Part shown: positions 1 through 64,000 of the stretch, in pieces | Position numbering within the stretch: the first letter of the stretch is position 1 | Layout of the letters: every line of letters begins with the position of its first letter | DNA from: Candidatus Latescibacterota bacterium | GTDB lineage: Bacteria > Latescibacterota > UBA2968 | Reading direction: 5' to 3' | NCBI GenBank assembly: GCA_965205975.1 | Contig: OZ242195.1 | Location: 1,472,001-1,536,000, forward strand | Length of the DNA stretch: 64,000 nt | Position numbers and translations under genes: made by a program | Notes under the pieces: generated by a model | Databases searched by the model: none | Seen by the model: the letters and a program-made list of their open reading frames with translations, nothing else | Told to the model about the DNA's origin: nothing

Positions 1-1
1 A

Positions 2-697
2 GAGCAGGAAACCCTGTTTAGCCGACAACTTTCAACGGAAATGGCCGTTGAAAGTGCGCGTAGAGCCTGGGCCGATGCAGAAGCCAATTATCAGGATGCC
101 CTCATCAAGATCGATAAAACTAAGCTATTAGCCCCCATTCAGGGCGTGCTGTCGGAACTTGCGGATATTACGCAGGGAACGCTGGTGACGCCAAATACCG
201 CAATCGCAAAAATTATGGATTATTCACAGGTATTTGTCGATCTGAAAATTCCCAATGCCCAGATTATTAATGTGAAATTGGGCCAGGGTATCCGCGTGAG
301 TAATTACGCTTTGCCCGAAGAAGTTTTTGAAGGTGAGATTGTCGAGATGGATCCGGCTATCGATCCGGTCACGCGTACAGTTCAGGTCGTCGGTATGGTA
401 GATAATCCCGACTTGCTTTTGCGGGCAGGCATGTTTGTCAAAACAGAAATAGTCACGGAATCGAGGCAAAATGTCGTACTTATTGCGCGCAATCTCGTTT
501 TGCGGCGGAGAAATCAGAAGGTCGTTTTTGTCGAAGAAGAAGGACGCGCACAACAACGCGAAGTCGAAACCGGACTGGAAGACCGCGATCGCGTGGAAAT
601 TGTGGTTGGACTTGAACCGGGAGACCAATTGATCACGAGCAATTACGAAACACTGAGGACGCGCACCCGGGTACGGGTCACGGGAGATAGCCGATGA
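2..697 (+). CDS. Efflux RND transporter periplasmic adaptor (membrane fusion protein), 5'-truncated by the window edge
   Basis: Frame open from position 2. MFP motifs LLAPIQGVL, DPAIDPVTRT, LLRAGMFV, VETGL..VEIVVGLEPGDQLI. Stop overlaps the ATG of the RND permease. Confidence 0.93.
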   Translation, partial: EQETLFSRQLSTEMAVESARRAWADAEANYQDALIKIDKTKLLAPIQGVLSELADITQGTLVTPNTAIAKIMDYSQVFVDLKIPNAQIINVKLGQGIRVSNYALPEEVFEGEIVEMDPAIDPVTRTVQVVGMVDNPDLLLRAGMFVKTEIVTESRQNVVLIARNLVLRRRNQKVVFVEEEGRAQQREVETGLEDRDRVEIVVGLEPGDQLITSNYETLRTRTRVRVTGDSR

Positions 698-3600
698 ATT
701 TGCCTGAATTTTCAACGCGATATCCCGTGACAATTGCCATGGCGACCCTTGCAGTGGTGTTGCTCGGCTGGATATCGCTGGACGGTTTGGGCACTGATCT
801 CTTGCCCGATTTGCAAACACCTGTCGTCACCATCGACCTGACGGCACCGGGCAAATCGCCTGTCGAGATCGAAGAAAGCTATACGCGCCGTCTCGAGCGC
901 GACGTGAGCACGATTAACGGCGTCAAGCGCGTATATTCGATTACCCGCTCTGGGCAAGCCGTGGTCATTGCGGAATTTGCCTGGGATGCGGACATGGATT
1001 ACGGGTTACTCGACGTGCAAAAAAGAGTGGGGCGCTATGCGGTCAATGAAGATGTGTCACAGTTGGATGTGACGCGAGAAGACCCGCTCGCGCTTGCGGT
1101 GATGCGAATAGCGATTACAGCAGACGAAAATACGGAACTCGACGCACTGATGGGCACGGTGGAATTACTGATCAAACCCAAATTAGAGGCCCTCGATGGC
1201 GTGGCGTCTGCCGAGGTGGAAGGGGGGGCGGAAAAGGAAGTGCGCGTTACACTCGATCCCTATTTGCTCGAAGCGTTTGGGCTTTCATCCGATGCGGTCA
1301 TCAATCGCATCGCACAGGCAAATGCCGATGTATCCGGAGGTACGCTCAGAGAAAACCAGCAATCGTATCTGGTCAAAGCCCTCGGTCGCTTAAATGACAT
1401 AAACGATGTGCGGGAAGTCATTGTGGGAGAAAGGCGCGGGGGTGGGGGTGTGGCTTCTGGAGACCGCGTGCCGGTGCGCGTGCGCAACGTGGGCACGGTT
1501 GACCTGGAATATCAAGAGCGAGAAACCATTGTGCGCCTCGATGGACGGGAATGCGTTGGCCTCGCCATTTACAAAGAAGCCGGTAGCAATACAGTCGCCG
1601 TGGTCAATACGGTATTGGATGCGATAGACGATATCGAAGCAGATCTGAGCGGCATGCACTTCACAACCGTCGAAAATCAGGCGCGATTTGTCGAAGACGC
1701 CATAGGCGAAGTCGAAACATCTGCCATCCACGGAGCATTTTTGGCGATTCTCGTGCTTTTGATCGCGTTGCGGAGTTGGACAGTGACGCTGGTGATAGGG
1801 TTGGCGATTCCCATTTCCGTATTGGCGACATTTACGCTTATGTATTTTGAGGGGCTGTCCCTGAATATTATGACGCTGGGCGGGTTGGCTCTGGGCGCAG
1901 GCATGCTCGTTGACAATGCCATTGTGGTCATTGAGAATATTTATCGGCATCTCGAAAGTGGCGAGGATGCGCGCACAGCATCGAGCCGCGGCGCATCTGA
2001 AGTCGGCGTGGCAATTCTGGCTTCAACGCTGACGACAGTGGCTGTTTTTTTGCCCATTGTCTATTTGCAGGGGCTGGCGGGCAAACTCTTTGTGGATCAG
2101 GCGTGGACTGTTGCATTTTCGCTGCTGTCATCGCTGGTTGTGGCAATGACGACGATTCCGATGCTGACGTCGCGCATTTTCCGGCGGCTGAATACCACGC
2201 GTCACACGACTATCCGGTCGGACAAATACTACCGGTTTCTCAATGGTATATTGAATCGCAAACCCATCCTGCTCGTCGTCGTACTGCTCATTCTGGGTGG
2301 AACCGGGTATATCGCCCGCGAGTTGCAGACGGAATTTATCCCGCGCGAAGATCAGGGGCTATTCCAAATTGATCTCACATTGTCCGAAGGTTCGCGTGTG
2401 GAACTGAGCGATCAGGTCGCTCTGCACGTCAAAGAGACTGTCGAAAGCGTTGGCGGAAGCGATGTAGCGCATGTGTACGCGCTGACCGGTCTCAACCCCG
2501 CTCAGATATCGAGTGGAGGCGATCCAACGGGACCCAATCGCGCGACCCTATCGGTGGCTTTGCACACACAGCGATCGCGCAGCGTCAGCGAGTTGGTGCG
2601 CGATCTGGATCCCATTTTGAGTGCCATGCCCGATATCGAAGTGAAATACAAGTTGCACGAAACCGCGCTCGAAGGCGTGATGGGCGGACAAGAAGCACCC
2701 ATTCAGGTCGAAGTGTCCGGGGAAAATCTCGATATTTTGGCACGCATCACAAAAGAGCTTCAGACGAGGATAGAGGGTCTTCCCTCGGTGTACAATGTGC
2801 GCACGAGTTTTCAGGGCGGACAGCCAGAAGTCGATCTGGCAATTCGCGATGAAGTGGCATCGGCTTTTGGGCTGACCACGCAAACCATCAGCCGCACACT
2901 GGAAAGACAACTGTCCGGTGAAGTTGCTGGCGAACTGTCTAAAGACCAGCGCACGCGGGATATCCGGGTAAAATATCGAGATATTGATCTGCGCGAACTC
3001 CACACCATGCAAATCGAAGGAGCAGATGGCGCGATCCTGACATTGGGGGATATTGCCGAGCTCAATATTATTGAAGGCCCCCGCGAAATTTTGAGAGAAG
3101 ATCAGCGTCGCGTGGGGCGCATTACGGGATATCTCACAGAAGGACGCATTCTAAGTGAAGCCGTTGCCGACGTACGCGCTACCATGCGGGAAGTGGTTGT
3201 GCCGTCGGGGTATCGCATTGAAATTGGCGGAGAAGAGCGTGAGCGAGCGGCATCATTTGAAAGTCTCAAATTTGCACTCCTGCTTTCGATTGTGCTGGTC
3301 TATATGGTGATGGCATCGCTGTTTGAATCCACGCTCCATCCGTTCACCGTCATGTTTTCCGTTCCACTGGCCGGCGTCGGCGTGATATTTGGATTCTATT
3401 TTTTGGGCGAACCGCTCAGTGTGATGGCCTATATCGGCATCATTATGCTGGGCGGTATTGCGGTCAACGATGCGATCATTCTCGTGGATCGCATCAACCA
3501 GCTCAGGCAAGCCGGCCTGACGTTGCGAGAAGCGATTCTACAGGGCGGTCAAGACCGCTTGCGCCCCATTATGATGACGAGTGCGACGACTATTCTCGCC

Positions 3601-3759
3601 CTGCTGCCCATGGCAATCGGCTTTGGCGAGGGGGCAAAATTGCGCGCGCCTATGGCTATTGCCGTCATTGCCGGCCTGGTGACATCGACATTGATGACCT
3701 TACTCGTGATACCCACCATGTATGAACTAATTGATCGCCTCCGGGGGAAATCCGCGTGA
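694..3759 (+). CDS. RND efflux permease (AcrB/AcrD/AcrF family), 1021 aa
   Basis: RND topology. TM4 GMLVDNAIVVIEN, TM10 GIAVNDAIILVD, RLRPIMMT motif. Confidence 0.95.
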   Translation: MNLPEFSTRYPVTIAMATLAVVLLGWISLDGLGTDLLPDLQTPVVTIDLTAPGKSPVEIEESYTRRLERDVSTINGVKRVYSITRSGQAVVIAEFAWDADMDYGLLDVQKRVGRYAVNEDVSQLDVTREDPLALAVMRIAITADENTELDALMGTVELLIKPKLEALDGVASAEVEGGAEKEVRVTLDPYLLEAFGLSSDAVINRIAQANADVSGGTLRENQQSYLVKALGRLNDINDVREVIVGERRGGGGVASGDRVPVRVRNVGTVDLEYQERETIVRLDGRECVGLAIYKEAGSNTVAVVNTVLDAIDDIEADLSGMHFTTVENQARFVEDAIGEVETSAIHGAFLAILVLLIALRSWTVTLVIGLAIPISVLATFTLMYFEGLSLNIMTLGGLALGAGMLVDNAIVVIENIYRHLESGEDARTASSRGASEVGVAILASTLTTVAVFLPIVYLQGLAGKLFVDQAWTVAFSLLSSLVVAMTTIPMLTSRIFRRLNTTRHTTIRSDKYYRFLNGILNRKPILLVVVLLILGGTGYIARELQTEFIPREDQGLFQIDLTLSEGSRVELSDQVALHVKETVESVGGSDVAHVYALTGLNPAQISSGGDPTGPNRATLSVALHTQRSRSVSELVRDLDPILSAMPDIEVKYKLHETALEGVMGGQEAPIQVEVSGENLDILARITKELQTRIEGLPSVYNVRTSFQGGQPEVDLAIRDEVASAFGLTTQTISRTLERQLSGEVAGELSKDQRTRDIRVKYRDIDLRELHTMQIEGADGAILTLGDIAELNIIEGPREILREDQRRVGRITGYLTEGRILSEAVADVRATMREVVVPSGYRIEIGGEERERAASFESLKFALLLSIVLVYMVMASLFESTLHPFTVMFSVPLAGVGVIFGFYFLGEPLSVMAYIGIIMLGGIAVNDAIILVDRINQLRQAGLTLREAILQGGQDRLRPIMMTSATTILALLPMAIGFGEGAKLRAPMAIAVIAGLVTSTLMTLLVIPTMYELIDRLRGKSA

Positions 3760-6700
3760 CACTTGCTGGTATTGCCGTTCTGCGGCCCGTGACTACGGCC
3801 ATGTTTTTTATAGGTCTGGCTATTTTAGGCGTGATTTCACTGGATCGGTTGCCCGTTCAGATATTTCCCGAACTCGTCCGCCCAGAAGTCTTTGTCGCAG
3901 TCACTCAACAGGGCTACTCGCCCGAACAGGTCGAACGGGATCTGGTAATGCCCGTCGAGAGAGAGGTGGGCAAGCTCGAAGGTATTGAAGCGTATGAGTC
4001 ATTTTCGCGCCAGAACAGTGGCGGGGTACGCATTTCCTACGCGCCCAATACGGATATGAAATTCGCGCTGCTGCAACTCGAGAGCCGCATCACGCGCCTG
4101 CAATCGCTTTTGCCGGAAAGAACGCGGGTCAATGTACAGCGCTTTGATGCCTCTGATCTGAGTGCCTCGATTATGCAAATCCACGTGTTGGGCGAAGGCG
4201 ATATAAACTGGTTGCGCGAATTTGCCGAGGAGAAAATCAGGCCGGAATTGGAAGCGGTCGATGGCGTTGTAAACGCGCAGGTCCTGGGCGGGCAAAGGAC
4301 GGCCATTGAAATTATTGTCGATCCATTGATGCTGCAAGCGCACCAGCTTTCGATGTCTGATGTTCGCAATCGCATCAATGCTTTTAATACGCGGCGGCAA
4401 TATCTCGGCAAAGTATATGATGGGGACCAGGCTTATGCGGTTAGCATTCAGGGCCAATTTACGGACCTCGTGCAAATCCGCAGAGTCGTTATCAAACCGG
4501 AATTGCCCCTGCACCTGGGCGACATTGCCAAAATTCGCTATGGCCTTCAGGAGCGTACAGACCTGCAACGCATCAATGGCAAAGCCGCCGTTGGCATTCG
4601 CATTCAAAAAGACGATGAAGCCAATCTGATCGAACTTGCGGGAGAACTTGAACACACCATCGAGCGAATAAATGGCGATCTCGCATACGAAAATATCCAG
4701 CTCGTGATCAGCCAGAATCAGGCAGAGATTATGAACGAAGCCCTCAATTTCCTCAAACGGGCCGCTGTTGTTGGGGGATTGCTCGGGCTTTTTGTTTTGT
4801 TCTTGTTTTTGAGAAATCTGCGCTTTGTCGCTGTTTTGCTCCTCGCCATTCCGTGTTCTTTGCTGCTCACATTTAATCTGATGTATATGTGGGATCTCAG
4901 TTTGAACGTGCTCTCGATGTGCGGCCTCGCGCTTGCAGTTGGTATGTTGATGGACAACGGCATCGTGGTCATGGAAAATATCTTCAAGCATTTTGAACAG
5001 GGCAAATCTCCCAAAGAAGCCGCAAAAGCAGGAACTGATGAGGTCGCACGCGCCGTTGTTGCGGCAACCGCGACAACCATTACAGTCTTTTTGCCTGTTG
5101 TTTTTATCCAAAGCGACTTTCAGGATGTCCTGCGAGAATTCGCACTGTCCATCGCCTTTCCTCTGCTTGCCTCTCTTCTCGTAGCCCTCACACTCGTGCC
5201 TGCTCTGGCATCCAAAACCCTTTCTCTCGCATCTCGACCACCGACGGGAACAGGCTTGTTGATCGAGATGTACACGGTGTGCCTCAAAGCGGGCTTGCGC
5301 CACAGAATCAGCGTATCGCTGGGTATTATCGGCGCGCTTGTCATCACGCTAATCATTTCTTTTTTCTTTATGCTACAACAGGATATCCGTCGCGAAGAAA
5401 ATCGTTTTACAGTATATATCAGCATGCCCGAAGGCACGACTATCGAAGCCCTCGATGCTGTTGTTGGCGAAATTGAAAGTGCTGTGCGAGATCTCAAAGG
5501 TGTGGATCGCTTTACGACCAGTATCAGCGAAACCCAGGCGAGTATCAATGTGGAGCTTTTGTCCTTATCCGAACGCCCCGACCAGATTTCTGTCGATCTC
5601 ATCAAAGAGAATCTCGAAGAGTCGTTCGGTGATGTCCAAAATGCGATTGTGAGTTATGAGGCCATCGCACGCACAGGCAGGGGAGGTGGTGGGGGCCGAG
5701 GGGGAGGCGGGGGAGGCGGTATTCGGGGCACCCGTCAGGCTACTGGCGGATTCAATCTGGAAGGGGGCGCACCTTCGGAAATGGCTGTTATTCGCGGCTA
5801 TGATTTTACGGTGCTTCAAATGCTTGCCGACGATCTGGTCTATCGCCTCGAAGAATTGGAGGAAATCGATCCCAATAGCGTAAGAGCCGATGCAGAACGA
5901 GGCGCATCTGAAGTGCATGTTTTGCCCGATGAAGAAGTAATGTTTGATCGGCGATTGCAGGTGCGCCAGGTGCTCAATGCCGTATCCGACGCCAATCCGC
6001 GCGGTGCGCGATCCAATATTTCATTTCTCACACCCGAAGGCACTGAAATCCCGATTGATGTCCGCAATGTCGAAGACCCCGAAGAAGAGGGAGAAGGGAT
6101 TGCGGGTTTGAGACAAACGCCGATACTGGGTTCAGGGGGGACGTACATTCCCCTTGTAGAGGTCTCGCATGTGCGCCGGGATCAGGGCAGGAGCATGATT
6201 TTGCGCACCAATCAATCGCGGCGCGTAATTGTATCCTATAATTTCGCCGAAGAAATTTTGCAATCTCAGCCTCTGCTGGAAGCCTCGCGCGCTTATGTGC
6301 AAGATGTGGTTTCCGAAATGGTGCTGCCCGAAGGGTATAGCATCGAAATGATCGAGGCAGAGGAAGAGACGATTTATTACTGGATGATGGGCATTGCCGC
6401 GTTGTTGATTTTTATGATTTTGGCCTCTTTGTTTGAATCGCTTTCTGCGCCTTTGATTATTCTGTGTACGTTGCCCGCAGCAATTATTGGATCGTGCTTG
6501 GCACTGATCTTATCAGGTACGGGATTGACCTCGCAAGAAGCGCCAATGGCACTGTTGGGGCTTATTGTTTTGAGCGGCATTGCCGTCAACAATGGGATCG
6601 TGCTAATCGATGCGATTGAAACCCTTCGCCGCCGCGGGTTCAGGCGAGAACGCGCGGTACTCACGGCGAGCCGGTCGCGCGTGCGTCCTGTTTTAATGAC

Positions 6701-8480
6701 TTCAGCAACCACCATTTTGGGCATGTTGCCTCTGGCACTCATATTTGGCGGCGATTACGAAATTTGGCCGCCCTTTGCGATTGTGGTAATCGGAGGGCTG
6801 GCGGTTTCAACGGTTTCCACCCTCGTGTTTATTCCCGTGGTGTACATGGGAATTGATCAGACTAAAGCCTGGCTGACGGATATTGGGTGGTTCGGGATCG
6901 TATTGGGAACAACGGCAGCTGCGGGATTGACGTATTGGGTTGACGATTATTACCAGAGTTTGTTCTGGACCTGTCTTTTGGCATTGCCAGCGTGGATGTT
7001 GTGTATGGGTGTGATCTGGGTTGTGCAACGCATTTATCGCGCGCGTATGGCTTCTCTTGCTGAGATCGGCAATATTGAACATCTCGAAATTCGCAATCTG
7101 ACCAAAATTTACGGCGCGCCGGGACGATTTAAGCACGAATGGGATCGCTTTAAGCGGCGTCATCAGCGCCTTTTAGAGCGCGGGCAGGTATTGGTAGATA
7201 AAAAGGCGATTAAGGACAGTTTGTGGTGGAAGTTACCACTTTTGGCACTTATGACCTATTTGGAAACCTATTTTGAACAGGGAACCTGGATCTTTTTGAC
7301 CGCGCTTGCTATGTGGGGCCTTGTACATCACCTCGTGCTATGTGCAGCTGCTTTGCGCGATTTTCGGATCGAGAATAGATGGATATCACAAATCGCCCGA
7401 TTGATTTTGCCGCTGGTCTTTGTGGCCTTTGTGCATTGGCGTTTGGAACTTATATCTTTGACTATAGCCACCAGTGCGATCTATTTGCTCTATCGCATTG
7501 TCGGATTTTTGGCAAATCGCGTTGCACAAGGACGCATTGATCCCGAGCATATACCGGGCAAATTAGGCCCTGTTAAAGGCATCGTGTACCGCGGAGCTGC
7601 CGCCATTCCCTTGATTGGGGTTCCCCGCCCACAATTCCAGGCTCTCGGAGGTGTAAGTCTCGATATTCCGCGCGGCATGTTTGGACTTCTGGGTCCCAAT
7701 GGCGCGGGCAAAACCACGCTGATGCGAATTGTGTGTCGGGTTCTGTCGTCAAATTACGGATCTGTGCTCGCCAATGGCAAAATACCGCTTACGCATCGGA
7801 ATATGCAGGGGGTGATTGGATATTTGCCGCAGCATTTTGGCCTTTATCTGCACATGTCTGCGTATAATTATCTGGAATACCGCGCGCTTTTGGAAGGATT
7901 TAAGGATGGGATGGCTCGGCGCAAGCGCGTTCAAGAATGCCTGGAACAGGTCAATCTGTGGGATAGGCGCGACGATCCGATTGGTTCGTTCTCTGGCGGC
8001 ATGAAACAGCGCGTGGGCATTGCACAAACCCTGTTGCACTTGCCGCAGATTATCGTAGTGGATGAACCGACAGCGGGATTGGACCCACTCGAGCGGATCC
8101 GGTTCAGAAATCTGCTGGCGCGATTTAGCCAGGAAAAAATCATTATTTTTTCCACACATATTGTCGAAGATATTGCGGGCAGTTGTAACCGATTGGCTGT
8201 GCTGAATCACGGTAAGGTGCTCTACACGGGAACCCCGATTGAAATGCGCGATTTGGCACGCGATAAGGTGTGGGAGGCTCTGCTGCCAGATCCGCGTTTT
8301 GAAGCGCTGGAACGCGACCTGGATATGATTACACATGTGCGCGTACCCGACGGGATTCGGGTGCGATTCCTCGCTACTGATCCCATCCCAGAAGCACATC
8401 CAGTTGCGCCCACCCTCGAAGATGCATACCTCTATCTTTTGCGACATGGCGATGAATACAAACAGGCTAACATGGCGTGA
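3756..8480 (+). CDS. RND efflux permease fused to a C-terminal ABC ATPase domain, 1574 aa
   Basis: About 1030 N-terminal aa are RND (GMLMDNGIVVMEN, GIAVNNGIVLID, RVRPVLMT). C-terminal Walker A GPNGAGKT (7692-7715), Q-loop YLPQ, signature FSGGMKQR, Walker B IIVVDEP, H-loop STH. One uninterrupted ORF. Confidence 0.92.
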   Translation: MTLAGIAVLRPVTTAMFFIGLAILGVISLDRLPVQIFPELVRPEVFVAVTQQGYSPEQVERDLVMPVEREVGKLEGIEAYESFSRQNSGGVRISYAPNTDMKFALLQLESRITRLQSLLPERTRVNVQRFDASDLSASIMQIHVLGEGDINWLREFAEEKIRPELEAVDGVVNAQVLGGQRTAIEIIVDPLMLQAHQLSMSDVRNRINAFNTRRQYLGKVYDGDQAYAVSIQGQFTDLVQIRRVVIKPELPLHLGDIAKIRYGLQERTDLQRINGKAAVGIRIQKDDEANLIELAGELEHTIERINGDLAYENIQLVISQNQAEIMNEALNFLKRAAVVGGLLGLFVLFLFLRNLRFVAVLLLAIPCSLLLTFNLMYMWDLSLNVLSMCGLALAVGMLMDNGIVVMENIFKHFEQGKSPKEAAKAGTDEVARAVVAATATTITVFLPVVFIQSDFQDVLREFALSIAFPLLASLLVALTLVPALASKTLSLASRPPTGTGLLIEMYTVCLKAGLRHRISVSLGIIGALVITLIISFFFMLQQDIRREENRFTVYISMPEGTTIEALDAVVGEIESAVRDLKGVDRFTTSISETQASINVELLSLSERPDQISVDLIKENLEESFGDVQNAIVSYEAIARTGRGGGGGRGGGGGGGIRGTRQATGGFNLEGGAPSEMAVIRGYDFTVLQMLADDLVYRLEELEEIDPNSVRADAERGASEVHVLPDEEVMFDRRLQVRQVLNAVSDANPRGARSNISFLTPEGTEIPIDVRNVEDPEEEGEGIAGLRQTPILGSGGTYIPLVEVSHVRRDQGRSMILRTNQSRRVIVSYNFAEEILQSQPLLEASRAYVQDVVSEMVLPEGYSIEMIEAEEETIYYWMMGIAALLIFMILASLFESLSAPLIILCTLPAAIIGSCLALILSGTGLTSQEAPMALLGLIVLSGIAVNNGIVLIDAIETLRRRGFRRERAVLTASRSRVRPVLMTSATTILGMLPLALIFGGDYEIWPPFAIVVIGGLAVSTVSTLVFIPVVYMGIDQTKAWLTDIGWFGIVLGTTAAAGLTYWVDDYYQSLFWTCLLALPAWMLCMGVIWVVQRIYRARMASLAEIGNIEHLEIRNLTKIYGAPGRFKHEWDRFKRRHQRLLERGQVLVDKKAIKDSLWWKLPLLALMTYLETYFEQGTWIFLTALAMWGLVHHLVLCAAALRDFRIENRWISQIARLILPLVFVAFVHWRLELISLTIATSAIYLLYRIVGFLANRVAQGRIDPEHIPGKLGPVKGIVYRGAAAIPLIGVPRPQFQALGGVSLDIPRGMFGLLGPNGAGKTTLMRIVCRVLSSNYGSVLANGKIPLTHRNMQGVIGYLPQHFGLYLHMSAYNYLEYRALLEGFKDGMARRKRVQECLEQVNLWDRRDDPIGSFSGGMKQRVGIAQTLLHLPQIIVVDEPTAGLDPLERIRFRNLLARFSQEKIIIFSTHIVEDIAGSCNRLAVLNHGKVLYTGTPIEMRDLARDKVWEALLPDPRFEALERDLDMITHVRVPDGIRVRFLATDPIPEAHPVAPTLEDAYLYLLRHGDEYKQANMA

Positions 8481-9180
8481 GTTGCTTTTCTTTGTCGGAA
8501 AAATGCACAGCCTGAGCATGAAAATCGTGTTTCACCGCAAAATGATTTTTATGTTTGGCGGGATTGTGGCATATTACGCAATTTTGTACGCGATTGCAAT
8601 CTGGCGTCCAGGTGAAGGACTTTCAGTTGAACAAGCCCTCCATGTATTGGTTGAAGTACCGGGCACAGTGCTTGCAGTCTATCTGACGATGGATCTGGTG
8701 TCGGGGGAGAGAGATAAGGATACGCTCGAAATTCTGTTTAGCACGGCGATCAGTCACTACGCGACGTGGGCCGTGAGAATTGTGTCGATCAGCGCTGCGC
8801 TATTTGTCACGCTGATGGCAATGAGCACGATTTCCTACTATTTTTTTGCGGAATTCCCCTACCTTCTGGGGGGATTGAATGCATGTATCCCTGCCTTTTT
8901 TATGGTGGGAGCCACATTTTTGTTTTCTGTCTTGTGTCGCAGTGGCAATGCGGCAGGTATGCTCGCCGTTGGGCTTTTGATTGCGATTTTGCTTTCGACG
9001 GAGGTGTTTGAGGATACATCGTATTACCTTTTTCTCAAGCCATTTGACCCGCCTTCAGATTTAGATACCAGCCTGTGGGTAAATCGCGTGGTCTTAAACC
9101 GCGCGGGTATTGCCATTCTCGGTATATTGTTCATTTTTCTGGCTCTGAGGCGAATGATAGAACGCGAAAAGCTATTGTGA
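8446..9180 (+). CDS. ABC-2-type membrane permease
   Basis: About 6 hydrophobic segments and the ABC-2 motif SGERDKDTLEILFST. Overlaps the 3' end of the ATPase-fused gene. Start at ATG 8446 or 8452. Confidence 0.8.
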   Translation: MAMNTNRLTWRELLFFVGKMHSLSMKIVFHRKMIFMFGGIVAYYAILYAIAIWRPGEGLSVEQALHVLVEVPGTVLAVYLTMDLVSGERDKDTLEILFSTAISHYATWAVRIVSISAALFVTLMAMSTISYYFFAEFPYLLGGLNACIPAFFMVGATFLFSVLCRSGNAAGMLAVGLLIAILLSTEVFEDTSYYLFLKPFDPPSDLDTSLWVNRVVLNRAGIAILGILFIFLALRRMIEREKLL

Positions 9181-9208
9181 TGGCGTGCTGTTGCAAAATC
9201 CGAGAGCT

Positions 9209-9262
9209 AAAACCCCTGTGAATGAGTACAACTGGCAGTTTGCTATTCATAGGGATTTTTTT
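9209..9262 (+). terminator. Probable intrinsic terminator of the export operon
   Basis: Imperfect stem ccctgtgaat...attcataggg followed by a T run. Confidence 0.6.
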
Positions 9263-9355
9263 ATTTTCTTTATCTTGCCCAAATTGCGCGATTTATATAC
9301 CTTTGCTACTTTAGCATCTTAATATCTCATCACAGGGTAGGGGAGGAGAACATTT

Positions 9356-10018
9356 ATGCAGCCACCGCAACCGCAACAAGAAGATATACTGGTCTGGTTC
9401 CTCAAGGTTTGGGGTCAGATTGAAGCAAATTATATCAGAATCCTCACGGGATTTGGTATTGCCATTGTCGCTGCGTTGATAGTCCTGTTTTTTTATCGCA
9501 CACAAACACAACACGCAGAGGCGGCTCGCACAGCTCTCGGAGACGTTTATATCGCACTTTATGAAGGGCGCGTAGAAGATGCGCTTGCTGCATCGCAGGA
9601 AGTAATAGAAACCTACGCAGGCAAAGCCGAAGCGGGCGAAGCATTGATGGCACTGGCCAATTTGCACTATGAAGAAGGACGCATCGCAGAGGCCCAGACA
9701 TATTTTCAACAATACCTGGATGAATATCCAACAGATGGGCCATTGGGTTATGGTGCATGGTCGGGGTTGGCGTCCTGTTTTGAAAATGAAGAAAAATTTG
9801 CCGAAGCTGGTCAGCAGTTCGCATCCTTCGCAGAAGCACATCCCGGATCGCCATTTGCGCCGATAGCCCTGAAGGAAGCCGGCAGATGTTACGAACTCGG
9901 CAAAATGCCTCAGCAGGCGAGTGATGCGTATCAAAAGATCGTCAAAGAATACCATGAGTCGTCCGTCACAAGATTTGCACGCGGTCAATTGAACATGATG
10001 GGTATCGAGATAGATTAG
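9356..10018 (+). CDS. Membrane-anchored tetratricopeptide repeat protein (YfgM/CpoB-like)
   Basis: One N-terminal TM helix followed by TPR helices (ALMALANLHYEEG, YQKIVKEYHES). SD GGAGGA upstream. Confidence 0.8.
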   Translation: MQPPQPQQEDILVWFLKVWGQIEANYIRILTGFGIAIVAALIVLFFYRTQTQHAEAARTALGDVYIALYEGRVEDALAASQEVIETYAGKAEAGEALMALANLHYEEGRIAEAQTYFQQYLDEYPTDGPLGYGAWSGLASCFENEEKFAEAGQQFASFAEAHPGSPFAPIALKEAGRCYELGKMPQQASDAYQKIVKEYHESSVTRFARGQLNMMGIEID

Positions 10019-10138
10019 ACACCTGTGGGATGGTGCATGAAAATAAATCATTGCGCCAATAATGCGAATCGGGTAGATTTCGTTTAGTAGTCGCGGGTTC
10101 GATCCCGTTACATCTCTAAGCCGTTGTAAGGACACTTC

Positions 10139-10366
10139 ATGGCAAATATTATCAACCCTCAATCGGATTCTGAAAGACTGGCAAAACTGGAAGGTCTAAT
10201 TGAGCAAATCGCCCAAAGGCTGACCAGCATCGAAAACCGCCTGAATAACATGGAAAGCCGCTTGAACAACCTGGAAAATCGCATGGACAAACACTTTCTT
10301 TGGGTTGTTGGTCTTATCCTTACAAGCTGGCTTTCGCTTGCGACACTGATCTTACTTAAAACCTGA
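10139..10366 (+). CDS. Small coiled-coil protein with C-terminal TM helix (DUF1640/XhlA-like architecture)
   Basis: Heptads IENRLNN/MESRLNN/LENRMDK followed by FLWVVGLILTSWLSLATLILL. Terminator follows. Confidence 0.7.
   Translation: MANIINPQSDSERLAKLEGLIEQIAQRLTSIENRLNNMESRLNNLENRMDKHFLWVVGLILTSWLSLATLILLKT
10232..10294 (+). repeat. Three degenerate 21-bp tandem repeats encoding coiled-coil heptads
   Basis: gaaaaccgcctgaataacatg / gaaagccgcttgaacaacctg / gaaaatcgcatggacaaacac. Confidence 0.7.
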
Positions 10367-10386
10367 TAGATAAGGCCACCAAAAAC

Positions 10387-10424
10387 AAAAAACTCCTTAT
10401 GCGCGTCGCGTAAGGAGTTTTTTT
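10387..10424. terminator. Bidirectional intrinsic terminator
   Basis: aaaaaa ctccttatgcg cgt cgcgtaaggag ttttttt, between convergent genes. Confidence 0.85.
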
Positions 10425-10492
10425 GATTGCATGCTATACGCTCATAAACTCCGCGAGTTAGGTTGCCCAAGTAGAAATTATCACTTCCAAAT

Positions 10493-10520
10493 ATACGGTA
10501 TAATAAGCATTATGTAAACT
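10493..10520 (+). other. dif: dif-like XerC/XerD chromosome dimer resolution site
   Basis: ATACGGTATAA-TAAGCA-TTATGTAAACT has the 11-6-11 layout with inner ATAA/TTAT symmetry. The right arm matches the B. subtilis dif right arm TTATGTAAACT. It is intergenic and gene orientation converges on it. Confidence 0.8.
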
Positions 10521-10610
10521 CAATGCGAGAATCTGCACAAATCTTGTTTTGAACCGCTTTATCTAACCACTGGTAATCAACCCACATTTTTAGGTCCCTG
10601 TTTACTGTAA

Positions 10611-11219
10611 CTACGTCATTTCTTTTGTGTCCGCGCGTCCAAGTCCAAGAGCCCGTTGATATAACAGATCTGACAGCCGCTGATTCTCTTCTCGGAGTTT
10701 CTGAATCGTTTCAGCACTTTTCTGTGCGGTTATTTCTACTTCTTCTTGTTGTCTGTGCAGCCAATTTGCGTTTTGTTCTGCTTGTTTTTCCCTTTCTTTT
10801 GCCATATTCAGCTCTTCTCGCGTTTTTTCGAGTTCTTCTTTTAGAGCACGTGCTTCCGTCCATCCAGACGCTGATGACGCCTCTAATTGCGCATTGCGTT
10901 CGTTTATACTGCGAATTTCCGCTCTCAGTTCCCTTTCAACTGTTTCGATCGCTGCCAATTTTCCCAATTGCTGTTGCTGGGCTTCAAATTCAGATTTTTC
11001 GACGAAAATTTGATCGGGATTATGGCTCATATCAATATGATTTTCCCTCATTTTTTTTCCAAATTTTTTCCTAAATAATTCCTCAATTTCATCTCTGGAT
11101 ATTTGCCAGGTCCCATTCCATTTTTCAGGCTTTAAAAAACCTCTATTAATATAATTTCTTATTGTTTTATCAGTCACTTTGAGAATTTTTGCAGCCTCGA
11201 CAATCCCGTAACTTTCCAT
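10611..11219 (-). CDS. MerR/excisionase-like HTH DNA-binding protein with long C-terminal coiled coil
   Basis: N-terminal YGIVEAAKILKVTDKTIRNYINRGFL..WQISRDEI, then about 110 aa rich in E/Q/K/R/L. SD AGGAGG. Confidence 0.8.
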   Translation of the reverse strand: MESYGIVEAAKILKVTDKTIRNYINRGFLKPEKWNGTWQISRDEIEELFRKKFGKKMRENHIDMSHNPDQIFVEKSEFEAQQQQLGKLAAIETVERELRAEIRSINERNAQLEASSASGWTEARALKEELEKTREELNMAKEREKQAEQNANWLHRQQEEVEITAQKSAETIQKLREENQRLSDLLYQRALGLGRADTKEMT

Positions 11220-11509
11220 CGTTTTCCTCCTTTATATATTCCAGTTTATTTGGAATTATTTTCTATTAAATTAGTATTATTTTTCCAAACTGTCAAGGAG
11301 CAAAATAACAAAAAAATAGGCATAAATAATGAATTTTTGTTATTTTTTAAAAAAAGATGTACTTTACACGAATTTTCAAAAAATAAATGCCCCAAAAAAC
11401 AAAATAGAAACGAAACTGACTCTGAAAAAACAAGGGGGAAGTTAATTTTACAAAAAAACAAGGACCAGAGAGAAAAAACTAAAATTTGAAACAAAAAGAG
11501 AGGTAAAAA

Positions 11510-12601
11510 TTGGAAAACTTAAAAAAAACCCCACTAAACGAAACACACCACAAAACCAACGCCCGAATGGTTCCATTTGGCGGCTGGGAAATGCCGGTTC
11601 AATACGAGGGAATAGTCGCGGAACATCAAGCGGTGCGATCACAAGCTGGACTATTTGATGTCTCGCACATGGGCCAATTTGAATTTAAAGGCAGAGGAGC
11701 CAAAAAACTGGTCCAATTTCTAACTGCCAATGACATAGACCGCATTGGCATTGGGCGCGGGCAGTATTCTCTATTTCTCAACAAAAATGGCGGCGCAATT
11801 GACGACATCATCGTTTACCGCCTTGGCAACACAACCTATCTGATCGTTGTAAATGCCGCAAATGTCGATAAAGACTGGAAACATGTCCAGGAAGTCGCAA
11901 AATCCTTTGACAATGTTCAAGTAACTAATAGAAGTGAAGAATTTGCCCTTCTCGCGCTTCAAGGACCAAAAGCAGAGGCTGTACTCTCCCCTATCGCAAA
12001 TCGGAATCTCTCTGAAATTGGTTTTTTTCGCATTCGCAAAGCAGAACTCGCGGGAATACCCGTTCATATTGCCCGCACGGGATATACTGGCGAAGGATGG
12101 AATGGATTTGAAATATTTACACGAACAGAAGATGCAACGGGAACCTGGAATGCCCTCATCGCATCACCCGATATATCACCTGCAGGATTAGGCGCGCGAG
12201 ATACGCTCCGCATCGAAGCCTCTCTCCCTCTCTACGGGCAGGAACTCGACGAGACAACAACACCATTAGAAGCCGGGCTGGATATATTCGTCTCAAAGGC
12301 GGGGGGATTCTCCGGCGCAGAAGCCCTTGAAAAACAGCGCGTAAATGGCCTGCGAAAAACACTTGTTATGATCGAAATGATCGACCGCGGTATCCCTCGC
12401 CACGGTTACAAAATACTGGACAGTTCGGGAACTGAAATTGGCGAAGTCACCAGCGGCACGGCCGCGCCCTATCTCAAAAAAAATATCGCAATGGGTTATG
12501 TTCCGCCCAACCATTCAGAAATTGGGACAGAACTCGCCATTGCAATCCGAAACCGCACCCTCAAAGCGCGGATTGTTCCCCGACCATTTTTCAAGCGATA
12601 A
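11510..12601 (+). CDS. gcvT: Glycine cleavage system aminomethyltransferase T
   Basis: KKTPL..H, MVPFGGWEMPVQY, GLFDVSHMG, ARTGYTGE, GLGARDTLRIEA. TTG start after GAGG. Confidence 0.97.
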   Translation: MENLKKTPLNETHHKTNARMVPFGGWEMPVQYEGIVAEHQAVRSQAGLFDVSHMGQFEFKGRGAKKLVQFLTANDIDRIGIGRGQYSLFLNKNGGAIDDIIVYRLGNTTYLIVVNAANVDKDWKHVQEVAKSFDNVQVTNRSEEFALLALQGPKAEAVLSPIANRNLSEIGFFRIRKAELAGIPVHIARTGYTGEGWNGFEIFTRTEDATGTWNALIASPDISPAGLGARDTLRIEASLPLYGQELDETTTPLEAGLDIFVSKAGGFSGAEALEKQRVNGLRKTLVMIEMIDRGIPRHGYKILDSSGTEIGEVTSGTAAPYLKKNIAMGYVPPNHSEIGTELAIAIRNRTLKARIVPRPFFKR

Positions 12602-12621
12602 CTATCTATAAAATAATAGAT

Positions 12622-12654
12622 AAAAAAGAGACAGGTGCGAACCTGTCTCTTTTT
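12622..12654. terminator. Bidirectional terminator between gcvT and leuS
   Basis: aaaaaagagacaggt gcga acctgtctcttttt, a perfect hairpin with A and T tracts. Confidence 0.9.
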
Positions 12655-12679
12655 CGGTACAGCCGTTGTGCAACGTCAA

Positions 12680-15118
12680 TTACACCACAATATTGACCAG
12701 CCGATTGGGAATGACGATTATTTTTTTGGGATTATTATCTTGCACATGCGCCTTCACATTCGGCTGTTCCAAAGCCAGATTTTCAATCTCTTCCTGCCCA
12801 ACATCGACCTCAACTTCCATTCGCGCACGGACTTTGCCATTGACCTGAACCGGCATCTCAATCGTTGCTGGCCGAGCGAGATCTTCGTCCCATTCGGGCC
12901 AATTCTGTTGATGAACGCTGTACTCTCCCCCAATTCGAGACCAAAGCTCTTCAGAAAGATGCGGAGTTACAGGCGCTAAGAGTAAGACAAGCGTCTCAAT
13001 GGCTTCTTTCCACGCATCCGTATGCACTACAGGCGTATTTTGGGCCGCCAACAAACCATTGCTAAACGTCATAAGCGCGGCCAATGCTGTATTAAATCCG
13101 AAGGTCTCAAAATCTTCAGACACCTTGCGGATGGTCTGATGTGTTAAGCGCCGCAGATCATCCTGGGCTTCTTGCGTAGCATCGCCCTTTGTCGGAACAC
13201 CATTTTCAAGAACTATACGCCACACGCGGTTCAAAAATCTCGGGATACCTTCCAGGCTCGACGAATTCCACGGGCCGCCCTGTTCCCATCGACTCAAAAA
13301 CATCAAATAAGCCCGAATACAATCTATACCATACTGCCCTATCAAATCATCGGGATTGACAACATTGCCCCGCGACTTGCTCATTTTCTCTTGATCTTCA
13401 CCCAGAATAACGCCCTGATTAAACAAACGGGTCATCGGTTCATCATCACTGACGAGATCCACATCGCGCATGGCTTTGGTGAAAAATCGCGTGTAGAGCA
13501 GATGCATAGTCGCGTGTTCTATACCCCCTGTATATTGATCTATGGGCAACCAATATTCACCCTCGTGAGGTTCAAAAGGCCCCGCATCGTAATGTGGGCT
13601 TAAATAGCGGTATTGATACCAGGAAGAACACATAAAGGTATCCATTGTATCCGTCTCCCGTTGCGCCGAAGCACCACATTTTGGGCAGGTCGTGTGCAAA
13701 AAACCCTCGTGATATTTGAGAGGAGATTCACCCGTTGGCAAAAACTCCGCATCATCGGGCAGCATTACGGGGAGAGCACGCTCTGGCACGGGAACCGTTC
13801 CACATGTATCACAGTAAATAATCGGTATGGGACATCCCCAATAACGCTGGCGAGAAATCAGCCAATCGTGCAGGCGATAATTGATTTTTCTCTCGCCAAT
13901 GCCCTGTGATTCCAGATCATCGGCCACTGCATCTTTTCCATCTTGCGAGGGCAAACCATCAAAGCTCCCTGAATTTACCATACGTCCCGCGCCAGTATAT
14001 GGCTGGATGAGTGTTTCACCGTCCCAATCATCCGGGGCAATCACAACGGGAATGGACAACCCATACTTTTTTGCAAAATCAAAATCGCGTTCATCGTGTG
14101 CGGGCACAGCCATAATGGCTCCTGTACCATATTGTAGCAACACATAGTCGGCGATGTAAATGGGTACATCGGCATTGTTCATGGGATTAATCGCATAAGC
14201 ACCAGTGAAAACCCCATCCTGTTCTTTATCTGCAGAAAGACGCTCGATCTCCGACTGACGGCTGGCTTTTGCACAATATGCTTTAACAGCTTCCCGCTGG
14301 TTGGGCGCGGTTATCTCATCAACTAATGGATGCTCGGGTGCTAAAACCGCAAATGACATGCCCAAAATGGTATCTGGACGCGTTGTGAACACGTGAAACG
14401 AAGAATCTGAATTTTTGACGCGCATTTCAAATTCAACACCTTCACTCCGTCCAATCCAATTCTCCTGCATGGCCTTCACACGGTCGGGCCACTCGATTTC
14501 TGAAAAATCGAGTAATTCTTCAGCATATCTGGTAATCCGAAACAACCATTGATCCAGGTCCTTTTTAATCACGGGCGTATCACACCGCTCGCAGTGTCGA
14601 TCCTCGCCCCAAACCTGCTCTCGGGCCAGGGTCGTATTGCACTTTGGACACCAATCAACGGGAGCTTTTTCGCGATAAGCCAGATCATTGGCGTAAAATT
14701 TGAGGAATAACCACTGTGTCCATCTGTAGTATTCAGGCAAACAGGTGATCGCTTCGCGCGTCCAGTCAAACATTGCACCCATTGTTTTCAGTTGTCCGCG
14801 CATGCGTTCCACATTGTCCAGCGTCCATTTTGCCGGATGAATACCCCGTTGGATTGCAGCGTTTTCAGCCGGCAATCCAAAAGCATCAAAACCGATTGGA
14901 AACAATACATTATGCCCCTTCATCCGCATATATCGCGCCCGAACATCAGAAGGAACAATCGCATACCAGTGACCAATGTGGAGATCACCTGAAGTGTAGG
15001 GAAGCATCGTCAAAGCATAGTGCTTGGGGCGGTTGAGATCAATTTGGCTGCGGTACAATCCGGTGTCTTCCCAGCCTTGACGCCATTTTTTTTCAATTTC
15101 AGCAAACTCGTAAGCCAT
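12680..15118 (-). CDS. leuS: Leucine--tRNA ligase
   Basis: HIGH and KMSKS motifs, editing domain FTTRPDT, DWLISRQRYWG. Likely start MAYEFAEIEKKW at 15118. Confidence 0.98.
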   Translation of the reverse strand: MAYEFAEIEKKWRQGWEDTGLYRSQIDLNRPKHYALTMLPYTSGDLHIGHWYAIVPSDVRARYMRMKGHNVLFPIGFDAFGLPAENAAIQRGIHPAKWTLDNVERMRGQLKTMGAMFDWTREAITCLPEYYRWTQWLFLKFYANDLAYREKAPVDWCPKCNTTLAREQVWGEDRHCERCDTPVIKKDLDQWLFRITRYAEELLDFSEIEWPDRVKAMQENWIGRSEGVEFEMRVKNSDSSFHVFTTRPDTILGMSFAVLAPEHPLVDEITAPNQREAVKAYCAKASRQSEIERLSADKEQDGVFTGAYAINPMNNADVPIYIADYVLLQYGTGAIMAVPAHDERDFDFAKKYGLSIPVVIAPDDWDGETLIQPYTGAGRMVNSGSFDGLPSQDGKDAVADDLESQGIGERKINYRLHDWLISRQRYWGCPIPIIYCDTCGTVPVPERALPVMLPDDAEFLPTGESPLKYHEGFLHTTCPKCGASAQRETDTMDTFMCSSWYQYRYLSPHYDAGPFEPHEGEYWLPIDQYTGGIEHATMHLLYTRFFTKAMRDVDLVSDDEPMTRLFNQGVILGEDQEKMSKSRGNVVNPDDLIGQYGIDCIRAYLMFLSRWEQGGPWNSSSLEGIPRFLNRVWRIVLENGVPTKGDATQEAQDDLRRLTHQTIRKVSEDFETFGFNTALAALMTFSNGLLAAQNTPVVHTDAWKEAIETLVLLLAPVTPHLSEELWSRIGGEYSVHQQNWPEWDEDLARPATIEMPVQVNGKVRARMEVEVDVGQEEIENLALEQPNVKAHVQDNNPKKIIVIPNRLVNIVV

Positions 15119-15131
15119 TGGAATACAACTC

Positions 15132-16427
15132 CTAAGGATATAATCTTTGCAAAAGTCGGGGAAATGGAATCGTCTCGCGGACATGGGACAACCCACATAT
15201 CCACGCGACTGTACGCTCAATACCCAATCCAAAACCGGAATGTGGCACCGATCCATAGTGCCTGAGGTCCAGGTACCACTGGAACGGCGCCTCATCAAGA
15301 CCGTGTTCGGCGAGCTTCCGCCGCAAGACCTCCAGATCGTCCTCGCGCTGTCCCCCACCGACGATTTCGCCGTATCCTTCGGGGGCCAACACATCCATAC
15401 ACAATGCCAGTTGGGAATCTTCCGGATCCCCCTTCATATAAAAAGCTTTGCAAGCTGCCGGATACCGATGCACGATCACGGGACGATCGTGTGCATTGGC
15501 CAACACGGTTTCATCTTCAGCACCAAAATCCTCCCCCCATGTGTGATCGCTACCCGCGTCTTTGAGTAACTCATGTGCATCTGAATAAGATATCCTATGA
15601 AATGGTTTTTGCACCCGTTGTAGGGGCGCAAGGTCGCGTTCTAAGGCCACAAGCTCAGACCGACAGGTTTCTATCACGCGCTGAACAACACAACAGATAA
15701 AGTCTTCAGCCAGATCCATATTACCCGACAAGTCCATATAGGCCACCTCTGGCTCAACCATCCAAAATTCGGTCAAATGACGCCGCGTCTTGGATTTCTC
15801 AGCTCGAAAGGTAGGCCCAAAACAGTACACCTTTCCAAATGCCATAGCTGCTGCTTCCATATATAGTTGACCACTCTGTGTCAAATATGCTGTCTCGTCG
15901 AAATAATCGGTTTCAAAAAGCGTGCTGGTACCTTCGCAGGACGACGGGGTAAATATAGGCGCGTCAACAAGTGTGAAGCCATTGTTGTCGTAATAATCTC
16001 GACAGGCTTTGACAATCTCGGCACGCACGCTTAAAATGGCGTGCTGGCGCGATGAACGCAGCCATAAATGGCGATGATCCATCAAAAATGCCGTGCCGTG
16101 TTCTTTGGGCGTAATCGGATAATCCTCTGCACAATGTACAATTTCGATAGCGCTGACACCAATTTCAAACCCGATAGGTGAACGCGCATCGGCCCGAACC
16201 GCACCCGTCACGCGAAGGGCCGACTCTTGCCCCAGATCTGAAGCCCTTTCAAAAACATCTGGCGATACATCGCCCTGAAAGACCACGCACTGAATCGTAC
16301 CAGATCCATCTCTGACCTGAAGAAAGTGCAATTTTCCACTCGATCGTTTGTTGTACAACCATCCCTCGATCACAACTTCTTTATTTTCCCATGCACTTAC
16401 GTCGTCTATCCTGATGATATCTGGCAT
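15132..16427 (-). CDS. asnS: Asparagine--tRNA ligase
   Basis: [46 protein letters not shown]. Confidence 0.96.
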
Positions 16428-16445
16428 ATAGCGTTCCTTGAAAGT

Positions 16446-16505
16446 AAAAAAACGAAAGACGACCGGGTATCACCTGCTTGCCCACCGATCGCCTTGTGTT
16501 TTTTC
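16446..16505 (-). terminator. Possible terminator after pnp
   Basis: Minus-strand imperfect hairpin aaggcgatcgg...ccggtcgtcttt followed by a T run. Confidence 0.5.
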
Positions 16506-16520
16506 GTGTATATGCAAATC

Positions 16521-18638
16521 TCACGATCTTCGGGGGGGGCGCTGCCTACCCTGCTGATTCGAATCGCCATTGGGTTTATCGATAAGTACTTTGCGGCTCA
16601 GTCGAATTTTGCCCTGGTCATCAATAGCGATCACTTTGACCTGAACTTTTTCGCCTTCACTGAGCACATCGTTCACTTTACGCACCCGATGATGTTCAAG
16701 CTCGGAAATATGGCAAAGCCCATCCTTGCCGGGCAGAATCTCGACAAACGCGCCAAAATCCGTGATTCGGCGCACTGTGCCATCATAGATTCGTCCAACT
16801 TCTGGCTCTTCGACGAGAGCTTCAACCATGCCCATTGCGGTTTCACCGGCTTGCGCGTCTAAAGAGGTGACCGTAACCAATCCATCATCCTCGACCGAAA
16901 CCGTTGCGCCTGTCTCTTCAATGCTGCGAATGGTCTTCCCGCCCGGGCCAATAACCGCGCCGATCTTTGCAGGATCAATGCGGATGGACAAAATGCGCGG
17001 TGCGTGTTCCGACAAGCTCGTTCTCGGCGCGGAAATAGCTTCTTCCATAAGACCGAGAATGTGGTTTAAAGCATCTCGGGCGCGAGAGAATGCCGTATTG
17101 AGAATTTCAAAACTTATACCACCGATCTTAATATCCATCTGAATCGCAGTCAGACCCGATCGCGTCCCCGCTATTTTGAGGTCCATATCGCCCAAATGGT
17201 CTTCTTCACCTAAAATATCTGTGAGAACTGCCCACTGATCTCCTTCCATGACCAGCCCTACGCCAGCACCGGCAACATGGCTTTTAATGGGCACGCCCGC
17301 ATCCATCAAGGCGAGAGAACCGCCACACACCGTGGCCATTGAAGACGAACTGTTGGATTCTAAAATCTCGGAAACCAGCCTGATCGTATATGGGAAATGC
17401 TCCTCATTGGGTACAACTGGTTCGAGTGCTTTTTCAGCCAAAGCTCCGTGACCAATTTCTCGGCGGCCGGGCGCTGCAATCCGACCCGTTTCACCAACAC
17501 TGTAGTTGGGAAAGTTGTAATCGAGCATAAAGCTCTTGAACGATTTACCTTCAAGATCGTCAACCATTCGGGTGTCCATCTTGCTTCCGAGCGTCGCAAT
17601 GCACAAAGCCTGCGTCTGCCCGCGTGTAAAAATGGCGGATCCATGTGCGCGCGGCAATACACTCAGATCGATATCAATGGGCCGCACCTGGTTGAGACCG
17701 CGTCCATCAATGCGCTGATTTTCCGAGAGGATCATCGCGCGCATATCCTTTTTGATCAGTCGATCAATTTCACCGCCAATTTCACCTTCTTCAAAGTGTT
17801 CTGCGAGTGCTTCTCGCACCTCGGCGCGGATTGCAGACAACGTCTCTGAACGCGCCATCTTATCCGGCATGCGATTGGCTGCGTGAATCTGCTCTGAAGC
17901 GCGTTCGGCCACGGCAGTGGCAAGGGCCTCATTTTCTTCAGGCTCGTCGTAAGACCGCTTCGCTTTCCCGACACGGGCAATCAGATCATCCTGTAATTCA
18001 ATCAGTTGTACAATGCCCTGGTGGGCAACGCGCAGTGCTTCTACGACATCACCGTCGGCTACTTCGTGAAAATCACCTTCAACTGAAATAATGGACTCGC
18101 GATTGCCCGATACCATCAGGTGGACATCGCTTTCTTCGAGTTGGGAAAGTGTGGGGTTGACCACAAATTCTCCATCGACTCGTCCAACACACACGGCTCC
18201 AATGGGGCCGTCAAACGGAATATCAGAAATACACAGTACAGCCGAAGCACCTGCCATTGAGAGCACTGCAGGATCGTTTTCACCATCGAAAGACAACACA
18301 GTGACATAAACCTGCGTTTCAAAATCATAAGCCTCTGGAAATAGTGGCCTGATTTGATGATCAATTAAACGCGCATGCAATTTTTCAGTTGTTGAAGGTG
18401 CGCCTTCTCGTTTAAAAAAGTTGCCGGGAATGCGTCCCCCAGCATACATCTTTTCACGATAATCGACTTGAAGCGGAAAAAAATCAAAATCCGAAGGTTT
18501 ATTATCGGAAACGGCAGCCACCAACACAATGGTTTCACCGTACTGCATCCACACCGCCCCGTGTGACTGTTTGGCCACCCGACCCGTTTCTATGGACAGC
18601 GGACGACCGGCATATTCAAGCTCTACTTTTGCTATCAT
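16521..18638 (-). CDS. pnp: Polyribonucleotide nucleotidyltransferase
   Basis: Two RNase PH domains ([19 protein letters not shown]), KH (IGPGGKTI) and S1. Start MIAKVELEY after AGAGGAG. Confidence 0.98.
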
Positions 18639-18726
18639 TCTATCTCCTCTATTTACAAAACACATCTATTCCAGCGCCCTGACAAAAAGGCCAGAGATAC
18701 GACCAACTGCTGGAAAAATTAAAAAC

Positions 18727-18996
18727 TCAACCGCGAATATCCAGTGCCGCAATCAAGCTACGATAACCTTCTAAATCCACGCGCCGTAAATATCGCAACA
18801 GACGGCGACGACGCCCAACCAGTTTGAGCAGTCCCCGACGCGAGTGATGATCCTTCTTGTGGGTTTGAAAATGTTCGACCAGTTGTACAATACGCTCTGT
18901 AAGTTGCGCAATCTGGACTTGTGGCGATCCTGTATCGCCTTCTTTGCGCCCGTATTGTGTGATCAACTCGGCCTTCTTTTCTTTTGTTAACGCCAA
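18727..18996 (-). CDS. rpsO: 30S ribosomal protein S15
   Basis: [32 protein letters not shown]. Confidence 0.98.
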
Positions 18997-19940
18997 AATT
19001 TACCTCCATCTGTATGATGCCGCGAAAGCATATCTTCCGCGGTCTGTATATCTGCTTGAATCTGTTCGACTAACGCTTCTTTGCTGCCAAATTCACGCTC
19101 GCCGCGAATGCGGTGCCAAATCTCAAGGGGTAAAACTTTTCCATAGAGATTTTGTGAAAAATTGAGCAAATGTACTTCACAACGCGCTGACTGCCCCCCA
19201 AATGTTGGGCGTTCGCCATAATTGACAACAGCGATGTAGGGCTGATCCAGCCTGGCAATACCAGCATAAACACCCGGTGTTGGCAAGAGTTTTCCCGGCG
19301 TTTCAAACAGGAGATTAGCAGTGGGAAAACCAAGTGCCCTGCCCCGTTTCTCTCCCTCTATTACACGTCCCCACAAGGGATAAGGATGTCCCATAAGCTG
19401 AATAACCGCATCCATGTCTCCGCCTGAAAGTGCGTTGCGAATACGAGTACTGCTCACAGGTTTTTCGGCAATGCACACCGCCGGTGGTGAAAAAACAGAG
19501 AAACCAAACTGTTTCCCCAATTTTTTCATCGTCTCAAACCCACCCTGACGCCCCCTTCCAAAACCGTGATCGTAACCTATGATCACAGACCTGGCACTGA
19601 GTCTATCAATTAGGAAGCATTTGACAAATACTTCGGGAGACATCCGCCGGAGTGCTTCATCAAATTCAACAACAGCCAGAATATCCACCCCCAACGAGGC
19701 GAGACAATGCTTTTTTTCCTCAAGCGATGTCAACACCCCAGGGGCATCTGCACCGTCGATAAACTGGCGAGGATGCGGGTCAAAAGTGACGACGACAGAT
19801 GTGCCCCTACACGTCTGTGCCATATCAATCATAGCCTCAATGACAGAGACATGCCCGATGTGAATGCCGTCAAATGTTCCAACCGTGACCACCGGGTGGG
19901 CAAGCGCGACCGGTTCTTCAAGCGTTATGATGCGCATCAT
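18987..19940 (-). CDS. ribF: Bifunctional riboflavin kinase/FAD synthetase
   Basis: [38 protein letters not shown]. Start at 19940 or 19937, coupled to the truB stop. Confidence 0.96.
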
Positions 19941-20812
19941 CAATTCTGGATCACGCGAATAGGCTTCAAGACGCCCTCGACGATATGACCGAGACCGAGC
20001 AAAATACCCCGGGAATTTTGCACTGTTACAATATCCTGAACATCTAATAAAATACCGGTCACGGAATTGCCATTTGAAAAACGCCCCTGCTGCGCCTCTG
20101 TCAAACACACCGATGACAGATTAAAAACAGCGTGGGGATTGAGCAACACATCAGCAATGCATTCTGCGCGCTCGAGTTCATAAACCGAAACACATTGTCC
20201 CGATTCAACACACCCGACCGCAGTTCTGCGAAGCGTTGAGAGATGGGCACCACACCCGAGCCGTTTGCCGATATCGTCAGCAAGTGACCGAATATAAGTA
20301 CCCTTAGAACAATGTACGTTCAGGTGCAAGAGCGGTGGTGCATATGCCACAATATCGAGCTTATGTATGCATACATTACGCGCTGGGCGATCAATTTCAA
20401 TGCCTTTTCGGGCGAGTTCATAAAGCCTGCGCCCTCCCATACGTATGGCCGAATGCATAGGTGGAACTTGTGCAATCGCCCCTCTGAATTCGGCAACGGC
20501 GGCATCGACTTGTGCATAATCGGTTGGAATATCTTCCGATCTGCTGGTAACCACACCATCGGCATCGAGAGAATCGGTTGTGATTCCCAAACGCACAACC
20601 GCGCGATATTGTTTATCGCTGCCCGTAATATAAGAACTCAGGCGCGTATAAGCCCCCAAACAAAGTAGCAAAACGCCTGTTGCCATAGGATCGAGGGTGC
20701 CTGTATGCCCTGCTTTTTTTATGTCAAAGTGCTTGCGCACCCAACTGACGACATCTTGGGAAGTCCAGCCAGCGGGTTTGTCTATGCATAGAAAACCGTT
20801 TATTGGCACCAC
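19940..20812 (-). CDS. truB: tRNA pseudouridine(55) synthase
   Basis: DKPAGWTSQDVV, GHTGTLDPMATG, CSKGTYIRSL. Confidence 0.97.
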   Translation of the reverse strand: MVPINGFLCIDKPAGWTSQDVVSWVRKHFDIKKAGHTGTLDPMATGVLLLCLGAYTRLSSYITGSDKQYRAVVRLGITTDSLDADGVVTSRSEDIPTDYAQVDAAVAEFRGAIAQVPPMHSAIRMGGRRLYELARKGIEIDRPARNVCIHKLDIVAYAPPLLHLNVHCSKGTYIRSLADDIGKRLGCGAHLSTLRRTAVGCVESGQCVSVYELERAECIADVLLNPHAVFNLSSVCLTEAQQGRFSNGNSVTGILLDVQDIVTVQNSRGILLGLGHIVEGVLKPIRVIQN

Positions 20813-21154
20813 CTATGTGTTGAGACTGTTGAGCAATTGCTCAATTCGCGTGCCCTGCGTGATGGAGTCATCCAGAGCGAAAAACAATTCCGGAACATGT
20901 CGCAAATGAACGCGCTGAGCGAGCGCACGACGAAAAAAAGACATTGCGCCCATCAAGCGTTCGAGCACCTGTATTTGCGCTTCAGCCTCCCCCATCACAC
21001 TGACGTAAACCCTCGCTGTGCGCAGATCGCGAGACATCTCAACAGCTGTAATCGTGACTTCTGACAGACCGGGGTCACGAGTTTCCATGTGCAAAATTTC
21101 ACTCAGGGCAACCTGAATGGCTTTTCCCACACTTTCTGGCCGATAAGATGGCAT
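20813..21154 (-). CDS. rbfA: Ribosome-binding factor A
   Basis: VTITAVEMSRDLRTARVYVS, LRHVPELFFALD. Located between infB and truB. Confidence 0.95.
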   Translation of the reverse strand: MPSYRPESVGKAIQVALSEILHMETRDPGLSEVTITAVEMSRDLRTARVYVSVMGEAEAQIQVLERLMGAMSFFRRALAQRVHLRHVPELFFALDDSITQGTRIEQLLNSLNT

Positions 21155-21155
21155 G

Positions 21156-21437
21156 TCAGAGCAACTCCAGCGAATAGTCCATCAAAATAAGGCGATCTTC
21201 GCGCTCGATTAAATCAACCACCTTTGACAACACCTGATTGGCATACCGCGAGTCGTTGGCAACTATTGCGATACCCAACTGTGCCCTTTGCCAGCGATCA
21301 TTGTCGCCCAGTTCAGAAACAGAGACATTGAATTTGTTGCGTGCGCGCGTCGTGATGCTCTTGAGCACGCTGCGTTTTTGTTTCAGCGAGGCGCATTCGG
21401 GTAAATACAGGTCGATATGACAAAAACCAATGGTCAT
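21156..21437 (-). CDS. DUF503 family protein (YlxP-like)
   Basis: SLKQKRSVLKS, KFNVSVSE, WQRAQLG. Conserved position between infB and rbfA. Confidence 0.9.
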   Translation of the reverse strand: MTIGFCHIDLYLPECASLKQKRSVLKSITTRARNKFNVSVSELGDNDRWQRAQLGIAIVANDSRYANQVLSKVVDLIEREDRLILMDYSLELL

Positions 21438-23869
21438 TAGATCGTGCGAGTAGTTTCAACGCGTTCGTAAGTCTCAATGACATCGCCGACTTTGACATCG
21501 TTAAAATTTTCGATACCAATGCCGCATTCAAAGCCATTTTGCACCTCGCGAACATCATCTTTAAAACGCCGCAAAGATCCAATACGGCCTTCGTAAATAA
21601 CAACACCATCGCGCAAAACGCGCGCATTAGTCGTGCGGTGGATAAGCCCTTGAGAAACCAGGCAGCCGGCAATTGTACCAACGCGCGGCACCTGGAAAAG
21701 CTCGCGTACCTGCGCTTCTCCCTGCACATTTTCTTCAATTCTGGGTGCCAACAACCCGGAAAGGGCAGCGCGAATATCTTCGACTACTTCGTAAATCACG
21801 CGATACAAACGAATATCAACGCGTTCTCGTGCCGCAACTTCTCTTGCATTTGCATCGGGACGCACATTAAATCCGATAATGATGGCATCTGAGGCGGATG
21901 CGAGCAGGATGTCAGATTCGGAGATCGCACCCACAGCGCGGTGAATCACCGATAGCTGCACTTCTTCGTGCTCAATTTGCAATAGCGCGTCTTGCAAAGC
22001 CTCGACAGACCCATCGACATCGCCTTTGATAATCAGGCGCAATTCTTCCATATTGCCCGTCTCAATTTGGTTGTGAATGTCGGACAATGATACGCGGCGC
22101 ACTCGATGAAATTCTTGTTCGCGCCTGAGTTGCTGCCGTTTTTGGCTGATATCGCGCGCTTCGCGCTCATTTTCAACGACGTGAAATGTATCCCCTGCCT
22201 GAGGCAATCCCGCTAGACCGAGAACCTGAACCGGACGAGAGGGACCAGCCGTTACCACGGATAGACCGCGTTCGTCGAGCATTGCGCGGACGCGTCCACT
22301 GAACATGCCCGTAATAAAAGGATCACCCACTTGTAGCCTGCCCTCTTGCACGAGCACTGTGGCGATATTTCCTCGTCCTCGGTCGAGTTTTGATTCTACA
22401 ATGGTACCTTTGGCGCGTTTATCTGGATCTGCCGTAAGTTCGAGCATTTCTGTTTCAAGAGCCAATAGCTCGAGCAGAGCATCGACATTCTGCCCTGTTT
22501 TAGCGGAAATTTCGCAAACTTGAACACTACCGCCATAATCTTCTACGACGACATTGTGCTCAGTCAGCTCCCGTTTGATTTTATCGGGATCGGCGGTGGG
22601 CAAGTCGATTTTGTTTACTGCAACGACCAGGGGTACATTGGCCGCTTTGGCATGATCAATGGCTTCTACTGTCTGTGGCATCACACTATCATCTGCCGCC
22701 ACTATCAGAACGACGACATCGGTTACACTGGCACCTCTGGCACGCATCGCCGTAAAAGCTTCGTGCCCGGGCGTATCGAGAAAACATATTTCACGACCAT
22801 TACCGAGTTCAACGTGATACGCACCAATATGCTGCGTAATGCCACCGGCTTCACCTTCCATCACATTGGTCTCTCGAATATAATCCAAAAGAGATGTTTT
22901 GCCGTGATCCACATGTCCCATAATTGTCACTACCGGGGGTCTTGGTTTTAGACTCTCATCAGATGTTTCTACCTCCGCATTTTCCAATATCTCTTCGCCG
23001 TATTCTTCAAGTTGCTCAATGCCAAAACCAAATTCATCGGCAACAAGCGTGATGGTATCCATATCAAGACGCTGGTTGATGGTCGCTACCATGCCGAGTT
23101 TGAGACATTGTGTGATGACTTCTGTGGGGCGCACATCCATCTGAGAAGCGAGTTCGCCAATGGTTGTAAACTCATTGACTTTGAGAACTTGTCCGTCTGC
23201 GGTTTCGTCTTCTGGCTCTTCACTGTCTTGACGACGGCGACGGCGCACCCGTGATGGTGCTCCACCACTCGACATTTGCGCCCGTGTGCGACGCACATTT
23301 TCTAATACTTCGCGCTCATCAACGACAGGGCGCTTACGCCTGCGGCGACGTTTTCTTGGAGACCGCGTGCTGCTTTTCTTTACCTGTACGGGCTTTTCTT
23401 CAGACTTGGCTTTGTCCTGAACTACGGGTTTTTCTTCTTTGGTTTTTGGCGCTTTTGTTTCGGGTTCCTGCACCGGTGTCTGACTGACATCTTCTACGAC
23501 AACAGTTGGATAATCTGTTCGGCGTCTTCTGCGCCGCGGGCGTTGCCTTCTCTCGCCGCGGGTCTCAGTCTTTTCATCAGACTGAGCAGAACGAGCCCGG
23601 CTCACGCGAGGCTTTTGCACCTGACTTTCGCGTTCTTTTCTTTCATCATCCTTGCGTCTGAGTTTTCGCCGCGTCGCCTGGCGTTCTGAATCAAATTTCT
23701 CTTGCACTGCCTCGACCATTGCAGTCGTACAGACCGCCATGTGATTTTTGACTTCAAAACCAAGGCTTCTAATCTGCTCAACCATTGCGACGCTCGACAA
23801 ATTGAATTCGCGCGCAATCTCGTAAACTCGTTTTTTCTTAGCTATCGTTTTACCTTTTGTTTTCGCCAA
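21437..23869 (-). CDS. infB: Translation initiation factor IF-2
   Basis: [27 protein letters not shown] start at 23869 after GGAGGTGA. Confidence 0.98.
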
Positions 23870-23884
23870 TAGGCTCACCTCCAA

Positions 23885-25192
23885 TCATTTATCCGTTGCT
23901 TCTGTTTGCAAACGCGCTTGTTCTTCGCGGTAAGCAGATACTTTGTCATCAACAATTCCCTGCGCGGTCTCTTGCAACTTCTCAGCCGTCGTTTCACCTA
24001 TACCAGGCACCTTGAGCAACGTATTTAAGGATACACGGACGAGGTCGTTGGCAGACAAAATACCCGCGGCCTCAAGACGATTTCGCGTCACTTGACCCGT
24101 GCCGGGAACTTCGACCAATGGCACTGTCGTGGCCTGGCGTTCGGTTAGTATTTCCTCATAACGTGTTTCCGTCATGATATCGACATGCCAGCCAGTCAAC
24201 TGCGATGCCAAACGGGCGTTCTGTCCCTCTTTGCCAATAGCCAGCGAAAGCTGATCATCATCGACTATGGCCGACATGCGTTTTTCGCGCCGGTCAATCA
24301 CCACGCGACGGACTGTGGCAGGATTCAAAGCACGCGACAAAAAGATCGCTTCGTCGTCACTCCAGGGAACAATATCTATGCGTTCACTGCTCAACTCGCG
24401 CACCACAGCCTGTACACGCGAACCTTTCATACCCACGCAAGCACCTACGGGATCTATACGCGCATCATTGGAGTAAACAGCAATTTTGGCCCGCACACCT
24501 GGTTCGCGCGAAACGGCCTTAATTTCGATAACACCTTCATAAATTTCAGGAACTTCAAGCTGGAAGAGCTTTTCGAGAAATACCGGATGTGTGCGACTCA
24601 ACACCACCTGGGGGCCTTTGGCTGTACGCAAAACATCGAGCAAGTAAGCCCGAATTGGATCTCCCTGTCGATAGCGTTCCTTTCTGATTTGCTCCTTAAG
24701 CGGAATAATCGCTTCTGTTCGCCCCAGATTGATCAGAATATCCCCCCGACTGATTTGCTGCACGGTTCCCGAAACAATCTCTCCGATGCGCCCCTGATAA
24801 TCTTCGTAGATTTTCTCGCGCTCGGCTTCCCTGACCCGTTGGACGAGTACCTGCCTTGTCGTTTGAATCGCATTGCGCCCAAAATCGTCAAAATTGAGGC
24901 GGAATCTCACTTCCCCGCCGACCTTCGCATCTGTGTCTGCTTTTCGCGCTTGTGTCACGCCAATTTGGATTCCCGGATCTTCTACCGAGTCGTCGGCAAC
25001 AATTTCTTTGACCGCTTCAACGACAATCTCTCCGGAGTTATTGTCGAAGTTGACTTCCACATTGTCTCCGGTTCCAAACCGCTTTTTTGCCGCAGAGATT
25101 AATCCCATTTCAAGGGTTTCGATAATCATGTCTCGGTTGACATTTTTTTCCTGGGCAATTTGCCTTAACGCTTCGAGAACTTCGTAATTCAA
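23885..25192 (-). CDS. nusA: Transcription termination factor NusA
   Basis: FGRNAIQ, DPVGACVGMKGSRV, LSLAIGKEGQNARLA, C-terminal HhH repeats. TTG start at 25192 after GAGGAG. Confidence 0.97.
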   Translation of the reverse strand: MNYEVLEALRQIAQEKNVNRDMIIETLEMGLISAAKKRFGTGDNVEVNFDNNSGEIVVEAVKEIVADDSVEDPGIQIGVTQARKADTDAKVGGEVRFRLNFDDFGRNAIQTTRQVLVQRVREAEREKIYEDYQGRIGEIVSGTVQQISRGDILINLGRTEAIIPLKEQIRKERYRQGDPIRAYLLDVLRTAKGPQVVLSRTHPVFLEKLFQLEVPEIYEGVIEIKAVSREPGVRAKIAVYSNDARIDPVGACVGMKGSRVQAVVRELSSERIDIVPWSDDEAIFLSRALNPATVRRVVIDRREKRMSAIVDDDQLSLAIGKEGQNARLASQLTGWHVDIMTETRYEEILTERQATTVPLVEVPGTGQVTRNRLEAAGILSANDLVRVSLNTLLKVPGIGETTAEKLQETAQGIVDDKVSAYREEQARLQTEATDK

Positions 25193-25212
25193 GTGAGGAT
25201 CCTCCTCAACCA

Positions 25213-25653
25213 TTACAACTTAAAATGCACAGTGGCTTTCTGAATTTTTTTGCGTTCAATAATGGTTCGTTCACCTTGTAACTCGACATCGAGATGATCA
25301 GCTTTGACCAGTAAGAGCGTTCCGACCACAACCCCCAGGCCATCTACAACAAGGCGAAGTGCTTTACCAACTACCCGCTCAAAATCTCGGTCTGTCTTTA
25401 AGGGCCGCGTCAAACCAGGAGATGAAACTTCGAGCAGATATGTGCCATCAATCGGATCGCGCGTATCCAACATATCTGCAATATCCCGACTGAGCGTAGC
25501 ACATTCGTCAACTGTAATTCCATCGGGACGATCGACAAAGATGCGTACGATTTGCCGTCTATGGTTGCCAGAAACCGCTAACTCAACTAAATCGACATTC
25601 CGACGCTTGAGAAGCGGAAGAATCAGCTGGGTCAGGGTGTCTTTGATAAGCAT
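25213..25653 (-). CDS. rimP: Ribosome maturation factor RimP
   Basis: GITVDECATLSR, YLLEVSSPGLTRPL. Confidence 0.95.
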   Translation of the reverse strand: MLIKDTLTQLILPLLKRRNVDLVELAVSGNHRRQIVRIFVDRPDGITVDECATLSRDIADMLDTRDPIDGTYLLEVSSPGLTRPLKTDRDFERVVGKALRLVVDGLGVVVGTLLLVKADHLDVELQGERTIIERKKIQKATVHFKL

Positions 25654-25738
25654 TGGATAACTCAAGACTGCCGCTTTTTTGGAAACTGATGGCTATGCCT
25701 TACAGTAGGCCTAGCGGTTCTAACTACCCCCATATACT

Positions 25739-25764
25739 CAAAAGAGTGGGCAGAAGCCCACTCT
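25739..25764 (-). promoter_or_regulatory. rimP-leader-like terminator/attenuator hairpin
   Basis: Minus strand AGAGTGGGC-TTCT-GCCCACTCT-TTT, about 90 nt upstream of rimP. Confidence 0.7.
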
Positions 25765-25778
25765 ATAATCAGAAACTA

Positions 25779-25807
25779 AATATAGAAAATTATATAGTAT
25801 AACGCAA
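25779..25807 (-). promoter_or_regulatory. Putative sigma70 promoter of the rimP-nusA-infB operon
   Basis: Minus strand TTGCGT-N17-TATATT, directly upstream of the leader hairpin. Confidence 0.55.
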
Positions 25808-25810
25808 GTT

Positions 25811-26188
25811 TTATTTCCCTGCATTCGATGTCTTATCCCCTTCCATCAGTTGCTTGAGCTCGACCAACATTCGCTGTAATTCAACCAGTGGATTTTCAAT
25901 ATTAGACGTCGCGCCTTCAATACTCTGGTTTTCCCATAAACTGCGGTCTATCTTCAGCCTTTCAACCGCCCCTTGAATCGTGTATTTCTGGCCGTAGAGC
26001 AAGTCCTTAATAGCCAAAACGACCTTGATATTTCGCTCTGTGTACGTGCGATTGCCCGATCGACCACGTCTGGGATTCAGTTGAGAAAATTCCTTCTCCC
26101 AAAACCGCAGGACATGAGATTCTACGCCAGTGAGTTCCGATACCTCGCGTATCGAATAATAGAGCTTTTTGATACCAGTCGAACGCAT
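25811..26188 (-). CDS. MerR-family DNA-binding protein (ZapT-like subfamily)
   Basis: KLYYSIREVSELTGVESHVLRFWEKEF..L.P.R...GNRTY...IKDLLY..KYTIQGA. No effector-binding cysteines. Confidence 0.85.
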   Translation of the reverse strand: MRSTGIKKLYYSIREVSELTGVESHVLRFWEKEFSQLNPRRGRSGNRTYTERNIKVVLAIKDLLYGQKYTIQGAVERLKIDRSLWENQSIEGATSNIENPLVELQRMLVELKQLMEGDKTSNAGK

Positions 26189-26193
26189 AAATA

Positions 26194-27498
26194 TCACTTC
26201 TTTTTGAATAAGATGCGGATGGGTGTGCCCAAAAAGTCAAACGCCTGTCTGAGTCTGCGCTCTAAAAACCGGCGGTAGTGTACGGGAACATCTTTGGGAC
26301 GCCCGGTAAAAAAGAGAATGGTTGGCGGTGCACTGCGCGGCATAACGCAGAAAGACATGCGAAAGACCCGTCCATTCTTGGTAGGCGGCGCCGTTGTTGA
26401 ATTGAGATGCGTCAAAAAGTCGTTCAAATCGCCCGTTGAAATGCGATGGCGACGTTTCAGTGCCACATCTAAAGCCAGATCAATAACGCGCCAGGCGCGT
26501 TGTCCTGTAAGCGCCGAGAGAAAAACAATGGGATAGTTTTCGAAGTGTACAAAGCGCGAGCGAATTTGTTGAGCTATTTTATCGGCTGTGTGGCCGTCTT
26601 TTTTGATCAGGTCCCATTTGTTAATGCCTAAGATCAGCCCTTTGCCCAGAGCAATAGCGCGTTCTGAAATTTTGACATCCTGTACTGTACATCCTTCCTC
26701 TGCATCAACCAACACAATCGCCACATCGGATCGCTCAAGGCTTTCTACAGTACGGAGCGAACTGTAAAAATCGACTTGCTCTTTGACGCGTGTCCGCCGC
26801 CTCAAACCCGCTGTGTCAACAAGAACAAATGGCCGTCCATTGCGTTCCATCGAGAGGTCAATCGCATCGCGAGTCGTTCCTGGAATCTCGCTCACCACCA
26901 CCCGATCCTGCCCCAGCAGACGATTCACAAAGGTAGATTTCCCCATGTTCGGACGGCCCAATACCGCGATTCGAGGGGGCAATTCTTCTTGTGAGTCGCC
27001 TTCTTCTGCTGGCAAACATGTGAGGATTTCATCTAGCAAGTCACCCGATTGCCGTCCATTGATAGCAGAAACGCACAGCGGATCGCCCAAGGCAAGACCG
27101 TAAAAAGCCGCGCCATCAGCTTCGTTCTCATCTTTATCGACTTTGTTGACAATCAGCCGGTAAGCCGCGCCCGAATCGCGGATCTTGCGCGCCATAATTG
27201 CGTCGTAATCCGTAGGGCCAGTCACTGCATCTACCACAAAGAGCAACAGGTCTGCTTCCCCCAAAGCGAGCTCGACCTGCCGGGAAACCAGATCGGCCAT
27301 TATTTCGTCTGAATTGGGCACATATCCGCCCGTATCGACCAGCGTAAACGCTCTGCCATTCCAGGTACACTGGGCATAATTGCGATCGCGCGTAACACCG
27401 GGAAAGTCATCTACCACAGCTTTGCGCTCGCCAATTAGCCGATTAAAGAGTGTTGACTTGCCGACATTTGGCCGTCCTACAATCGCCACGACGCCCAT
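26194..27498 (-). CDS. der: Ribosome biogenesis GTPase Der
   Basis: Tandem G domains GRPNVGKS/DTGG/NKVD and GRPNMGKS/DTAG/NKWD. Confidence 0.97.
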   Translation of the reverse strand: MGVVAIVGRPNVGKSTLFNRLIGERKAVVDDFPGVTRDRNYAQCTWNGRAFTLVDTGGYVPNSDEIMADLVSRQVELALGEADLLLFVVDAVTGPTDYDAIMARKIRDSGAAYRLIVNKVDKDENEADGAAFYGLALGDPLCVSAINGRQSGDLLDEILTCLPAEEGDSQEELPPRIAVLGRPNMGKSTFVNRLLGQDRVVVSEIPGTTRDAIDLSMERNGRPFVLVDTAGLRRRTRVKEQVDFYSSLRTVESLERSDVAIVLVDAEEGCTVQDVKISERAIALGKGLILGINKWDLIKKDGHTADKIAQQIRSRFVHFENYPIVFLSALTGQRAWRVIDLALDVALKRRHRISTGDLNDFLTHLNSTTAPPTKNGRVFRMSFCVMPRSAPPTILFFTGRPKDVPVHYRRFLERRLRQAFDFLGTPIRILFKKK

Positions 27499-27501
27499 CG
27501 C

Positions 27502-28926
27502 CTAATTCTCCATCTGATGTGATGCAATATACGGGTGCGCCACAATCTCATTGCCTGCCCCCACAACAGCAGACACTCCCCAGACGGCATTTTGAATGGT
27601 CTCCACCAGATCGTAAGTACCCACAATGATCCGACAGCCCACCTCTTGCACCAGGTCTTCAAGCAAAAGGTCATCTAAAAATAACCCATTATGATTTAAG
27701 CAGTTGGGAGGTAAAAGAACAGTCTCATCGCTCCTGACAGAGGCCCCTGTCAGGGCGCGACCAATATCATTGCCCGATAGCAACCCAGAAACCGTTATAC
27801 CTTCGCCAAGAAAGCGATTGACCACAGGTACAACGCGGGCATTAATCCAGGAAATACGGTTCAAGCGTTTGACCATTACATCTAAAAAATGCGTACCCAA
27901 CATACCCGTTACAAGAACAAAACGCTGCGGTGGTAATGCTAAATTCTCGAGTTCCTCAATCCGATTTTCAAATCCATCGACAAAGCGGCGAACCATGCCA
28001 ATTCCATTTTCGACGAGTGGAAACCCATCGTATTCAGATTGTGGAGGCACAGATTGGTCCGTCAGTAAATACATTTCATCGCCCAAATACACAAAGCGCG
28101 TACCCAGGCGTTTTTTTAGCATACTCTGCCACGCTGTTACCTGGCGAATTGCCAGGGCTGCATCGGCTTGTGTCACGCGGTTCAAGCTGGGGAGATTCTT
28201 GCGAAATTTTGTCAAGCCCAGTGGCACAACCCCCACGGATTCAACGCGCGGATGACGCGCAGCAAGATCAAAAACCGTCTGTTTAAGTGCTTGACCATCG
28301 TTGATACCCGGGCACAAGACTACTTGCGCATGCATCTGAATTCCATGCAGGGCTAAGATATCAATCCTATCCAAAACAGGTGTTGCCCGTCTGCGACCAA
28401 GCAACTCGGCTCGCAATTTGGGATCTGTTGCGTGAACCGAGATGTACATTGGACTCAGTTTTTGGTCAATAATACGCTGAAATTCATCCTCAGATAGGTT
28501 AGTCAGCGTGACATAAGCCCCGTGCAGAAAAGACAATCGATAGTCGTCATCCTGGTAATATAGGGTTTTACGCAGACCTTTGGGCATCTGATGCAAAAAG
28601 CAAAAAACGCACTTATTATCGCATTTGAGAATGGGCATGTCTTCAAAATCCACGCCCAGATCGTCTTCAATATCTTTTTCAATCTCAAATAAAAATCGAT
28701 CCCCACCTCGCCGCACCAAAGCCGACACATCTTCTTCACCCATGTAAAAACGGTAATCAATGGGATCGCGCACGGGGTGTCCATTGATGGTTTCTAAGAC
28801 ATCGCCGCGCTGCAACCCAATTGCTTCTCCAATCCCATCGGGATGTACCAAACGGATTTGCAAACCGGTATCAACGCTTTCAACACTGCGCCGTCCCTCG
28901 ACCTGCGCTCCTTTTATAACATCCAT
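27502..28926 (-). CDS. DUF512 / PDZ-containing putative radical SAM protein
   Basis: CDNKCVFCF (CxxxCxxC), DDDYRLSFLHG, VVLCPGINDG, ENGIG. Located upstream of der. Confidence 0.9.
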   Translation of the reverse strand: MDVIKGAQVEGRRSVESVDTGLQIRLVHPDGIGEAIGLQRGDVLETINGHPVRDPIDYRFYMGEEDVSALVRRGGDRFLFEIEKDIEDDLGVDFEDMPILKCDNKCVFCFLHQMPKGLRKTLYYQDDDYRLSFLHGAYVTLTNLSEDEFQRIIDQKLSPMYISVHATDPKLRAELLGRRRATPVLDRIDILALHGIQMHAQVVLCPGINDGQALKQTVFDLAARHPRVESVGVVPLGLTKFRKNLPSLNRVTQADAALAIRQVTAWQSMLKKRLGTRFVYLGDEMYLLTDQSVPPQSEYDGFPLVENGIGMVRRFVDGFENRIEELENLALPPQRFVLVTGMLGTHFLDVMVKRLNRISWINARVVPVVNRFLGEGITVSGLLSGNDIGRALTGASVRSDETVLLPPNCLNHNGLFLDDLLLEDLVQEVGCRIIVGTYDLVETIQNAVWGVSAVVGAGNEIVAHPYIASHQMEN

Positions 28927-29141
28927 TTCAATTCCAGTAATTGATTGTTAGACAATACAATATTTCAATAACTTATAAGTATCTATGAATCATTGAAAAC
29001 TTACGATAAAGCAAAATTAAGGTCAAGAGAAAAGCCGACTTCCAGCGATATAATATCTGACAAGTTCGGAATATCTCTTTATCTTGAATACCATCAAAAT
29101 ACAGAAAAAGATTCTCCAGTCAACATAGGAGGACACACCTT

Positions 29142-29834
29142 ATGCCCGCCCCCCCACGCATTTCAGTTATTATTCCGGTTTTTAACGAGCAGGATGCCAT
29201 AGAAAAAGTAATTGGTGACATTCCCAGTAATTTACCCACCGAAATCATCGTCGTCGATAATGGGTCAACCGACCAAACAGCAAAATTAGCCGCCGCAATG
29301 GGCGCACGTATTGTTCGAGAAAATCGCCGTGGATACGGTTCTGCCTGCCTCGCGGGCATAGCAGCAACCAATGACCCCGACATCGTCGTCTTTCTCGATG
29401 GCGACTACAGCGATCACCCCAACGAAATGCCAGACCTGATTGCGCCCATCCTGGAAAACCGAGCCGATCTCGTGATAGGCTCGCGAGTTCTGGGCAATAG
29501 TGAACCCGGTGCGCTGATGATTCAGGCGCGCTTTGGCAACCGTCTGGCCACCAGCCTCATCAAAATTCTCTTTGGCGTATCCTATACAGACCTGGGACCT
29601 TTTCGGGCGATTCGCTATCTGGCACTCTTGGACTTAAATATGCGGGATAAGACTTTTGGATGGACAGTAGAAATGCAGGTCAAGGCGGCAAAACAGGCGT
29701 TAAAAATACAAGAAGTGCCAGTAAGTTATAGAAAACGCATCGGCGTTTCCAAAATTACCGGCACTCTAAAAGGCACCCTCAAGGCAGGGTGGAAAATTTT
29801 ATTTACAATTTTTATGTATTGGTTGACGAAGTGA
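29142..29834 (+). CDS. Glycosyltransferase family 2 (DPM1-like)
   Basis: VIIPVFNE, VVDNGSTD, FLDGDYSD, YTDLGPFR. Confidence 0.92.
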   Translation: MPAPPRISVIIPVFNEQDAIEKVIGDIPSNLPTEIIVVDNGSTDQTAKLAAAMGARIVRENRRGYGSACLAGIAATNDPDIVVFLDGDYSDHPNEMPDLIAPILENRADLVIGSRVLGNSEPGALMIQARFGNRLATSLIKILFGVSYTDLGPFRAIRYLALLDLNMRDKTFGWTVEMQVKAAKQALKIQEVPVSYRKRIGVSKITGTLKGTLKAGWKILFTIFMYWLTK

Positions 29835-29863
29835 AACGTAAAAGCGTCATCATCTCCCGCTTC

Positions 29864-30160
29864 TCATTTTTTTGAGTCATCTATATGCTGCGCCAAACGC
29901 CTTAGCGCTTCGTCCATGCGAATGTGGGCGTCTCGACGCCGAGTCCGTTGGCGCGCAATTTGATCGGCAATATCAAACGCAGCCATCAGTGCAATACGGG
30001 TGGTATCACCCGTATTTTCAGTCTCGGCAATCTGGTGCATCTTTTGATTGACAAAATTTGAAATTTTAGAGGTGTATTCCTCCGACTCCTCACTGCTAAG
30101 TACATACTCAGAGCCAAAGATCGTCACCTTCGTCTTATGTAAATCATCAGAATGGGACAT
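29864..30160 (-). CDS. zapA: Cell division protein ZapA
   Basis: KVTIFGSEYVL, VNQKMHQI, RIALMAAFDIAD, C-terminal coiled coil. Confidence 0.8.
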   Translation of the reverse strand: MSHSDDLHKTKVTIFGSEYVLSSEESEEYTSKISNFVNQKMHQIAETENTGDTTRIALMAAFDIADQIARQRTRRRDAHIRMDEALRRLAQHIDDSKK

Positions 30161-30164
30161 AATT

Positions 30165-30188
30165 AGTTGTCAGTTGTCGGTTGTCAGT
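30165..30188. repeat. Heptamer tandem repeat (AGTTGTC)x3
   Basis: agttgtc agttgtc ggttgtc agt, abutting the zapA start. Confidence 0.75.
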
Positions 30189-30224
30189 CTCTACTCTACC
30201 ACCCAACCACCAGCCCCCAGCCTG

Positions 30225-30476
30225 TCACGGCTTTGCCACAAGGTCCATGCGAACCACGCCATCAGTAGCGGGCACTTCCAATTCCACGATCCACCCTTTG
30301 ACAACCTCACCTCTCACAACAATTTCTTTGGCTTCTTTAGAGAGGATCTTGGCATCTTCTGATACGCGCGCCAGCGCGTGACACTTGTCATCATCCACAC
30401 AGAAATAACGCTGAATTCGCGCTTCGGGCATTCCTCCAAGTCTGGGACATTCGGCTTCGAGTTTTTCTTCGCTCAT
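30225..30476 (-). CDS. Hypothetical protein, 83 aa
   Basis: ATG-started ORF MSEEKLEAECP... that fills the nadD-zapA gap on the operon strand. Confidence 0.6.
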   Translation of the reverse strand: MSEEKLEAECPRLGGMPEARIQRYFCVDDDKCHALARVSEDAKILSKEAKEIVVRGEVVKGWIVELEVPATDGVVRMDLVAKP

Positions 30477-30510
30477 AACAAAACCCGTCGAAAGTTGTGG
30501 GTCTCTATCC

Positions 30511-31092
30511 CTAAAGATATAACCCATGGGTTCTAATATAATCTGCGACAGCGTCGGGAACCAAAAAAGAAATCGGTTTTCTGTTGCGTACGCGTTCTCT
30601 AATCGCCGTTGACGATATATCCAGCAGAGGCGTTTCAATAAACTGCATCCTGGATTTGAAAGCGGGATCAACGCGCGCGCGCTCAAACCCCGGGCGTTCA
30701 GCCACGAGCACATGGGCTAAATTCAACACGCCTGTGGGGTCAAACCAGTCGCCCATTTCAACGGCATTATCGGCACCAATGATCAAAAATATCTTTGTGT
30801 CCTCATCCACATTCCTGCGCAAATGACGCAAGGTATCAATCGTATAAGATTTCCCGGAGCGCGACAACTCGAATCGACTCAGTTCAAACCCCGGATAATC
30901 GCGCACAGCCAGGCTGACCATCATCGCGCGGTCTTCGGCCGAAGTCATAGTGTGTTTGAGCGGAGGGTCGCCCGACGGCATAAACACAACCCGATCGAGC
31001 GCGCATTGGAGCATAATTTCCTGCCCGATAATTAAATGCCCGATGTGAATGGGGTCAAATGTCCCGCCGAAAATGCCAACGCGCTTTGTCAT
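30511..31092 (-). CDS. nadD: Nicotinate-nucleotide adenylyltransferase
   Basis: GIFGGTFDPIHIGH, SYTIDTL, IIGAD, ISSTAIR. Confidence 0.96.
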   Translation of the reverse strand: MTKRVGIFGGTFDPIHIGHLIIGQEIMLQCALDRVVFMPSGDPPLKHTMTSAEDRAMMVSLAVRDYPGFELSRFELSRSGKSYTIDTLRHLRRNVDEDTKIFLIIGADNAVEMGDWFDPTGVLNLAHVLVAERPGFERARVDPAFKSRMQFIETPLLDISSTAIRERVRNRKPISFLVPDAVADYIRTHGLYL

Positions 31093-31103
31093 CCTAAGGT
31101 TTT

Positions 31104-31859
31104 TCAGTTGGACTGCGCTTTTTTTATTTCTTCCATCTCTTCAATGACTTTTTCCTTCAACTTCTCCGGTAAATCCTGCCCTATCAGCAATGTAAGCTCA
31201 TTGAGCGCCTCGTCGAGTGCACCAGTCTTCAAATTGACCTGTGCAATAATAAAGCGCGCCTCCAAAGCAGACTCTGTGTCGGGATATTCCTTCAATACGC
31301 CTTCCGCATAGACTTTGGCTGAAGTATAATATTTCCACAGAATATAATCATAAGCAATCATGACATCCTTCCGGGCCAGTTGATTGCGCAACGCTTTAAT
31401 TTTTTCCTCTGCTTGAGATACGAGATCGCTTTGTGGATAGTCTTCGATAAACCGCGCAAATTCTCGAATCGCCTTGTGCGTTTCATCCTGGTCGTGGTGA
31501 ATGTCGCGCGCATCCTGATAATAACACTCGCCAATCTGGAATCGCGCTTCGGCGGCATAAGGACTTACTGGATATTCGTTGAGCAGGCGTTCGTATTCAA
31601 AAATAGCAGTCACATAATCTTTTTGACACTGAAAAGCTTTGCCCAATCCAAACTGTGCCTCATCTGACAAATGAGATCCGGGAAAATCAGATAGCATATT
31701 TCTAAACAACAACTCTGCGTCGTAGCACTTCTTATTATCGAGTGCTTCTTGTGCGTCTTTATAATAAACCTCTGGGCTCAATCGCCTATATTTTTTTTGT
31801 GCACACCCCAAATACAACACCATCAGACACGCACAACAGATATATAAAAGTCGTCTCAT
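31104..31859 (-). CDS. bamD: Outer membrane protein assembly factor BamD (lipoprotein)
   Basis: Signal peptide with lipobox LYLGC, TPRs, DQDETHKAI..F..FIEDYP.S, LARKDVMIAYDY. Confidence 0.88.
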   Translation of the reverse strand: MRRLLYICCACLMVLYLGCAQKKYRRLSPEVYYKDAQEALDNKKCYDAELLFRNMLSDFPGSHLSDEAQFGLGKAFQCQKDYVTAIFEYERLLNEYPVSPYAAEARFQIGECYYQDARDIHHDQDETHKAIREFARFIEDYPQSDLVSQAEEKIKALRNQLARKDVMIAYDYILWKYYTSAKVYAEGVLKEYPDTESALEARFIIAQVNLKTGALDEALNELTLLIGQDLPEKLKEKVIEEMEEIKKAQSN

Positions 31860-32106
31860 AATCCGCCAATCTGCATAATTCAATGAACCGTTAACATATT
31901 GTCCTGTCTGATAAACGATGCAGATTATGTAATGTTCCCCAGTTTCAAAAATAAAAAGGGCGCGTTTTTCCCGCGCTTCGTTCCAAAATCTTCAAACGTA
32001 TAAGACTTTCACAACATAAGCAAACCCACCTATCAAGTCAAGAATGACGCATGCACAAATAGGGGGATTTTCCGGTAGATTTTCAGGGCATATTAGTATT
32101 ATTTTG

Positions 32107-32751
32107 CCTTCAGGTATTGCTTTTATCCTCGTGGATGATCGTGGTGAAAACAGCATTGCGGTCGCTTCAGGCGCAAATGCAGCCCTGTCACCCGATCAAA
32201 TCCATGATCAGGTCTATGAAGACGCAGAAATATGCTTGCTTCAACTCGAAACCCCGCTTGAAACCGTCGTCCATGCCGCATCTTTATCGACAAAAAACGA
32301 GACCCGTGTCGTACTCAATCCAGCGCCAGCAGCAGACCTGCCAGAAGAAATCTGGCCTCACCTGTTTCTCATTACCCCCAATCAAACCGAAACCGAACAC
32401 CTCACGGGAATCCCTCCCAACAGCCCCAAAAATATCGCAAAGGCAGCCGACAAACTCCTCCAAAAAGGCGCTCAAAATGTCATCATCACCCTGGGAGCAC
32501 AGGGCGCGTTTTTGGCGACACCAGATCAAACTTTACACATACCGGCTTTTAAAGCTACACCAATAGATACCACAGGTGCCGGTGATGCCTTCAATGGCGC
32601 GCTATCCTGCGCCTTAAGCGAAAACCAATCCCTTGAAACCGCCATTCGCTTTGCGTGCGCCGCAGGCGCTCTAACCGTTGGCAAAGCAGGTGCCCAACCC
32701 GCGATTCCCACCAGAGATCAAATCGACGCGCTATTGGCGAATCTCCCTTGA
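32107..32751 (+). pseudogene. rbsK: Ribokinase (PfkB family), N-terminally truncated
   Basis: SGIAFILVD..GENSI.VASGAN, LLQLE, LNPAPA, TPNQTE, DTTGAGDAFNG are present. The N-terminal GSxNxD and GGKGANQA motifs are absent. Confidence 0.7.
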
Positions 32752-32843
32752 CGACAGCCCCGGCTTGTCCTATATTCCTATTCCCTTTCCCAGACTCCCC
32801 TCCCCCTCTCCCTGATGCCATCCCGTATCAGAAAGGAAATCTA

Positions 32844-33020
32844 ATGGGTTTGAGGAAAGCGAATGCGATCAGGCTCGATTTCGATGACCTCGTCAAAGAA
32901 CTCGACGATTTCGAGCAAGACATTAGAACCCTTCAGGACCGTATAGACCAACTCATCACCAACGCGCGACAAAAACCAGTCAAAGCCGTTACGAGCGAAG
33001 GCGATATGGGCACGACCTGA
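32844..33020 (+). CDS. Small coiled-coil hypothetical protein, 58 aa
   Basis: SD AAAGGA before ATG 32844, amphipathic LVKELDDFEQDIRTLQDRIDQL, terminator follows. Confidence 0.65.
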   Translation: MGLRKANAIRLDFDDLVKELDDFEQDIRTLQDRIDQLITNARQKPVKAVTSEGDMGTT

Positions 33021-33031
33021 ACACACTAATA

Positions 33032-33066
33032 AACAGGCGGGAAAATTCCCCGCCTGTTATTTTTTT
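33032..33066 (+). terminator. Intrinsic terminator
   Basis: aacaggcggg-aaaattc-cccgcctgtt-attttttt. Confidence 0.8.
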
Positions 33067-33070
33067 CGCA

Positions 33071-33265
33071 ATGTTCTACACTACCATATTTGCCATCGTC
33101 CTCATCATTGTCATACTGGCAAAATATCTCTACAAACCCGTTGAACGCTGTCCCGAATGCAACGCTCCACGCGAGTCTGATCATCCGATATGCCCGTGTG
33201 GCTATGTTTTTGAATTTCCCGACGATGACGATCCCCTCGAATACGGTGACCCCGAAGATCAGTAA
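33071..33265 (+). CDS. Small membrane-anchored zinc-ribbon protein, 64 aa
   Basis: N-terminal TM helix, CPEC-x10-CPCG, acidic tail. Ends 9 nt before purB. Confidence 0.6.
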   Translation: MFYTTIFAIVLIIVILAKYLYKPVERCPECNAPRESDHPICPCGYVFEFPDDDDPLEYGDPEDQ

Positions 33266-33274
33266 AGGATCCCC

Positions 33275-34633
33275 ATGACCCTCACCGCACTTTCTCCCCT
33301 CGACAATCGCTACACGAGCCGCTTGACGGATCTCATCCCCTGTCTCTCGCATTTTGCACTAATAGCCTATCGCGTACAGATCGAAATTGAGTGGTTGCGC
33401 TTTCAATCAGAGCACCCCGAACTCACACACGTCCGCGCATTTACCGATGCTGAACATCAGATGTTAAAATCGTGGATAGACACTTTCGATGAACAGCAAG
33501 CTCAGCGCGTTGTCGCAATCGAAAGAGTCACCAATCACGATGTCAAATCTGTCGAATACTACGTCAGAGAACGCCTTGAAGAAACATCGCTTGCCGACAT
33601 ATGCGAAGCCGTGCATTTTTGCTGCACTTCTGAAGATATCAACAATCTCTCTCATGCGCTCATGCTCAAATCCGCTGTCAAAGATGTCTTTCTTCCACTG
33701 GCACAGCAAGTTATACAAATCACTTCAAAGCTCGCACAAGACACCAAAAACCTCCCTATACTCGCGCGCACGCACGGCCAACCCGCCACCCCGACCACAA
33801 TGGGCAAAGAACTCGCAGTATTTGTCTATCGCTGGCAGCGGCAAATCAAACAGGCGACAAAACTCGAATACCTCGGCAAATTCAACGGCGCCACAGGCAA
33901 TTACAACGCGCATGTCGCGGCCTATCCCAATGTGTGCTGGCATGACCTCGCCCGCGATTTCGTCCAGCGTCTCGGCCTCACATTCAATCCACTCACTACG
34001 CAGATTGAATCGCACGATTATATGGCTGAAATTTTTCACATGATCATCCGCTTCAACACCATCTCGCTCGACTTTGCCCGCGACATGTGGACCTATATAT
34101 CCCTATCCTATTTTCGCCAGAAAACAGTCGCGACAGAGGTCGGATCCTCGACCATGCCCCACAAAGTCAATCCCATCGACTTTGAAAATGCCGAAGCCAA
34201 TCTGGGCATCAGCACGGCCCTGCTCGAACACCTATCGACCAAATTACCCGTCTCACGCCTTCAGCGCGACCTGTCCGACTCCTCAGCCAGTCGCAATATT
34301 GGTCCGGCCATCGGCCATGCGTGTCTCGCCCTGAAATCCCTGCTGAATGGCATGGGCAAGGTCGCCATCGATAAACAGGCCATTGCCAGTGATCTCGAAA
34401 ACGCCTGGGAAATCCTCGGCGAAGCCGTGCAAACCGTCATGCGAAAAAACGGATATGAAAACGCCTACGAGCTTATGAAAGACCTCACCCGGGGCACAGA
34501 CATTACAAAGGACGATCTCAACAACTTTCTCAACTCCCTCGATCTCCCCCACGCAGACCTCAAAAATCTGAAAAAACTAACGCCTGAATCCTATATAGGG
34601 CTTGCCCCACAGCTTGTGGATGATATCTTGTAA
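33275..34633 (+). CDS. purB: Adenylosuccinate lyase
   Basis: TNHDVKSVEY, TSEDINN, RTHGQPATPTT, GSSTMPHKVNPIDFEN, SRLQRDLSDS. Confidence 0.97.
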   Translation: MTLTALSPLDNRYTSRLTDLIPCLSHFALIAYRVQIEIEWLRFQSEHPELTHVRAFTDAEHQMLKSWIDTFDEQQAQRVVAIERVTNHDVKSVEYYVRERLEETSLADICEAVHFCCTSEDINNLSHALMLKSAVKDVFLPLAQQVIQITSKLAQDTKNLPILARTHGQPATPTTMGKELAVFVYRWQRQIKQATKLEYLGKFNGATGNYNAHVAAYPNVCWHDLARDFVQRLGLTFNPLTTQIESHDYMAEIFHMIIRFNTISLDFARDMWTYISLSYFRQKTVATEVGSSTMPHKVNPIDFENAEANLGISTALLEHLSTKLPVSRLQRDLSDSSASRNIGPAIGHACLALKSLLNGMGKVAIDKQAIASDLENAWEILGEAVQTVMRKNGYENAYELMKDLTRGTDITKDDLNNFLNSLDLPHADLKNLKKLTPESYIGLAPQLVDDIL

Positions 34634-34693
34634 AGACGAGGGGCTAGAGACAAGCCCCAGTGTTCATCGCAGTCATCCTCTCATCCTGATCCT

Positions 34694-35248
34694 ATGCCCT
34701 TTGAATTTAAAAACCTCGATATACCCGGCGTCATCCTCGTTCACGCAAAGCGATTTTCCGATGATCGCGGTTTTTTTGTCGAAACGTACAAACGAGACGA
34801 TTTCGAAGCCAATGGCATCTTAGAAACGTTCGTTCAGGATAACCACTCTCGCTCTACCTGCGGCGTACTGCGCGGATTGCACTACCAAAAATCCCCTCGC
34901 GCACAGGGCAAACTCATCCAGGTGCTCAAAGGCGAAATATACGATGTTGCCGTCGATATTCGTCGGGGATCCCCCACTTATGGTCAGTGGACCGGTATTC
35001 ATCTTTCCGAAGCGCGATCCGAACTCCTGTATGTCCCCCCCGGCTTTGCACACGGATTCTGCGTTCTCACAGAGGTGGCAGACTTCACATACAAATGTAC
35101 GGATGTTTACGCACCAGAGACCTATCGCGGTATTGCCTGGAATGATCCCGACTTAGACATTTCCTGGCCCATAAAAAATCCGATCCTTTCCAAGCGCGAT
35201 CAAAATCTCCCCCCGCTCAAAGAAGCAGACAACAATTTCATTTACTGA
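34694..35248 (+). CDS. rfbC: dTDP-4-dehydrorhamnose 3,5-epimerase
   Basis: DDRGFFVETY, FVQDNHS, VLRGLHYQ, DVAVDIRRGSPTYG, GFAHGF. Confidence 0.96.
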   Translation: MPFEFKNLDIPGVILVHAKRFSDDRGFFVETYKRDDFEANGILETFVQDNHSRSTCGVLRGLHYQKSPRAQGKLIQVLKGEIYDVAVDIRRGSPTYGQWTGIHLSEARSELLYVPPGFAHGFCVLTEVADFTYKCTDVYAPETYRGIAWNDPDLDISWPIKNPILSKRDQNLPPLKEADNNFIY

Positions 35249-35255
35249 GGACTCC

Positions 35256-38200
35256 ATGAGCTTGAAGCATTTCTTTCGCACATCCCCCTCGCAGCAACAC
35301 ACCCTGCTCCATTTATCACAGCAACACGTCTCTGCACACATTCAAAATATCGAAATTGAATACTGTTTTAATGTACAAACAGACAGTCCGCTTTCTGCCG
35401 ACCAGCAAAACCGGCTCACCTATCTTCTATCCGAAACCTTTGAAGCAGATCGATTTGCAGAGCAATCCTTTCTTACCGGACCTGGCACGATCCTCGAAGT
35501 GGGACCGCGCATGAATTTTTCCACAGCATGGTCCACAAATGCCACGGCAATATGCCACGCCTGCGGCCTCACGCAAATTTCGCGCATCGAACGGTCGCGA
35601 CGTTACCTCATTGAGCCATCCCTGAGCCTGGATCAGCAAAATATCTTTTTGTCCCTCGTTCACGACCGCATGACCGAATGCCTGTATCCCTACCCCCTCA
35701 CCTCCTTTGACTCCGACGCAAAACCAGAACTCGTATCCGAGATTCCCCTCATAGAAGAAGGCCGCCGCGCCCTTGAAAAAATCAATCGCACCCTGGGCCT
35801 GGCATTCGATGAATGGGACCTCAATTATTACACAGACCTCTTCCTCGACCAGATCGGCCGTAACCCCACCAATGTCGAATGCTTTGACATTGCCCAATCC
35901 AACAGCGAACATTGCAGACACTGGTTTTTTAAAGGCCGCCTTATCATTGACGGCGAAGAGATGCCCGACCACCTCATCGCCATGATCCAATCGACACTCA
36001 AAGCCAGCCCCAACAACAGCACGATCGCCTTCAAAGACAATTCCAGTGCCATCCAGGGGTATCCGATACGCACTATTGTACCTACCACTATCGGTAGTCC
36101 CTCTCCATTTGCATTCTCAGACCGCACCTGCGACATCATCTTCACCGCGGAAACTCACAACTTCCCATCGGGGGTTGCTCCTTTTCCCGGTGCAGAAACA
36201 GGCACGGGCGGTCGCATCCGAGACGTGCAGGCCACGGGTCGCGGCGCACTCGTCATAGCGGGTACAGCGGCGTATTGTGTGGGCAATTTGTATATTCCCG
36301 GATATGACCTGCCCTGGGAAAATCCCGATTTTCAATATCCCGATAACCTCGCCACACCCTTGCAAATCGCAATTGAAGCCAGCAATGGGGCTTCGGATTA
36401 CGGCAACAAATTCGGTGAACCCCTCATACAGGGCTACACGCGATCCTATGGTATGCGCCTGCCCAATGGAGAACGCAGAGAATGGATTAAACCCATTATG
36501 TTTAGTGGCGGAATCGGTCAAATGGACGCGCGTCATACAAATAAAGAGAAGCCCGAACCCCAAATGCTTGTCACCAAAATTGGCGGGCCAGCCTATCGCA
36601 TTGGCATGGGGGGGGGCGCTGCTTCGAGCATGGTACAGGGCGAAAACGAAGCCGAACTCGACTTCAACGCCGTGCAGCGCGGCGACGCAGAAATGGAACA
36701 AAAACTCAATCGCGTGATCCGCGCCTGTGTCGAACTCGGCGATCAAAACCCCATTGTCAGCATCCACGATCAGGGCGCGGGTGGCAACTGTAATGTCCTC
36801 AAAGAAATCGTTGAGCCTGCAGGTGCCCGCATCGATATTCGCGCCGTGCCTGTTGGAGATGAAACCCTATCTGTGCTCGAAATCTGGGGTGCCGAATATC
36901 AGGAAAACAATGCCCTGCTCATCCGTCCCGAACACGCCCATCTCTTCGACGCCCTCTGCAAACGCGAAAAGGTCATTTACGCTTTTGTCGGCGAAGTAAC
37001 CGGCGATGGGAGGGTGGTAGTCTTCGACAGCAAAGACAACACCACGCCCGTTGATCTCGACCTGGAAAAAGTCCTTGGCGATATGCCGCAAAAGCCCTTC
37101 AAACTCGACCGCTTTCCCACCCGCACAGAACCGCTCATCCTCCCCGAGAATCTGACCGTTGAAAAAGCACTCAACCGCGTGCTTCGCCTCGTCTCCGTAG
37201 GTTCCAAACGATTTCTCACCAACAAAGTTGACCGCTGTGTAACCGGGCTTGTTGCGCAACAGCAATGCGTGGGACCACTCCAGCTAACCGCAGCAGACGT
37301 CGCTGTCATTGCACAAAGTCATTTTGGCACGACTGGTGCCGCCACCGCCATTGGCGAACAACCCATCAAAGGTCTCATCGATCCTGCGGCGATGGGACGC
37401 CTGTGTGTGGGCGAAATGCTCACCAATATCGCCTGGGCGCGGCTGAGTGCTATAGAAGACATCAAGTGTTCTGGCAACTGGATGTGGGCGGCCAAATTGC
37501 CCGGAGAAGGCGCGGCACTTTACGATGCGGCCCGCGCCCTTACGGATATTCTGCTCGAATTGGGCATTGCTATAGATGGCGGCAAAGACAGCCTCTCAAT
37601 GGCTGCGATCGCACCGGGAGAGGATGGCGAAGAAACTGTCAAAACACCCGGCACACTCGTCATATCGGGCTATGTCACCAGTCCCGACATTACGCAGACC
37701 GTCACACCCGACTTAAAACATCCCGATGAGGGCATCATACTTTACGTCGATCTCGGCGCGGACAAACATCGCCTCGGCGGGTCTTCTCTCGCCCATGTGT
37801 ACGAGCAACTCGGCAACGAGTCGCCAGATGTCGATGATCCCGCCCTGCTCAAACGCGCGATTGAAGCACTCCAATCCTGCATCGCAAAAAATTACATTAC
37901 CTCGGGACACGACCGCAGCGATGGCGGTCTCATCACCGCGCTTTTGGAAATGGCTTTTGCCGGCAACTGCGGTATTCAGATCAATCTTCAAACCCGCGCC
38001 AATGCGATTTCCTCGCTCTTTTCCGAAGAACTCGGCCTCGTCTTTGAAGTGCATCCCAAAAATCTGATGATCGTGCGAGAAATTTTTAAAAAATCTGCCG
38101 TGCCTATTCAAGCTATAGGAAAAGCGACCGCCAGTCCCGACATCCAAATTTCTGTCAACAATCAGTGCGTTCTCAAAAGACCCATGCCCGAATTGCGAGA

Positions 38201-39161
38201 CTTATGGGAAGCTACGAGTTTCCAACTCGAACGCCAGCAAACCAATCCATCCTGCGTCTCGCAAGAAGAGGCTACCCTGCACGCGCGTACAGGTCCCAAC
38301 TTTACCGTACCCTTCGAGCCAATGCCCACGCCCCCCGCCATTCTCAATGCCAGTCGCAAGCCCACGGTCGCCATCGTGCGCGAAGAGGGCAGCAATGGAG
38401 ATCGCGAAATGACCTCTGCATTTTTCGCAGCGGGCTTTGAACCCTGGGATGTGACCACCAGCGATCTCTTATCTGGTACCATCGCACTCGGCGAACAATT
38501 CAGAGGCGTTGTATTTGTCGGTGGATTCAGCTATGCCGATGTGCTCGACTCGGCCAAAGGCTGGGCTGGCGTGATTCGCTTCAACGATGGCCTTCGCGCC
38601 CAGTTCGATGCCTTCTACAACCGTCCGGATACTTTCAGCCTCGGCGTGTGCAATGGCTGCCAACTCATGGCCTTGCTCGGCTGGGTTCCGTTCCCCGGCC
38701 TTGCCAATGCGGCACAACCCCGATTTATTCGAAACGAATCCGCGCGTTTTGAATCCCGCTTTTCCACCGTGCAAATTCAGGACAGTCCAGCAATTATGTT
38801 CAAAAACATGGCCGGCGCATCCCTCGGTGTGTGGGTCGCACACGGCGAAGGCCGCGCATTTTTTCCCCGCGCAGACGTACTCGACCGCGTCATAGGCGAA
38901 AACCTCTCCCCCGTGCGCTACGTCGATGACAACAATACCGCAACCGAAGCCTATCCCTTTAACCCAAATGGTTCCCCGCACGGCATTGCCGGTCTTTGCT
39001 CCCCCGATGGACGCCACCTCGCCATGATGCCCCACCCCGAACGCACCTTTCTCAAGTGGCAATGGGGGTATATGCCAGCGAACTGGAAACGCGACCTTCA
39101 AGCCTCTCCGTGGCTTCAAATATTCCAGAACGCCCGCGAGTGGTGTGAGGGTAAAACGTAA
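35256..39161 (+). CDS. purL: Phosphoribosylformylglycinamidine synthase (large fused type)
   Basis: QSNSEHCRHWFF, ETHNFP, IHDQGAGGN, FLTNKVDR, GGKDSLSM, glutaminase LGVCNGCQ and MMPHPER. Confidence 0.97.
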   Translation: MSLKHFFRTSPSQQHTLLHLSQQHVSAHIQNIEIEYCFNVQTDSPLSADQQNRLTYLLSETFEADRFAEQSFLTGPGTILEVGPRMNFSTAWSTNATAICHACGLTQISRIERSRRYLIEPSLSLDQQNIFLSLVHDRMTECLYPYPLTSFDSDAKPELVSEIPLIEEGRRALEKINRTLGLAFDEWDLNYYTDLFLDQIGRNPTNVECFDIAQSNSEHCRHWFFKGRLIIDGEEMPDHLIAMIQSTLKASPNNSTIAFKDNSSAIQGYPIRTIVPTTIGSPSPFAFSDRTCDIIFTAETHNFPSGVAPFPGAETGTGGRIRDVQATGRGALVIAGTAAYCVGNLYIPGYDLPWENPDFQYPDNLATPLQIAIEASNGASDYGNKFGEPLIQGYTRSYGMRLPNGERREWIKPIMFSGGIGQMDARHTNKEKPEPQMLVTKIGGPAYRIGMGGGAASSMVQGENEAELDFNAVQRGDAEMEQKLNRVIRACVELGDQNPIVSIHDQGAGGNCNVLKEIVEPAGARIDIRAVPVGDETLSVLEIWGAEYQENNALLIRPEHAHLFDALCKREKVIYAFVGEVTGDGRVVVFDSKDNTTPVDLDLEKVLGDMPQKPFKLDRFPTRTEPLILPENLTVEKALNRVLRLVSVGSKRFLTNKVDRCVTGLVAQQQCVGPLQLTAADVAVIAQSHFGTTGAATAIGEQPIKGLIDPAAMGRLCVGEMLTNIAWARLSAIEDIKCSGNWMWAAKLPGEGAALYDAARALTDILLELGIAIDGGKDSLSMAAIAPGEDGEETVKTPGTLVISGYVTSPDITQTVTPDLKHPDEGIILYVDLGADKHRLGGSSLAHVYEQLGNESPDVDDPALLKRAIEALQSCIAKNYITSGHDRSDGGLITALLEMAFAGNCGIQINLQTRANAISSLFSEELGLVFEVHPKNLMIVREIFKKSAVPIQAIGKATASPDIQISVNNQCVLKRPMPELRDLWEATSFQLERQQTNPSCVSQEEATLHARTGPNFTVPFEPMPTPPAILNASRKPTVAIVREEGSNGDREMTSAFFAAGFEPWDVTTSDLLSGTIALGEQFRGVVFVGGFSYADVLDSAKGWAGVIRFNDGLRAQFDAFYNRPDTFSLGVCNGCQLMALLGWVPFPGLANAAQPRFIRNESARFESRFSTVQIQDSPAIMFKNMAGASLGVWVAHGEGRAFFPRADVLDRVIGENLSPVRYVDDNNTATEAYPFNPNGSPHGIAGLCSPDGRHLAMMPHPERTFLKWQWGYMPANWKRDLQASPWLQIFQNAREWCEGKT

Positions 39162-39173
39162 AAGGATACACCT

Positions 39174-41495
39174 ATGGACCTCTCCAAATTTCAAGATGAT
39201 ACCATTCTCGCCGAATGGATGCTCTCAGAAGCTGAACAGGGGGAACACGCCGACCTCCCCATGAAAATTGGCGATTGGAACTGCGCCAACGAGATTCGCG
39301 CTGAAATTTTCCTTCCGGACAATGTCGATGACCAGATCTACTGCACCCTCACCTCGGGGCACCGAACCGAAGGCATGAGCGAAGACGATGGCTATCGATT
39401 CAACGCCATCGCCTCCCCGCGCGGAGGCAATATCTGGCAGGGTTGGCGAGAATTTCGCTTTCCCGCCGAATGTTTTTACACTTTGGGCATTCCCTCTGGA
39501 TGGGGTCAGATGGTCTCGGGCACCATCCGCCTACCATCGGGCAGTCGCATCCGAAATATCCGCCTGCTCCAGCGCGAAGTCGCGCGCGGACCTCGCATGA
39601 CCGACAAAGCTCTGATCAACGCTCTGGACCTGAACCATCCCGGCCTTGAAGCCGCAGCGCAAGCCGATACAATCCAGACCCAACTTGCAGAAATTGCAGC
39701 CTGCTTCCGGCGCAGCACCTTCAATAGACGCCACGTTATACCCGATCCCGCTCCCAAAGCCAATATAGAAGAAGCCAACCGGATTCTCGCCGGGCACATC
39801 ATGGACCATTACTGGCCCGACGGTGTTGATTGGGACGCCAATCCGTATGGATACATCGAATGGTCCATCCGCATCCACGGCTTTCCCTATTTCACCCCGC
39901 TCGAACTCGCCTGGGAAGAAACCCGCGACCCGAAATACGCAAAAGCCATCGAAAATATCTTGCGCGACTGGATGCAAAAAACCCCCATGCCCTACGACGT
40001 GCGCGCCGGTGGCCTTGCATGGGGGCATTCTCTAATCGTGAGCATGCGGGCATTCTCCACACTCGTCGATATCTTCACCGTACTCTGCGATTGCGCAGAG
40101 ATCGAAGACCAGACCATCATAGATCTGCTCAAATCAATCTACGAACACGAAGCCTACCTCTTAAAATTCGAATCCTTCCCACCCTCCAACAAAACCATCT
40201 CCGAAGGCCGCTCCATGCTTGCGACTGCCTGCTCATTCCCCGAATTTCGGGAATCGGAAGAATGGTATCATGCAGCCAGCCAGCAACTCCTGAACGACAT
40301 GAACATTCAGGTCATGCGCGATGGTGCTTCTTACGAACTCACCCCAGGCTACCAGATAGCTATCGCGGCCTGGTTCCTGGAAGTTTTTGAAGTCGCCCGT
40401 AAATTTGGCCGATCTCTGGATCCGGAAATAGAAGCAGGCATAAGGCGAATGTACGACTGGAGTGCCTCCGTCAACCGTCCCGATTTCTCCTGTCCCTCTG
40501 TTTCTGACGCCGGCAGCCTGGATGGAAAATTCGCGCGTTCGCTTATCAAACCTGGACGGGTACTCGATAATTCGAGCGCCTTATGGGTCGGCACAGAAGG
40601 AGAAGAAGGGCATCCTCCTGACTATACCTCCATCGCCCACCGCGATTCGGGCTATTTTGTCATGCGAAGCGGATGGGACCGCGATGCTCGATACTGTCTC
40701 TTTGAAGGCGGTCCCTACGGTCGCTTCCACCAGCACGAAGACATGCTTTCCTTCGACCTCTACGCACATGGCCTGCCTTTTCTTGTGGATCCCGGAATCA
40801 CTTCCTACTTCCCCAATGAATGGACATCCTTCTACCGCACCACTGAAGCGCACAATACCGTTCTCGTAGATGGTTGCGGGCAGAACCGCCGCGAACAGAC
40901 CATCGACGAATGGATCGAATCTGCCCGCGACAAAACCGTCTGGCGAAGTGATCATCGAGCCGATGTCGCCATTGCCACTTATGATGCGGGTTATGTCGGG
41001 CTGGACGCAGATATTGCCCACCGCCGCACCGTCATGTTCGTCAAACCCAACTATTTTCTCATATTCGACGAACTCATTGGCGAGGGACAACACACCTATG
41101 AAGCGCTCTTTCACTTCATGCCCTATCGCGTCCTGATTGATCCCGATACCAGAGCCGTGCGTACCGGGCGCATGACCCCGCCCAATCTCGAAATCCTCCC
41201 CCTCGTCAACATGACGCCCCGGCTTATCTGCGGACAAAATGATCCCGTACAGGGCTGGCTCGCCATCAGCGGTCAGGATGTGCCCGCACCGGTCGCCATT
41301 TACAAGAAACGCGCGACACTGCCCTTCCGAACCGGCTATGTCCTCGTCCCCTTCACAGACGGCACCACCGCTGGCATCACTTCCAGAATCACCCGCCGTG
41401 GCGATACCTGGAACGTGTACATCACCCATCCAGATGGCCGTGTGGATCGCATTAAAATGGACTGGTGTGATAAACAGGGACCAGTGCTTACCTAA
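39174..41495 (+). CDS. Heparinase II/III-like polysaccharide lyase family protein
   Basis: DGASYELTPGYQ, SGYFVMRSGW, HQHEDMLSF, LVDPGITSY, TEAHNTVLVDG. Confidence 0.85.
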   Translation: MDLSKFQDDTILAEWMLSEAEQGEHADLPMKIGDWNCANEIRAEIFLPDNVDDQIYCTLTSGHRTEGMSEDDGYRFNAIASPRGGNIWQGWREFRFPAECFYTLGIPSGWGQMVSGTIRLPSGSRIRNIRLLQREVARGPRMTDKALINALDLNHPGLEAAAQADTIQTQLAEIAACFRRSTFNRRHVIPDPAPKANIEEANRILAGHIMDHYWPDGVDWDANPYGYIEWSIRIHGFPYFTPLELAWEETRDPKYAKAIENILRDWMQKTPMPYDVRAGGLAWGHSLIVSMRAFSTLVDIFTVLCDCAEIEDQTIIDLLKSIYEHEAYLLKFESFPPSNKTISEGRSMLATACSFPEFRESEEWYHAASQQLLNDMNIQVMRDGASYELTPGYQIAIAAWFLEVFEVARKFGRSLDPEIEAGIRRMYDWSASVNRPDFSCPSVSDAGSLDGKFARSLIKPGRVLDNSSALWVGTEGEEGHPPDYTSIAHRDSGYFVMRSGWDRDARYCLFEGGPYGRFHQHEDMLSFDLYAHGLPFLVDPGITSYFPNEWTSFYRTTEAHNTVLVDGCGQNRREQTIDEWIESARDKTVWRSDHRADVAIATYDAGYVGLDADIAHRRTVMFVKPNYFLIFDELIGEGQHTYEALFHFMPYRVLIDPDTRAVRTGRMTPPNLEILPLVNMTPRLICGQNDPVQGWLAISGQDVPAPVAIYKKRATLPFRTGYVLVPFTDGTTAGITSRITRRGDTWNVYITHPDGRVDRIKMDWCDKQGPVLT

Positions 41496-41518
41496 TCTCT
41501 CCACTGCAGGAGGTTTTC

Positions 41519-43195
41519 ATGCAGACCAACTACGACGTCAACATGCAATTAGACATAAAAGTGCCCATGCGAGATGGTATCAATCTCTCTGCCGATATCT
41601 ACCTGCCTCGTGCACGCGAGAAATTCCCCACCGTACTTATGCGAACGCCTTATGACAACAACGCCGACAACATGGTGGAAAAAGCCCGGCGGCTTGCCAA
41701 CAACGGCTATGCTTGTATTATTCAAGACTGCCGAGGGCGATGGGACTCAGAAGGAGAATATTACGCCTTTCGGGAAGGCGAAGACGGATACGATACTCAG
41801 GAGTGGATCGGCAAACAAAAATGGTGCGATGGCAAAATCGGCATGGCTGGCAGTTCCTATGGCGGCACAGTCCAGTGGCGCAGTGCGCCGTATCGCAGCC
41901 AGTACCTCAAATGCATCACACCCCGGGTTATATGCACGGACTATTACTCCGGCCTCGTCCACCCCGGCGGTGCATTTCAACTCAACGTCATGATGACCTG
42001 GGGCATGCGCACCAATGCCCGCACTGCGCAGACCATCGAATTCCACAACTGGACCGAAGCCTTTCGCGCATTGCCCCTCATCGAAATGGACGAACAGGCT
42101 GGCCGCAACCTGAATTTCTGGAAAGACTGGGTCGAACATGATGCTTACGACGACTATTGGGAGCAATTCAACGACGAAACCAAATGGGGTGAAATCGCCG
42201 TCCCCGCGTTCAACATGGGCGGTTGGTACGATCTTTACGCGGCACAAACCTTCACCAACTTCAACGGCCTGCGCCTGCACGGTCGCACCGAAGAAGCAAA
42301 AAAGAGCAAACTCATCGTCGGCCCCTGGCCACATTCTCTTAGCCTATCGCCCAAAACCGGCGACATTGACTTTGGCGCACCGTCGATGGTCGATCTGGAA
42401 AGTCTTGAACAGCGCTGGTTCGACCACTGGCTCAAAGGTATTGACAATGGCATCGCAGATGAACCGCCTTTGCGCCTCTTTATTATGGGCATCAACCAGT
42501 GGCGCGATGAACGCGAATGGCCGCTTGCGAGAACCCAATGGCAAAAATGGCACCTGCACTCCGGCGGCAGTGCCAACACACTACTCGGCAACGGCACGCT
42601 CTCCACAGCATCACCGGAGAACGAATCGCCCGACCACTACACTTACGACCCGCACTACCCGGTCCCCACGATGGGTGGCAACAACTGTTGCTCACCGCAC
42701 ATCGTACCGTGGGGTCCCTATGACCAGCGTCCCGTAGAGATGCGTAGCGACGTACTCTGTTATACCAGTGATCCTCTTGAAACCCCCCTGGAAGTCACGG
42801 GTCCTATCAAAGCCGTCATCTACGCCGCCACCGACTGCACAGACACGGACTGGACCGCCAAGCTCGTCGATGTATCGCCCACCGGATATGCTATGAACCT
42901 CTGCGACGGCATCTTGCGTGCGCGCTTTCGGGAAAGCCTCACCAACCCCACCTTGCTCAAACCCGGCAGCATCTATGCCTACGAAATTGACCTCGGCGTA
43001 ACCGGAAACGTCTTCAAAAAAGGCCACCGCATCCGCCTCGAAATATCTTCTTCCAATTTCCCCCGGTTCGACCGCAACCTCAATACAGGCGGCTCGCTGG
43101 GGCGTGAGACCGAGATGCGCCAGGCCCATCAGACCGTCTATCACTCAAAAGCATACCCATCCCACATCACGCTACCCGTCATCCCTGCGACATAG
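41519..43195 (+). CDS. CocE/NonD family hydrolase
   Basis: VPMRDGINLSADIYLP, RTPY, nucleophile GSSYGG, GWYD, GPWPH, SSNFPRFDRN. Confidence 0.92.
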   Translation: MQTNYDVNMQLDIKVPMRDGINLSADIYLPRAREKFPTVLMRTPYDNNADNMVEKARRLANNGYACIIQDCRGRWDSEGEYYAFREGEDGYDTQEWIGKQKWCDGKIGMAGSSYGGTVQWRSAPYRSQYLKCITPRVICTDYYSGLVHPGGAFQLNVMMTWGMRTNARTAQTIEFHNWTEAFRALPLIEMDEQAGRNLNFWKDWVEHDAYDDYWEQFNDETKWGEIAVPAFNMGGWYDLYAAQTFTNFNGLRLHGRTEEAKKSKLIVGPWPHSLSLSPKTGDIDFGAPSMVDLESLEQRWFDHWLKGIDNGIADEPPLRLFIMGINQWRDEREWPLARTQWQKWHLHSGGSANTLLGNGTLSTASPENESPDHYTYDPHYPVPTMGGNNCCSPHIVPWGPYDQRPVEMRSDVLCYTSDPLETPLEVTGPIKAVIYAATDCTDTDWTAKLVDVSPTGYAMNLCDGILRARFRESLTNPTLLKPGSIYAYEIDLGVTGNVFKKGHRIRLEISSSNFPRFDRNLNTGGSLGRETEMRQAHQTVYHSKAYPSHITLPVIPAT

Positions 43196-43209
43196 CAGCG
43201 GAGAATAAT

Positions 43210-44001
43210 ATGTCAGACTCTCGACCAAATATCCTGCTCATCATGACCGACCAGCAACGCGGCGACTGCATAGGTCTCGACCCCAACGCCTGGCAAATTT
43301 GCCTTGACAAACACGACATGCGCTGTTCTCGGGCGGCTTATTACGGTATGATCAACTTTATAGACGAGCAGATCGGTCGCCTCATCCAATATACCGGCGG
43401 TCTCAACAACTGCCTGACCATCTTCACATCTGACCACGGCGAAATGCTGGGCGACCACAATCTCTTTCGCAAAACCTGGCCATACGAAGCGTCTGCTCGA
43501 ATTCCATTTCTCATACGCGCCCCTAAAAAATGGGGGTACCCAGGAGAAATAACTTGCAAAAGTCCCGTCGGCATTCAGGACATTATGCCTACTATCCTCG
43601 ATGCGGCCAGCATCGACATCCCCGATACCTGCACGGGCAAAAGCCTTCTGCCCGTCATGCAAGGCGACACCGACCACGTCCGGGAATTTTTACACGGAGA
43701 ACACGCTGGCTGCTACGAATACGACCACGGCAACCACTATATCACAGACGGACACCACAAATACATCTGGTATTCTCAAACGGGTGAAGAACATCTTTTC
43801 AACCTAGACGAAGATCCCCATGAAATGCGCGACATCACGCGCAATCCCAACTCTGAAATACAACCCTGGCGAAATCGTCTCATCGAATTCCTCAAAGACC
43901 GTCCAGAAGGTTTTACCGATGGCACGCATTTAATCCCCGGCCAGCCCCACGAAGAACTCCTGCCGGACTATGACCCCGAAGCAACCTACCCGCATTTGTG
44001 A
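43210..44001 (+). pseudogene. Sulfatase with large in-frame internal deletion
   Basis: RPNILLIMTDQQRGD joins almost directly to RAAYYGMINFIDEQIG, FTSDHGEMLGDH, LFNLDEDPHE. No C/SxPxR motif; only 263 aa. Confidence 0.8.
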
Positions 44002-44023
44002 GGAATCACCAACCTTTCATCCC

Positions 44024-44053
44024 AACCGCCCAACACAACGGGCGGTTTTTTTT
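44024..44053 (+). terminator. Intrinsic terminator
   Basis: aaccgccc-aacacaac-gggcggtt-tttttt. Confidence 0.85.
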
Positions 44054-44132
44054 GTGTCTTTTGAAGCAACTTCTGCGCATCTTAGCGGTTAAAATAAAAA
44101 TATCCCGTTCCCCCCACCCCAGGAGACACCAG

Positions 44133-46223
44133 ATGATATTGCGAATGCTATTAGTTCTCATATTCGTCACACCAATAAATGTCGCAGGGGCAAATATCGA
44201 TTCTTTGCTCATTGCAGCCTCAGATACAACGCGTGGGTTTGATGAACGCGAGTCGCTGTTAAAAGAGGCTACAAAAAGCGATCCATTGGGACGCGCAGCC
44301 CACGCACTGGGCGCATTGTACATGTTGCAGGGCAAAGGTCATGTACACAGTGCAGAGCGATGGTTGAAAAGGGCGATGCAAAAACAACCCAATAATGGAA
44401 ATATCTTGACCTCGCTGGCCGAGTATTACTGGCGTATCGGGCGGCGAACAACCGCTATCGTATATGCCAAGCGGGGTATTGAACGCGACCCCGACAATGT
44501 GGGACCATTGTATTGGGCGGCACGCTTTGAGATGTGGAATATGACGCGGTATCTCGATGCCGAGCGCAGAATTGTGAATTATGGTTCGGATCCCAGATAT
44601 AGGCCAACGGTCAGAACATTGAGTTTGGAAAATTACGGCATTGAGGCGCGCGATGCGGCCATTGGATATTTGACGCGTGCAATTGCCAAACATCCAGACC
44701 ACTGGCCCTCCCATCACTTATTGGGGCTGATCTATTACGAAGGCCGAATGGCTCGTGAATTGATTCCCCTATTTGAAAATTATGTGCAACGGCATCCCGA
44801 CAATGCCCATGCACATTTTTTTGTGGGATTGGGGTATCAAGCTGAGGACCGGTTGCAGGATGCGTATGCCTCTTATACCACGGGACTTTCGCGCATGGCA
44901 GAAGAAGAACAACGCTTTATGATGGGCGTGTTCGTGCTCGCCGACCCCGACTCAACTACGCCAGATTACGCGGCCATTCGCAAATTCTGGACGGGACGCG
45001 ATCCATTGTACTTGACCGAATACAACGAGCGATTACTCGAACACTGTCGGCGCGTGGCTTATGCCAATTTGCGATTTGGCGACCCCCTCAAAGGCATTCC
45101 CGGCTGGACAACGGATAAAGGACAGGTTTATATCCGCTATGGTCATCCAGTATCTCTGGTGGCGAGACCTGCGGAGTTTCGCACAGGTGTGGATTTGCCC
45201 GGGTATATGCAAGATTATCTGGCCTGGCGGGCGCGGTGGCAGATGATGTCGCATAATTACGAGCATCGGAAGGAATTGTGGCGATACGAAGGCTTTACCA
45301 TCATTTTTGAAAATACGGACACGCGCGATCACTGGAATTTCCGCCTGGGCTGGTTGGATTCTGAAATGAATCCTCTGGGCTTTAAGATGTTTGTCGAGCG
45401 CAAATCCGACCATTTTCGAGACCCGTACTGGCACGAGCGATACAACGCGCCACATCAGATCGCGCAGTTTCGCGGAGAAGACGACAAAGCGCGTGTTGAA
45501 GTGTATTATGCTCTGGACGCCGATGAGGTCGAAACAAAAAACCTCCGCCCCGGAATAAAAAGCGTCAATCTGCGCCAGGGCCTGTTCCTTTTTGACGCTC
45601 AATGGGACACATTGCGTCGGGATATAAATCGGGTGCAGCGCATGCCCATCGTGAAGTACGACGCACTTGGCACGGGTTATTTGCTGGCAGGTGATCGGCT
45701 CAATTTGAAATCTGGGCGTTATTATCTATCGGCAGAAGTTGAGGATCGCGCAAAAGAATCTGTGGGCACATTTCGCGATACGCTCGATGTGAAACAATTT
45801 TCAAAAGATCAGCTAGACGTCAGCGATTTGTTGATCGCACGGCGTATAGTTGAACGCGAAGACCGCCCCTTTGGTCGCAATCGCTTTCTCATATTGTCAA
45901 ATCCCTTGCGGCAATATGAGCACAACGGTCAAGCCGTGGTGTATTTTGAGGTTTACAACTTACAGCGCGATAACTTCGGCGCAACCCATTACAAGCTCAC
46001 CTTTCAAGTACGGGCACTGAGCGATACCGGAGATGTAGAGCAGGCGGATTGGGTAACAGCTATATCTTATGAACAACGCGGCAACCGCGACTGGGAGCCG
46101 TTGTTTTTGGCATTGGCACTGGATAAAACCATGCCGGGGCCCAAAGCACTGCGCGTAGTGGTCGAAGATTTGCAAACTCTGGAAATAGCGCGTTCAACAA
46201 CGCAGTTTCGCGTGATGTGGTAG
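44133..46223 (+). CDS. Exported TPR + GWxTD domain protein
   Basis: Signal peptide, TPR helices, EHCRRVAYANLRF..GWTTDKGQVYIRYG.P. SD AGGAG before ATG 44133. Confidence 0.88.
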   Translation: MILRMLLVLIFVTPINVAGANIDSLLIAASDTTRGFDERESLLKEATKSDPLGRAAHALGALYMLQGKGHVHSAERWLKRAMQKQPNNGNILTSLAEYYWRIGRRTTAIVYAKRGIERDPDNVGPLYWAARFEMWNMTRYLDAERRIVNYGSDPRYRPTVRTLSLENYGIEARDAAIGYLTRAIAKHPDHWPSHHLLGLIYYEGRMARELIPLFENYVQRHPDNAHAHFFVGLGYQAEDRLQDAYASYTTGLSRMAEEEQRFMMGVFVLADPDSTTPDYAAIRKFWTGRDPLYLTEYNERLLEHCRRVAYANLRFGDPLKGIPGWTTDKGQVYIRYGHPVSLVARPAEFRTGVDLPGYMQDYLAWRARWQMMSHNYEHRKELWRYEGFTIIFENTDTRDHWNFRLGWLDSEMNPLGFKMFVERKSDHFRDPYWHERYNAPHQIAQFRGEDDKARVEVYYALDADEVETKNLRPGIKSVNLRQGLFLFDAQWDTLRRDINRVQRMPIVKYDALGTGYLLAGDRLNLKSGRYYLSAEVEDRAKESVGTFRDTLDVKQFSKDQLDVSDLLIARRIVEREDRPFGRNRFLILSNPLRQYEHNGQAVVYFEVYNLQRDNFGATHYKLTFQVRALSDTGDVEQADWVTAISYEQRGNRDWEPLFLALALDKTMPGPKALRVVVEDLQTLEIARSTTQFRVMW

Positions 46224-46311
46224 CTCACCACTAAAAGCTCAACTCGGCTTTTGCCACAGCAATTGAAGACACCCAAATCAATTTTTTTATTTTTTATTTT
46301 TCCATTAAAAT

Positions 46312-46352
46312 AAAAAAAGCCTTTGAAGCGTATATCTTCAGAGGCTTTTTTT
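46312..46352. terminator. Intrinsic terminator (bidirectional form)
   Basis: aaaaaaagcctttgaag-cgtatat-cttcagaggctttttt. Confidence 0.8.
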
Positions 46353-46370
46353 AATATCTAACGCCAAAAC

Positions 46371-46405
46371 TTGATTTGTCTGAAGTTGTTATATACATTG
46401 ATGTA
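46371..46405 (+). promoter_or_regulatory. Putative promoter with overlapping operator palindrome for the antitoxin gene
   Basis: TTGATT-N17-TACATT. The palindrome TACAT-TG-ATGTA (46394-46405) covers the -10 box. Confidence 0.6.
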
Positions 46406-46416
46406 CAGGAGGAAAA

Positions 46417-46644
46417 ATGAGAACTGTTACATCTACTGAATTTCGTCAGCAGGCGACGGCGTATTTAAATGCTGTTGAACAGGGCGAGACATTTCGTATT
46501 TTGCGATATGGCAAGCCTATTGCTGATCTAAAACCAATAGGCACAGCCGTGCCTGCCTGGAAACGGTGTATTGAACCGATCACGCTAAAAGGTATTTCTG
46601 TTTCGGATATGATAATAAAAGAAAGAGATGAGTACGGACGATGA
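46417..46644 (+). CDS. Type II antitoxin, Phd/YefM family
   Basis: MRTVTSTEFRQQATAYLNAVEQGETFRILRYGKPIADL. SD AGGAGG. Confidence 0.9.
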   Translation: MRTVTSTEFRQQATAYLNAVEQGETFRILRYGKPIADLKPIGTAVPAWKRCIEPITLKGISVSDMIIKERDEYGR

Positions 46645-46690
46645 ATGTTTTTTTAGTCACTTTTTACCGCGATCCAATAGGAGGCAAGCG

Positions 46691-47260
46691 ATGGACGTTT
46701 TGGAAGCTATTCACACGCGGCGCACAATTTTTAAGTTCAAACCGGGCGGTGTGCCCAAAGATGTGATTGAAAAAATTTTTGAAGCCGGTCTTTGGGCACC
46801 CAATCACCATTTGACAGAACCGTGGCGATTTGTAGTCCTGGGAGAAGAGACCAAAGAAATACTGGCGCAACGCTACAGCGAAATTCAGGAGGAAAAAGCC
46901 GCCGAAAATGCCAGCGATGAAGCCAGGCGAATATTAAAAGAAGCCGGTTATGCCAAGTTCATGTCAAAGCCCACAATTATTGCAGTGGCGTGTTTGCAAG
47001 ATGGTGATGATATCAAAAATCGGGAAGATTATGCAGCCTCGTGTTGCGCCATGCAAAATATTCAGTTGGCTGCCTGGGCAGAAGGGGTTGGCATGCAGTG
47101 GAGCACGGGGCCGATCACGCTGGAAGAAAACACCTACAAATTGCTGGGTGTAGATACCGGGAACGAATATATCATCGGATTTTTCTATACTGGATATCCC
47201 GATGAAATTCCAGAACCGAGGCGCAAGCCCCTCGAAGAAGTACTGAGCTGGACGGATTGA
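46691..47260 (+). CDS. Nitroreductase family protein (YdjA-like)
   Basis: AIHTRRTI, WAPNHHLTEPWRF, AMQNIQLAAWAEGVG..WSTG. SD AGGAGG before ATG 46691. Confidence 0.9.
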   Translation: MDVLEAIHTRRTIFKFKPGGVPKDVIEKIFEAGLWAPNHHLTEPWRFVVLGEETKEILAQRYSEIQEEKAAENASDEARRILKEAGYAKFMSKPTIIAVACLQDGDDIKNREDYAASCCAMQNIQLAAWAEGVGMQWSTGPITLEENTYKLLGVDTGNEYIIGFFYTGYPDEIPEPRRKPLEEVLSWTD

Positions 47261-47271
47261 TTCCGCTAACC

Positions 47272-48090
47272 ATGAATGGCTTTGAATTTTTTATCCTCTA
47301 TCGCCTGCCCTATTTTGCATTGCCTTTCTATCTTATCATGCTTGGCGTGCGAATATGGGTGTGGATGCGGTTTTACAACCCCGCGCTCAAGCTATTGCCA
47401 CGCGCCAGAGGATCTGTATATGGCGTGTGGAAGCAGCAGTACCGCCCAACCATTCACATTTTTCCCGGATCGCGCTCACAAAGGACAGAATGGAAACGCG
47501 CTATAAAGGGCTTTGTTTTTTTTACTGGTCTCTACAAGCGTGACAAAGTGCTGTGGATGGGTTCCTGGTCCCTCCATTTGGGGCTGCTCCTGGTAATTGT
47601 TGCCCATGCCCGCGTGATTTTACCGCTTGACCTAGATCTGATCTGTTTGCGCGTCGCATTGATCGGCAGTGGACTGATGACAGTGTCGGGCACTTATTTG
47701 TTGCTGCGTCGCATAATCATTCAACGCGTGCGGGAAATTACGGACTTTCGGGACTATCTGGCGGAATTCATCCTCCTGTTTTTTTCTTTAACAGCATTTC
47801 TCGTGATGTTAGACGGTGGCGTGTCATCCGAAGCCCTGCGCCACTATGTATCTGGGCTGTTGATGAACACAGTGGAAGTTATTGAAGTGCCACACATTTT
47901 TGTCTGGCACATGCTCGCCGCCCAGCTATTATTGATTGTGATCCCATTTTCCCATCTGTTGCATCTGGGCGGGATTTTTTTCAGTCGCGAATTTCTGGGC
48001 ACGTCCGATACATTTGCTGGAGAATTTGGATCAGAATTTTCAGGATTAAATGATGAACAGGATGAAAAACCACTAACCACTAACCACTAA
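47272..48090 (+). CDS. NarI/DsrM-like diheme cytochrome b membrane subunit
   Basis: Heme ligand pairs H-x9-H (SLHLGLLLVIVAH) and H-x17-H (WHMLAAQLLLIVIPFSHLLH), plus LLRRI...VREIT..DY. Confidence 0.85.
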   Translation: MNGFEFFILYRLPYFALPFYLIMLGVRIWVWMRFYNPALKLLPRARGSVYGVWKQQYRPTIHIFPGSRSQRTEWKRAIKGFVFFTGLYKRDKVLWMGSWSLHLGLLLVIVAHARVILPLDLDLICLRVALIGSGLMTVSGTYLLLRRIIIQRVREITDFRDYLAEFILLFFSLTAFLVMLDGGVSSEALRHYVSGLLMNTVEVIEVPHIFVWHMLAAQLLLIVIPFSHLLHLGGIFFSREFLGTSDTFAGEFGSEFSGLNDEQDEKPLTTNH

Positions 48091-48091
48091 C
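48031..48091 (+). repeat. Degenerate 9-mer repeats followed by (AACCACT)x3
   Basis: tcagaattt tcaggatta aatgatgaa caggatgaa a aaccact aaccact aaccact aac. Confidence 0.7.
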
Positions 48092-48094
48092 TGC

Positions 48095-49462
48095 TTGAGA
48101 ATCAGAAAATTGGAAAAGCCAGATAAAACAGAACGAGAAAAAAAATACATTCCAACAGGCCTGGCTGGCACGTATATGCGGCGCATTGCCGAATCGGATC
48201 CCTTTGTCCGCGAGATTCAGGACGAACCATCGGCGTTGCGCCTGTACATGGATACGTGTACCAAATGTGGGGTGTGCGCGCAGGAATGCCCGGTGTATTA
48301 CGGGCAACCCGACAAGCGCATGCATCCGGTGGAACGCTCTCGGCAAGTGATTCGTTTATACAAAAAGTACACGACATTTTGGGGACGGTTTTGGAATGCC
48401 ATTTTTCCAAAGCCAGATTTTGAAAATAATGATGCCGAGCTATTTTCCGAGCGCATGTACGAGTGTTTGACGTGTCGGCGGTGTGCGGCATTTTGTCCTG
48501 TGGGAATCGATCATTCGGTGATCTCGCGCGTTGGACGCTCGCTTGTCGATTTAATGGGTTTGACGCCGCCGTCCCTTGCACAGGGTACGCACAATTCGTT
48601 TGAAACAGGCAATTTAGAAGGCGCGTCAGCCGAGGCATTTTTAGACGCGATTCAATTTATCGAAGAAGAGCTCAAAGAAGAAACAGGACGGGATATTGCC
48701 ATTCCTTTAGACCGCGAAGGCGCGGAAATTTTCTTTTTGCCGCCGTCGGGTGATGTGCTGGTTTATGCTGAAAACTTAATGGGTATGGCAAAAATTTTTC
48801 ACGCCATCGGTGCCGATTGGACGATGAGCTCGCGGGCATTTGATGGATCGAATTTCGGATTTACGACCGGCAACAACTTCTCAATGAAGTACGAGAACAA
48901 GCACTACATCGACGCATGCGAAAAATTGGGATGTAAGATCATGGTAATGGGTGAATGCGGACATGCGTATCGGGTGATGAAGTTCATGGCCAGCGAAGGA
49001 CGCTGGTGGGGTGCATTGCCTTTTGAGATTACCAGTGGGTTTGAATATACGGCACAACTTATTCGCACGGGCAAACTGAAATTGGACCCGGATAAAAATC
49101 CCGATCCCGTGACCTATCACGACGCTTGCCAATTTGCTGCTGGGTGTGGAATTGTCGAGGAACCCAGAGAGATTTTGAAAGCGGCCTGTGTCGATTACCG
49201 CGAAATGCCCGATGGCGGGTACACACAGTGGTGTTGCGGTGGTGGCGGTGGGTTATCGGCACTGCGCTCGGTGCGCGCGTTTCGGATGGAGGTCTCGGGC
49301 AAAAAGAAAGCAGAGCAAATGCGCGAGACCGATGCGAAGATCGTATCAACTTCGTGTTTGCAGTGCCGCACACAACTCAAAGAAATCGCGCGTCATCACA
49401 AAATGCCACTAGAAATTACAGGTGTACACGAGTTGGTAAACAATGCGATTGTACTGGAATAG
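48095..49462 (+). CDS. DsrK/HdrD-like Fe-S heterodisulfide reductase subunit
   Basis: CTKCGVCAQECP and CLTCRRCAAFCP ferredoxin motifs, GECGHAYR, YHDAC, CCGGGGG, SCLQC (CCG domain). Start uncertain (48095, 48110 or 48176). Confidence 0.88.
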   Translation: MRIRKLEKPDKTEREKKYIPTGLAGTYMRRIAESDPFVREIQDEPSALRLYMDTCTKCGVCAQECPVYYGQPDKRMHPVERSRQVIRLYKKYTTFWGRFWNAIFPKPDFENNDAELFSERMYECLTCRRCAAFCPVGIDHSVISRVGRSLVDLMGLTPPSLAQGTHNSFETGNLEGASAEAFLDAIQFIEEELKEETGRDIAIPLDREGAEIFFLPPSGDVLVYAENLMGMAKIFHAIGADWTMSSRAFDGSNFGFTTGNNFSMKYENKHYIDACEKLGCKIMVMGECGHAYRVMKFMASEGRWWGALPFEITSGFEYTAQLIRTGKLKLDPDKNPDPVTYHDACQFAAGCGIVEEPREILKAACVDYREMPDGGYTQWCCGGGGGLSALRSVRAFRMEVSGKKKAEQMRETDAKIVSTSCLQCRTQLKEIARHHKMPLEITGVHELVNNAIVLE

Positions 49463-49472
49463 CCGATAGCTC

Positions 49473-50666
49473 ATGTCTCATTTAATTTACATGGACAACG
49501 CAGCGACGACATTTCCAAAGCCCCCCAATGTGCTGGAAGACGCGCTGGCGTTCTATCGAAAATACGGGGTAAACCCCGGGCGCAGTGGCACGGATCTGGC
49601 GCGAGAGGCCGAGGATATGGTTGCCGAGACGCGGGCATCGCTCGCTTCGTTTTTTGGTGCCACGGGCAGTCCAGATCGGCTTGTGTTTACACACAATGCC
49701 TCGGATGCGTTGAATATTGCTATTCAGGGCACATTGAAACCCGGCGATCACGTAATTACAACCTGTCTGGATCACAATTCGGTTTTGCGTCCGATTTACC
49801 ATCTCTCAAAATACGAGGGAATTGAGGCGACTTATGTAGGCTTTGGAGTAGATGGCTTTATCGACCCCGAAGATGTTGTCAGAGCGATCAAACCCAATAC
49901 AAAACTCGTAGTAATGACCCATGCATCCAATGTACTGGGCACTGTGCAACCCGTAGCAGCAGTCGGTGCAATCTGCCGCGCACGCGGTGTAATTTTCTGC
50001 GTTGATGTGGCGCAAACAGCGGGTATGTTGCCCATTGATATGGAGGCGATGCAGGCCGATATCCTGTGTTTTACCGGACACAAGTCACTCATGGGGCCAA
50101 CGGGTACCGGTGGGATGTACGTGCGCGAAGGCGTGACAATTGCACCGTTGCGATACGGTGGAACGGGTGTGCGATCAGAGTATCCCGATCACCTAAGCGA
50201 GTATCCCTGGCGATTGGAGTGTGGCACGGGCAATCTGATGGGCATTGCAGGGCTGTTGCACGCGCAAAAATGGATGCGCCGCGAAGGCGTGGAAAATATT
50301 CAGGCACGCGAGATGGCTTTGTTCAAACAACTGGTCAATGGCCTGCGCGAAGTCGATGGAACCATTTTGTATTGCGCTGAAAATCACGATCAACACGTGC
50401 CCGTATTGTCGGCCAATATCGAAGGGATGACAGCGAATAATGTGGGTACATTGCTGGATGTGAAGTTCAATGTGGCAACACGCACGGGATTGCAATGCGC
50501 GCCAAAGGTACATGAAATCCTGGGTACGAAAGCGATGAAGGGTACGGTGCGACTCTCACTAGGCCCCTTCAATACCGAAGCGCAGATAGAAACTGTGATT
50601 GAGGGCTTGAGCGATATTTCCCAACGGCACGGACGAATAAAAGGTCAGGTGCGGAATGGCGTATGA
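49473..50666 (+). CDS. Cysteine desulfurase family protein (class V PLP enzyme, group II type)
   Basis: YMDNAATT, DHNSVLRP, THASNVLG, PLP lysine FTGHKSL, catalytic RTGLQCAP. Confidence 0.92.
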   Translation: MSHLIYMDNAATTFPKPPNVLEDALAFYRKYGVNPGRSGTDLAREAEDMVAETRASLASFFGATGSPDRLVFTHNASDALNIAIQGTLKPGDHVITTCLDHNSVLRPIYHLSKYEGIEATYVGFGVDGFIDPEDVVRAIKPNTKLVVMTHASNVLGTVQPVAAVGAICRARGVIFCVDVAQTAGMLPIDMEAMQADILCFTGHKSLMGPTGTGGMYVREGVTIAPLRYGGTGVRSEYPDHLSEYPWRLECGTGNLMGIAGLLHAQKWMRREGVENIQAREMALFKQLVNGLREVDGTILYCAENHDQHVPVLSANIEGMTANNVGTLLDVKFNVATRTGLQCAPKVHEILGTKAMKGTVRLSLGPFNTEAQIETVIEGLSDISQRHGRIKGQVRNGV

Positions 50667-50979
50667 AATTGTGACGCTGGGAGATAAAGAAATTGAGGTA
50701 GATGAAGATGGGTTTATCCAACAGCCCGAGCTTTGGGACGAAGATGTAGCGCGTGATCTGGCCCGGCAAGATGGCATTGAGGAGATGACCAAAGATCACT
50801 GGCAGGTCGTGTATTATATCCGCAATTATTGGTTGAAATTTGAAATCGCTCCATTGATCCGCCGCTTGTGCAAAGAGACAGAAAAAGATATCGATACGAT
50901 TTACGACCTGTTTTCCGCTGGTCCCGCAGATGGCGCGTGTAAAATCGCAGGTTTGCCAACGCCTACGGGGTGTACGTGA
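50656..50979 (+). CDS. dsrC: DsrC/TusE family sulfur relay protein with both C-terminal cysteines
   Basis: VDEDGFI..PELW, HWQVVYYIRNY, IYDLFSAGPADGACKIAGLPTPTGC (C-x10-C). Confidence 0.88.
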   Translation: MAYEIVTLGDKEIEVDEDGFIQQPELWDEDVARDLARQDGIEEMTKDHWQVVYYIRNYWLKFEIAPLIRRLCKETEKDIDTIYDLFSAGPADGACKIAGLPTPTGCT

Positions 50980-50985
50980 CCAACT

Positions 50986-51882
50986 CTACCCCGTACGCGC
51001 TTGAATATTCGACATATCTTCAATAACCGTGAGCAAACCCGAGTGGTCGAGTTCGCCCCGACCTTTGATCATTGCGGTCTTAAAAAGCTCAAAAACCTCG
51101 CTGGTAACGGGCAAGGGTACGCCGAAATCATTGCTCGTTTTCTGGATGATATTGAGGTCTTTGTAGTGCAGGCGAATGCGAAAACCGGGATCAAAATCCC
51201 CGTTGACCATACGCTCACCCCTGTTTTCAAGTACACCGCAGCGCGCAAGTCCCCCACTGAGCACCTGAACAATTTTGATTGGATCAACGCCTGCTTTGGT
51301 ACCCATTGTGAGTGCTTCAGATACGCCGGCAATAGTGACGGCAACGAGGATTTGATTGCACGCTTTCACGGTTTGCCCAGCGCCGAGCGGTCCACACAAA
51401 ATCGCACTTTGGCCCATAACGTCAAAGAGCGGTTTGACCTTGTTGAACGTATCTTCATCGCCGCCAACCATAATGGAAAGAGTGGCGTTTTGAGCGCCGA
51501 TGTCGCCACCGCTGACGGGTGCATCGAGACTTTGAACGCCTTTTTCCGAGAGCACCTCCCCCACCTGCGTGGTAACACTGGGCGCAATCGTGCTCATATC
51601 GACGAAAATCAGACCCTCGTGCGCGCCTCCAATAATCCCGCCCTCGCCCAAAGCGACGCTTTCGACATCGGGTGAATCGGGCAACATAGTGATAACAATA
51701 TCGCTTTGTGCTGCCACCTCTTTACCAGAATGCGCTTCTGCTGCCCCTCTACCAACGAGTTCATCGACCGCATCTCGATTGCGGTTGTGTACGACGAGCT
51801 CATATCCAGCATCCATCAAATGACCGGCCATCGGTTTGCCCATGATCCCGAGACCGATAAACCCAATTTTTGGCTTCGACAT
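50986..51882 (-). CDS. garR: 2-hydroxy-3-oxopropionate (tartronate semialdehyde) reductase
   Basis: IGFIGLGIMGKPMA, ITMLPDSPDV, LDAPVSGG, GAGQTVKACNQI, PGFRIRLHYKDL. Confidence 0.85.
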   Translation of the reverse strand: MSKPKIGFIGLGIMGKPMAGHLMDAGYELVVHNRNRDAVDELVGRGAAEAHSGKEVAAQSDIVITMLPDSPDVESVALGEGGIIGGAHEGLIFVDMSTIAPSVTTQVGEVLSEKGVQSLDAPVSGGDIGAQNATLSIMVGGDEDTFNKVKPLFDVMGQSAILCGPLGAGQTVKACNQILVAVTIAGVSEALTMGTKAGVDPIKIVQVLSGGLARCGVLENRGERMVNGDFDPGFRIRLHYKDLNIIQKTSNDFGVPLPVTSEVFELFKTAMIKGRGELDHSGLLTVIEDMSNIQARTG

Positions 51883-51931
51883 GTATTAAACTCCTTTCAA
51901 CGGAAAATATAATTTATCAAAACAAGGATTC

Positions 51932-52855
51932 CTATAACTTCCTCAACTCCGCAAGCGAGGGAAAGGCATGGCGCTCCCACACTCGTACAACCACCCCATC
52001 TACGATATAGGCCAATCGCGGATACCCATGCGCATGGGTCAAGCGCTTGAAATCGGCAAAAGAAATAGTTGCTATGGTAAAACGCGGTCGGAACTGCATT
52101 TTGAATTGCGCGGTCACGGGATGATCTTTGGGATACTGGCTCAAAGCAATCAACCTGGGCACTTCTGGATCGGCAGCCCAGACATTGAGCTTGGGCACGG
52201 CGACCTGGCAATAGTGACAACTTGGACTAAATAATTCGATCAGATAGGCTCCACGCGTCAAATCGATATCCACATCTAACAGGGATAAACCTTTCAGATA
52301 ATCACCCACCTGCAGGTCTGAATCAGCTATCCGATCGCGCTCGGGCACATATCTAAAACCCAGCACAGTCATGGCAACCAATCCACCGACTAGGACCACC
52401 CATCGCCCCCATGCCCATAGCGCAACGGACCTTCGCCGCAACCCCCACCAGGAAAAGACCAGCAACCCCAGCATAAGAAAATTTTCCACCATTGCCTCAG
52501 TTGGCGAGCGATCGACCAGAGTACCAAAACACCCACAACTCTCCCCCATCCCCCGATGCAAGGCATGGGCGGTAATCGCGATAAAAAAAACCATCATCAC
52601 CACACCTATGGGCAAAACGAGACGCGGCTTCCAATCGACCAGAAGCGCGAGACCCACCAGGCATTCTAACGGGCCGAGCAACAGTGCCAAACGGGCGACC
52701 ATCTCTACTGTCTCGCGCCCGACAAAAATCTGGGCAGGTATCACAGCCTCCCAAAAAAAGAGCACGGGATCCCATATCTTAGTCAGACCAGCCACCAGAA
52801 AAACCACACCCATAATTCTCTGGCTTACCCACAGGCTCTTTTCTAATCCACTCAT
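51932..52855 (-). CDS. DoxX/MauE family membrane protein with C-terminal thioredoxin-like domain
   Basis: GVVFLVAGLTK.DP, SCGCFG, then FSPSCHYC and HGYPRL (cis-Pro loop). Confidence 0.8.
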   Translation of the reverse strand: MSGLEKSLWVSQRIMGVVFLVAGLTKIWDPVLFFWEAVIPAQIFVGRETVEMVARLALLLGPLECLVGLALLVDWKPRLVLPIGVVMMVFFIAITAHALHRGMGESCGCFGTLVDRSPTEAMVENFLMLGLLVFSWWGLRRRSVALWAWGRWVVLVGGLVAMTVLGFRYVPERDRIADSDLQVGDYLKGLSLLDVDIDLTRGAYLIELFSPSCHYCQVAVPKLNVWAADPEVPRLIALSQYPKDHPVTAQFKMQFRPRFTIATISFADFKRLTHAHGYPRLAYIVDGVVVRVWERHAFPSLAELRKL

Positions 52856-52869
52856 AGATGTTTCCTCTT

Positions 52870-53700
52870 TCAGTTAATAAATAACGGCTGATCGGATCGC
52901 GGTACAATGCCCGCTTCTTCTGCACGCGCAAAAAGATCGACCAGTGCAGCCTCGCCATCTGCGCCGTAATCCAACGTGTATTCATTGACGTAGAGATCGA
53001 TGTGCTGCTGCATAACAGCTTCGTCCATCTCCTGTGCGTGCTCGCGGATGTAATTTTTAACTGCATCCGGGTTTTCATGTGCATATTCCACACTGGCGCA
53101 AAGAGATACATCAATTTGTTGAATCATTTCTTTGCCGAGATCACGTCGGGCGAGAATACCGCCGAGCGGAATGGGATGTCCCGTAGATGCCTCCCACCAT
53201 TCGCCCAGGTCAATGACTTTGTGCAGACCATAATCGGGATAGGTAAATCGCGATTCGTGGATAATCACGCCGGCATCAACATCGCCTTTTTGCGTGGCCT
53301 CCATAATCTCGTCAAAAGGCATTGCAACGAGATTGTCAAGTGCAGGATTAAAGAGACGCAGCAAGAGCGCGGCCGTGGTGAGTTCGCCGGGAATGGCAAT
53401 GCGTTTGCCCAACAAAGCGCTTGGATCAAGGGCATCAGACGCGATAACGAGCGGTCCACACCCACGCCCCAATGCCCCCCCCGAATGCAACAGACAATAG
53501 CGATCTCGCATAAATGCAAGCGCGTGGAATGATATCTTGGTCATATCCAATTTACCAGCCATAGCCATGCGATTCAGCGTCTCGATATCTTCGAGAATCT
53601 CGCGGCATCTGGGCGCGCCGTCAATTTTTCCGTGAACCAGACCGTAGAAAATATATGTGTCATTGGGACACGGGGAATAACCAAGAGAAATACGGGACAT
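52870..53700 (-). CDS. mqnD: 1,4-dihydroxy-6-naphthoate synthase
   Basis: LGYSPCPNDTYIF, GGALGRGCGP, IIHESRFTY, DLGEWWE, HIDLYVN. Confidence 0.95.
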   Translation of the reverse strand: MSRISLGYSPCPNDTYIFYGLVHGKIDGAPRCREILEDIETLNRMAMAGKLDMTKISFHALAFMRDRYCLLHSGGALGRGCGPLVIASDALDPSALLGKRIAIPGELTTAALLLRLFNPALDNLVAMPFDEIMEATQKGDVDAGVIIHESRFTYPDYGLHKVIDLGEWWEASTGHPIPLGGILARRDLGKEMIQQIDVSLCASVEYAHENPDAVKNYIREHAQEMDEAVMQQHIDLYVNEYTLDYGADGEAALVDLFARAEEAGIVPRSDQPLFIN

Positions 53701-53713
53701 GATGAACCTCGCG

Positions 53714-54433
53714 TCATAGAGCCTCAACGAATTTTTGCGCTGCAATTTGCACACGATGGACAGATTGGGGAATATCCCAGGTGTCTTTGTTGCGGTCTTC
53801 TACAAGATTACTAATAGCGCGTAATTCGAGAAATGGAACCGCGTAAAGGGTGCAGACATGTGCCGCAGCCGCACCCTCCATGTTTTCACATATCGCATTG
53901 AAACGCGCTGCCAGTTCATTGCCAATATCCTCGCGCCCTGTACATTGTTGCACCGTAACAAAAGGACCTTGCACAACACATTCGCCCGATTGTTCGAGTA
54001 TGTGCTGCGCCCTGGCGACAAGCGCGGGATCGAGAGAATACGTATTGTAATAATCGCGATCTGTTGACAGGACGGGAATACCGATCTCATCAGCAGGAGA
54101 CCAGCCAGCAGGTGTGATGACGCCTAAATCGCCATAATTTTCTTCGGTCGCAAGTGCGAGATCGCCCTTATCCAGGCCACTGCCGAGATAAGCACCGCCT
54201 ATGCCGATTTGCAGAACGAGTTCGGGATCAATTTCCTGGAGTGCAACAGTGAGCGCCTGCGCCGTATTGACCGCCCCAATACCCGTTTCAACAAGGACTA
54301 CGGGGCTGATGCCAATCATACCACAAACCCAGACGCGATGTCCCAGGCGCTGTGTTGTCGCCTGTTGAAGACTATCGCGCAAACGCTGTTGCTCATAAGC
54401 CGTGGCTGTCAGGATAAGCAGAGGATCGGGCAT
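53714..54433 (-). CDS. mqnB: Futalosine hydrolase
   Basis: TGIGAVN, GIGGAY, YGDLG, ENMEGAAAAHVC, ELRAISNLVEDR. Adjacent to mqnD. Confidence 0.92.
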   Translation of the reverse strand: MPDPLLILTATAYEQQRLRDSLQQATTQRLGHRVWVCGMIGISPVVLVETGIGAVNTAQALTVALQEIDPELVLQIGIGGAYLGSGLDKGDLALATEENYGDLGVITPAGWSPADEIGIPVLSTDRDYYNTYSLDPALVARAQHILEQSGECVVQGPFVTVQQCTGREDIGNELAARFNAICENMEGAAAAHVCTLYAVPFLELRAISNLVEDRNKDTWDIPQSVHRVQIAAQKFVEAL

Positions 54434-54443
54434 GGTCGAGTAC

Positions 54444-55463
54444 CTAAAAAGAAAAGGGTATCTTCAGAGGCACGGTCCGCCGCGCAGGTTCGTACCATCC
54501 CTGAGGGGCGAAATGATCGGAATGCAAATAGCATTTTACATCTACTTTGTCGCATCCTTCCGCAAAGGTCAAAACACGACTCATCGGCACGTTCTTTTGC
54601 CCGTGAAATTTTGAAATCGCAGCGACGTTAATAAATGTCGCGCCCCACTTCTGTTCCACATGCGAACACCCGCCCGTCGTATCTTCGGGATTTGTATGCG
54701 TGTGTCCGCCCAGCCAGATATCACAAACACCGGGATTATCTGCCAGAAAACCTTCAAATTGTCCGCTATCTGGTTTGCCCCCCACCCAGTAGAGATACGA
54801 AGCCCCAATAGGCGCGCCATCGTCAAAACGACCGTGATAGCCTTCATCCACGCCCACCCAATCGAGCGAAGCAACCGTCGTCTCTTTTAACATGTGGTGA
54901 TGTGCGGAAATAATAATTTTATCCCGATGGGAAAGCACCGTATCGCGCCACCATTCAAATGTCTCCTGCGTGACAGCGCCTGCGGGATAACCGCCCCTTT
55001 TCCCCCGTCCCACAGGCGGCCCACCGTCATTGCGATCACCCATACACAAAAACAGGATATTGCCCACCTCAAAAGAATACCGATCCCACTGTCCGGTTAC
55101 GGGATATGGTCGTTGATCGGCATAAACTCCCGAATATTCGGAATTCACACCCATCGGATCCACCCACTTTTGAAACCACCACTGCGTCTCTTCATCGGGA
55201 CCACTCGCATCGTGATTGCCCACGATATTGTAAAAATGCGATCGCGGATGTTTGGTCGATACACTGTATTGTCGAACCACCTCCTCGCCTTCTTCATCAT
55301 CGGGCGGTTCCTGCGCGCCGGATAGATCGCCAATATCGAGCATCACATCCCATTCAAAATCTCGCTCTGCCTGCAAAATGGCAGTTTCCAAACTCTTTCG
55401 CCCCCGCCGCAGATCCGTTCCCACATGTGCATCCCCACCAGCCCAGAGTGTAAATGCGTTCAT
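54444..55463 (-). CDS. Calcineurin-like metallophosphoesterase
   Basis: DAH, GD, GNHD, HH, GHTH motifs. ATGA overlap with the upstream gene. Confidence 0.85.
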   Translation of the reverse strand: MNAFTLWAGGDAHVGTDLRRGRKSLETAILQAERDFEWDVMLDIGDLSGAQEPPDDEEGEEVVRQYSVSTKHPRSHFYNIVGNHDASGPDEETQWWFQKWVDPMGVNSEYSGVYADQRPYPVTGQWDRYSFEVGNILFLCMGDRNDGGPPVGRGKRGGYPAGAVTQETFEWWRDTVLSHRDKIIISAHHHMLKETTVASLDWVGVDEGYHGRFDDGAPIGASYLYWVGGKPDSGQFEGFLADNPGVCDIWLGGHTHTNPEDTTGGCSHVEQKWGATFINVAAISKFHGQKNVPMSRVLTFAEGCDKVDVKCYLHSDHFAPQGWYEPARRTVPLKIPFSF

Positions 55464-56344
55464 TGCGACCCCCGCCACCCGATATCAATACTCGTGTACC
55501 CATCGGTATATCGCTTCAAATGGTCCGGAATATTTTTCAAAAACCACTGGCCTGATTCCGGTATCTTCCACGGAATATCGATTCTGTGATCGCGATCCCT
55601 GAACCCAATCGCGCACGAAAGGCGCGTTTCACCCAACCGATTGGGAAATGCCCCGTGGTACGTGCGGTGGGCAAACACAATCATATCTCCCCCATTTGTG
55701 AACAGGGGAACCAACCCCGGAATATCAAACCCCGCGTAGCGATGTTCTTTCTCGCCTTCGGGATAAAACGAACGTCGATCTGCCGTCATCTTAAATCCTT
55801 CGGGACCTTCCCAGCCCTCCACATGAGAATCTTCGATCACGCACAGGCCACCGTGAACCGGGCGCGACCCTGTCAGATAAAACCACTTGCCCGACGGCCA
55901 GAGTCCGCGATTCAACACATCGCCCGAGTTCAAAATTTTATCGGAATATCCACACCAATCCGTATGCCACCCCACGGGCTGAGACCCCGACATGCGGATA
56001 ATCGCAGCAGAGCGATGGACGGTCATATCATTTGTGCCAATCAAATGCCGGTGAATAGCCATGAATGGCTCGTATTCCAAAAGCTCCCATGCACCTGGTC
56101 CAGATTCAATCCACGCATGTCGCGTGCGACTCTGCCCGCCCTCTAACGTCCCGTCTGGATCTGTGCCGTCATACACTGCCTGTTTGAGCTTTTCGACAAT
56201 CTCGTCAGGCAACACGTCTTTAATAATTGCAAACCCGTGCGCCTCCAGGCACTCGGACATTACATCGAGTTCATCTGTAGCAAATTCATAGCAATAGCCC
56301 AAATCGGGCTTTTTAATATGTGAGTAGTCTGCTTTTAATGCCAT
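55460..56344 (-). CDS. Phytanoyl-CoA dioxygenase (PhyH) family Fe/2OG oxygenase
   Basis: GFAIIKDVL, WHTD (HxD), GGLCVIEDSH, GDMIVF..TYHG..PN...TR. Confidence 0.85.
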   Translation of the reverse strand: MALKADYSHIKKPDLGYCYEFATDELDVMSECLEAHGFAIIKDVLPDEIVEKLKQAVYDGTDPDGTLEGGQSRTRHAWIESGPGAWELLEYEPFMAIHRHLIGTNDMTVHRSAAIIRMSGSQPVGWHTDWCGYSDKILNSGDVLNRGLWPSGKWFYLTGSRPVHGGLCVIEDSHVEGWEGPEGFKMTADRRSFYPEGEKEHRYAGFDIPGLVPLFTNGGDMIVFAHRTYHGAFPNRLGETRLSCAIGFRDRDHRIDIPWKIPESGQWFLKNIPDHLKRYTDGYTSIDIGWRGSQ

Positions 56345-56358
56345 CGAAAACTCCTTTG

Positions 56359-59064
56359 TTATTTCATCTCAAAATCTCCCGAACCAACCGCACGGTGTTC
56401 CACATCCTCATCTCGAATGGTCACAAACGACGATGTCCGAATCTGCAACTGCACTGTGCCCTCAATCTCCCGAAGTGGAAAAAAGCAATGCGCCATTCCC
56501 GTATTTGTAATGCGAAAACCGGGATCGTCTTCGAGAATGACCTCCCTACCCACCACGCGTTGAACGCGCAACCCGCGCGTTGTACCATCGCCAAATGTCA
56601 CCACAGCAACAACATCTTCTATGTCCCCCATTTCAGGCGTACCATTTATGACCAATGCATGATACGGCGCGCCATCCTGTATTCGCAATACATCTGTAAC
56701 CCGCCCCGTATAGATACCGCCACCTGTTAATTGCGCTGTTTTCCATTGCACCTTCTCCCCACCCCATAAACCCATAACTCGCGCCTCACCATCCTGCTCG
56801 CGCACAAAACCGACTTCGCCTTGAAAAATGAGATCGCCCCTGTGAAAGACATCTATCCCGGGTCGCAGAACAATGTGATCCATACCGCCCCGATGGCGCA
56901 CTTTCAGGTACACGCCACGCTCGCCAATATCCTCCACCTCAACAGAATCGATAAACGCCTTATCCCGAAATGGTTCGTGAACAGCCATGAATCGACTCGG
57001 TGATTGATCTTTTTGCCGAACCATCAACATGGGCATGCGAAATTGGTCGAGTAGCGGTTCGTCTTCGTCTGCACGCCGCACAGAGGGCGCGTCCCCCACA
57101 AAAAGTTCGCTATCCGTCAACCCCACAAGATGAATACGCACGGCAACATCATCCCCGTGAAAGGTGACACGCGCATCCTGTACATGATCGTTATGTAACA
57201 CATTCTGAAAAAATGCAAGCGCGACATTCCGTCCCTCTGCATCCCCCCGGTCGCGTTCGTGTTCTGGAAATCGTACCTTCACACCCGGTAGCAAATTTTC
57301 ACCATAATTCTGCAAAGGCACATTGACCTCTGTCCGCATATCGCCATCCGCGCTTCCGTGCATCACCCAATCGCGCTGATCGCCGCCTCGAACGCGAAAT
57401 AAATCAACCACATAGTGATCCTCTCCCTCCGCATTTACAAGCATGACCAATCGCCGATATTCTTCCGCCAGTCCGGGATACACATCCTCTCCACTCGCTT
57501 CCACCCATTGCACAGGGGGGTATGCGGCTTCAAACGCCAGCAGAGAACCATCTATAATACCCTTTCGATTGGAGCGTTCTTGTTCCCCTTCATCAATTAA
57601 CACAGTATTGTGGCACAAGGTGCTCGTTGCCCAGCTTCGATATCGGGTATGGGTATAGCCCACATCGGAGAGCAGTTCCTGCCCCTTAGCAAAAAGCATC
57701 AGATTCAAATTGTCCGCATGGGCATGCCCATAAGCCCCCGAAAAGTGCAAATGCACCTGCACTTGATGTTCGCCCTTTCCTCTCCCCAACCACGCATGCC
57801 CAATACCCGGCAGCAATGTCGAATGCGACTGTTCAAGCGGTTTCACATTGGGATCAACCCGTCGGCTATCCAACCGCGCCCAGGCATCGTGCATGGGAAT
57901 CCACCGCCCATCGGGATATCTACAAATATCCAGAAGATGATTTGCCTTTCTCACAATGGCAATATCTCGCTCCAGATCGAGATTGTCGTATCGCACGCCA
58001 TCGTCCGATACATAACCCAATGAGTCGGAATACCCTTTCAGCGCGTCAAACACTCCCTGCATACCCGCCATTGTCATCCGGTGATACCCCAAACTGCCTT
58101 CATGCCAGAACCCATCCGCATAAAATTGACGCTCAAACAGCCCAATACTTCGACGAACTGCTTCATGCACCAGTTCCGGATCGCCCAAAACGCGGCCAAT
58201 CACCGCATACCCTACGTAAATTCGAGGGCTTGCATTGCCATAAGTGATCTCGTGAAAACCTTCCTGGCGAATGGCCCCGCGGAAAAAATCGTCCTCAATC
58301 CGCTTTTTCACATCTACCCCAATCGCATCGGACAATCGCTCCAATTCGCCACTTGCATAAATCGCATCGTAAGCCAGTGCCAGATTGGTCGGCATTTCAT
58401 CTGCACGCCACCGCCCCCACTTTCCTCCAAAATTTGGATAGGGAGGTTCAAACACAAATCCCTTTTGTTCGTGTGCTCGATCATAACTCACCAGAAAACC
58501 CGGATAATACCGCGCAAATGCGTCCAGAATCAGTGCCACGCGTCGCGCATACGTCGCATCTCCCGTTGCCTGGTATAACTGCCCCAAATCTTCCGCAATC
58601 GCCGCAAAATACACACGCGCTTCTCGCCACGCCTTTGCCCGAAAATAATACCGAAAACCCGTCTCATCTTCCCAAAAGGGATATGTCACCGTCTCACCCA
58701 CCGGATTGACGACCGTTAGTACCTGGTCATCGGGATACGCCTCATTGGGAAACACCATCTCGCAATATCGGCACTGCACGCGATGAGGATCTTTAATTGA
58801 CCACCGCAACTGCCCTTCCTGAGCACCCGCATCGCAATCGGGACATCCCACAAATCGAAACCCTGTCTTATCGGGGATCAACGCCACCATCTCAGCTTCA
58901 GAAAGCGCCATCACTGCTCGCACGCGCCGTTTCATACGCGCAACTTCCTTCTCGGTTAAATTCACCTGATAAACCGGGCGTTCACTGGCTTGCATAGCCA
59001 ATACTCCTGTGAAAATTTGTATTGTGATCAGAAGAATGCGTATCGAAGCATTAAAAGTGTCCAT
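56359..59064 (-). CDS. Heparinase II/III-like protein with N-terminal CxxC..CxxC motif
   Basis: DGFWHEGSLGYH, HAHADNLNL, LLSDVGY, TLCHNTVLIDE. Alternative start at ATG 58995 after AGGAG. Confidence 0.82.
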   Translation of the reverse strand: MDTFNASIRILLITIQIFTGVLAMQASERPVYQVNLTEKEVARMKRRVRAVMALSEAEMVALIPDKTGFRFVGCPDCDAGAQEGQLRWSIKDPHRVQCRYCEMVFPNEAYPDDQVLTVVNPVGETVTYPFWEDETGFRYYFRAKAWREARVYFAAIAEDLGQLYQATGDATYARRVALILDAFARYYPGFLVSYDRAHEQKGFVFEPPYPNFGGKWGRWRADEMPTNLALAYDAIYASGELERLSDAIGVDVKKRIEDDFFRGAIRQEGFHEITYGNASPRIYVGYAVIGRVLGDPELVHEAVRRSIGLFERQFYADGFWHEGSLGYHRMTMAGMQGVFDALKGYSDSLGYVSDDGVRYDNLDLERDIAIVRKANHLLDICRYPDGRWIPMHDAWARLDSRRVDPNVKPLEQSHSTLLPGIGHAWLGRGKGEHQVQVHLHFSGAYGHAHADNLNLMLFAKGQELLSDVGYTHTRYRSWATSTLCHNTVLIDEGEQERSNRKGIIDGSLLAFEAAYPPVQWVEASGEDVYPGLAEEYRRLVMLVNAEGEDHYVVDLFRVRGGDQRDWVMHGSADGDMRTEVNVPLQNYGENLLPGVKVRFPEHERDRGDAEGRNVALAFFQNVLHNDHVQDARVTFHGDDVAVRIHLVGLTDSELFVGDAPSVRRADEDEPLLDQFRMPMLMVRQKDQSPSRFMAVHEPFRDKAFIDSVEVEDIGERGVYLKVRHRGGMDHIVLRPGIDVFHRGDLIFQGEVGFVREQDGEARVMGLWGGEKVQWKTAQLTGGGIYTGRVTDVLRIQDGAPYHALVINGTPEMGDIEDVVAVVTFGDGTTRGLRVQRVVGREVILEDDPGFRITNTGMAHCFFPLREIEGTVQLQIRTSSFVTIRDEDVEHRAVGSGDFEMK

Positions 59065-59574
59065 TTAAAGAAGTCCGCTAATATTCTGAACAGGTGAAAA
59101 GTATCCTGCATCAACCATAGCTTGAAGAACATCATCAGCCTCTTGAGGTGTTAGTATCTCATCACGGCAACACACCTTGAGAATACCAATTGTTCCCGTA
59201 AATTGCACATTACGTTCTATACAACAGTCTCTTGCAGCCTTGTCATCTGTAGCGACAATTCCACCGCGGCTTTGTACACAGGCAATACAGGAAGCTTCGC
59301 CGGGTGACAAGATTCGCAATAAGTCACGAAATACTACTCTTTCTCTACCTTTCAAAATATCCGCTTGAGCAAATACACCTGTCCTGACTGCATCTTCTAT
59401 TTCTCGCAATGCATGATATCCTTCCGTAATACCATCGGTAATTTCATCCAAAACAGGAGATGTGATCTGAATCTGGGAACCATAACGCACGACCAACAAA
59501 TCCAAATGGTTTGTCAGTGCAAAATTGCATAATGTCACTGTATCAAAATAATACTGAGGCATATCTTCAGGCAT
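59065..59574 (-). CDS. PIN-domain protein (DUF3368-like), putative toxin
   Basis: YYFDTVTLCNF, LSPGEASCIA, VATDDKAAR, GTIGIL. Confidence 0.85.
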   Translation of the reverse strand: MPEDMPQYYFDTVTLCNFALTNHLDLLVVRYGSQIQITSPVLDEITDGITEGYHALREIEDAVRTGVFAQADILKGRERVVFRDLLRILSPGEASCIACVQSRGGIVATDDKAARDCCIERNVQFTGTIGILKVCCRDEILTPQEADDVLQAMVDAGYFSPVQNISGLL

Positions 59575-59881
59575 TGGCTGTATCCTCATCGGCATACGCA
59601 CTGTTCTGATCAATTCCATGTTCTATGAGCCACTGTCTCAACTGTAAAATGTGCATTCCCATTACACGCGCCAGTTTACCGAGACTGATAAATCCACCTT
59701 GATAAGCTACAAGCGCCTGGCTTTGATGCAGAGGCAGATCGGCAAATGAAATTTGGTAACATGCCAAAAGTGCCTCGCGCACGAGTTGATCTTTGCTTTT
59801 ACGCCGCGATTTTGCCAATAGCTGGAGTCTTTCATCCATCTCTCTGTCGAGTTTTACATGCAACGTCGTTCCCTGTGCCAT
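59567..59881 (-). CDS. RHH + UPF0175-like antitoxin
   Basis: TLHVKLD..RLQLLAK..SKDQLVREAL, AYQGGFISLGKLARVMG. Overlaps the PIN gene. Confidence 0.82.
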   Translation of the reverse strand: MAQGTTLHVKLDREMDERLQLLAKSRRKSKDQLVREALLACYQISFADLPLHQSQALVAYQGGFISLGKLARVMGMHILQLRQWLIEHGIDQNSAYADEDTANA

Positions 59882-59904
59882 ATTACCTCCTCAAAATATG
59901 CGTA

Positions 59905-59933
59905 TTGACATGATATATAAGGTTCTCTACATT
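59905..59933 (+). promoter_or_regulatory. sigma70 promoter, probably giving a leaderless transcript
   Basis: TTGACA-N17-TACATT, with an ATG 7 nt after the -10 box. Confidence 0.7.
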
Positions 59934-59940
59934 GTGCTAT

Positions 59941-60118
59941 ATGAAAATGAACAAACTAAAAAAACGCCTGAGGAAAAACCGTCCTATGACCATCGTATCT
60001 ATTCGGTTTCCCGGAGATCCTGCCCGCTTTGGTTAATAACCTAAAAAAACGCGGTATCAGTGAAGCAATAATCACCGAAGCTTTGGCAGAAGCAAATCAG
60101 GAACCAAAACCGCAATAA
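59941..60118 (+). pseudogene. Decayed CopG/BrnA-like antitoxin (internal deletion plus frameshift)
   Basis: First frame MKMNKLKKRLRKNRPMTIVSIRFP; shifted frame LPALVNNLKKRGISEAIITEALAE, stop 60116-60118. The central RHH helices are missing. Confidence 0.65.
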
Positions 60119-60178
60119 TTATTATTGTACAAATCATCCCTTTTTTGAGCAAGCCTTGCAGAATCCTCTGTGAGGCTT

Positions 60179-61468
60179 TTATTTTATCTCATCCAAACGC
60201 GCGCGAAACCCAGGCAAAAGAGCCGTTACCAGTGCAGTTGTAACCAGGGCGACACTGGTGTGTAAGCCGAGGGCGATAGGCGCGCCATAGACTTCGGTAA
60301 GTTTGCCGATTTGCAGGCTACCAAGTGGTCCCGCGCCAATGGCGAGGACGAGAGTACCCATTGCGCGGTCTCTCATATCATCGCGGGCAGCGATAAGCAT
60401 AATCGAGCTTTGCATCACACTGAAAAACGCGTGGCCCAGGCCGGCGAGTATGAGGAGAAAGATGGCGAGCGGAAAGGCAACCGGCGTGCCGAACAGGGTG
60501 AGCGCACCAACCCAGGACGTGCTAAAGGCAAAAACAAACAGTGCGAGGGACTGAAAAATCGATCCAATGGAAAATATCCAGCCGCGGCTGAGGCGCGATC
60601 GCAACACGCTGACCGCGTAAAGGCCGAAAAATGCACCAATACCATTGCACGCGCCCAATATGCCGAATTCGAGCGGACCTTTGTGGAGAATATCGTGTGT
60701 AAAAATGGGCAGTATGGTCTGGTAGGGAAACGCCAAAAAATTCATGATCACAGTAATGAGCAACGTCCCCATAATCGGTTGGCTGGTGCGTATGTATTGC
60801 AAGCCTTCGCGCATCAGCGTCCACGGAGAGGTTTTGAGAATCGCGGGATGACGCGGTACTTTGACGCGCAGCATGATCAGGAATGAGATAAGGGAAATAA
60901 AAAAAATAGCGATATAACAGTCCTGTACGCCAAATAGAGCGTAAATATATCCACTTAAAAAAGGACCGATCACGCGAGCGATATTCTGGGTAAAGCTTTC
61001 GAGCATCATCGCTTCAACCGTGCGCTGCTTGCCGACCAGATCGGGTACCAGAGCACGGCGAGCAGTCCAGTTGAGAGACCACGAGAGGCCAAATAGCACT
61101 GCGGCGATCGCAAGATGCCAGAACGCCAGGCGATTGGTCCAGATCAGCAGGCCAATGGTTGCGAGGACCAGTACGCTGAGCCACTGCGAGAGAATTACGA
61201 TGCGAACGCGCCCAACGCTATTGATCACCGGCCCGGCGATAAAACCGACGAGCAACAGGGGAATAGATCGGTAAAAGCCAATCAGTCCGACGGCAAACGC
61301 AGAGTGGGTAATCTCAAAAACGAGCCATCCCACGACAATCATTTCCATCCACATGGCCTGCCACCAGAGCATATTGCTCAGGATCAGGTAGCGAAAACCG
61401 CGGTTACCCAGGGGAGCAAGGGATCCTCGAAAGGAGATGACAAATTTTCCCGTTCTTCTAATGCGCAT
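60179..61468 (-). CDS. MFS transporter
   Basis: About 12 TM segments, ARRALVPDLVG, ARVIGP, DMRDRAMG. Confidence 0.9.
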   Translation of the reverse strand: MRIRRTGKFVISFRGSLAPLGNRGFRYLILSNMLWWQAMWMEMIVVGWLVFEITHSAFAVGLIGFYRSIPLLLVGFIAGPVINSVGRVRIVILSQWLSVLVLATIGLLIWTNRLAFWHLAIAAVLFGLSWSLNWTARRALVPDLVGKQRTVEAMMLESFTQNIARVIGPFLSGYIYALFGVQDCYIAIFFISLISFLIMLRVKVPRHPAILKTSPWTLMREGLQYIRTSQPIMGTLLITVIMNFLAFPYQTILPIFTHDILHKGPLEFGILGACNGIGAFFGLYAVSVLRSRLSRGWIFSIGSIFQSLALFVFAFSTSWVGALTLFGTPVAFPLAIFLLILAGLGHAFFSVMQSSIMLIAARDDMRDRAMGTLVLAIGAGPLGSLQIGKLTEVYGAPIALGLHTSVALVTTALVTALLPGFRARLDEIK

Positions 61469-61544
61469 GGTCGAGTTTCAAACCCCAAATAATCCAACCC
61501 TCAAAGCGCGAAGGATATCATCTATCGCGATAGCCTCTACTCTT

Positions 61545-62117
61545 TTACCGCCCAATTTCGAAATCGCGCGCCACCGCCCGTGCCATCGCCACGAGAACAT
61601 CGTTGCCGATGCGCTCGCGATAATTGGGATTAATATATTGAAATTGGATCTTGCGATTGGGTGCAATCACAAAGAGCGATGGTACGGGCAAAGAGCGTTT
61701 TCTGTTATTCATAAACGCAACGCCATAAGCCTTTGCTGCCTCAAATTCCACATCCGATAACAGTGAAAAATCGAGCCCCACGCGATCGCGCACCTCAGCC
61801 AACTTTTCAGGCGGATCGGGTGCAATAGCAATAATTTCAAAACCCACCCCATCCAACTGTGACTTCAGTTCTTGCAGTTGTCCCAACTGCCGCCGGCAAT
61901 GCGGTCACCAGTATCCGCGATAAAAAATCAAAATCGTCGGTTTTTTGTGCGCGCCCAGATCAAAATCCCGTCCATTCGCATCGACGAGTGTCAGCGCGGG
62001 AACTTCATCGCCAACCATCAGGGGACGCACTTTATTGGGCGCATCGGGCAATTGCGCGTGCCCCCATCCCAAAGTACCAAACACCACCAGCAACGCGATC
62101 CAGATTATTTTCTTCAT
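61545..62117 (-). CDS. Exported AhpC/TSA (peroxiredoxin-like) selenoprotein, UxxC motif, 190 aa
   Basis: ORFs 61905-62117 and 61545-61886 are in the same frame and join as FYRGYW-TGA-PHCRRQLGQL. The TGA is at the first Cys of the family motif FYRGxWCPxC. Signal peptide present. Confidence 0.88.
61874..61890 (-). promoter_or_regulatory. Candidate bacterial SECIS hairpin
   Basis: GCAGUUG-GGA-CAACUGC, a perfect 7-bp stem starting 14 nt after the in-frame UGA, with a G-containing apical loop. Confidence 0.65.
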
Positions 62118-62147
62118 AAAAATCTCCTCTGTATTAAATAACGAACA

Positions 62148-63617
62148 TTACAATGAGAGAATCTTCCCGATCTTCCCCGGCTGTGCCCAGTTGCATTTCC
62201 CCTCTCCATTGAGTTGTCTCAACAAAGCGGGAATACCCGGATGTTGAAGCGCAGAACAAATTCGCCTAGCATCAGCCTCATCCCAACAAGGGATAAACGC
62301 CTGCATCGCTTGATTCGCCTGCCACACCTCTCCTTCCACACTGTTTAAGATGATGGGATGGAAGTCGCTCTTACCATAAGCCTCCCAGATAACCTTGTAG
62401 GGCGCAAAAGAATACGGACCAACGCCGAGCAACGACCACCAGACGCCTTTGGCAATAGCAGATCGGATCAAGGTACCTCTCCGACCTTCCAGTTTGTCTC
62501 TAACCTCAATGAGATATTGTCTGAGTTCGGCATATTGCTCAATGGTCGCCCACGAAAGCGGTCGTCCTGTATTTCTATTGTATGGAAGCAGAACCCATTT
62601 ATGTGGAGCCACGTCTCCATTCTTCCAGATCTCCTTTGTCGCAAGCGGAAAGAGAAATTCCCTGGGTAGATGCGTTGGTTTATCCTCGAACATGAAAATC
62701 GCATTTGCCCCGCAAGTATTCACACCCTGGCGCGGTTTCTGATCAGAAGATAGTTCGACTTTGATGGAGTCAAGATCAGTAGTATCCCCGCGCTGAAGAA
62801 CGCGCCACTGATCATCAGAGACCTTTAGAGGAACCGCACGGTGTTCAATCCACTCCCCTCCCCGCTCTCTGAAATACCTGACGGGGAATTTATGCGGCAC
62901 ATCCAGGCGAAACCTGGCGCAGCAATAAGATGTACCCACCCCTTCAAACACCTCTGTCGCAGTAAATTCACAGACTTCATCTACCTCAAATCTCCGACCA
63001 TTGGCAACATAGTCTCTGAACCCTTTGTGGGCATCACCACCTGAAAAAAGAGAAAGTGGGAGAAAGAAACACCCTATCCCATTCCCGCGCAGCAATTTGC
63101 CCAGCACGACCTTCAATACCAGAGCCGCTATATCGGTGCGCGAGGAACCGAGAAGAACCTGTTTCTTATCCGGAACCAGACCTTCTGCTACAAAATAAGG
63201 TTTGAGTCTATCCTTATATAAATTGGGCAAATCCGTGAAATTTGCCCACGGCGGATTGCCAAACAGGATATCGTACTCAGTATTCGGGGGATCTGTAATC
63301 ACATCTAAAGCGAGAAGCTGAGACGAAGGAAAATCAATCGCGAATTCCTGACGCGCTTTGCGCTGGAACACATGGAGATGTGACGCATGCATTTCGATCA
63401 AAGTCAGCCGCGAAAGAAGCTCTGGGGACACCCGAAAACCTCTCGATCTGGCGAGACGGAACAGCGCGAGCGCGAAAGCCCCCTGTCCCGCAGTCGGGTC
63501 ACAAACAGACGCCCCATCAATCCATGCATCGAAAATACCCCATCGGTCGATAAGCCATTCTGCCCATTTAATCGGAGTAAAAACCTGTCCCACCTCAACA
63601 CTCTGGAAATCGTCCAT
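62148..63617 (-). CDS. N6-adenine DNA methyltransferase (gamma class), orphan
   Basis: Motif X GQVFTP, motif I DPTAGQGAF, motif IV GNPPW, C-terminal TRD-like region. Confidence 0.85.
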   Translation of the reverse strand: MDDFQSVEVGQVFTPIKWAEWLIDRWGIFDAWIDGASVCDPTAGQGAFALALFRLARSRGFRVSPELLSRLTLIEMHASHLHVFQRKARQEFAIDFPSSQLLALDVITDPPNTEYDILFGNPPWANFTDLPNLYKDRLKPYFVAEGLVPDKKQVLLGSSRTDIAALVLKVVLGKLLRGNGIGCFFLPLSLFSGGDAHKGFRDYVANGRRFEVDEVCEFTATEVFEGVGTSYCCARFRLDVPHKFPVRYFRERGGEWIEHRAVPLKVSDDQWRVLQRGDTTDLDSIKVELSSDQKPRQGVNTCGANAIFMFEDKPTHLPREFLFPLATKEIWKNGDVAPHKWVLLPYNRNTGRPLSWATIEQYAELRQYLIEVRDKLEGRRGTLIRSAIAKGVWWSLLGVGPYSFAPYKVIWEAYGKSDFHPIILNSVEGEVWQANQAMQAFIPCWDEADARRICSALQHPGIPALLRQLNGEGKCNWAQPGKIGKILSL

Positions 63618-63781
63618 AAAATTCTTCTCAATTAATTCCAGCGCAGTTAGTTATATAAATCATATAATGAATTTTATTCAGCGCAACCAGATACTGATTT
63701 CGGATCTGTTTCTCCCCTATTCAAACCGAGACCCACTCACATATCGCATTTATACACATTTGTTTGTTAAAATTCGATCCG

Positions 63782-63810
63782 ATTATACCCGCCTGACAAA
63801 CACCTGTCAA
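63782..63810 (-). promoter_or_regulatory. Perfect consensus sigma70 promoter facing the methyltransferase
   Basis: Minus strand TTGACA-ggtgtttgtcaggcggg(17)-TATAAT. Confidence 0.75.
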
Positions 63811-63969
63811 CCGATTTGTGTCAATAAGACGCGTGAATATCCCATTGGTTATTTTTAGTCCGTTCAAAAAAGACAGCACTGGGAAAATTGCCAGTGCCGC
63901 TCTTTCATTTTTTAGATTATATTTTGTCTGTTAGTTTAACAAAATATTAAGAGAAAAGGAGATATTGGA

Positions 63970-64000
63970 ATGCAGCAGAAATTCATGGGCAGAGCCATAG
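63970..64000 (+). CDS. Start of a gene cut by the window edge, possibly a nucleoside deaminase or RibD-like protein
   Basis: SD AAGGAG, then MQQKFMGRAI, resembling the FMxRAIxLA first helix of deaminases. Only 10 codons visible. Confidence 0.35.
   Translation, partial: MQQKFMGRAI

Follow-up and report, generated by a model that had tools for sequence, protein, structure and literature searches.

A conserved operon in which an RND permease is fused to an ABC ATPase appears to build two pump types into one envelope machine

RND pumps and ABC pumps are regarded as alternative engines of the same adaptor–channel conduit. In the operon described here, one envelope machine appears to combine the two, because a widely conserved gene encoding an RND permease fused to an ABC ATPase lies inside a fixed set of six to seven genes that encodes both pump types. 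The operon was found at the beginning of a 64,000-nucleotide stretch of the genome of a Candidatus Latescibacterota bacterium (contig OZ242195.1; hereafter the window). It contains the parts of both pumps, covalently linked and with intact motors. Judged from sequences and structure models, there is about an even chance that it builds one tethered exporter, in which the ABC unit relays its cargo to the RND pump. A search of open-licence PMC papers and bioRxiv yielded no description of such a fusion or operon, and the first-pass annotation knew of no characterised example either. The genes and the parts of the fusion protein are arranged as follows (window positions, or L001 positions where stated):

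2–697, plus strand: C-terminal part of the periplasmic adaptor (MFP), open reading frame (ORF); TIGR01730, 144 bits, above the cut-off
694–3759, plus strand: RND permease 1 (RND1), 1021 aa; ACR_tran, E 9e-232
3756–8480, plus strand: fusion of RND2, a membrane linker, and an ABC ATPase, 1574 aa; ACR_tran, E 1e-179, and ABC_tran, E 1e-25 (Pfam)
3756–6854, plus strand: fusion residues 1–1033, complete RND permease with TM4 Asp400, TM11 Arg975, and Thr982
6888–7058, plus strand: fusion residues 1045–1101, pair of additional predicted membrane helices following RND TM12 (family hydropathy, AlphaFold2 model)
7080–7112, plus strand: fusion residues 1109–1119, beta-strand 1 of the ATPase, including the aromatic A-loop residue Tyr1119 (AlphaFold2 model)
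7113–7634, plus strand: fusion residues 1120–1293, insert inside the ATPase, in the beta1–beta2 loop (hydropathy, AlphaFold2 model)
7635–8480, plus strand: fusion residues 1294–1574, remaining ATPase and C-terminal alpha/beta domain (motifs, model, dN/dS ~0.03)
8452–9180 (start possibly 8446), plus strand: second ABC-2 permease (TMD2), ~242 aa (alignment of 16 orthologues)
L001 11149–12042, entirely before the window: free ABC ATPase, 297 aa; ABC_tran, E 3e-31
L001 12055–15537, entirely before the window: ABC-2 permease (TMD1), 1160 aa, with a zinc-less M1-aminopeptidase fold and Golvesin_C

The four reading frames at the start of the window had been described before (the adaptor end, RND1, the 1574-aa fusion, and an ABC-2-like permease ending at 9180) and were recovered as such. 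The translational coupling proposed for them fits the overlaps ATGA (MFP/RND1) and GTGA (RND1/fusion). According to the alignment with relatives, TMD2 starts at approximately 8446–8452 and overlaps the 3′ end of the fusion gene by about 30 nucleotides. The earlier parts list was correct for these genes but incomplete, since the operon begins before window position 1. The whole adaptor gene (357 aa, L001 15624–16697) starts 377 bases before the window, and the genes of the free ATPase and TMD1 are located upstream; in most lineages, a TolC-type gene is to be added. Once the two upstream genes are included, the locus supplies all subunits of an ABC heterotetramer as well as a pump with two RNDs; the parts amount to two ATPases, two ABC-2 domains, two RNDs, and the adaptor. 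Promoter and terminator scans gave counts close to the shuffled background, and no tRNA was found in a scan of the window.

In the fused ATPase, the A-loop, Walker A (7692–7718), Q-loop, signature, Walker B Glu, D-loop, and H-loop are all intact, those from Walker A onwards lying in the 7635–8480 part. The earlier reading of intact Walker A/B, Q-loop, signature, and H-loop motifs was thus confirmed and extended to the D-loop. The motifs are intact in 241–242 of 242 long fusion homologues, and the A-loop position is occupied by Tyr in 119 and by Phe in 2 of 121 sequences. The ATPase is the most constrained part of the fusion; this strongest purifying selection, together with the complete motifs, argues against an inactive ATPase, and the RND and ABC pumps both look active. 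The fold matches 4yer (Z 27.5, rmsd 3.4, 264 aligned residues), and alignments to whole ATPase domains start at residues 1109–1119 (e.g., 1vpl, Z 25.8, rmsd 2.4, 234 aligned residues). The C-terminal alpha/beta domain resembles the regulatory domain of type V exporters. That the RND continues in frame into the ATPase holds in that both form one ORF; however, six extra predicted membrane helices are present, four of them inside the ATPase fold.

The free ATPase carries Walker A, signature, Walker B, and H-loop in 17/17 orthologues and the Q-loop pattern in 15/17. ABC ATPases work as dimers, as the first-pass annotation had pointed out, and the upstream gene, accompanied by a second ABC-2 permease, supplies the partner. 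The ABC-2-type permease proposed at the operon end is upheld by profile comparison, in which TMD2 is homologous to the ABC-2 domain of TMD1 (95%, E 2e-8), but its own Pfam match is weak (ABC2_membrane_3, E 8e-4, under the cut-off). An orthologue of TMD2 (L022) matches ABC2_membrane_2 and an orthologue of TMD1 (L146) an ABC2 Pfam family above the cut-offs. The two ABC-2 domains and two ATPases of a type V (ABC-2) exporter are therefore present, with weak Pfam matches in the window's own permeases. The TMD1 model displays an M1 fold (Foldseek to IRAP, E 3e-18, TM-score ~0.4 by target, 11–14% identity), and TMD1 gave a 99.9% profile match to active ABC-2/M1 fusions, aligning with their second half only. 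The zinc site HExxH...E was found in none of the 17 operon-linked M1 domains, the aligned columns holding other residues, which suggests a changed role; the reuse of a dead peptidase as a periplasmic arm would be unusual. Related two-gene systems comprise an ATPase and a permease–permease–active M1 protein (HExxH-E in 10 of 15 long ORFs examined). These relatives point to a paired-permease ABC transporter carrying a single M1 domain as the probable source.

Both RNDs are full-length members of ACR_tran (PF00873; 772 and 600 bits, cut-off 28) and are ~29% identical to each other. The best solved relative of RND1 is MdtB (9lyq, E 1e-92); the NCBIfam models MdtB, MdtC, and RND_permease remained below their cut-offs (best 621 against 1250 bits; MdtC 401 against 1774). 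The TM4 Asp noticed before is present in both RNDs. Proton drive, which had been assumed for them, is in line with this one retained Asp, but the second Asp and the TM10 Lys of the Asp407-Asp408-Lys940 triad of AcrB/MdtB-type HAE-1 pumps are absent. RND1 has Asp-Asn in TM4 and no Lys in TM10. Among 242 fusions, 240 retain the TM4 Asp (Asp-Asn in 237, Asp-Ser in 3). In the aligned set of 121, Asp400 is found in 115 (6 gaps), Arg975 in 119, Thr982 in 120, and Asn at the position equivalent to AcrB Lys940 in 120; the TM10 Asn is altered in two divergent fusions. The Asp-Asn/no-Lys pattern is shared by 9 of the 17 other RNDs of the genome and is thus a subfamily trait rather than decay; a charge network decayed since ATP took over was considered and rejected for this reason. 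Both RNDs also retain the Asp of the GX3DX6E motif, and according to an excerpt of PMC5719797, which describes this motif, one acidic residue can suffice in an RND. As for the remainder of a tripartite pump, the adaptor scores above its cut-off, and 14 of 18 distant loci have an OEP gene at hand (inside the operon in 12, just downstream in 2), the other 4 having none nearby. The operon of the window's lineage has no TolC-type gene, and nine OEP-family genes are located elsewhere in the genome.

In the tethered relay, two complete machines would form one inner-membrane assembly. The first would be a type V transporter consisting of the free ATPase, the fused ATPase, the dead-peptidase permease, and the small permease, and the second the RND1–RND2 pump together with its adaptor and a TolC-type channel. 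One fusion subunit would probably be present in each RND trimer (2:1, cf. MdtB2C), so that exactly one ATPase per trimer would be available to pair with the free ATPase. The fused ATPase would dock on the ABC-2 permeases, and the six extra helices would keep the ABC unit beside the RND trimer in the membrane. Driven by ATP, the ABC unit would move or lift its cargo to the periplasmic face, the most likely cargo being a peptide or a lipidated peptide-like amphiphile. There, the M1 fold without zinc may bind the cargo uncut and pass it to the RND, which would expel it through adaptor and channel by ion-motive force. The one feature pointing to a peptide is the M1 fold with its 11–14% identity. 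Counted against the relay were the lack of a cargo clue from the neighbouring genes, the TolC-type gene missing from the window's operon, the L022 variant, the absent AcrB Asp408/Lys940 pair, and two split copies of the fusion.

The ATPase is split between its first two beta-strands by ~175 residues comprising a basic helix, four predicted membrane helices, and a second basic helix. Such a division of an ATPase domain by a membrane helix bundle is unusual. In 238 of the 239 homologues measured, the beta1–beta2 spacing is longer than 100 aa, and the insert has a dN/dS of ~0.14. A fusion without the four helices exists in L022, so the insert is inessential to the design. In a quick tree, the fused ATPases that carry the insert fall into a single clade (support 98); the same tree leaves the sister relation of the two operon ATPases unsettled. 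A Pfam scan of residues 1031–1295 gave no family at E 0.1, an ESM Atlas search with the insert scored best (0.77–0.78) on hypothetical proteins of 26–37 aa, and in fold searches with a 726-residue model the matches were taken up by the ATPase part. No complete stand-alone insert was recognised in a profile search with 165 representatives, in which matches of at least 290 aa were examined: all but two of these also match the RND or ATPase part, and those without the RND part resemble fragments.

The insert might also serve mechanical coupling, a possible but rather unlikely alternative in which the ABC unit would be an ATP-driven lever crossed by no cargo, the insert helices would gate or power the RND, and the dead-peptidase arm would capture or sense. 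The fold of the fused ATPase, C-terminal domain included, has one of its top matches in NosF, the mechanical transducer of NosDFY. The reduced charge network of the RNDs would fit as well, but it is also found in stand-alone RNDs of the genome, and the TM4 Asp is kept in nearly all fusions (240/242). The beta1–beta2 loop is the site of the Wzt gate helix (PMC6379404); however, the insert is only ~20–25% identical between distant groups and is missing in L022.

Of 20 distant loci, 18 show the six core genes in one fixed order, and two are cut. Of 41 further loci, nearly all from Bacteroidota, 26 contain all seven genes in order and none in a different order; the remainder are cut by contig ends or flank, and one is interrupted by a transposase-like gene. 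These counts include kin and are not independent. The operon occurs in several phyla, including gut and cultured Bacteroidota. The synteny with the ABC-2 permease, proposed earlier as a check, is hence fixed across phyla. Of the coupled assembly suggested at that time, the covalent RND–ATPase link and the constant ABC-2 partner are real across phyla, and docking and the passage of cargo or force are what we infer.

A role in envelope biogenesis instead of efflux, with a native lipid, lipoprotein, or surface polymer precursor carried from the inner to the outer membrane as in DrrABC plus MmpL7, appears improbable. Type V ABCs include flippases of lipid-linked polymers, PDIM needs an RND plus a type V ABC (PMC11539658), and the operon is near-universal in the window's genus (20/20) and family (28/30). 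Elsewhere, however, it is patchy (with this profile, 4 of 401 Bacteroidota genomes sampled, and in one family 24 of 76), and the RNDs resemble AcrB/MdtB rather than MmpL and are accompanied by an adaptor and a TolC-type channel. Biosynthetic neighbours do not recur among the loci listed, the flanking genes varying by locus. Quite improbable, too, are two independent transporters with separate cargoes, tethered and co-expressed, for which the fusion would set ratio and place. Each module is complete alone, relatives of the ABC unit exist without any RND in the loci examined, and no result here indicates a shared cargo. Against this, the fusion is retained down to 29% identity, the insert-bearing ATPases are of one clade, and the divergent genome G170 still has all seven genes together although their order is shuffled; the loss of the zinc site in all operon-linked M1 domains also suggests a changed role.

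The fusion was found as a single ORF in 19/20 distant and 36/41 further loci, and the ACR_tran plus ABC_tran architecture is present in one protein in all homologue matches listed (120/120 and 120/120). A contig of a second study spans 5403–7231 with two substitutions and no gap and crosses the RND–linker junction. At 6850–7700, where the first-pass annotation had called for read support, no indel or joint was seen in contigs of four runs, none of those listed covering the whole stretch. Contigs of related strains from RNA runs cover 27–28 of 30 bins, which says nothing on transcription or its level. In one RNA contig, 2 bases are deleted at 8278, and another single contig skips 109 bases at 8033–8143. 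Separate genes in relatives or an inactive ATPase, named before as refuting, were not seen: the relatives have a single, motif-complete gene. With a conserved single ORF across phyla, the 240/240 fused matches, the independent contig, invariant motifs, and a dN/dS of ~0.03, an artefact, be it a lost stop codon, a misassembly, or a dead ATPase, can safely be dismissed. Of 84 phylum matches, only two copies are split; one break coincides with a run of N, and the other is an unexplained frame change.

Returning to the tethered relay, both pumps are complete here, joined by one polypeptide, and conserved over several phyla. If they work as one, the operon would encode a dual-energy transporter and allow a direct test of cargo passage from an inner-membrane transporter to an RND; cultured hosts make such testing practical, among them the non-pathogenic Mangrovibacterium marinum (WP_107823029.1), Gaoshiqia sediminis, and Puteibacter caeruleilacunae. 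We incline slightly towards a new class of envelope machine, a type V ABC transporter built covalently onto an RND tripartite pump, in which the insert would hand either motion powered by ATP or the cargo straight on to the RND, both ATP and ion-motive force would be spent per cycle, and a dead aminopeptidase would serve the hand-over.

Among known systems, MdtABC-TolC and MuxABC-OpmB likewise combine one adaptor with two RND paralogues, and a B2C heterotrimer with divided roles is described for MdtBC (PMC4338810). In contrast to the operon described here, MdtABC has neither an ATPase fusion nor ABC partners, and MdtB possesses the Asp-Asp pair and Lys. The ABC unit is comparable to TCDB 3.A.1.145 (Myxococcus Q1D520, 1200 aa, 13 TMS), an ABC-2 permease fused to an M1 zinc aminopeptidase (PMC3924187), in which the ABC-2 domain is also followed by the M1 fold and a closely related ATPase adjoins. 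There, both permease halves and the HExxH-bearing M1 domain form one chain, whereas here the halves are encoded by two genes, the zinc site is gone, Golvesin_C is added, and two different ATPases are present, one fused to an RND. Mycobacterial DrrABC and MmpL7, both required for PDIM export (PMC11539658), resemble the operon in that one export process depends on an RND as well as on a type V ABC that has two different permeases; they are separate polypeptides with an MmpL-type RND, no adaptor or TolC, and one ATPase gene. Wzm-Wzt and TarGH are type V ABCs as well, and the Wzt extension lies in the same beta1–beta2 loop, where the gate helix shifts by ~8 Å upon ATP binding (PMC6379404); it is a single helix, in contrast to the ~175 residues with four predicted membrane helices found here. 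NosDFY is likewise a type V ABC, and neither it nor Wzm-Wzt/TarGH has an RND. Finally, in MacAB-TolC and type 1 secretion systems an ABC motor is joined to adaptor and TolC-type channel, and a passage of PMC8277102 names only ABC types VII and IV for tripartite assemblies. In those systems the type VII or IV ABC is the pump itself, whereas here a type V ABC stands beside a full RND pair.

The operon starts upstream of the window, where two further genes precede the adaptor gene. These are numbered on L001, a locus piece of the same genome with its own coordinates that reaches upstream of window position 1.

Genes of the operon
L001 11149-12042, upstream of the window: free ABC ATPase, 297 aa (genome sequence)
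L001 12055-15537, directly before the adaptor: large ABC-2/M1 protein, 1160 aa (genome sequence)
Window, entering from before position 1 and ending at 697, + strand: adaptor (membrane fusion protein) gene (ORF in sequence)
Window 694-3759, + strand: RND1, the first RND permease (ORF in sequence)
Window 3756-8480, + strand: RND-ATPase fusion, 1574 aa (full ACR_tran domain plus an ABC_tran domain, Pfam)
Window, ending at 9180, + strand: small membrane protein TMD2 (ORF in sequence)

The four ORFs assigned to an operon by the first-pass annotation (adaptor, RND permease, RND-ATPase fusion, and small permease) are all present in the sequence. Stop and start overlap by four bases at both the adaptor/RND1 and the RND1/fusion junction, and the start of TMD2 overlaps the 3' end of the fusion by about 30 nt. 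A TPR protein of 220 aa with an N-terminal membrane segment (9356-10018, +; YfgM/CpoB-like matches below the cut-off) was not counted as an operon member, because it adjoins the operon in close relatives only. The window also encodes a coiled-coil protein of 75 aa whose C-terminal helix is hydrophobic (10139-10366, +; weak XhlA match below the cut-off), a protein of 202 aa in which an N-terminal helix-turn-helix of excisionase/MerR type is combined with a long coiled coil (10611-11219, −), and two heparinase II/III-like genes (39174-41495, +, and 56359-59064, −). After the first heparinase-like gene come an S15 peptidase and a possibly partial sulfatase-like ORF of 263 aa. Upstream of the operon, L001 5937-9272 encodes a secreted-looking protein of 1111 aa that carries five lamin-tail domains and has a C-terminus like FlgD.

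The RND-ATPase fusion is a real single gene. The architecture search proposed earlier (ACR_tran and ABC_tran in one protein) was positive throughout: residues 1030-1574 as the query gave 4413 matches, with PF00873 and PF00005 together in all 120 listed (mostly 1540-1650 aa), and a second search with a distant member again found both domains in 120 of 120 listed, query included. Source names among the listed matches include Latescibacterota, Gemmatimonadota, KSB1, Calditrichaeota, Acidobacteriota, Chlorobi, Bacteroidota, and Gammaproteobacteria; the closest 16 genomes (76-96% identity) are all titled Latescibacterota. Within the window's phylum, the junction region was matched in 90 of 168 genomes, six of them weakly and in the RND part only; the fusion is split in two of the remaining 84, one split coinciding with a run of N. 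The other split, at L155, a relative's locus (G012:C278), is a frame change within the linker, which may be an assembly error or a real break. A Bacteroidota sample gave matches in 4 of 401 genomes, including the sample's centre genome. Across 6850-7700, where the first-pass annotation called for a check of read support, four runs list no indel or joint, at the level of contigs, not reads; a contig from a second study covers 5403-7231 gap-free with two substitutions. The fusion has a Gly/Arg-rich low-complexity stretch in its periplasmic part (window ~5675-5720, residues ~640-655), and the dead-M1 permease has two more (L001 ~14150-14270 and ~15400-15530); several orthologues carry comparable stretches, which differ in length.

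Judged from its sequence, the fused ATPase seems to be active. Across 121 aligned proteins there is no variation in Walker A, the signature, the Gln of the Q-loop, or the His of the H-loop; the Walker B Asp-Glu is kept in 120. Each motif, as read earlier in the window, recurs in 241 or 242 of 242 distinct proteins of at least 1400 aa, down to 29% identity. Rough dN/dS against 11 close relatives was lowest in the ATPase core (0.029), higher in the RND part (0.098), and highest in the linker and insert (0.14-0.15); the inactive ATPase domain named as a refuting result was not seen.

RND TM12 is followed by two hydrophobic helices, the first ATPase strand with the A-loop Tyr1119, an insert of about 175 residues, and then the second strand and Walker A; the corresponding gap in the free operon ATPase is a short loop. 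An AlphaFold2 model (residues 849-1574, 99 sequences, pLDDT 87, pTM 0.69) folds the insert into four long helices with a basic helix on either side, and family hydropathy suggests that the four long helices are transmembrane. Since the six extra predicted helices come in two even sets, the fused ATPase would stay cytoplasmic. Whole ATPase domains align structurally from the displaced first strand (e.g., 1vpl, Z 25.8, rmsd 2.4, 234 residues), and in 238 of the 239 homologues measured the gap is longer than 100 aa. The Wzt gate helix sits at the same ATPase loop (PMC6379404, in part).

In the 1160-aa protein, an ABC-2 membrane domain is joined to a fold of the M1-aminopeptidase type (model pLDDT 75; Foldseek match to IRAP, E 3e-18) and a Golvesin_C domain. 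An HExxH zinc motif was found in none of its 17 copies; the full motif is present in 10 of 15 long ORFs adjoining related stand-alone ATPases. Those ORFs carry two permease halves and M1 on one chain, the layout of TCDB 3.A.1.145 (PMC3924187, in part), and the operon protein aligns to their second permease half plus M1 in a profile match of 99.9%. TMD2 is homologous to its ABC-2 membrane domain. The two ATPases and two ABC-2 domains of the locus are thus predicted to form one complete type V transporter. A quick tree built from 99 ATPase domains places the 23 fusions that bear the insert on one branch (support 98) and the 13 free operon ATPases on a separate one (support 93), both grouped with M1-linked ATPases in a branching order that the tree does not settle.

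Both RNDs keep the TM4 Asp, as noted before, together with the TM11 Arg and Thr; both have Asn in place of the second Asp of AcrB and a TM10 without Lys. Ion coupling of both is plausible, because this pattern also occurs in 9 of 17 other RNDs of the genome and a site can still work when both charges are lost as a pair (PMC5719797, in part). Neither reaches the cut-off of any NCBIfam RND model, so they were not filed as MdtB or MdtC. The genome encodes another unusually long RND (G000:C1:2943623-2947582), an open frame of 1359 aa with insertions breaking its Pfam match into four pieces.

The order ATPase, permease-M1, adaptor, RND1, fusion, small permease was found in 18 of 20 distant loci, the other two being cut, and 19 of the 20 have a single fused ORF; the synteny with the ABC-2 permease, named earlier as a check, is conserved in the uncut loci. 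Of these 18 loci, 12 have a TolC-type gene within the operon, two have one just downstream, and four have none nearby; in the window's genome, nine genes of this type are found elsewhere. Among 41 further loci (titles nearly all Bacteroidota, including Odoribacter sp. Z80, Bacteroides sp. 519, Gaoshiqia sediminis, and Puteibacter caeruleilacunae), 26 have all seven genes in the same order, a different order is seen in none, and the fused ORF is present in 36. The loci counted here are not independent, since the fusion itself served to retrieve them and many are closely related. A divergent genome (L022/L154, G170:C30) has all seven genes in a changed order: adaptor, ATPase, small permease, RND1, a shorter permease of 922 aa, a fusion of 1437 aa without the insert, and the TolC-type gene; this variant could be an early or reduced form. 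In Odoribacter laneus (L175, 102-1217), a transposase-like ORF (HTH_38 and integrase core) directly precedes a shortened permease-M1 gene, a possible interruption of the operon in that strain.

MdtB2C is a 2:1 RND trimer (PMC4338810, in part). Three fused ATPases in a trimer would require three ABC units, a 2:1 trimer one; as the operon supplies exactly one, one ABC heterotetramer per RND heterotrimer is favored. We hold with middling confidence that the two are tethered and work as a relay, in which cargo would be carried to the periplasmic side by the ABC unit, held there by the dead M1 fold, and expelled by the RND. The M1 fold prompts the guess that the cargo may be peptide-like; the flanking genes of the loci yielded no cargo clue. 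Mechanical coupling of ABC motion to the RND through the insert, which lies within the ATPase itself, is rather unlikely; NosDFY has a mechanical role. Export of a native envelope component is improbable. Slightly less probable still are independent modules that are merely tethered. An artefact (lost stop, misassembly, dead ATPase) is ruled out, for practical purposes, by the conserved fused homologues and intact motifs.

These results confirm what the first-pass annotation observed, and they support and extend its interpretation. Among the listed matches, database labels for the fusion name only its two domains, and the literature search, which covered open-licence PMC papers and bioRxiv, found no description of it. 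The excerpt of PMC8277102 names only type IV and type VII ABC transporters in tripartite assemblies; the literature covered also includes parts of PMC10872679 and PMC11466899. Within the literature covered, the architecture is outside the transporter kinds found described. One by one, its modules have known relatives in MdtABC, TCDB 3.A.1.145, Wzm-Wzt, and NosDFY. The closest functional pairing is DrrABC with MmpL7 (PMC11539658, in part), but these are separate proteins.

Follow-up and report, generated by a model that had tools for sequence, protein, structure and literature searches.

An RND–ABC fusion protein of Latescibacterota with membrane hairpins predicted in the β1–β2 loop of its ATPase domain

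The fusion gene and its neighbours

The window, a stretch of 64,000 nucleotides from a Candidatus Latescibacterota bacterium, carries a gene that joins an RND permease and an ABC nucleotide-binding domain (NBD) in one protein, accompanied by further transporter genes (Table 1). An assembly error or frameshift as the source of its unusual layout was considered and rejected, since a contig from another study spans positions 1-9053 of the window gap-free, with 36 differences. The split layout of the NBD described below is kept in all of the best 120 homologues. Further, in RNA libraries a relative's contig covers positions 6408-7891 without a skip, such contigs telling neither transcription nor strand.

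Table 1. Features of the fusion gene and the adjoining genes (window positions unless stated otherwise; residues are those of the fusion protein)
Feature	Position	Strand	Basis
Free NBD (297 aa) and 1160-aa ABC-2 permease with M1-peptidase-like domain	G000:C1:1467149-1471537, just upstream of the window		
Periplasmic adaptor (MFP) gene, 3' part	2..697	+	
Second, unfused RND permease, 1021 aa	694..3759	+	
RND–ABC fusion gene, 1574 aa, whole ORF	3756..8480	+	
RND permease part, residues 1-1034	3756..6857	+	ACR_tran, NF033617, MdtB match
Predicted extra membrane hairpin ahead of β1: TM13 1045-1066, TM14 1069-1092	6888..7031	+	family profile, model
NBD strand β1, residues 1109-1119, ending in A-loop Tyr1119 (7110-7112)	7080..7112	+	profile scan, conservation, models
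Insertion in the β1–β2 loop, 175 aa	7116..7640	+	
Predicted basic amphipathic helix directly behind the A-loop, 1124-1141, at the Wzt gate-helix position	7125..7178	+	both models; PMC6379404
Predicted first inserted hairpin: TM15 1157-1172, TM16 1176-1200; resembles TM13-14	7224..7355	+	
Predicted second inserted hairpin: TM17 1208-1230, TM18 1233-1257	7377..7526	+	family profile, both models
Remaining NBD and C-terminal domain	7635..8477	+	Pfam, motifs, alignment to solved NBDs
β2	7635-7670	+	
Walker A	7692-7715	+	
Signature FSGGM	7989-8003	+	
Walker B with catalytic Glu	8049-8066	+	
H-switch	8157-8159	+	
Putative small ABC-2 (type V-like) permease, with an inferred start (8446 or 8452) that lies inside the end of the fusion gene	8446..9180	+	weak Pfam, profile match, synteny

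The permease part of the fusion is matched by the Pfam profile ACR_tran at E 1e-179 (600 bits against a cut-off of 28) with the full architecture present, and by NF033617 over residues 6-1034 at a score below the cut-off of that model; its best match among PDB sequences is MdtB. The initial annotation was silent on this complete RND permease. The canonical proton relay, the Asp-Asp of TM4 and the Lys of TM10 (D407/D408/K940 in AcrB numbering), is absent: the relay positions are D400, N401, N945, R975 and T982, with D400-N401 and N945 standing against DD and K in MdtB. N401 recurs in 113/120 and N945 in 119/120 homologues. A degenerate relay was considered as a mark of ATP drive and rejected as unspecific, the same Asp-Asn / Asn-Asn pattern being common in the unfused RNDs of this genome.

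The set of free NBD, large permease, adaptor, unfused RND, fusion and small permease is complete in 21 of 30 loci, the remaining ones being cut by contig or fetched-region ends, and a TolC-family gene is present in most loci. In having two RND genes, an adaptor and usually a TolC-family gene, the operon is comparable to MdtABC-TolC, whose RND paralogues form a heterotrimer; however, the Mdt system has no ABC components. The small permease directly follows the fusion in 27/30 loci. It is hit by Pfam ABC2_membrane_3 at E 3e-4, below the cut-off, and its profile matches the ABC-2 domain found in the 1160-aa protein encoded upstream with a probability of 92% and finds no match among PDB sequences. 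More generally, Pfam ABC2 matches to the operon permeases are weak and below cut-off in this genome, and above it in the L004 and L006 homologues. As for the peptidase-like domain of the large permease, the HEXXH zinc motif is absent from every large permease scanned, and Pfam Peptidase_M1 reaches only E 0.001. The gene adjoining the fused NBD is the small permease here and the large permease in a genome whose fusion has a short insert (see below); because this neighbour differs, gene order is uninformative on which permease the fused NBD serves.

A split ATPase domain and its membrane hairpins

The fused NBD has a Q-loop and D-loop besides the motifs listed in Table 1, and Walker A, Q-loop, signature, Walker B Glu and H-switch are each retained in 120-121 of 121 sequences. 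Pfam ABC_tran scores 91 bits against a cut-off of 25; the best family matches are TIGR03522 and TIGR01188, both below their curated cut-offs, and the domain is 44% identical to the free NBD of the operon. In ABC ATPases the opening of the NBD, with the A-loop Tyr that stacks on adenine, normally lies a few residues from its continuation. Here the opening LEIRNLTKIYG (residues 1110-1120, nucleotides 7083-7115) is parted by 175 codons of a single open frame from ALGGVSLDI, which begins at 7641 and leads to GLLGPNGAGKT ending at 7715. A strand-1 profile built from 38 free NBDs gives the opening 28.3 bits, as against 1.5 bits for the next best 11-mer before Walker A; further, the distance from the A-loop aromatic to Walker A, 22-24 residues in 37/38 free NBDs, is 194 in the fusion. 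The separation proposed by the initial annotation thus holds, with exact coordinates, a score beyond chance and an assembly artefact ruled out. The Tyr that it read as the A-loop residue ends β1, and an aromatic at this position (Y/F1119) is invariant in 233/233 sequences.

The initial annotation also posed the question whether the displaced strand packs into the NBD sheet, and the structural predictions indicate that it does. An AlphaFold2 model of residues 1030-1574 (545 residues; pLDDT 89, pTM 0.78) places the strand in the NBD, where it superposes on strand 1 of solved NBDs: model residue 79-80 (1108-1109) is the first to be aligned, opposite residue 1-2 of the solved chain. In such alignments 218/230 residues are aligned for MJ0796 (1l2t_A; rmsd 2.3, Z 25.4) and 222/230 for LptB (4p31_B; rmsd 1.9, Z 26.8), with Z 28.8 for 4yer_A and Z 23.1 for Wzt (7k2t_A), the last aligned from strand 1 onward. 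The only strands in a fragment model of residues 1033-1304, with the NBD core left out (pTM 0.64), are 1111-1119 and 1294-1303; as each is assigned as extended, they are taken to pair with each other. Covariation across 233 sequences ranks I1112-L1302 ninth and E1111-D1303 thirteenth of 50,086 pairs, and the antiparallel register of β1-β2 is the best of 604 options. On independent branches, 6.6 of 15 pairs, as against 0.1, combine Glu1111 with a non-Glu residue at 1303 (median p 0.016), column 1303 ranking 1/180; the same support is absent for I1112-L1302. In a coarse co-change test both pairs fall merely in the top 13-22%, and a positive control on 85-93 unsplit NBDs, tried twice, did not recover the pairs (ranks 195 and 358 of 1176). 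Computation supports β1 as the predicted normal strand 1 of the ABC-β subdomain sheet.

That the β1-like motif is instead a relic lying outside the NBD, with the residues just ahead of β2 used in its place, could draw on the models being predictions and on the failed covariation control. However, a rival strand-1-like segment is absent, the motif being the top match by at least 5 bits in 129/129 long fusions; K1117 and the following aromatic are invariant, the lysine too in 233/233 sequences; and β2 pairs with the motif in both models. We find this reading scarcely credible.

Hydropathy averaged over 253 family sequences shows two peaks ahead of strand 1 and another four within the insert, and both AlphaFold2 models have four long helices in the insert, in keeping with what the initial annotation had read from one sequence. 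A crude per-sequence hydropathy count scatters from 1 to 5 insert helices, mostly 3 or 4, so it is the family profile and the models that carry the figure of four. The K+R content of successive loops alternates (1.65/0.49/15.4/0.19/2.95/1.22/11.1). Computation thus supports an even total, with two helices ahead of strand 1 and four within the gap, and with both parts of the NBD predicted to be cytoplasmic, rather than the odd count that would place them on opposite sides of the membrane. The amphipathic helix directly behind the A-loop has a family mean hydrophobic moment of 0.71 and retains W1129 in 224/233 sequences; W1129, W1158, W1178, G1268 and P1285 are all strongly conserved (220-225/233).

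The initial annotation further proposed a membrane bundle in the first β-hairpin that tethers the NBD. Homologues share the insertion site, and the models and the even helix count support this reading. It does not extend to a compact six-helix bundle, as contacts between hairpins suggested by covariation do not stand out in the co-change test and the fragment model has a pTM of 0.64. Nor is the tether indispensable in kind, because the NBD is already joined to the last helix of the RND, and a sister clade does without the six extra helices.

As regards the source of the insert, the hairpin before β1 resembles the first inserted hairpin with a profile score of 23.8, a value reached neither by 100 shuffles (up to 17.4) nor by 47 hydrophobic control windows (up to 14.7). 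A three-fold hairpin repeat was rejected, the match being confined to hairpins 1 and 2 (2-3, 6%; 1-3, 1.5%), as was capture of ABC-2 permease or RND helices (profile probabilities of just 0.1-0.5%). The insert has no match in Pfam at E up to 10 or among PDB sequences (best E 1.1), and in the ESM Atlas merely fragment clusters of 56-57 aa at 0.92; its fold finds nothing in Foldseek at E 0.001, and a wide structural search returns only generic hairpins (best Z 8.8 across 57-85 residues). These missing matches do not amount to a new fold. One could nonetheless view the six helices as the NBD's own membrane domain, making a self-contained half-transporter of new fold: ABC membrane domains usually have six helices, and the module was found in no company other than this NBD and RND, 51/52 longer matches to it bearing an RND or a Walker A motif. 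Against this stand the profile likeness to the two ABC-2 permeases, of only 0.1% and 0.3%, the two probable ABC-2 permeases always encoded nearby, and the lack of the helices in short-insert fusions, which together make it very improbable. Stand-alone NBDs with the membrane insert were considered as well, but the 80 matches of 299-954 aa are mostly on short contigs or marked partial; two of these on long contigs, P0133 and P0168, begin inside the insert.

Spread of the family and history of the helices

The fusion family is found in 79/151 genomes sampled within the phylum, and named relatives, one cultured species among them, belong to Bacteroidota, KSB1, Gemmatimonadota, Acidobacteriota and Calditrichota. 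A homologue (P0111) is encoded by Mangrovibacterium marinum, a cultured non-pathogen. Matches listed in a GTDB scan are mostly free NBDs, and no family count was taken from it. The four-helix layout, with the insert at the shared site, occurs in 129/169 full-length fusions. The other 40 form a sister clade with a soluble loop of 27-57 residues and none of the six extra helices; in the single genome of this clade that was examined, the partner genes are unchanged. Homology between short and long inserts was not detected (profile probabilities 1.6% and 0.1%). In the NBD tree the fused NBDs form one clade (97/94), within which the long-insert clade (100/99) is sister to the short-insert clades (95/81); the RND tree agrees (99 and 99), and the NBD tree with long branches retained leaves the base open. 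The trees fit gain or loss of the hairpins alike. Given the sister clade with its soluble loop, the extra helices are probably a later addition: a single RND-NBD fusion with a short loop may have come first, one lineage then acquiring hairpins, of which at least one inserted hairpin could have arisen by duplication of that before β1.

A rival view is that the hairpins arose by a duplication which a permissive loop tolerates, and that they stabilise or anchor the fold and have no specific role towards a partner. Within one family the loop accepts inserts that are unrelated to each other and measure 27, 42-57 or 167-260 residues, insert identity drops to 18-27% among distant members, and CFTR still works when cut in this loop (PMC2217481). 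However, the six-helix pattern, the helix spacing and several Trp/Pro/Gly positions are conserved across phyla, and none of the 169 has a partial set of the helices, so that we deem a neutral elaboration of this kind improbable.

Known loop insertions and a possible role for the helices

The gate helix of Wzt is an insert between NBD strands 1 and 2 (PMC6379404). A helical insert at this site, the gate-helix trait of Wzt/TarH, is also predicted by the models of the fusion, where it likewise lies right behind the adenine-stacking Tyr and has as its first element a basic helix on the surface of the membrane. In contrast, the gate helix of these type V exporters of lipid-linked glycans is short and soluble and their NBD is free, whereas the fusion has a loop of 175 residues with four membrane helices and is joined to an RND; it lacks Wzm/TarG and a glycan-synthesis context, its partners being other ABC-2 permeases and RND genes; and its NBD best matches the GldA/DrrA families. 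These DrrA/GldA/NosF-type ABC-2 ATPases, including TM_1403 (4yer) and TM0544 (1vpl), are its best matches in family and structure comparisons, yet they are free NBDs with a loop of only 3-5 residues. The regulatory insertion of CFTR NBD1 (404-435) and the inserts of ABCG2/G5/G8 occupy the same loop with 20-40 residues (PMC5065228), but they are soluble, mobile and not membrane-spanning, and belong to eukaryotic proteins with their own fused membrane domains. Soluble β1-β2 inserts are thus already known. Neither an RND-NBD fusion nor a membrane-spanning β1-β2 insert was found described in full-text searches, judged by their listings and the openings of abstracts, or by a term search in the first 300,000 of the 747,818 characters of PMC8277102.

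Alternatively, with the fold unchanged, the helices could act as a lever that passes the motion of ATP binding to the RND membrane domain, the RND being driven or gated by ATP in place of, or in addition to, protons. In Wzt the same loop shifts by ~8 Å upon ATP binding (PMC6379404); the insert is attached directly to the adenine-stacking tyrosine; the fused RND has the two Asn noted above; and the Trp, Gly and Pro positions of the insert are strongly conserved. However, the Asn pattern, shared with unfused RNDs, is no marker of ATP drive, 40/169 fusions do without the extra helices, and the operon encodes what are probably ordinary ABC-2 permeases for both NBDs. Both the lever and an ATP-driven or ATP-gated RND therefore strike us as rather unlikely, as does the direct mechanical link between ATPase and RND that they imply. 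If true, this would be a transporter class that physically wires two energy-coupling schemes, in one machine uniting an RND-adaptor-TolC conduit with a type V ABC transporter.

On balance, the likelier account is a normal NBD whose loop has grown into a membrane clamp, accessory to a machine of RND and ABC-2 permeases. Computation supports a chain that, after TM12 of the RND, crosses the membrane twice and enters the cytoplasm as β1 with the A-loop; the amphipathic helix follows the membrane, and after four further crossings the chain comes back as β2, whose predicted pairing with β1 completes the ATP site. By analogy with the Wzt gate helix, a type V loop that faces the membrane beside the permease interface, the helices may clamp the NBD at the bilayer and set the spacing of RND to ABC-2 permease. 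The most likely partner of the fused NBD is the free NBD of the operon, beneath the two ABC-2 permeases, which would give one ABC transporter per RND assembly and let the ATP-driven ABC half pass a membrane-bound or envelope substrate on to the RND-adaptor-outer-membrane channel. We infer that the six extra helices are accessory and lie outside the translocation path. This account must be weighed against the structural evidence being all predicted, as the trained knowledge of the NBD fold in AlphaFold2 may favour the canonical sheet. A comparable case is mycobacterial PDIM export, in which the RND protein MmpL7 and the type V ABC exporter DrrABC are both required in one route (PMC11539658); these are separate polypeptides with an MmpL-type RND and no adaptor/TolC, and such an insert goes unmentioned in the abstract.

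Computation thus supports a fusion carrying a normal ABC NBD, predicted to be catalytically complete and to have its β1-β2 loop expanded into two membrane hairpins. ABC ATPase domains are usually regarded as soluble units docking onto a membrane domain distinct from them, whereas the membrane helices predicted here emerge from the ATPase itself, beside the residue that stacks on the nucleotide, and the protein bears an RND subunit as well. If the models hold, the loop lengths met in the family, of 3-5, 27, 42-57 and 167-260 residues, would form a natural series in which to study the coupling of ATP to the membrane, and a way to ask whether RND and ABC transporters operate as one machine.

The split nucleotide-binding domain

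The protein considered here (the fusion; residue numbers refer to it) joins an RND permease at residues 1-1034 (Pfam ACR_tran, E 1e-179; NF033617 spans 6-1034) to an ABC nucleotide-binding domain (NBD), in which Pfam places ABC_tran at 1299-1440. The initial annotation had set the NBD opening LEIRNLTKIYG 175 codons ahead of its continuation ALGGVSLDI, and this spacing is exact and falls within one reading frame. A 13-kb contig from another study spans window 1-9053 without a gap and shows 36 differences. Scored with a position profile built from those free NBDs at related loci whose strand 1 could be parsed (38 of 49), the opening motif reaches 28.3 bits versus 1.5 for the runner-up segment ahead of Walker A. 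The A-loop aromatic precedes Walker A by 22-24 residues in 37 of these 38 NBDs, and by 194 in the fusion.

Coordinates of the fusion, its motifs and associated features (G000, source genome; C1, its contig; L001, locus covering the region upstream of the window; L004, locus of a short-insert genome)
Feature	Position	Strand	Description
RND-ABC fusion ORF	window 3756-8480	+	1574 aa, single ORF
LEIRNLTKIYG	residues 1110-1120, nt 7083-7115	+	strand 1 motif
ALGGVSLDI	from residue 1296, nt 7641	+	NBD continuation
Gly-rich stretch GRGGGGGRGGGGGGG	window ~5670-5730		porter region of fused RND; in family consensus
1160-aa ABC-2 permease protein	G000:C1:1468055-1471537 (L001:8056-11538), just upstream of window		M1-aminopeptidase-like domain, Golvesin_C domain, Gly/Arg-rich stretches
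Membrane-anchored TPR protein	window 9356-10018	+	YfgM/CpoB-like matches; right after operon
202-aa protein	window 10611-11219	-	N-terminal HTH_17 (excisionase/MerR-like) domain, long coiled coil
AT-rich stretch	window 11001-11500		28% GC; adjoins gene 10611-11219
TolC-family match	G000:C1:5480338-5481723		sole clear match to relatives' TolC in source genome; beside another adaptor-RND pair
1359-codon frame	G000:C1:2943518-2947594		among ORFs matching RND1
Short-insert fusion	L004:6935-11248		1437 aa, RND-NBD; soluble 46-residue loop, no extra helices

An AlphaFold2 model of residues 1030-1574 (72-sequence alignment, pLDDT 89, pTM 0.78) consists of two helices, a strand at 1109-1119 (strand 1, the NBD β1 with A-loop Tyr1119), an amphipathic helix, four long helices and strand 2 at 1294-1305, before the rest of the NBD. 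Its top structural match is 4yer_A (Z 28.8), and it also aligns with LptB (4p31_B; model 79-472 with chain 2-228, 222 aligned, rmsd 1.9, Z 26.8) and MJ0796 (1l2t_A; model 80-466 with chain 1-230, 218 aligned, rmsd 2.3, Z 25.4). Model residues 79-80 being 1108-1109 of the fusion, these alignments to solved NBDs begin at strand 1, as judged from the first and last aligned residues and not from register; sequential Foldseek alignments to LptB comprise just 208-209 columns. A second model, of residues 1033-1304 without the NBD core (pLDDT 91.5, pTM 0.64), has only two strands, 1111-1119 and 1294-1303, which are therefore predicted to pair together.

Covariation agrees in part. The pairs I1112-L1302 and E1111-D1303 rank 9 and 13 of 50,086, the antiparallel register that they imply for strand 1 is the best of 604, and a second run gave a similar result. 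Across independent branches, Glu1111 accompanies a non-Glu residue at 1303 in 6.6 versus 0.1 of 15 pairs (median p 0.016), with 1303 the best of 180 columns; I1112-L1302 found no support in that test, every pair gave a weak signal in a coarser co-change test, and a control with 85-93 unsplit NBDs recovered neither pair. The proposed packing of strand 1 into the NBD sheet is upheld by the structural alignments and the fragment model, and the predicted architecture as a whole, with strand 1 joining the NBD despite a membrane insert, is very probably correct. That strand 1 is instead a relic seems highly improbable.

The mean hydropathy profile of 253 sequences has peaks at ~1046-1061 and 1070-1089 ahead of strand 1, and at 1157-1170, 1177-1194, 1215-1227 and 1233-1248 within the insert (the 175 aa between β1 and β2); crude single-sequence helix counts range over 1-5, mostly 3-4. 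These family peaks and the AlphaFold2 model agree with the early estimate of about four helices in the gap and two before it. Lys+Arg content per loop in the 253 sequences alternates (1.65, 0.49, 15.4, 0.19, 2.95, 1.22, 11.1), as expected under the positive-inside tendency for a cytoplasmic strand 1 and NBD core, and TM12 of RND permeases ends in the cytoplasm. Where an odd number of helices would have parted the two NBD segments, the predicted count is even (2 + 4), with both parts cytoplasmic by hydropathy and charge bias.

Conservation and the short-insert sister clade

A search with residues 1030-1574 gave 4413 matches, many of them NBD-only; the best 120 are all RND + ABC proteins, under source names including Latescibacterota, KSB1, Gemmatimonadota, Acidobacteriota, Calditrichota and Bacteroidota. 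Across these 120 and the fusion, L1115 and K1117 never vary, 119 sequences have Tyr and 2 have Phe at position 1119, and the catalytic NBD motifs are all retained in 120-121 of the 121; K1117 and the 1119 aromatic are also invariant in a wider set (n=233). The helix-plus-insert region was matched in 79 of 151 sampled genomes of the phylum (34 of 52 good-quality ones), and its profile drew 163 matches at E <=0.001 from 1.84 billion representatives; among the 150 listed, 51 of 52 new matches >280 aa carry an RND or Walker A motif. The insert itself matched nothing in Pfam, PDB sequences or folds. That the six extra helices form a private membrane domain appears very unlikely.

Homologues do share the insertion point. 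Of 169 fusions >1300 aa, gathered with the L004 fusion and all classified, 129 are long, 34 short and 6 very short, with Tyr-to-Walker A distances of 186-279, 60-76 and 46 residues (three short fusions were reassigned by eye, the profile having misplaced the strand). Short forms have neither the inserted hairpins nor the one preceding strand 1; those with a source name come from Hinthialibacter or Omnitrophota. Sister-clade proteins (the L004 fusion, P0199-P0242, P0295, P0297, P0304, P0306) have ~1410-1490 aa, their A-loop being followed by a soluble loop of 27 or 42-57 residues. In the long forms P0074, P0088 and P0104 the cytoplasmic loop that separates the inserted hairpins holds additional low-complexity stretches, the longest of ~85 residues, so this loop is itself permissive.

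An NBD tree of 40 rows, from which long branches including P0304 were left out, groups the fused NBDs in one clade (97/94), with the long forms (100/99) sister to the short (95/81); with long branches retained the base is open. An RND tree of 35 rows, with the operon's other RND as root, reproduces the split (99, 99). Because free NBDs have a short loop, it is simpler to assume that the long lineage gained the helices once, the trees being also compatible with loss. The hairpin before strand 1 matches the first inserted hairpin with profile probability 85-89% and a score of 23.8, above the maxima for 100 within-helix shuffles (17.4) and for 47 hydrophobic windows (14.7), a resemblance that points to duplication.

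Operon context and a possible role for the helices

The operon runs free NBD, 1160-aa ABC-2 permease, adaptor, RND1 (a second, unfused RND permease), fusion and small ABC-2 permease. Among 30 loci fetched from other genomes, 21 keep all six genes in this order and 27 have the small permease after the fusion, the remaining three stopping at contig ends; L004 has the same genes in a different order. Fifteen of these loci have a TolC-family gene within the operon and 3 have one immediately behind it, whereas the source operon (window 1-9180) has none. The M1-like domain of the 1160-aa permease lacks HEXXH and is probably a periplasmic binding or scaffold domain, not a peptidase. RND1 and the large permease contain Gly/Arg stretches similar to the Gly-rich one in the porter region of the fused RND.

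In Wzt (PMC6379404), the A-loop Tyr stacks on adenine and the β1-β2 connection forms a gate helix that lies on the cytosolic face of the membrane, packs at the permease interface and shifts ~8 Å upon ATP binding. Helices inserted at this connection could enter the bilayer and leave the NBD sheet undisturbed. Since the Wzt loop adjoins the membrane here and the inserted helices would spare the sheet, we favour by analogy, as reasonably probable, an accessory clamp that would position a type V-like ABC transporter (made up of the fused and the free NBD with the two permeases; type V as defined in PMC8386196) against the RND assembly. We infer its partners, stoichiometry and substrate from gene context alone. 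A lever conveying ATP-driven motion to the RND is unlikely. Two MdtB residues, the relay's second Asp and the Lys, are replaced by Asn in the fused RND; because many unfused RNDs of the source genome share this pattern, it settles neither a proton-driven nor an ATP-driven mode. Nineteen RND permease ORFs of that genome match RND1, many with Asp-Asn / Asn-Asn instead of Asp-Asp / Lys.

Neutral elaboration is slightly less likely again than the lever. Soluble inserts in the β1-β2 loop are described for CFTR (404-435; channels severed there still function; PMC2217481) and for ABCG2/5/8 (20-40 aa; PMC5065228). In PDIM export an RND protein and a type V ABC exporter act together, but as separate chains (PMC11539658). 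Literature searches across freely available papers found no RND-NBD fusion and no membrane-spanning NBD insert, nor did a term search of part of PMC8277102.

The split NBD with its membrane insert is real, it is conserved, and prediction supports it well. The short-insert fusions offer simpler targets for structural work. Loop inserts at β1-β2 being already known, the predicted membrane insert would vary them, inside an uncharacterised RND-ABC hybrid.

Follow-up and report, generated by a model that had tools for sequence, protein, structure and literature searches.

A cysteine desulfurase in one operon with DsrMK paralogues and a two-cysteine DsrC: a candidate DsrAB-independent sulfur relay in Latescibacterota

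The genome of a Candidatus Latescibacterota bacterium (one contig, 98% complete), of which a 64-kb stretch (the window) was analysed, encodes in a single compact operon a membrane cytochrome b (M), an Fe-S protein (K), a cysteine desulfurase and a two-cysteine DsrC, while dsrA and dsrB are missing, which places it outside the DsrABCMK set described as the minimum for the Dsr pathway (PMC10504309). DsrC and DsrMK have so far been treated as inseparable from DsrAB, both in that minimal set and in the view, found in PMC3397948, that the second DsrC cysteine is almost confined to DsrAB holders. The four proteins would form one DsrAB-independent sulfur relay, in which DsrC would receive a persulfide instead of a trisulfide from the desulfurase, and MK would use menaquinol to reduce that persulfide to H2S; the chances that this reading is correct are put at about even.

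The ORFs of the region are the following:

46691..47260, + strand: nitroreductase-family gene (PF00881)
47257..48090, + strand: M, NarI/DsrM-family membrane cytochrome b, 277 aa (PF02665; NF038037, 42.9 bits)
48095..49462, + strand: K, DsrK-paralogue Fe-S protein, 455 aa (Fer4_8 and one CCG domain)
49473..50666, + strand: class-V PLP cysteine desulfurase, 397 aa (PF00266; TIGR01977)
50656..50979, + strand: two-cysteine DsrC, 107 aa (PF04358; TIGR03342)

All five ORFs read from the 64-kb window at 46691..50979 lie on the + strand. M begins with a TTG codon and overlaps the nitroreductase stop, 4 bases separate the M stop from K and 10 the K stop from the desulfurase, and the desulfurase and DsrC ORFs overlap by 11 bases; ORFs and domain profiles thus agree with the original prediction of a packed same-strand operon comprising a cytochrome b, a CCG protein, a desulfurase and an overlapping DsrC. 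The nitroreductase, also listed in that prediction among the packed genes, falls outside the core conserved among the family, Acidobacteria and third-lineage loci compared (see below): it is coupled to M in the genus of the window, separated from it by other genes in L021, L022, L027 and L028, not found upstream in L020, and without a match in the Acidobacteria or third-lineage loci. On the opposite strand, mqnB/mqnD adjoin the operon and are left out of the module. In RNA libraries (4 runs, 4 studies), contigs span the genes of the operon, and every junction between two genes lies within an individual contig, but these contigs are no proof of transcription or of a single transcript, since they are mostly 85-95% alike to the operon and so derive from relatives, cover the flanking genes too and possibly include DNA; the shares in all 18 RNA rows are small (0.05-0.18). 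A scan for promoters and terminators gave counts not above chance (3 versus 5.5 and 8 versus 5.7, respectively).

DsrC, the only gene of its family in the genome, scores 110 bits with TIGR03342 (cut-off 53.5) and carries the tail Cys95-x10-Cys106, an end found in 118 of the 120 DsrC homologues listed. Its best match among solved structures is 1ji8 (E 7e-31), which we take to be the Pyrobaculum DsrC, and its closest sequences are the DsrCs of dsr clusters, many of which adjoin a canonical reductive-type DsrK. The C-terminal DsrC motif of DiSCo (PMC8477390), in which one difference is allowed, is matched with a single one, Thr for Lys, and the TusE profile NF008562 reaches 72.5 against a cut-off of 191, so that the assignment as a two-cysteine DsrC, and not a TusE-type protein, is borne out.

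In K, two [4Fe-4S] motifs (C55/58/61/65 and C124/127/130/134), a relay pair (Cys288 with His290) and a single five-cysteine CCG site (C345, C380, C381, C421, C424) correspond to the pair of cubane motifs, the single CCG site and the relay Cys/His pair of DsrK, the relay residues of the A. fulgidus protein (Cys329/His331; preprint 10.64898/2026.08.25.746951) being kept. In M, His107, His117, His218 and His236 align with the four conserved histidines of DsrM homologues (29 homologues aligned), in line with the four ligands expected, heme binding being predicted from sequence. The same alignment reveals that M is without the helix-3 loop of DsrMKJOP-type DsrM; the open quinol site of DsrM-1 is marked by the lack of this loop insertion and of blocking arginines, and M, besides having no loop, has no Arg before His117 but keeps Arg119. 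With respect to canonical membership, M falls below the cut-off of the DsrM profile (300) and K, at 314.7 bits, below that of the DsrK profile NF045796 (400), which 13 of 46 scanned homologues exceed with 468-732 bits. In FastTree reconstructions the canonical DsrK clade (support 0.999) leaves out the K of the window, which joins a paralogue clade of Desulfobacterota, Planctomycetota, Gemmatimonadota, Myxococcota, Zixibacteria and other Latescibacterota (support 0.98-0.987, in midpoint-rooted trees with weak deep nodes). Because the scores are below the cut-offs and K is outside the canonical clade, M and K are classed on these sequence criteria as DsrM and DsrK paralogues and not as canonical DsrMK; their earlier designation as DsrM-like and DsrK-like stands for architecture and motifs and fails for canonical membership. 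Cys424 of K occupies the presumed position of Asp500, the fifth ligand (the equivalence is taken from the motif), which is Asp in DsrMKJOP-type K; as several K proteins above the DsrK cut-off also carry Cys, the difference says nothing on function. The structure model of K (pLDDT 87.6) has Foldseek fold matches to EtfD, LutA and HdrB only, and a PDB sequence search returned no DsrK or DsrM entry.

The desulfurase (TIGR01977, 422.7 bits, cut-off 377) has a predicted PLP-binding Lys204 and a predicted catalytic Cys342, the latter kept in all 26 distinct family sequences, and is the third such enzyme in the genome besides SufS-like and IscS-like ones. Its substrate would be L-cysteine and its acceptor DsrC. 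The subclade is not exclusive to the module, as seen from the unrelated neighbours at L237, L239, L240, L243 and L245. The desulfurase of G041 is split in two pieces; in that of G022, selenocysteine was considered and rejected, the apparent internal TGA being the terminal stop. The TIGR01977 prototype EF_2568, which has selD and YedF as neighbours, is called a probable selenocysteine lyase in PMC2276186. In a selenium-recycling reading, the PLP enzyme would be a selenocysteine lyase, DsrC would carry selenium and MK would reduce it to selenide for SelD; the genome has a selD with an in-frame TGA, and of 9 Acidobacteria genomes with the gene set 7 have selD. However, the operon enzyme, although it shares the family of EF_2568, neighbours DsrC and MK and scores 325.3 with the SclA profile NF040779 (cut-off 525); selD lies about 1.9 Mb from the operon, is also present in G021 and in 5 of 5 genomes of the sister family, all without the operon; the draft genomes G042 and G250, which have the full module, gave no selD match. 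Selenium recycling is, therefore, considered very improbable.

The lack of dsrAB, noted at first for the window, holds for the whole genome, where their presence had been named beforehand as the finding that would count against the proposal. The best dsrA and dsrB matches (32.7 bits against a cut-off of 392.85 and 37.5 against 341.5, respectively) both fall on an assimilatory-type reductase of 742 aa, the sole NIR_SIR protein encoded; a hidden dsrAB was sought with PF01077, TIGR02064, TIGR02066 and tblastn with DsrA/DsrB from other loci, and none was found. Furthermore, dsrA is above the cut-off in none of 41 genomes (own and relatives). The absence of dsrJOP from the operon is also upheld; in the genome at large the DsrP probe gave no match, and those of the DsrO probe and of NrfD (one match) fall in the alternative complex III. 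That of Tus genes extends to the genome in part, there being no three-gene TusBCD/DsrEFH set (one DsrE-family match only), whereas MnmA, one TusA and that one DsrE-family gene do occur elsewhere.

Within the family, the order M-K-desulfurase-DsrC is kept at 21 of 23 loci, the contigs of the remaining 2 stopping inside K, and the trio of K, desulfurase and DsrC is present in 22 of 24 genomes (DsrC in 22, desulfurase in 22, K in 23, with a contig break in K in G023). No close match to any of the three was found in G021, a one-contig genome, or in 16 of 16 sister-family genomes; elsewhere in the order, they are lost or absent jointly. Pairwise comparisons (five) gave dN/dS of 0.03-0.12 for K, desulfurase and DsrC and 0.11-0.24 for M, and all four genes are under purifying selection.

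The linkage with the desulfurase, expected to be conserved, is kept across the family and also recurs in two other lineages, in which the four-gene set is found with two other K clades (K only 31-33% identical). Six Acidobacteria genomes carry genes for an Lrp regulator, DsrC, M, K and desulfurase; five of them have no dsrA match, and one also has dsrAB. At four Acidobacteria loci a divergent methionine-gamma-lyase-like gene adjoins the Lrp regulator, which suggests sulfur-amino-acid catabolism. In the third lineage, known from metagenome contigs alone, the arrangement DsrC (two Cys)-M-K-desulfurase is found at 48 of the 52 loci with enough upstream DNA, the desulfurase lying next to unrelated genes at the other 4. 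The genomes of the closest paralogues of the window K differ: dsrA is above the cut-off in 24 of 25, a TIGR01977-type desulfurase adjoins K at only 1 of 30 loci, and the usual neighbours are one-Cys and tandem DsrC-like genes instead of a two-Cys DsrC and a desulfurase. Likewise, no desulfurase is near DsrC in 40 stretches, chosen from higher-scoring DsrC places and not at random, from 39 dsrA-positive genomes. The latter come from a draw of 351 genomes (the phylum of G325, titled Chitinophagales; 62 with DsrC), which, as all 39 genomes tested (38 of the draw and G327) had dsrA, is not trusted as Bacteroidota and serves as a dsrA-positive control only. Since dsrAB and a sister K paralogue occur in other Latescibacterota (L085/G053), the complete pathway may have existed in an ancestor, and the operon could be its relic, or a chance cluster of genes with no joint function; purifying selection on the four genes, their joint presence and absence across relatives, and the assembly of the set with three different clades of K speak against it and leave it with hardly any probability.

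A different role for the same genes would be in biosynthesis, desulfurase and DsrC feeding a client such as the sulfido-molybdenum cofactor, Fe-S clusters or thionucleosides, and MK giving two electrons only, either to convert persulfide to sulfide or to keep DsrC reduced. Compatible with it are four Desulfobacterota/Proteobacteria loci (L313-L316), where a related desulfurase and a one-Cys DsrC stand behind a Mop-like molybdenum aldehyde oxidoreductase, the five xanthine-oxidase-family large subunits of the genome itself, the TusA, DsrE2 and HdrA genes carried by some third-lineage loci, and the occurrence of DsrC and desulfurase without adjacent MK in three Acidobacteria genomes (G043, G194, G294). 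Biosynthetic supply is nevertheless judged unlikely, given that neither the window nor the family loci nor the Acidobacteria loci read show a client gene as neighbour, that separate SufS-like and IscS-like enzymes are available, that module DsrCs have two cysteines and the biosynthetic-looking ones one, and that the operon is missing from complete relatives, which makes an indispensable function for tRNA or Fe-S less likely.

In the preferred reading, persulfide reduction, L-cysteine would be converted to L-alanine and the persulfide passed from Cys342 to Cys106 of DsrC. This step has an in-vitro precedent, E. coli IscS with cysteine having served to place a persulfide on the last cysteine of A. 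vinosum DsrC, and the persulfide is the established product of desulfurases (PMC3397948). The DsrC trisulfide of the original prediction is to be abandoned for this route: a desulfurase gives a persulfide, two electrons from sulfide, and not the four-electron trisulfide of DsrAB. DsrC would then dock on K, and either the sulfane sulfur would move via Cys288 to the [4Fe-4S] cluster of non-cubane type, or Cys95 would displace H2S and the resulting DsrC disulfide would be reduced by K. The two electrons of menaquinol would enter M and pass through its two hemes, the net reaction being cysteine + menaquinol to alanine + H2S + menaquinone. The couple cysteine/alanine plus sulfide lies near -100 mV by a rough estimate from formation energies, and the energy gain would be marginal. 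Such a relay could act as a cysteine-catabolic electron sink or as a detoxification route in low-oxygen periods. Even in sulfate reducers, the favourability of reducing DsrC-bound sulfur with menaquinol (about -70 mV) is unsettled according to PMC10861901. The two MGL-like genes of the genome could, on the other hand, free H2S from cysteine without a membrane complex.

Genes for alternative complex III and for a heme-copper oxidase are also present in the genome, so that oxygen is respired and the quinone pool could accept electrons instead of giving them. K might then oxidise DsrC persulfide or dithiol, with electrons flowing through M to menaquinone, alternative complex III and oxygen, and sulfite or thiosulfate as the end product. 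The model for sulfur oxidisers in PMC6018796 has DsrMKJOP oxidise persulfurated DsrC, and the DsrK cluster has been proposed to handle oxygenated sulfur (preprint 10.64898/2026.08.25.746951). However, the two-electron product without DsrAB would be a trisulfide, described as highly stable (PMC10861901), so that K would need new chemistry; the closeness in sequence of DsrC to the DsrCs of dsr clusters, many of them beside reductive-type DsrK, and the location of some third-lineage loci next to genes typical of anaerobes (Fnr-like, HdrA/MvhD) also point the other way. The oxidative direction is, overall, improbable; none of these observations fixes the direction of electron flow.

Parts of the module are familiar from other systems. 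With the DsrC and DsrMK/DsrMKJOP of sulfite and sulfate reducers (PMC10861901 and the preprint) it has in common the two-cysteine DsrC, the four-His NarI-type cytochrome b and the K motifs listed above, but DsrAB, the supplier of sulfur in the Dsr pathway, and DsrJOP were not found, and the desulfurase takes the place of the former. The M-K architecture is also that of DsrM2K2 of peatland Acidobacteria (PMC6018796), TmcBC and HmcEF. A desulfurase source, a DsrC-fold carrier and, as proposed, a last-cysteine persulfide recall the IscS-TusA-TusBCD-TusE-MnmA relay, in which TusE, as described in PMC3397948, has one cysteine, depends on TusA and TusBCD and lacks a redox partner in the membrane; here a TusBCD set is lacking and relatives can do without the operon. 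Finally, HdrDE/HdrB offer the five-cysteine CCG site for a non-cubane cluster, a membrane cytochrome b donor and the HdrB fold, but have two CCG sites and CoM-S-S-CoB as substrate, in contrast to the one CCG site and the proposed protein substrate of K. In the literature searched, no description of the four-gene module was found, although Pereira et al. 2011 (PMC3119410) and Venceslau et al. 2014 may mention such clusters.

If the relay operates as proposed, it would provide a candidate job for a class of DsrMK paralogues, give sponge-associated, soil and sediment bacteria a further path by which organic sulfur becomes H2S, and make dsrC or dsrMK unsafe as markers of sulfate reduction; the four-protein set also represents a small system for studying how one non-cubane cluster turns over a persulfide or disulfide. 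More tentatively, the operon might be a unit of 'cysteine respiration', widespread without dsrAB and put together on at least three occasions from different DsrK paralogues, in which cysteine would be the terminal electron acceptor by way of a DsrC that cycles between persulfide and disulfide and of an MK that oxidises quinol. Were this the case, which we regard as possible but doubtful, it would be an unrecognised microbial source of H2S, with DsrC-MK working apart from sulfite reduction.

The operon is real, conserved and recurrent. In the window, G000:C1:1472001-1536000, it consists of five consecutive genes on the forward strand, which overlap or are separated by gaps of at most 10 bases:

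46691-47260, +, nitroreductase
47257-48090, +, M, NarI/DsrM-family cytochrome b (PF02665) with His107/117/218/236
48095-49462, +, K, DsrK-paralog Fe-S protein with two [4Fe-4S] motifs, one five-cysteine CCG site and Cys288/His290
49473-50666, +, cysteine desulfurase, a PLP enzyme over the TIGR01977 cut-off, with Lys204 and Cys342
50656-50979, +, DsrC with Cys95-x10-Cys106

Coordinates, family models and residues bear out the packed operon originally predicted, the last four genes of which are here called the module. Directly 5′ of the nitroreductase lies an orphan Phd/YefM antitoxin gene (46417-46690; PF02604, 29.5 bits, just below the cut-off), the toxin partner of which seems to have been deleted; in a relative (locus L010) a 140-residue gene, presumably PIN-like by its look, stands between the two. 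Futalosine menaquinone genes (MqnD-family, PF02621; futalosine hydrolase, TIGR03664) are encoded on the other strand at 52870-54433, some 2 kb downstream of the operon, and occupy the same position in most family loci, which is probably ordinary synteny.

The closest relatives of the genome (86-98% identity in K) are Candidatus Latescibacterota MAGs, and the order M-K-desulfurase-DsrC is kept in 21 of 23 family loci, the contigs of the remaining two stopping inside K; three further loci among the K relatives, distant and devoid of the desulfurase, are outside this count. The nitroreductase no longer adjoins M in the more distant members of the family, and in one locus (L020) none was detected upstream. 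Among 40 relatives surveyed for co-occurrence, the 24 family genomes contain K (23), DsrC (22) and the desulfurase (22), while no close match to any of the three was found in family genome G021 (one contig, 100% complete) or in the 16 sister-family genomes, two of which have a desulfurase match of only 32%. The surveyed genomes being kin, the pattern amounts to approximately one gain or a few losses and not to 40 independent tests. Five comparisons gave dN/dS values of 0.03-0.12 for K, the desulfurase and DsrC, and of 0.11-0.24 for M; these are close to the values of the neighbouring garR and mqnD, and that the module is a relic is barely credible. RNA-library contigs of relatives cover the operon region, but are no proof of expression.

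The lack of dsrAB, originally noted in the window, extends to the whole genome (one contig, 5,559,252 bases, 98.31% complete): the dsrA and dsrB models reach 33 and 38 bits, against cut-offs of 393 and 342, both on the sole sulfite-reductase-family protein, an assimilatory-type enzyme of 742 residues. Neither does dsrA reach its cut-off in any of 41 genomes (this one and the 40 relatives). DsrC and DsrK-like genes are present in one copy each, and probes for DsrA and DsrP, taken from other loci, gave no match in this genome; the DsrO and DsrL probes matched alternative complex III and glutamate synthase, respectively. Outside the operon, SufS-like and IscS-like desulfurases are encoded, so that the module desulfurase is an additional one, along with MnmA, TusA, one DsrE-family gene, selD, five xanthine-oxidase-family subunits and two methionine-gamma-lyase-like genes. 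Genes for alternative complex III and a heme-copper oxidase make the organism able to respire oxygen. At G000:C1:3660882-3663010 of this genome, TusA and the DsrE-family gene accompany a 499-residue fusion protein, the N-terminal domain of which is TusA-like and the second of which, by eye, looks MetE-type. The selD gene (G000:C1:3425483-3426406) has an in-frame TGA, SelD being a probable selenoprotein. A role of the module in selenium recycling is very unlikely, as 26 of the 28 genomes tested carry selD, whether or not they have the operon.

Neither M nor K reaches the cut-off of its model (DsrM and DsrK, respectively). In FastTree phylogenies of 69 and 73 K-like proteins, hand-picked from 159 extracted plus added module sequences, the canonical DsrK clade (support 0.999) leaves out the window K, which clusters (0.98-0.987) with paralogs approximately 40-53% identical from many phyla. 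Among 25 genomes with such paralogs, dsrA exceeds its cut-off in 24, and the remaining one shows a DsrB-like match; the desulfurase adjoins K in only 1 of 30 paralog loci. The latter (L102 7351-12522, from a Syntrophobacter sp. with dsrAB) comprises Rrf2, M, K and desulfurase with no adjacent DsrC, a possible intermediate arrangement. A sister K paralog (L075-L095; e.g. L091 7891-12127, L085 7758-12514) has its own cassette in dsrAB-positive Planctomycetota, Gemmatimonadota, Myxococcota, Zixibacteria and others, with an excisionase-type HTH regulator, a last-Cys-only DsrC, M and K, joined in some loci by Rrf2 and in many by a tandem DsrC-DsrC protein, in which the first Cys is kept and the last lost. 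The window K retains the relay Cys and His stressed for Archaeoglobus fulgidus DsrK in the available part of a structural preprint (10.64898/2026.08.25.746951), but has Cys in place of Asp500, which is not diagnostic because several K proteins over the DsrK cut-off share it. Unlike DsrMKJOP-type DsrM, M is without the helix-3 loop, which, by the same preprint, may point to an open quinol site. The fold of the predicted K structure (pLDDT 87.6) matches EtfD and HdrB. DsrC is nearest (54-63%) to ordinary two-Cys DsrCs, many within dsr clusters; with paralog-type M and K, the operon is therefore a mosaic.

Beyond the family, the desulfurase adjoins DsrC in three Acidobacteriaceae loci among 77 non-family DsrC loci. 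In the order of one of these genomes (G042), DsrC occurs in 22 of 251 genomes, of which 21 with DsrC were new and supplied 27 stretches for reading. The full set of Lrp, DsrC, M, K and desulfurase is found in G316, G255, G250, G313 (new), G041 and G042, the order in G313 (desulfurase-M-K-DsrC) differing from that of the window only in the position of the desulfurase; G294, G194 and G043 have DsrC and desulfurase only. Among these nine genomes, mostly drafts, one (G255) has a dsrA match, and in G294 dsrAB may be unassembled because a canonical dsrC-dsrK locus is present. Four of the nine carry a divergent methionine-gamma-lyase-like gene (475-496 bits, below cut-offs). A third lineage emerged from a metagenome contig scan, for which 21 desulfurases around P0303 (Sphingobacteriales per NCBI) were aligned as the query and which confirmed at least 435 desulfurase loci, of which 80 were kept (68 distinct at 95%). 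Two-Cys DsrC-M-K-desulfurase is found in 48 of the 52 kept loci with at least 2.8 kb upstream; dsrA, dsrB and nitroreductase are absent from the locus DNA of all 80. K is here TmcB/HmcF-like, and the same four His were not seen in M. A second, longer class-V aminotransferase is found in 25 of the 80 loci (e.g. L362, L369, L374, L411), and some cassettes add genes for an Fnr-like regulator, a one-Cys DsrC, DsrE2, TusA, MvhD and HdrA. Identity among the three lineages is 31-33% for K, 53-60% for DsrC and 50-55% for the desulfurase. As a control, no desulfurase lies within about 6 kb of DsrC in 40 stretches from 39 dsrA-positive genomes. Thus, the four-gene synteny is conserved in the family and recurs in Acidobacteria and the third lineage; that the set was put together three times, each time with a K of another clade, is the best indication that the four proteins work together.

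Cysteine desulfurases yield alanine and an enzyme persulfide. In the proposed mechanism, the desulfurase would take sulfur from cysteine and pass the persulfide to DsrC, and K would turn over the DsrC persulfide or disulfide with electrons from menaquinol via M, so that the net reaction would be cysteine + menaquinol → alanine + H2S. The first step has an in vitro precedent, Escherichia coli IscS and cysteine having persulfurated Allochromatium vinosum DsrC at its last cysteine (available passages of PMC3397948). The trisulfide of the original prediction is not required, because only two electrons separate a persulfide from sulfide, whereas the trisulfide of DsrAB needs four. This reductive direction is favoured at about even confidence; the neighbouring Lrp and lyase genes suggest a catabolic use of sulfur amino acids. 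It is opposed by the aerobic nature of the host and by thermodynamics that are marginal on a rough estimate. PMC10861901 treats the favourability of reducing DsrC-bound sulfur with menaquinol as uncertain even in sulfate reducers. The opposite course, oxidation of DsrC sulfur into the quinone pool, is judged distinctly improbable. Also against the reductive reading, relatives of the desulfurase serve other contexts. In one of these (L313-L316), a Mop-like molybdenum aldehyde oxidoreductase gene precedes those for a one-Cys DsrC and a desulfurase of the TIGR01977 type, an operon that may be a dedicated relay for Moco sulfuration. Biosynthetic sulfur supply by the module is nonetheless rather unlikely, no client gene adjoining it.

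No published description of the four-gene set was found among the papers open to full-text search; subscription papers, notably Venceslau 2014, and Pereira 2011 may mention such clusters. In the parts available, a paper that mentions 7 bacterial assemblies with basal DsrMK but no DsrAB lacks 'desulfurase' in its main text (PMC10504309), one covering the dsrM2/dsrK2 paralogs does not mention it (PMC6018796), and one on sponge Latescibacterota has no 'dsr' in its main text (PMC12993501); passages of PMC8477390, PMC2276186 and PMC11406059 were also consulted. The module does not belong to the Dsr pathway; it most likely works like DsrC-DsrMK, but with a cysteine desulfurase as the sulfur donor. 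Its parts all come from known families, in a combination that appears to be undescribed and is open to direct experimental test.

Follow-up and report, generated by a model that had tools for sequence, protein, structure and literature searches.

Within the window, that is the whole stretch of 64,000 nucleotides analysed here, a 190-codon frame on the minus strand (61545..62117) contains one in-frame stop before its final TAA, which raises the question of whether this TGA ends a gene or is decoded as selenocysteine (Sec) and, in the latter case, what the protein does. By translating the frame, we obtained MKKIIW...FYRGYW ahead of the TGA (61905..61907, codon 71) and PHCRRQL...FEIGR behind it, which confirms the two in-frame ORFs, split by a TGA at the first Cys of a FYRGxWCPxC motif, of the initial annotation and adds the strand, which it had not given. 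Read with Sec at codon 71, the frame would encode a 190-aa AhpC/TSA (PF00578) Prx-like protein with a UxxC site, U-P-H-C, in which Cys74 (61896..61898; Cys in 109/111 homologues) is the sole Cys and the predicted resolving partner of Sec71. A ribosome-binding-site-like GAGGAG (62124..62129, minus strand) lies 6 nt ahead of the ATG, and the genus orthologues likewise have an AGGAG/GGAGG-like run ahead of their start codons; a scan of positions 61300-62400 for promoters and terminators found none.

The initial annotation had considered that close relatives might all carry TGC or TGT at this codon; instead, they carry TGA. First, an orthologue was found in 18 of the 20 same-genus genomes (76-95% identity), always with TGA at codon 71, the two exceptions yielding a paralogue only (G011) or no match (G018). 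Second, 44 of 168 genomes of the phylum match at E <= 1e-22, 43 of them with a TGA inside; this TGA sits at the aligned codon in 42 of the 44, G052 having TGC there and the G127 match, at a contig edge, being unplaced. Third, even in relatives with about 37-39% protein identity the TGA occupies the same codon. More distant comparison shows the Cys/TGA pairing that had been proposed as a check, as Cys occupies the TGA column in 108 of 111 homologues; it does so as well in 63 of 80 genome loci, where the 63:16 Cys:TGA ratio is biased by a scan pattern that carried Cys at that place and is not usable as a frequency. On both sides of the TGA the pN/pS ratio is 0.215 (pooled pairwise, 19 genus sequences), and both halves are under purifying selection. 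Moreover, since no letters other than TGA occur at 61905-61907 in any of the four sequencing runs, the TGA is not an assembly error; two of these runs are RNA libraries labelled sponge metagenome, whose data are contigs of relatives that cover the TGA but show no strand, level or transcription, and one of the four runs may itself be the source of this DNA. A deviating orthologue was seen in G081 (L293, together with L232): its frame stops 35 codons past the TGA and its stem carries a mismatch, so that it is possibly decaying, or misassembled.

Sec machinery, the search for which had also been proposed, is complete in the window's genome (one contig, 98% complete): selA (582 bits), selB (388 bits), selD (371 bits) and a tRNA-Sec with a TCA anticodon (70 bits) all score above their cut-offs, and selD carries its own in-frame TGA. 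Among frames of at least 300 aa in the same genome, more end in TGA (1253 of 3036) than in any other stop codon, which therefore argues for site-specific recoding and not for an altered code. Across the phylum, 41 of the 43 genomes with a TGA also gave a selA hit, the exceptions being the drafts G013 and G082, and the Cys-bearing G052 gave none; this co-occurrence constitutes a weak test as 131 of the 168 genomes are selA-positive anyway. In three genomes of genus g21 (G102, G103 and G104), the orthologue lies about 6-7 kb from selA.

The stem of a hairpin, GCAGTTG-GGA-CAACTGC (61874..61890, minus strand), begins 14 nt past the TGA, exactly as first described. Bacterial SECIS elements are defined in PMC13188914 by a loop of 3-9 nt, a stem of 4-16 bp, a G in the first two loop positions and a loop 16-37 nt from the UGA. 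With its GGA loop 21 nt from the UGA and its 7-bp stem, our hairpin has this geometry, and the loop G is invariant in 42 of 42 aligned phylum rows. Its stability is unremarkable: the isolated hairpin reaches -7.4 kcal/mol against a published limit of -7.5, which may refer to a different stretch, and the 58 nt from the UGA reach -15.2. When four stretches that begin with the TGA or shortly ahead of it were folded, their z-scores (-0.62, -0.57, +0.56 and -1.05) were not significant. About 3% of 5000 random genomic TGA triplets attain -7.5 kcal/mol, and 3.3% of 3000 synonymous recodings equal the -7.4 of the gene. Stability by itself was thus dropped as a proof, being not significant against shuffles; taken alone the hairpin is weak evidence, and the case rests on the comparison with relatives.

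That comparison gave three results. First, pS in the 19 genus sequences has its minimum, over all 8-codon windows, at codons +3 to +10, the hairpin itself (0.029, against a median of 0.26). Second, the hairpin shows compensatory changes: in the 42-row alignment (31 distinct rows), 94% of 217 stem cells are paired, 15 cells have changed on both sides, and covariation scores 0.241. None of 500 shuffles reached the pairing, two-sided-change or covariation values and slid controls were at most 45% paired, while two other measures were unexceptional (53 and 409 of 500 shuffles); the encoded protein constrains the same columns as well, and the rows, coming from related sequences, are not independent. 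Third, a bSECIS-like filter, requiring a hairpin of -5 kcal/mol or better, passed 38 of 39 distinct Sec forms from the phylum and, among the matches listed, 89 of 110 metagenome Sec forms, where recoding controls predict 14% and 18%, respectively. It passed only 2 of 63 Cys forms, for which the control predicts 3.5%; this Cys set has a lower GC content (41% vs 53-58%), a difference only partly offset by the recoding control. Taken together with the conservation of the TGA, these sequence comparisons make it very likely that the product of the gene is a redox protein containing selenium, for which export is predicted. With SelB binding the hairpin, Sec-tRNA would be brought to the UGA, and the full 190-aa chain is almost certainly made in this way.

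Export is suggested by the N-terminus, in which residues 1-21 (62055..62117, minus strand) form a predicted cleavable signal peptide. A basic start is followed by a hydrophobic core, in which the mean hydropathy over 9 residues rises to 3.38, and by a final G-H-A|Q of the kind usual at cleavage sites, a pattern that, by hydropathy and by eye, is the same in the 19 genus sequences; a hydrophobic N-terminal segment is also present in 40 of 42 Sec forms of the phylum. The signal peptide of the initial annotation is hence supported, at the level of sequence, by a conserved n-region, core and cleavage-site pattern. With high probability, this peptide would route the protein through the general secretion translocon and be cut after Ala21.

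The protein matches PF00578 with 92.7 bits (cut-off 26) and reaches no NCBIfam family cut-off: ResA (44.7 against 170), TlpA (31 against 230), DsbE (16 against 123), the SelL-related NF040769 (44.2 against 120) and the WAxxUGC family NF041054 (28.9 against 300) all fall below. A Prx-like family in which UxxC replaces TxxU is described in PMC1088965, and Prx-like 1 is tabulated with 225 sequences in PMC2398784. In the 2008 Dataset S1 of the latter, FYRG occurs 49 times and WUPHC 10 times; its Prx-like 1 entries include FYRGHWUPYCRRQL and FFRGFWUPHCRKQL, some with signal-like N-termini. Table 1 of PMC13188914, a 2026 catalogue of 119 families, lists Prx-like as predicted with high confidence and not experimentally verified (representative WP_010940744.1). 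Six Prx-like selenoproteins are reported from a worm-symbiont metagenome (PMC1976440), and SaoB and SaoC are exported bacterial selenoproteins already in print (bioRxiv 10.1101/2022.07.06.499078). Judged by its domain and motif, our gene thus belongs to the catalogued Prx-like UxxC family and is a new member, not a new family, because both this family and exported selenoproteins are already on record. Hence, the reading of a hidden exported Sec redoxin is supported while its novelty is modest, also since signal-like N-termini are the norm in Cys relatives (103/111). The gene may already be in BSepDB, whose species table includes Latescibacterota (PMC13326102). A literature search, which covered few subscription papers, found neither a Latescibacterota or sponge-symbiont selenoproteome nor a paper joining Prx-like UxxC proteins with export. 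The motif FYRGxW-TGA-PxC occurs in at least 120 metagenome stretches, a number that illustrates breadth only as the pattern scan demanded the TGA; among the matches listed, the frame continues for at least 90 residues in 67 of the 71 that are closed at the 3' end, and a hydrophobic segment is present at the N-terminus in 30 of the 84 that are closed at the 5' end.

In protein databases, the gene is found as fragments only, as had been predicted: 37 of 53 search matches are C-terminal pieces of 107 or 113 aa, with no intact close relative among the matches, and residues 1-70 are matched by a 91-aa piece that has its own record. A gene conserved across a bacterial class is thereby stored as pieces without their active site, which calls for annotation repair.

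Comparing the Sec71 protein with known systems, we found that it shares with the Prx-like 1 selenoproteins the PF00578 domain, the UxxC site and the FYRG..WUPxC motif. With the Cys proteins of PRX_like2 (cd02970), such as signal-peptide or lipoprotein forms of Bacteroidota, it shares FYRGxWCPxC, LPVP, P[DN]Y..R and the hydrophobic N-terminus; these differ, however, by having Cys in place of Sec and mostly lacking the hairpin, and most of them carry a loop of 20-30 residues between the positions of F135 and L143, against 8 in the Sec71 protein. By fold it resembles PrxQ/BCP, AhpE and the Sec-containing Prx (PxxxTxxU), but it lacks PxxxT/SxxC and the catalytic Arg, and its Sec stands at the Thr/Ser and not at the peroxidatic position. 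TlpA, ResA and DsbE have an N-terminal export signal, such as is predicted for the Sec71 protein, a CxxC-type site and the aligned proline, and the genome contains a DsbD; yet the scores are far under the cut-offs and the scaffold is closer to PrxQ. A sequence search for a solved structure of the subfamily found none.

According to the structure model (mean pLDDT 95), the Sec71 protein is a PrxQ scaffold without the peroxiredoxin triad: in the alignment, the Pro of the peroxiredoxin site corresponds to R67, the Ser/Thr to U71 and the Arg to P146, with C74 at the peroxidatic Cys. Pro146 of LPVP (61680..61682, minus strand), Pro in 109/111 homologues, together with U71/C74 matches the proline and the CxxC of ResA, and it may play the cis-Pro role. 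The roles of an N-terminal nucleophile, of the cis-proline and of DsbD are well established. A full-length, three-domain DsbD is present in the genome, and neither DsbB nor VKOR was found in this 98%-complete sequence. Because the triad is replaced, U71, C74 and P146 are arranged as in ResA, DsbD is present and DsbB and VKOR were not found, we favour a reductive cycle of the thioredoxin type. The Sec71 selenolate at the helix start would attack a substrate disulfide or sulfenic acid, Cys74 would resolve the mixed bond to give a selenenyl-sulfide, and the three-domain DsbD, linked to the protein by its presence in the genome alone, would re-reduce it, supplying electrons for envelope protein reduction. 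On balance, the protein thus probably works like thioredoxin or TlpA, as a DsbD-fed envelope dithiol reductase, and not as a classical peroxiredoxin. PRX_like proteins are described in PMC3514251 as having CxxC without the rest of the triad, and its authors infer that they are not disulfide oxidoreductases.

An exported selenoprotein could also remove peroxides, with the Sec71 selenolate reducing H2O2 or alkyl hydroperoxides as in GPx on the PrxQ scaffold and Cys74 acting as the resolving residue. Several observations point this way: all 50 structural matches listed are of peroxiredoxin/BCP type and not TlpA/ResA, with Bcp4 (3hjp) at the top (Z 24.9, rmsd 1.4, 154 residues aligned), the best NCBIfam match is the Bcp thiol peroxidase PRK09437 (58 bits against a cut-off of 140), and Sec reacts fast with peroxides. 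Nevertheless, we consider this function unlikely, as the Pro, Thr/Ser and Arg of the peroxiredoxin active site are replaced, the majority of homologues are the plain CxxC Cys form, and the genome has a separate TxxU peroxiredoxin. Still less probable is a role in disulfide formation or shuffling, as a DsbA- or DsbC-like dithiol oxidase or isomerase of the envelope. Its main hint is the P-H dipeptide, which is of DsbA type (title of 3c71) and is found in 36 of 42 Sec forms of the phylum; Cys homologues, however, mostly have PY or PF, so that PH is not a family trait. The oxidase or isomerase reading is further weakened by the lack of a detectable DsbB or VKOR for re-oxidation, by separate DSBA-family genes in the genome, and by the fact that Sec usually lowers redox potential. 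Finally, that the TGA is a true stop, giving a pseudogene or two small proteins, or is part of a genome-wide reassignment of UGA to Trp or Gly, is highly improbable: gene callers do annotate two pieces and the G081 orthologue looks broken, but this reading is contradicted by the hairpin covariation, by the equal selection on both sides of a TGA held in place so far across the phylum, by a downstream piece that would have no nucleophile and whose TTG start follows no ribosome-binding-site-like run and, as regards reassignment, by the stop usage given above and by a set of 48 tRNAs in which the sole TCA-anticodon one is tRNA-Sec. The Sec71 protein is a small soluble candidate for testing the function of the uncharacterised Prx-like UxxC proteins and a possible part of Sec in envelope redox control.

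To place the Sec forms of the phylum, we used an unrooted FastTree tree of 88 subsampled rows (17 Sec and 2 Cys forms of the phylum, 34 metagenome Sec forms and 35 other Cys forms), with no clade test. The phylum Sec forms lie inside groups of Cys forms (supports 95 and 97), with one Cys protein among them and apart from all sampled metagenome Sec forms, in which the Latescibacterota lineage differs from Prx-like 1. This suggests a separate Cys-to-Sec switch in this lineage; it only suggests an independent origin because Sec forms are missing from protein databases and the tree is subsampled and unrooted. Going further, and tentatively, one class of Latescibacterota may have independently turned an exported Cys redoxin into a Sec protein, drawing its SECIS from the codons of the R-Q-L-x-Q-L-Q helix, and may run a DsbD-fed, selenium-based envelope redox network made of this protein, a WAxxUGC protein and three or more further UxxC redoxins with signal peptides, all encoded in the same genome; we see somewhat more room for doubt than for confidence in this whole picture. 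If true, the gene would belong to a large selenoproteome, mis-annotated and with uncatalogued families among its members.

Other genes on contig C1 of this genome (G000) also carry in-frame TGA codons, and 7 of the 24 PF00578 matches in the genome contain one. Signal-like N-termini and GY[NG]-TGA-xTC motifs mark three redoxin-domain genes near 3284848 (minus), 3282575 (minus) and 3042841 (plus). Further probable selenoproteins are a TxxU peroxiredoxin (TGA at 4716278, minus), an FdhA-like UHxP protein (4963142, plus), a WAxxUGC protein encoded immediately ahead of selD and tRNA-Sec (3427023, minus), a paralogue of the Sec71 gene with UxxS and no signal peptide (392864, plus) and a GHPLGCT-U-NNG thioredoxin-like protein (1107669, plus). 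A genome-wide scan for read-through TGAs by coding score was rejected as a count of the selenoproteome, its 227 candidates being mostly ordinary stops and selD being missed.

By itself, the Prx-like gene leaves knowledge of Sec decoding unchanged, and the larger yield lies in conserved TGA-for-Cys genes of two other families, both outside the window, which may be worth more than it. The first is a 440-aa M20/amidohydrolase (110137-111456, plus; L061:538-1860; TIGR01891 at 197 bits against a cut-off of 154) with an in-frame TGA in GHG-TGA-GHN, where the metal-site motif H-x-C-G-H-N has its Cys. Past this TGA, at a distance of 32 nt, lies a hairpin whose loop is AGGT. Matches occur in 73 of 168 phylum genomes, the codon position having been checked in 12 loci; among the 76 matches listed, a single TGA is found in each of the best 55 (71-100% identity) and no TGA in the remaining 21, and the best TGA-free match is in G154, a genome with no selA hit. 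The second is a 92-aa DUF5069 protein (4618199-4618474, minus; L062:397-675; PF16798 at 61 bits) with the motif YVYP-TGA-PAD and, 19 nt past the TGA, a hairpin whose loop is TGGA. Matches occur in 120 of the 168 phylum genomes, and among the matches listed 104 of 121 contain a TGA somewhere in the frame and 17 do not. Neither family appears in the 119-family table of PMC13188914; the literature search found no paper on the M20 case, and DUF5069 is named in none of the papers listed. From these sequence data, both the M20 protein and, as a second case, the DUF5069 protein are candidate uncatalogued selenoprotein families.

Around the Sec71 gene, a genus-conserved neighbourhood is made of a methyltransferase-like gene, the selenoprotein gene, an MFS transporter and often a heparinase-like gene. 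In the window, a weak Eco57I-methylase-like gene lies upstream (62148-63617, minus) and the MFS transporter downstream (60179-61468, minus), both kept in the 16 genus loci examined, and in these loci the neighbours suggest no redox partner or evident functional link. Further along the window (59065-59881, minus), a ribbon-helix-helix/UPF0175 gene overlaps a 184-aa gene with no Pfam hit, which appears PIN-like, and the two likely form a toxin-antitoxin pair. The 184-aa gene is at the same place in 4 of 16 related loci, the rest having other inserts or nothing.
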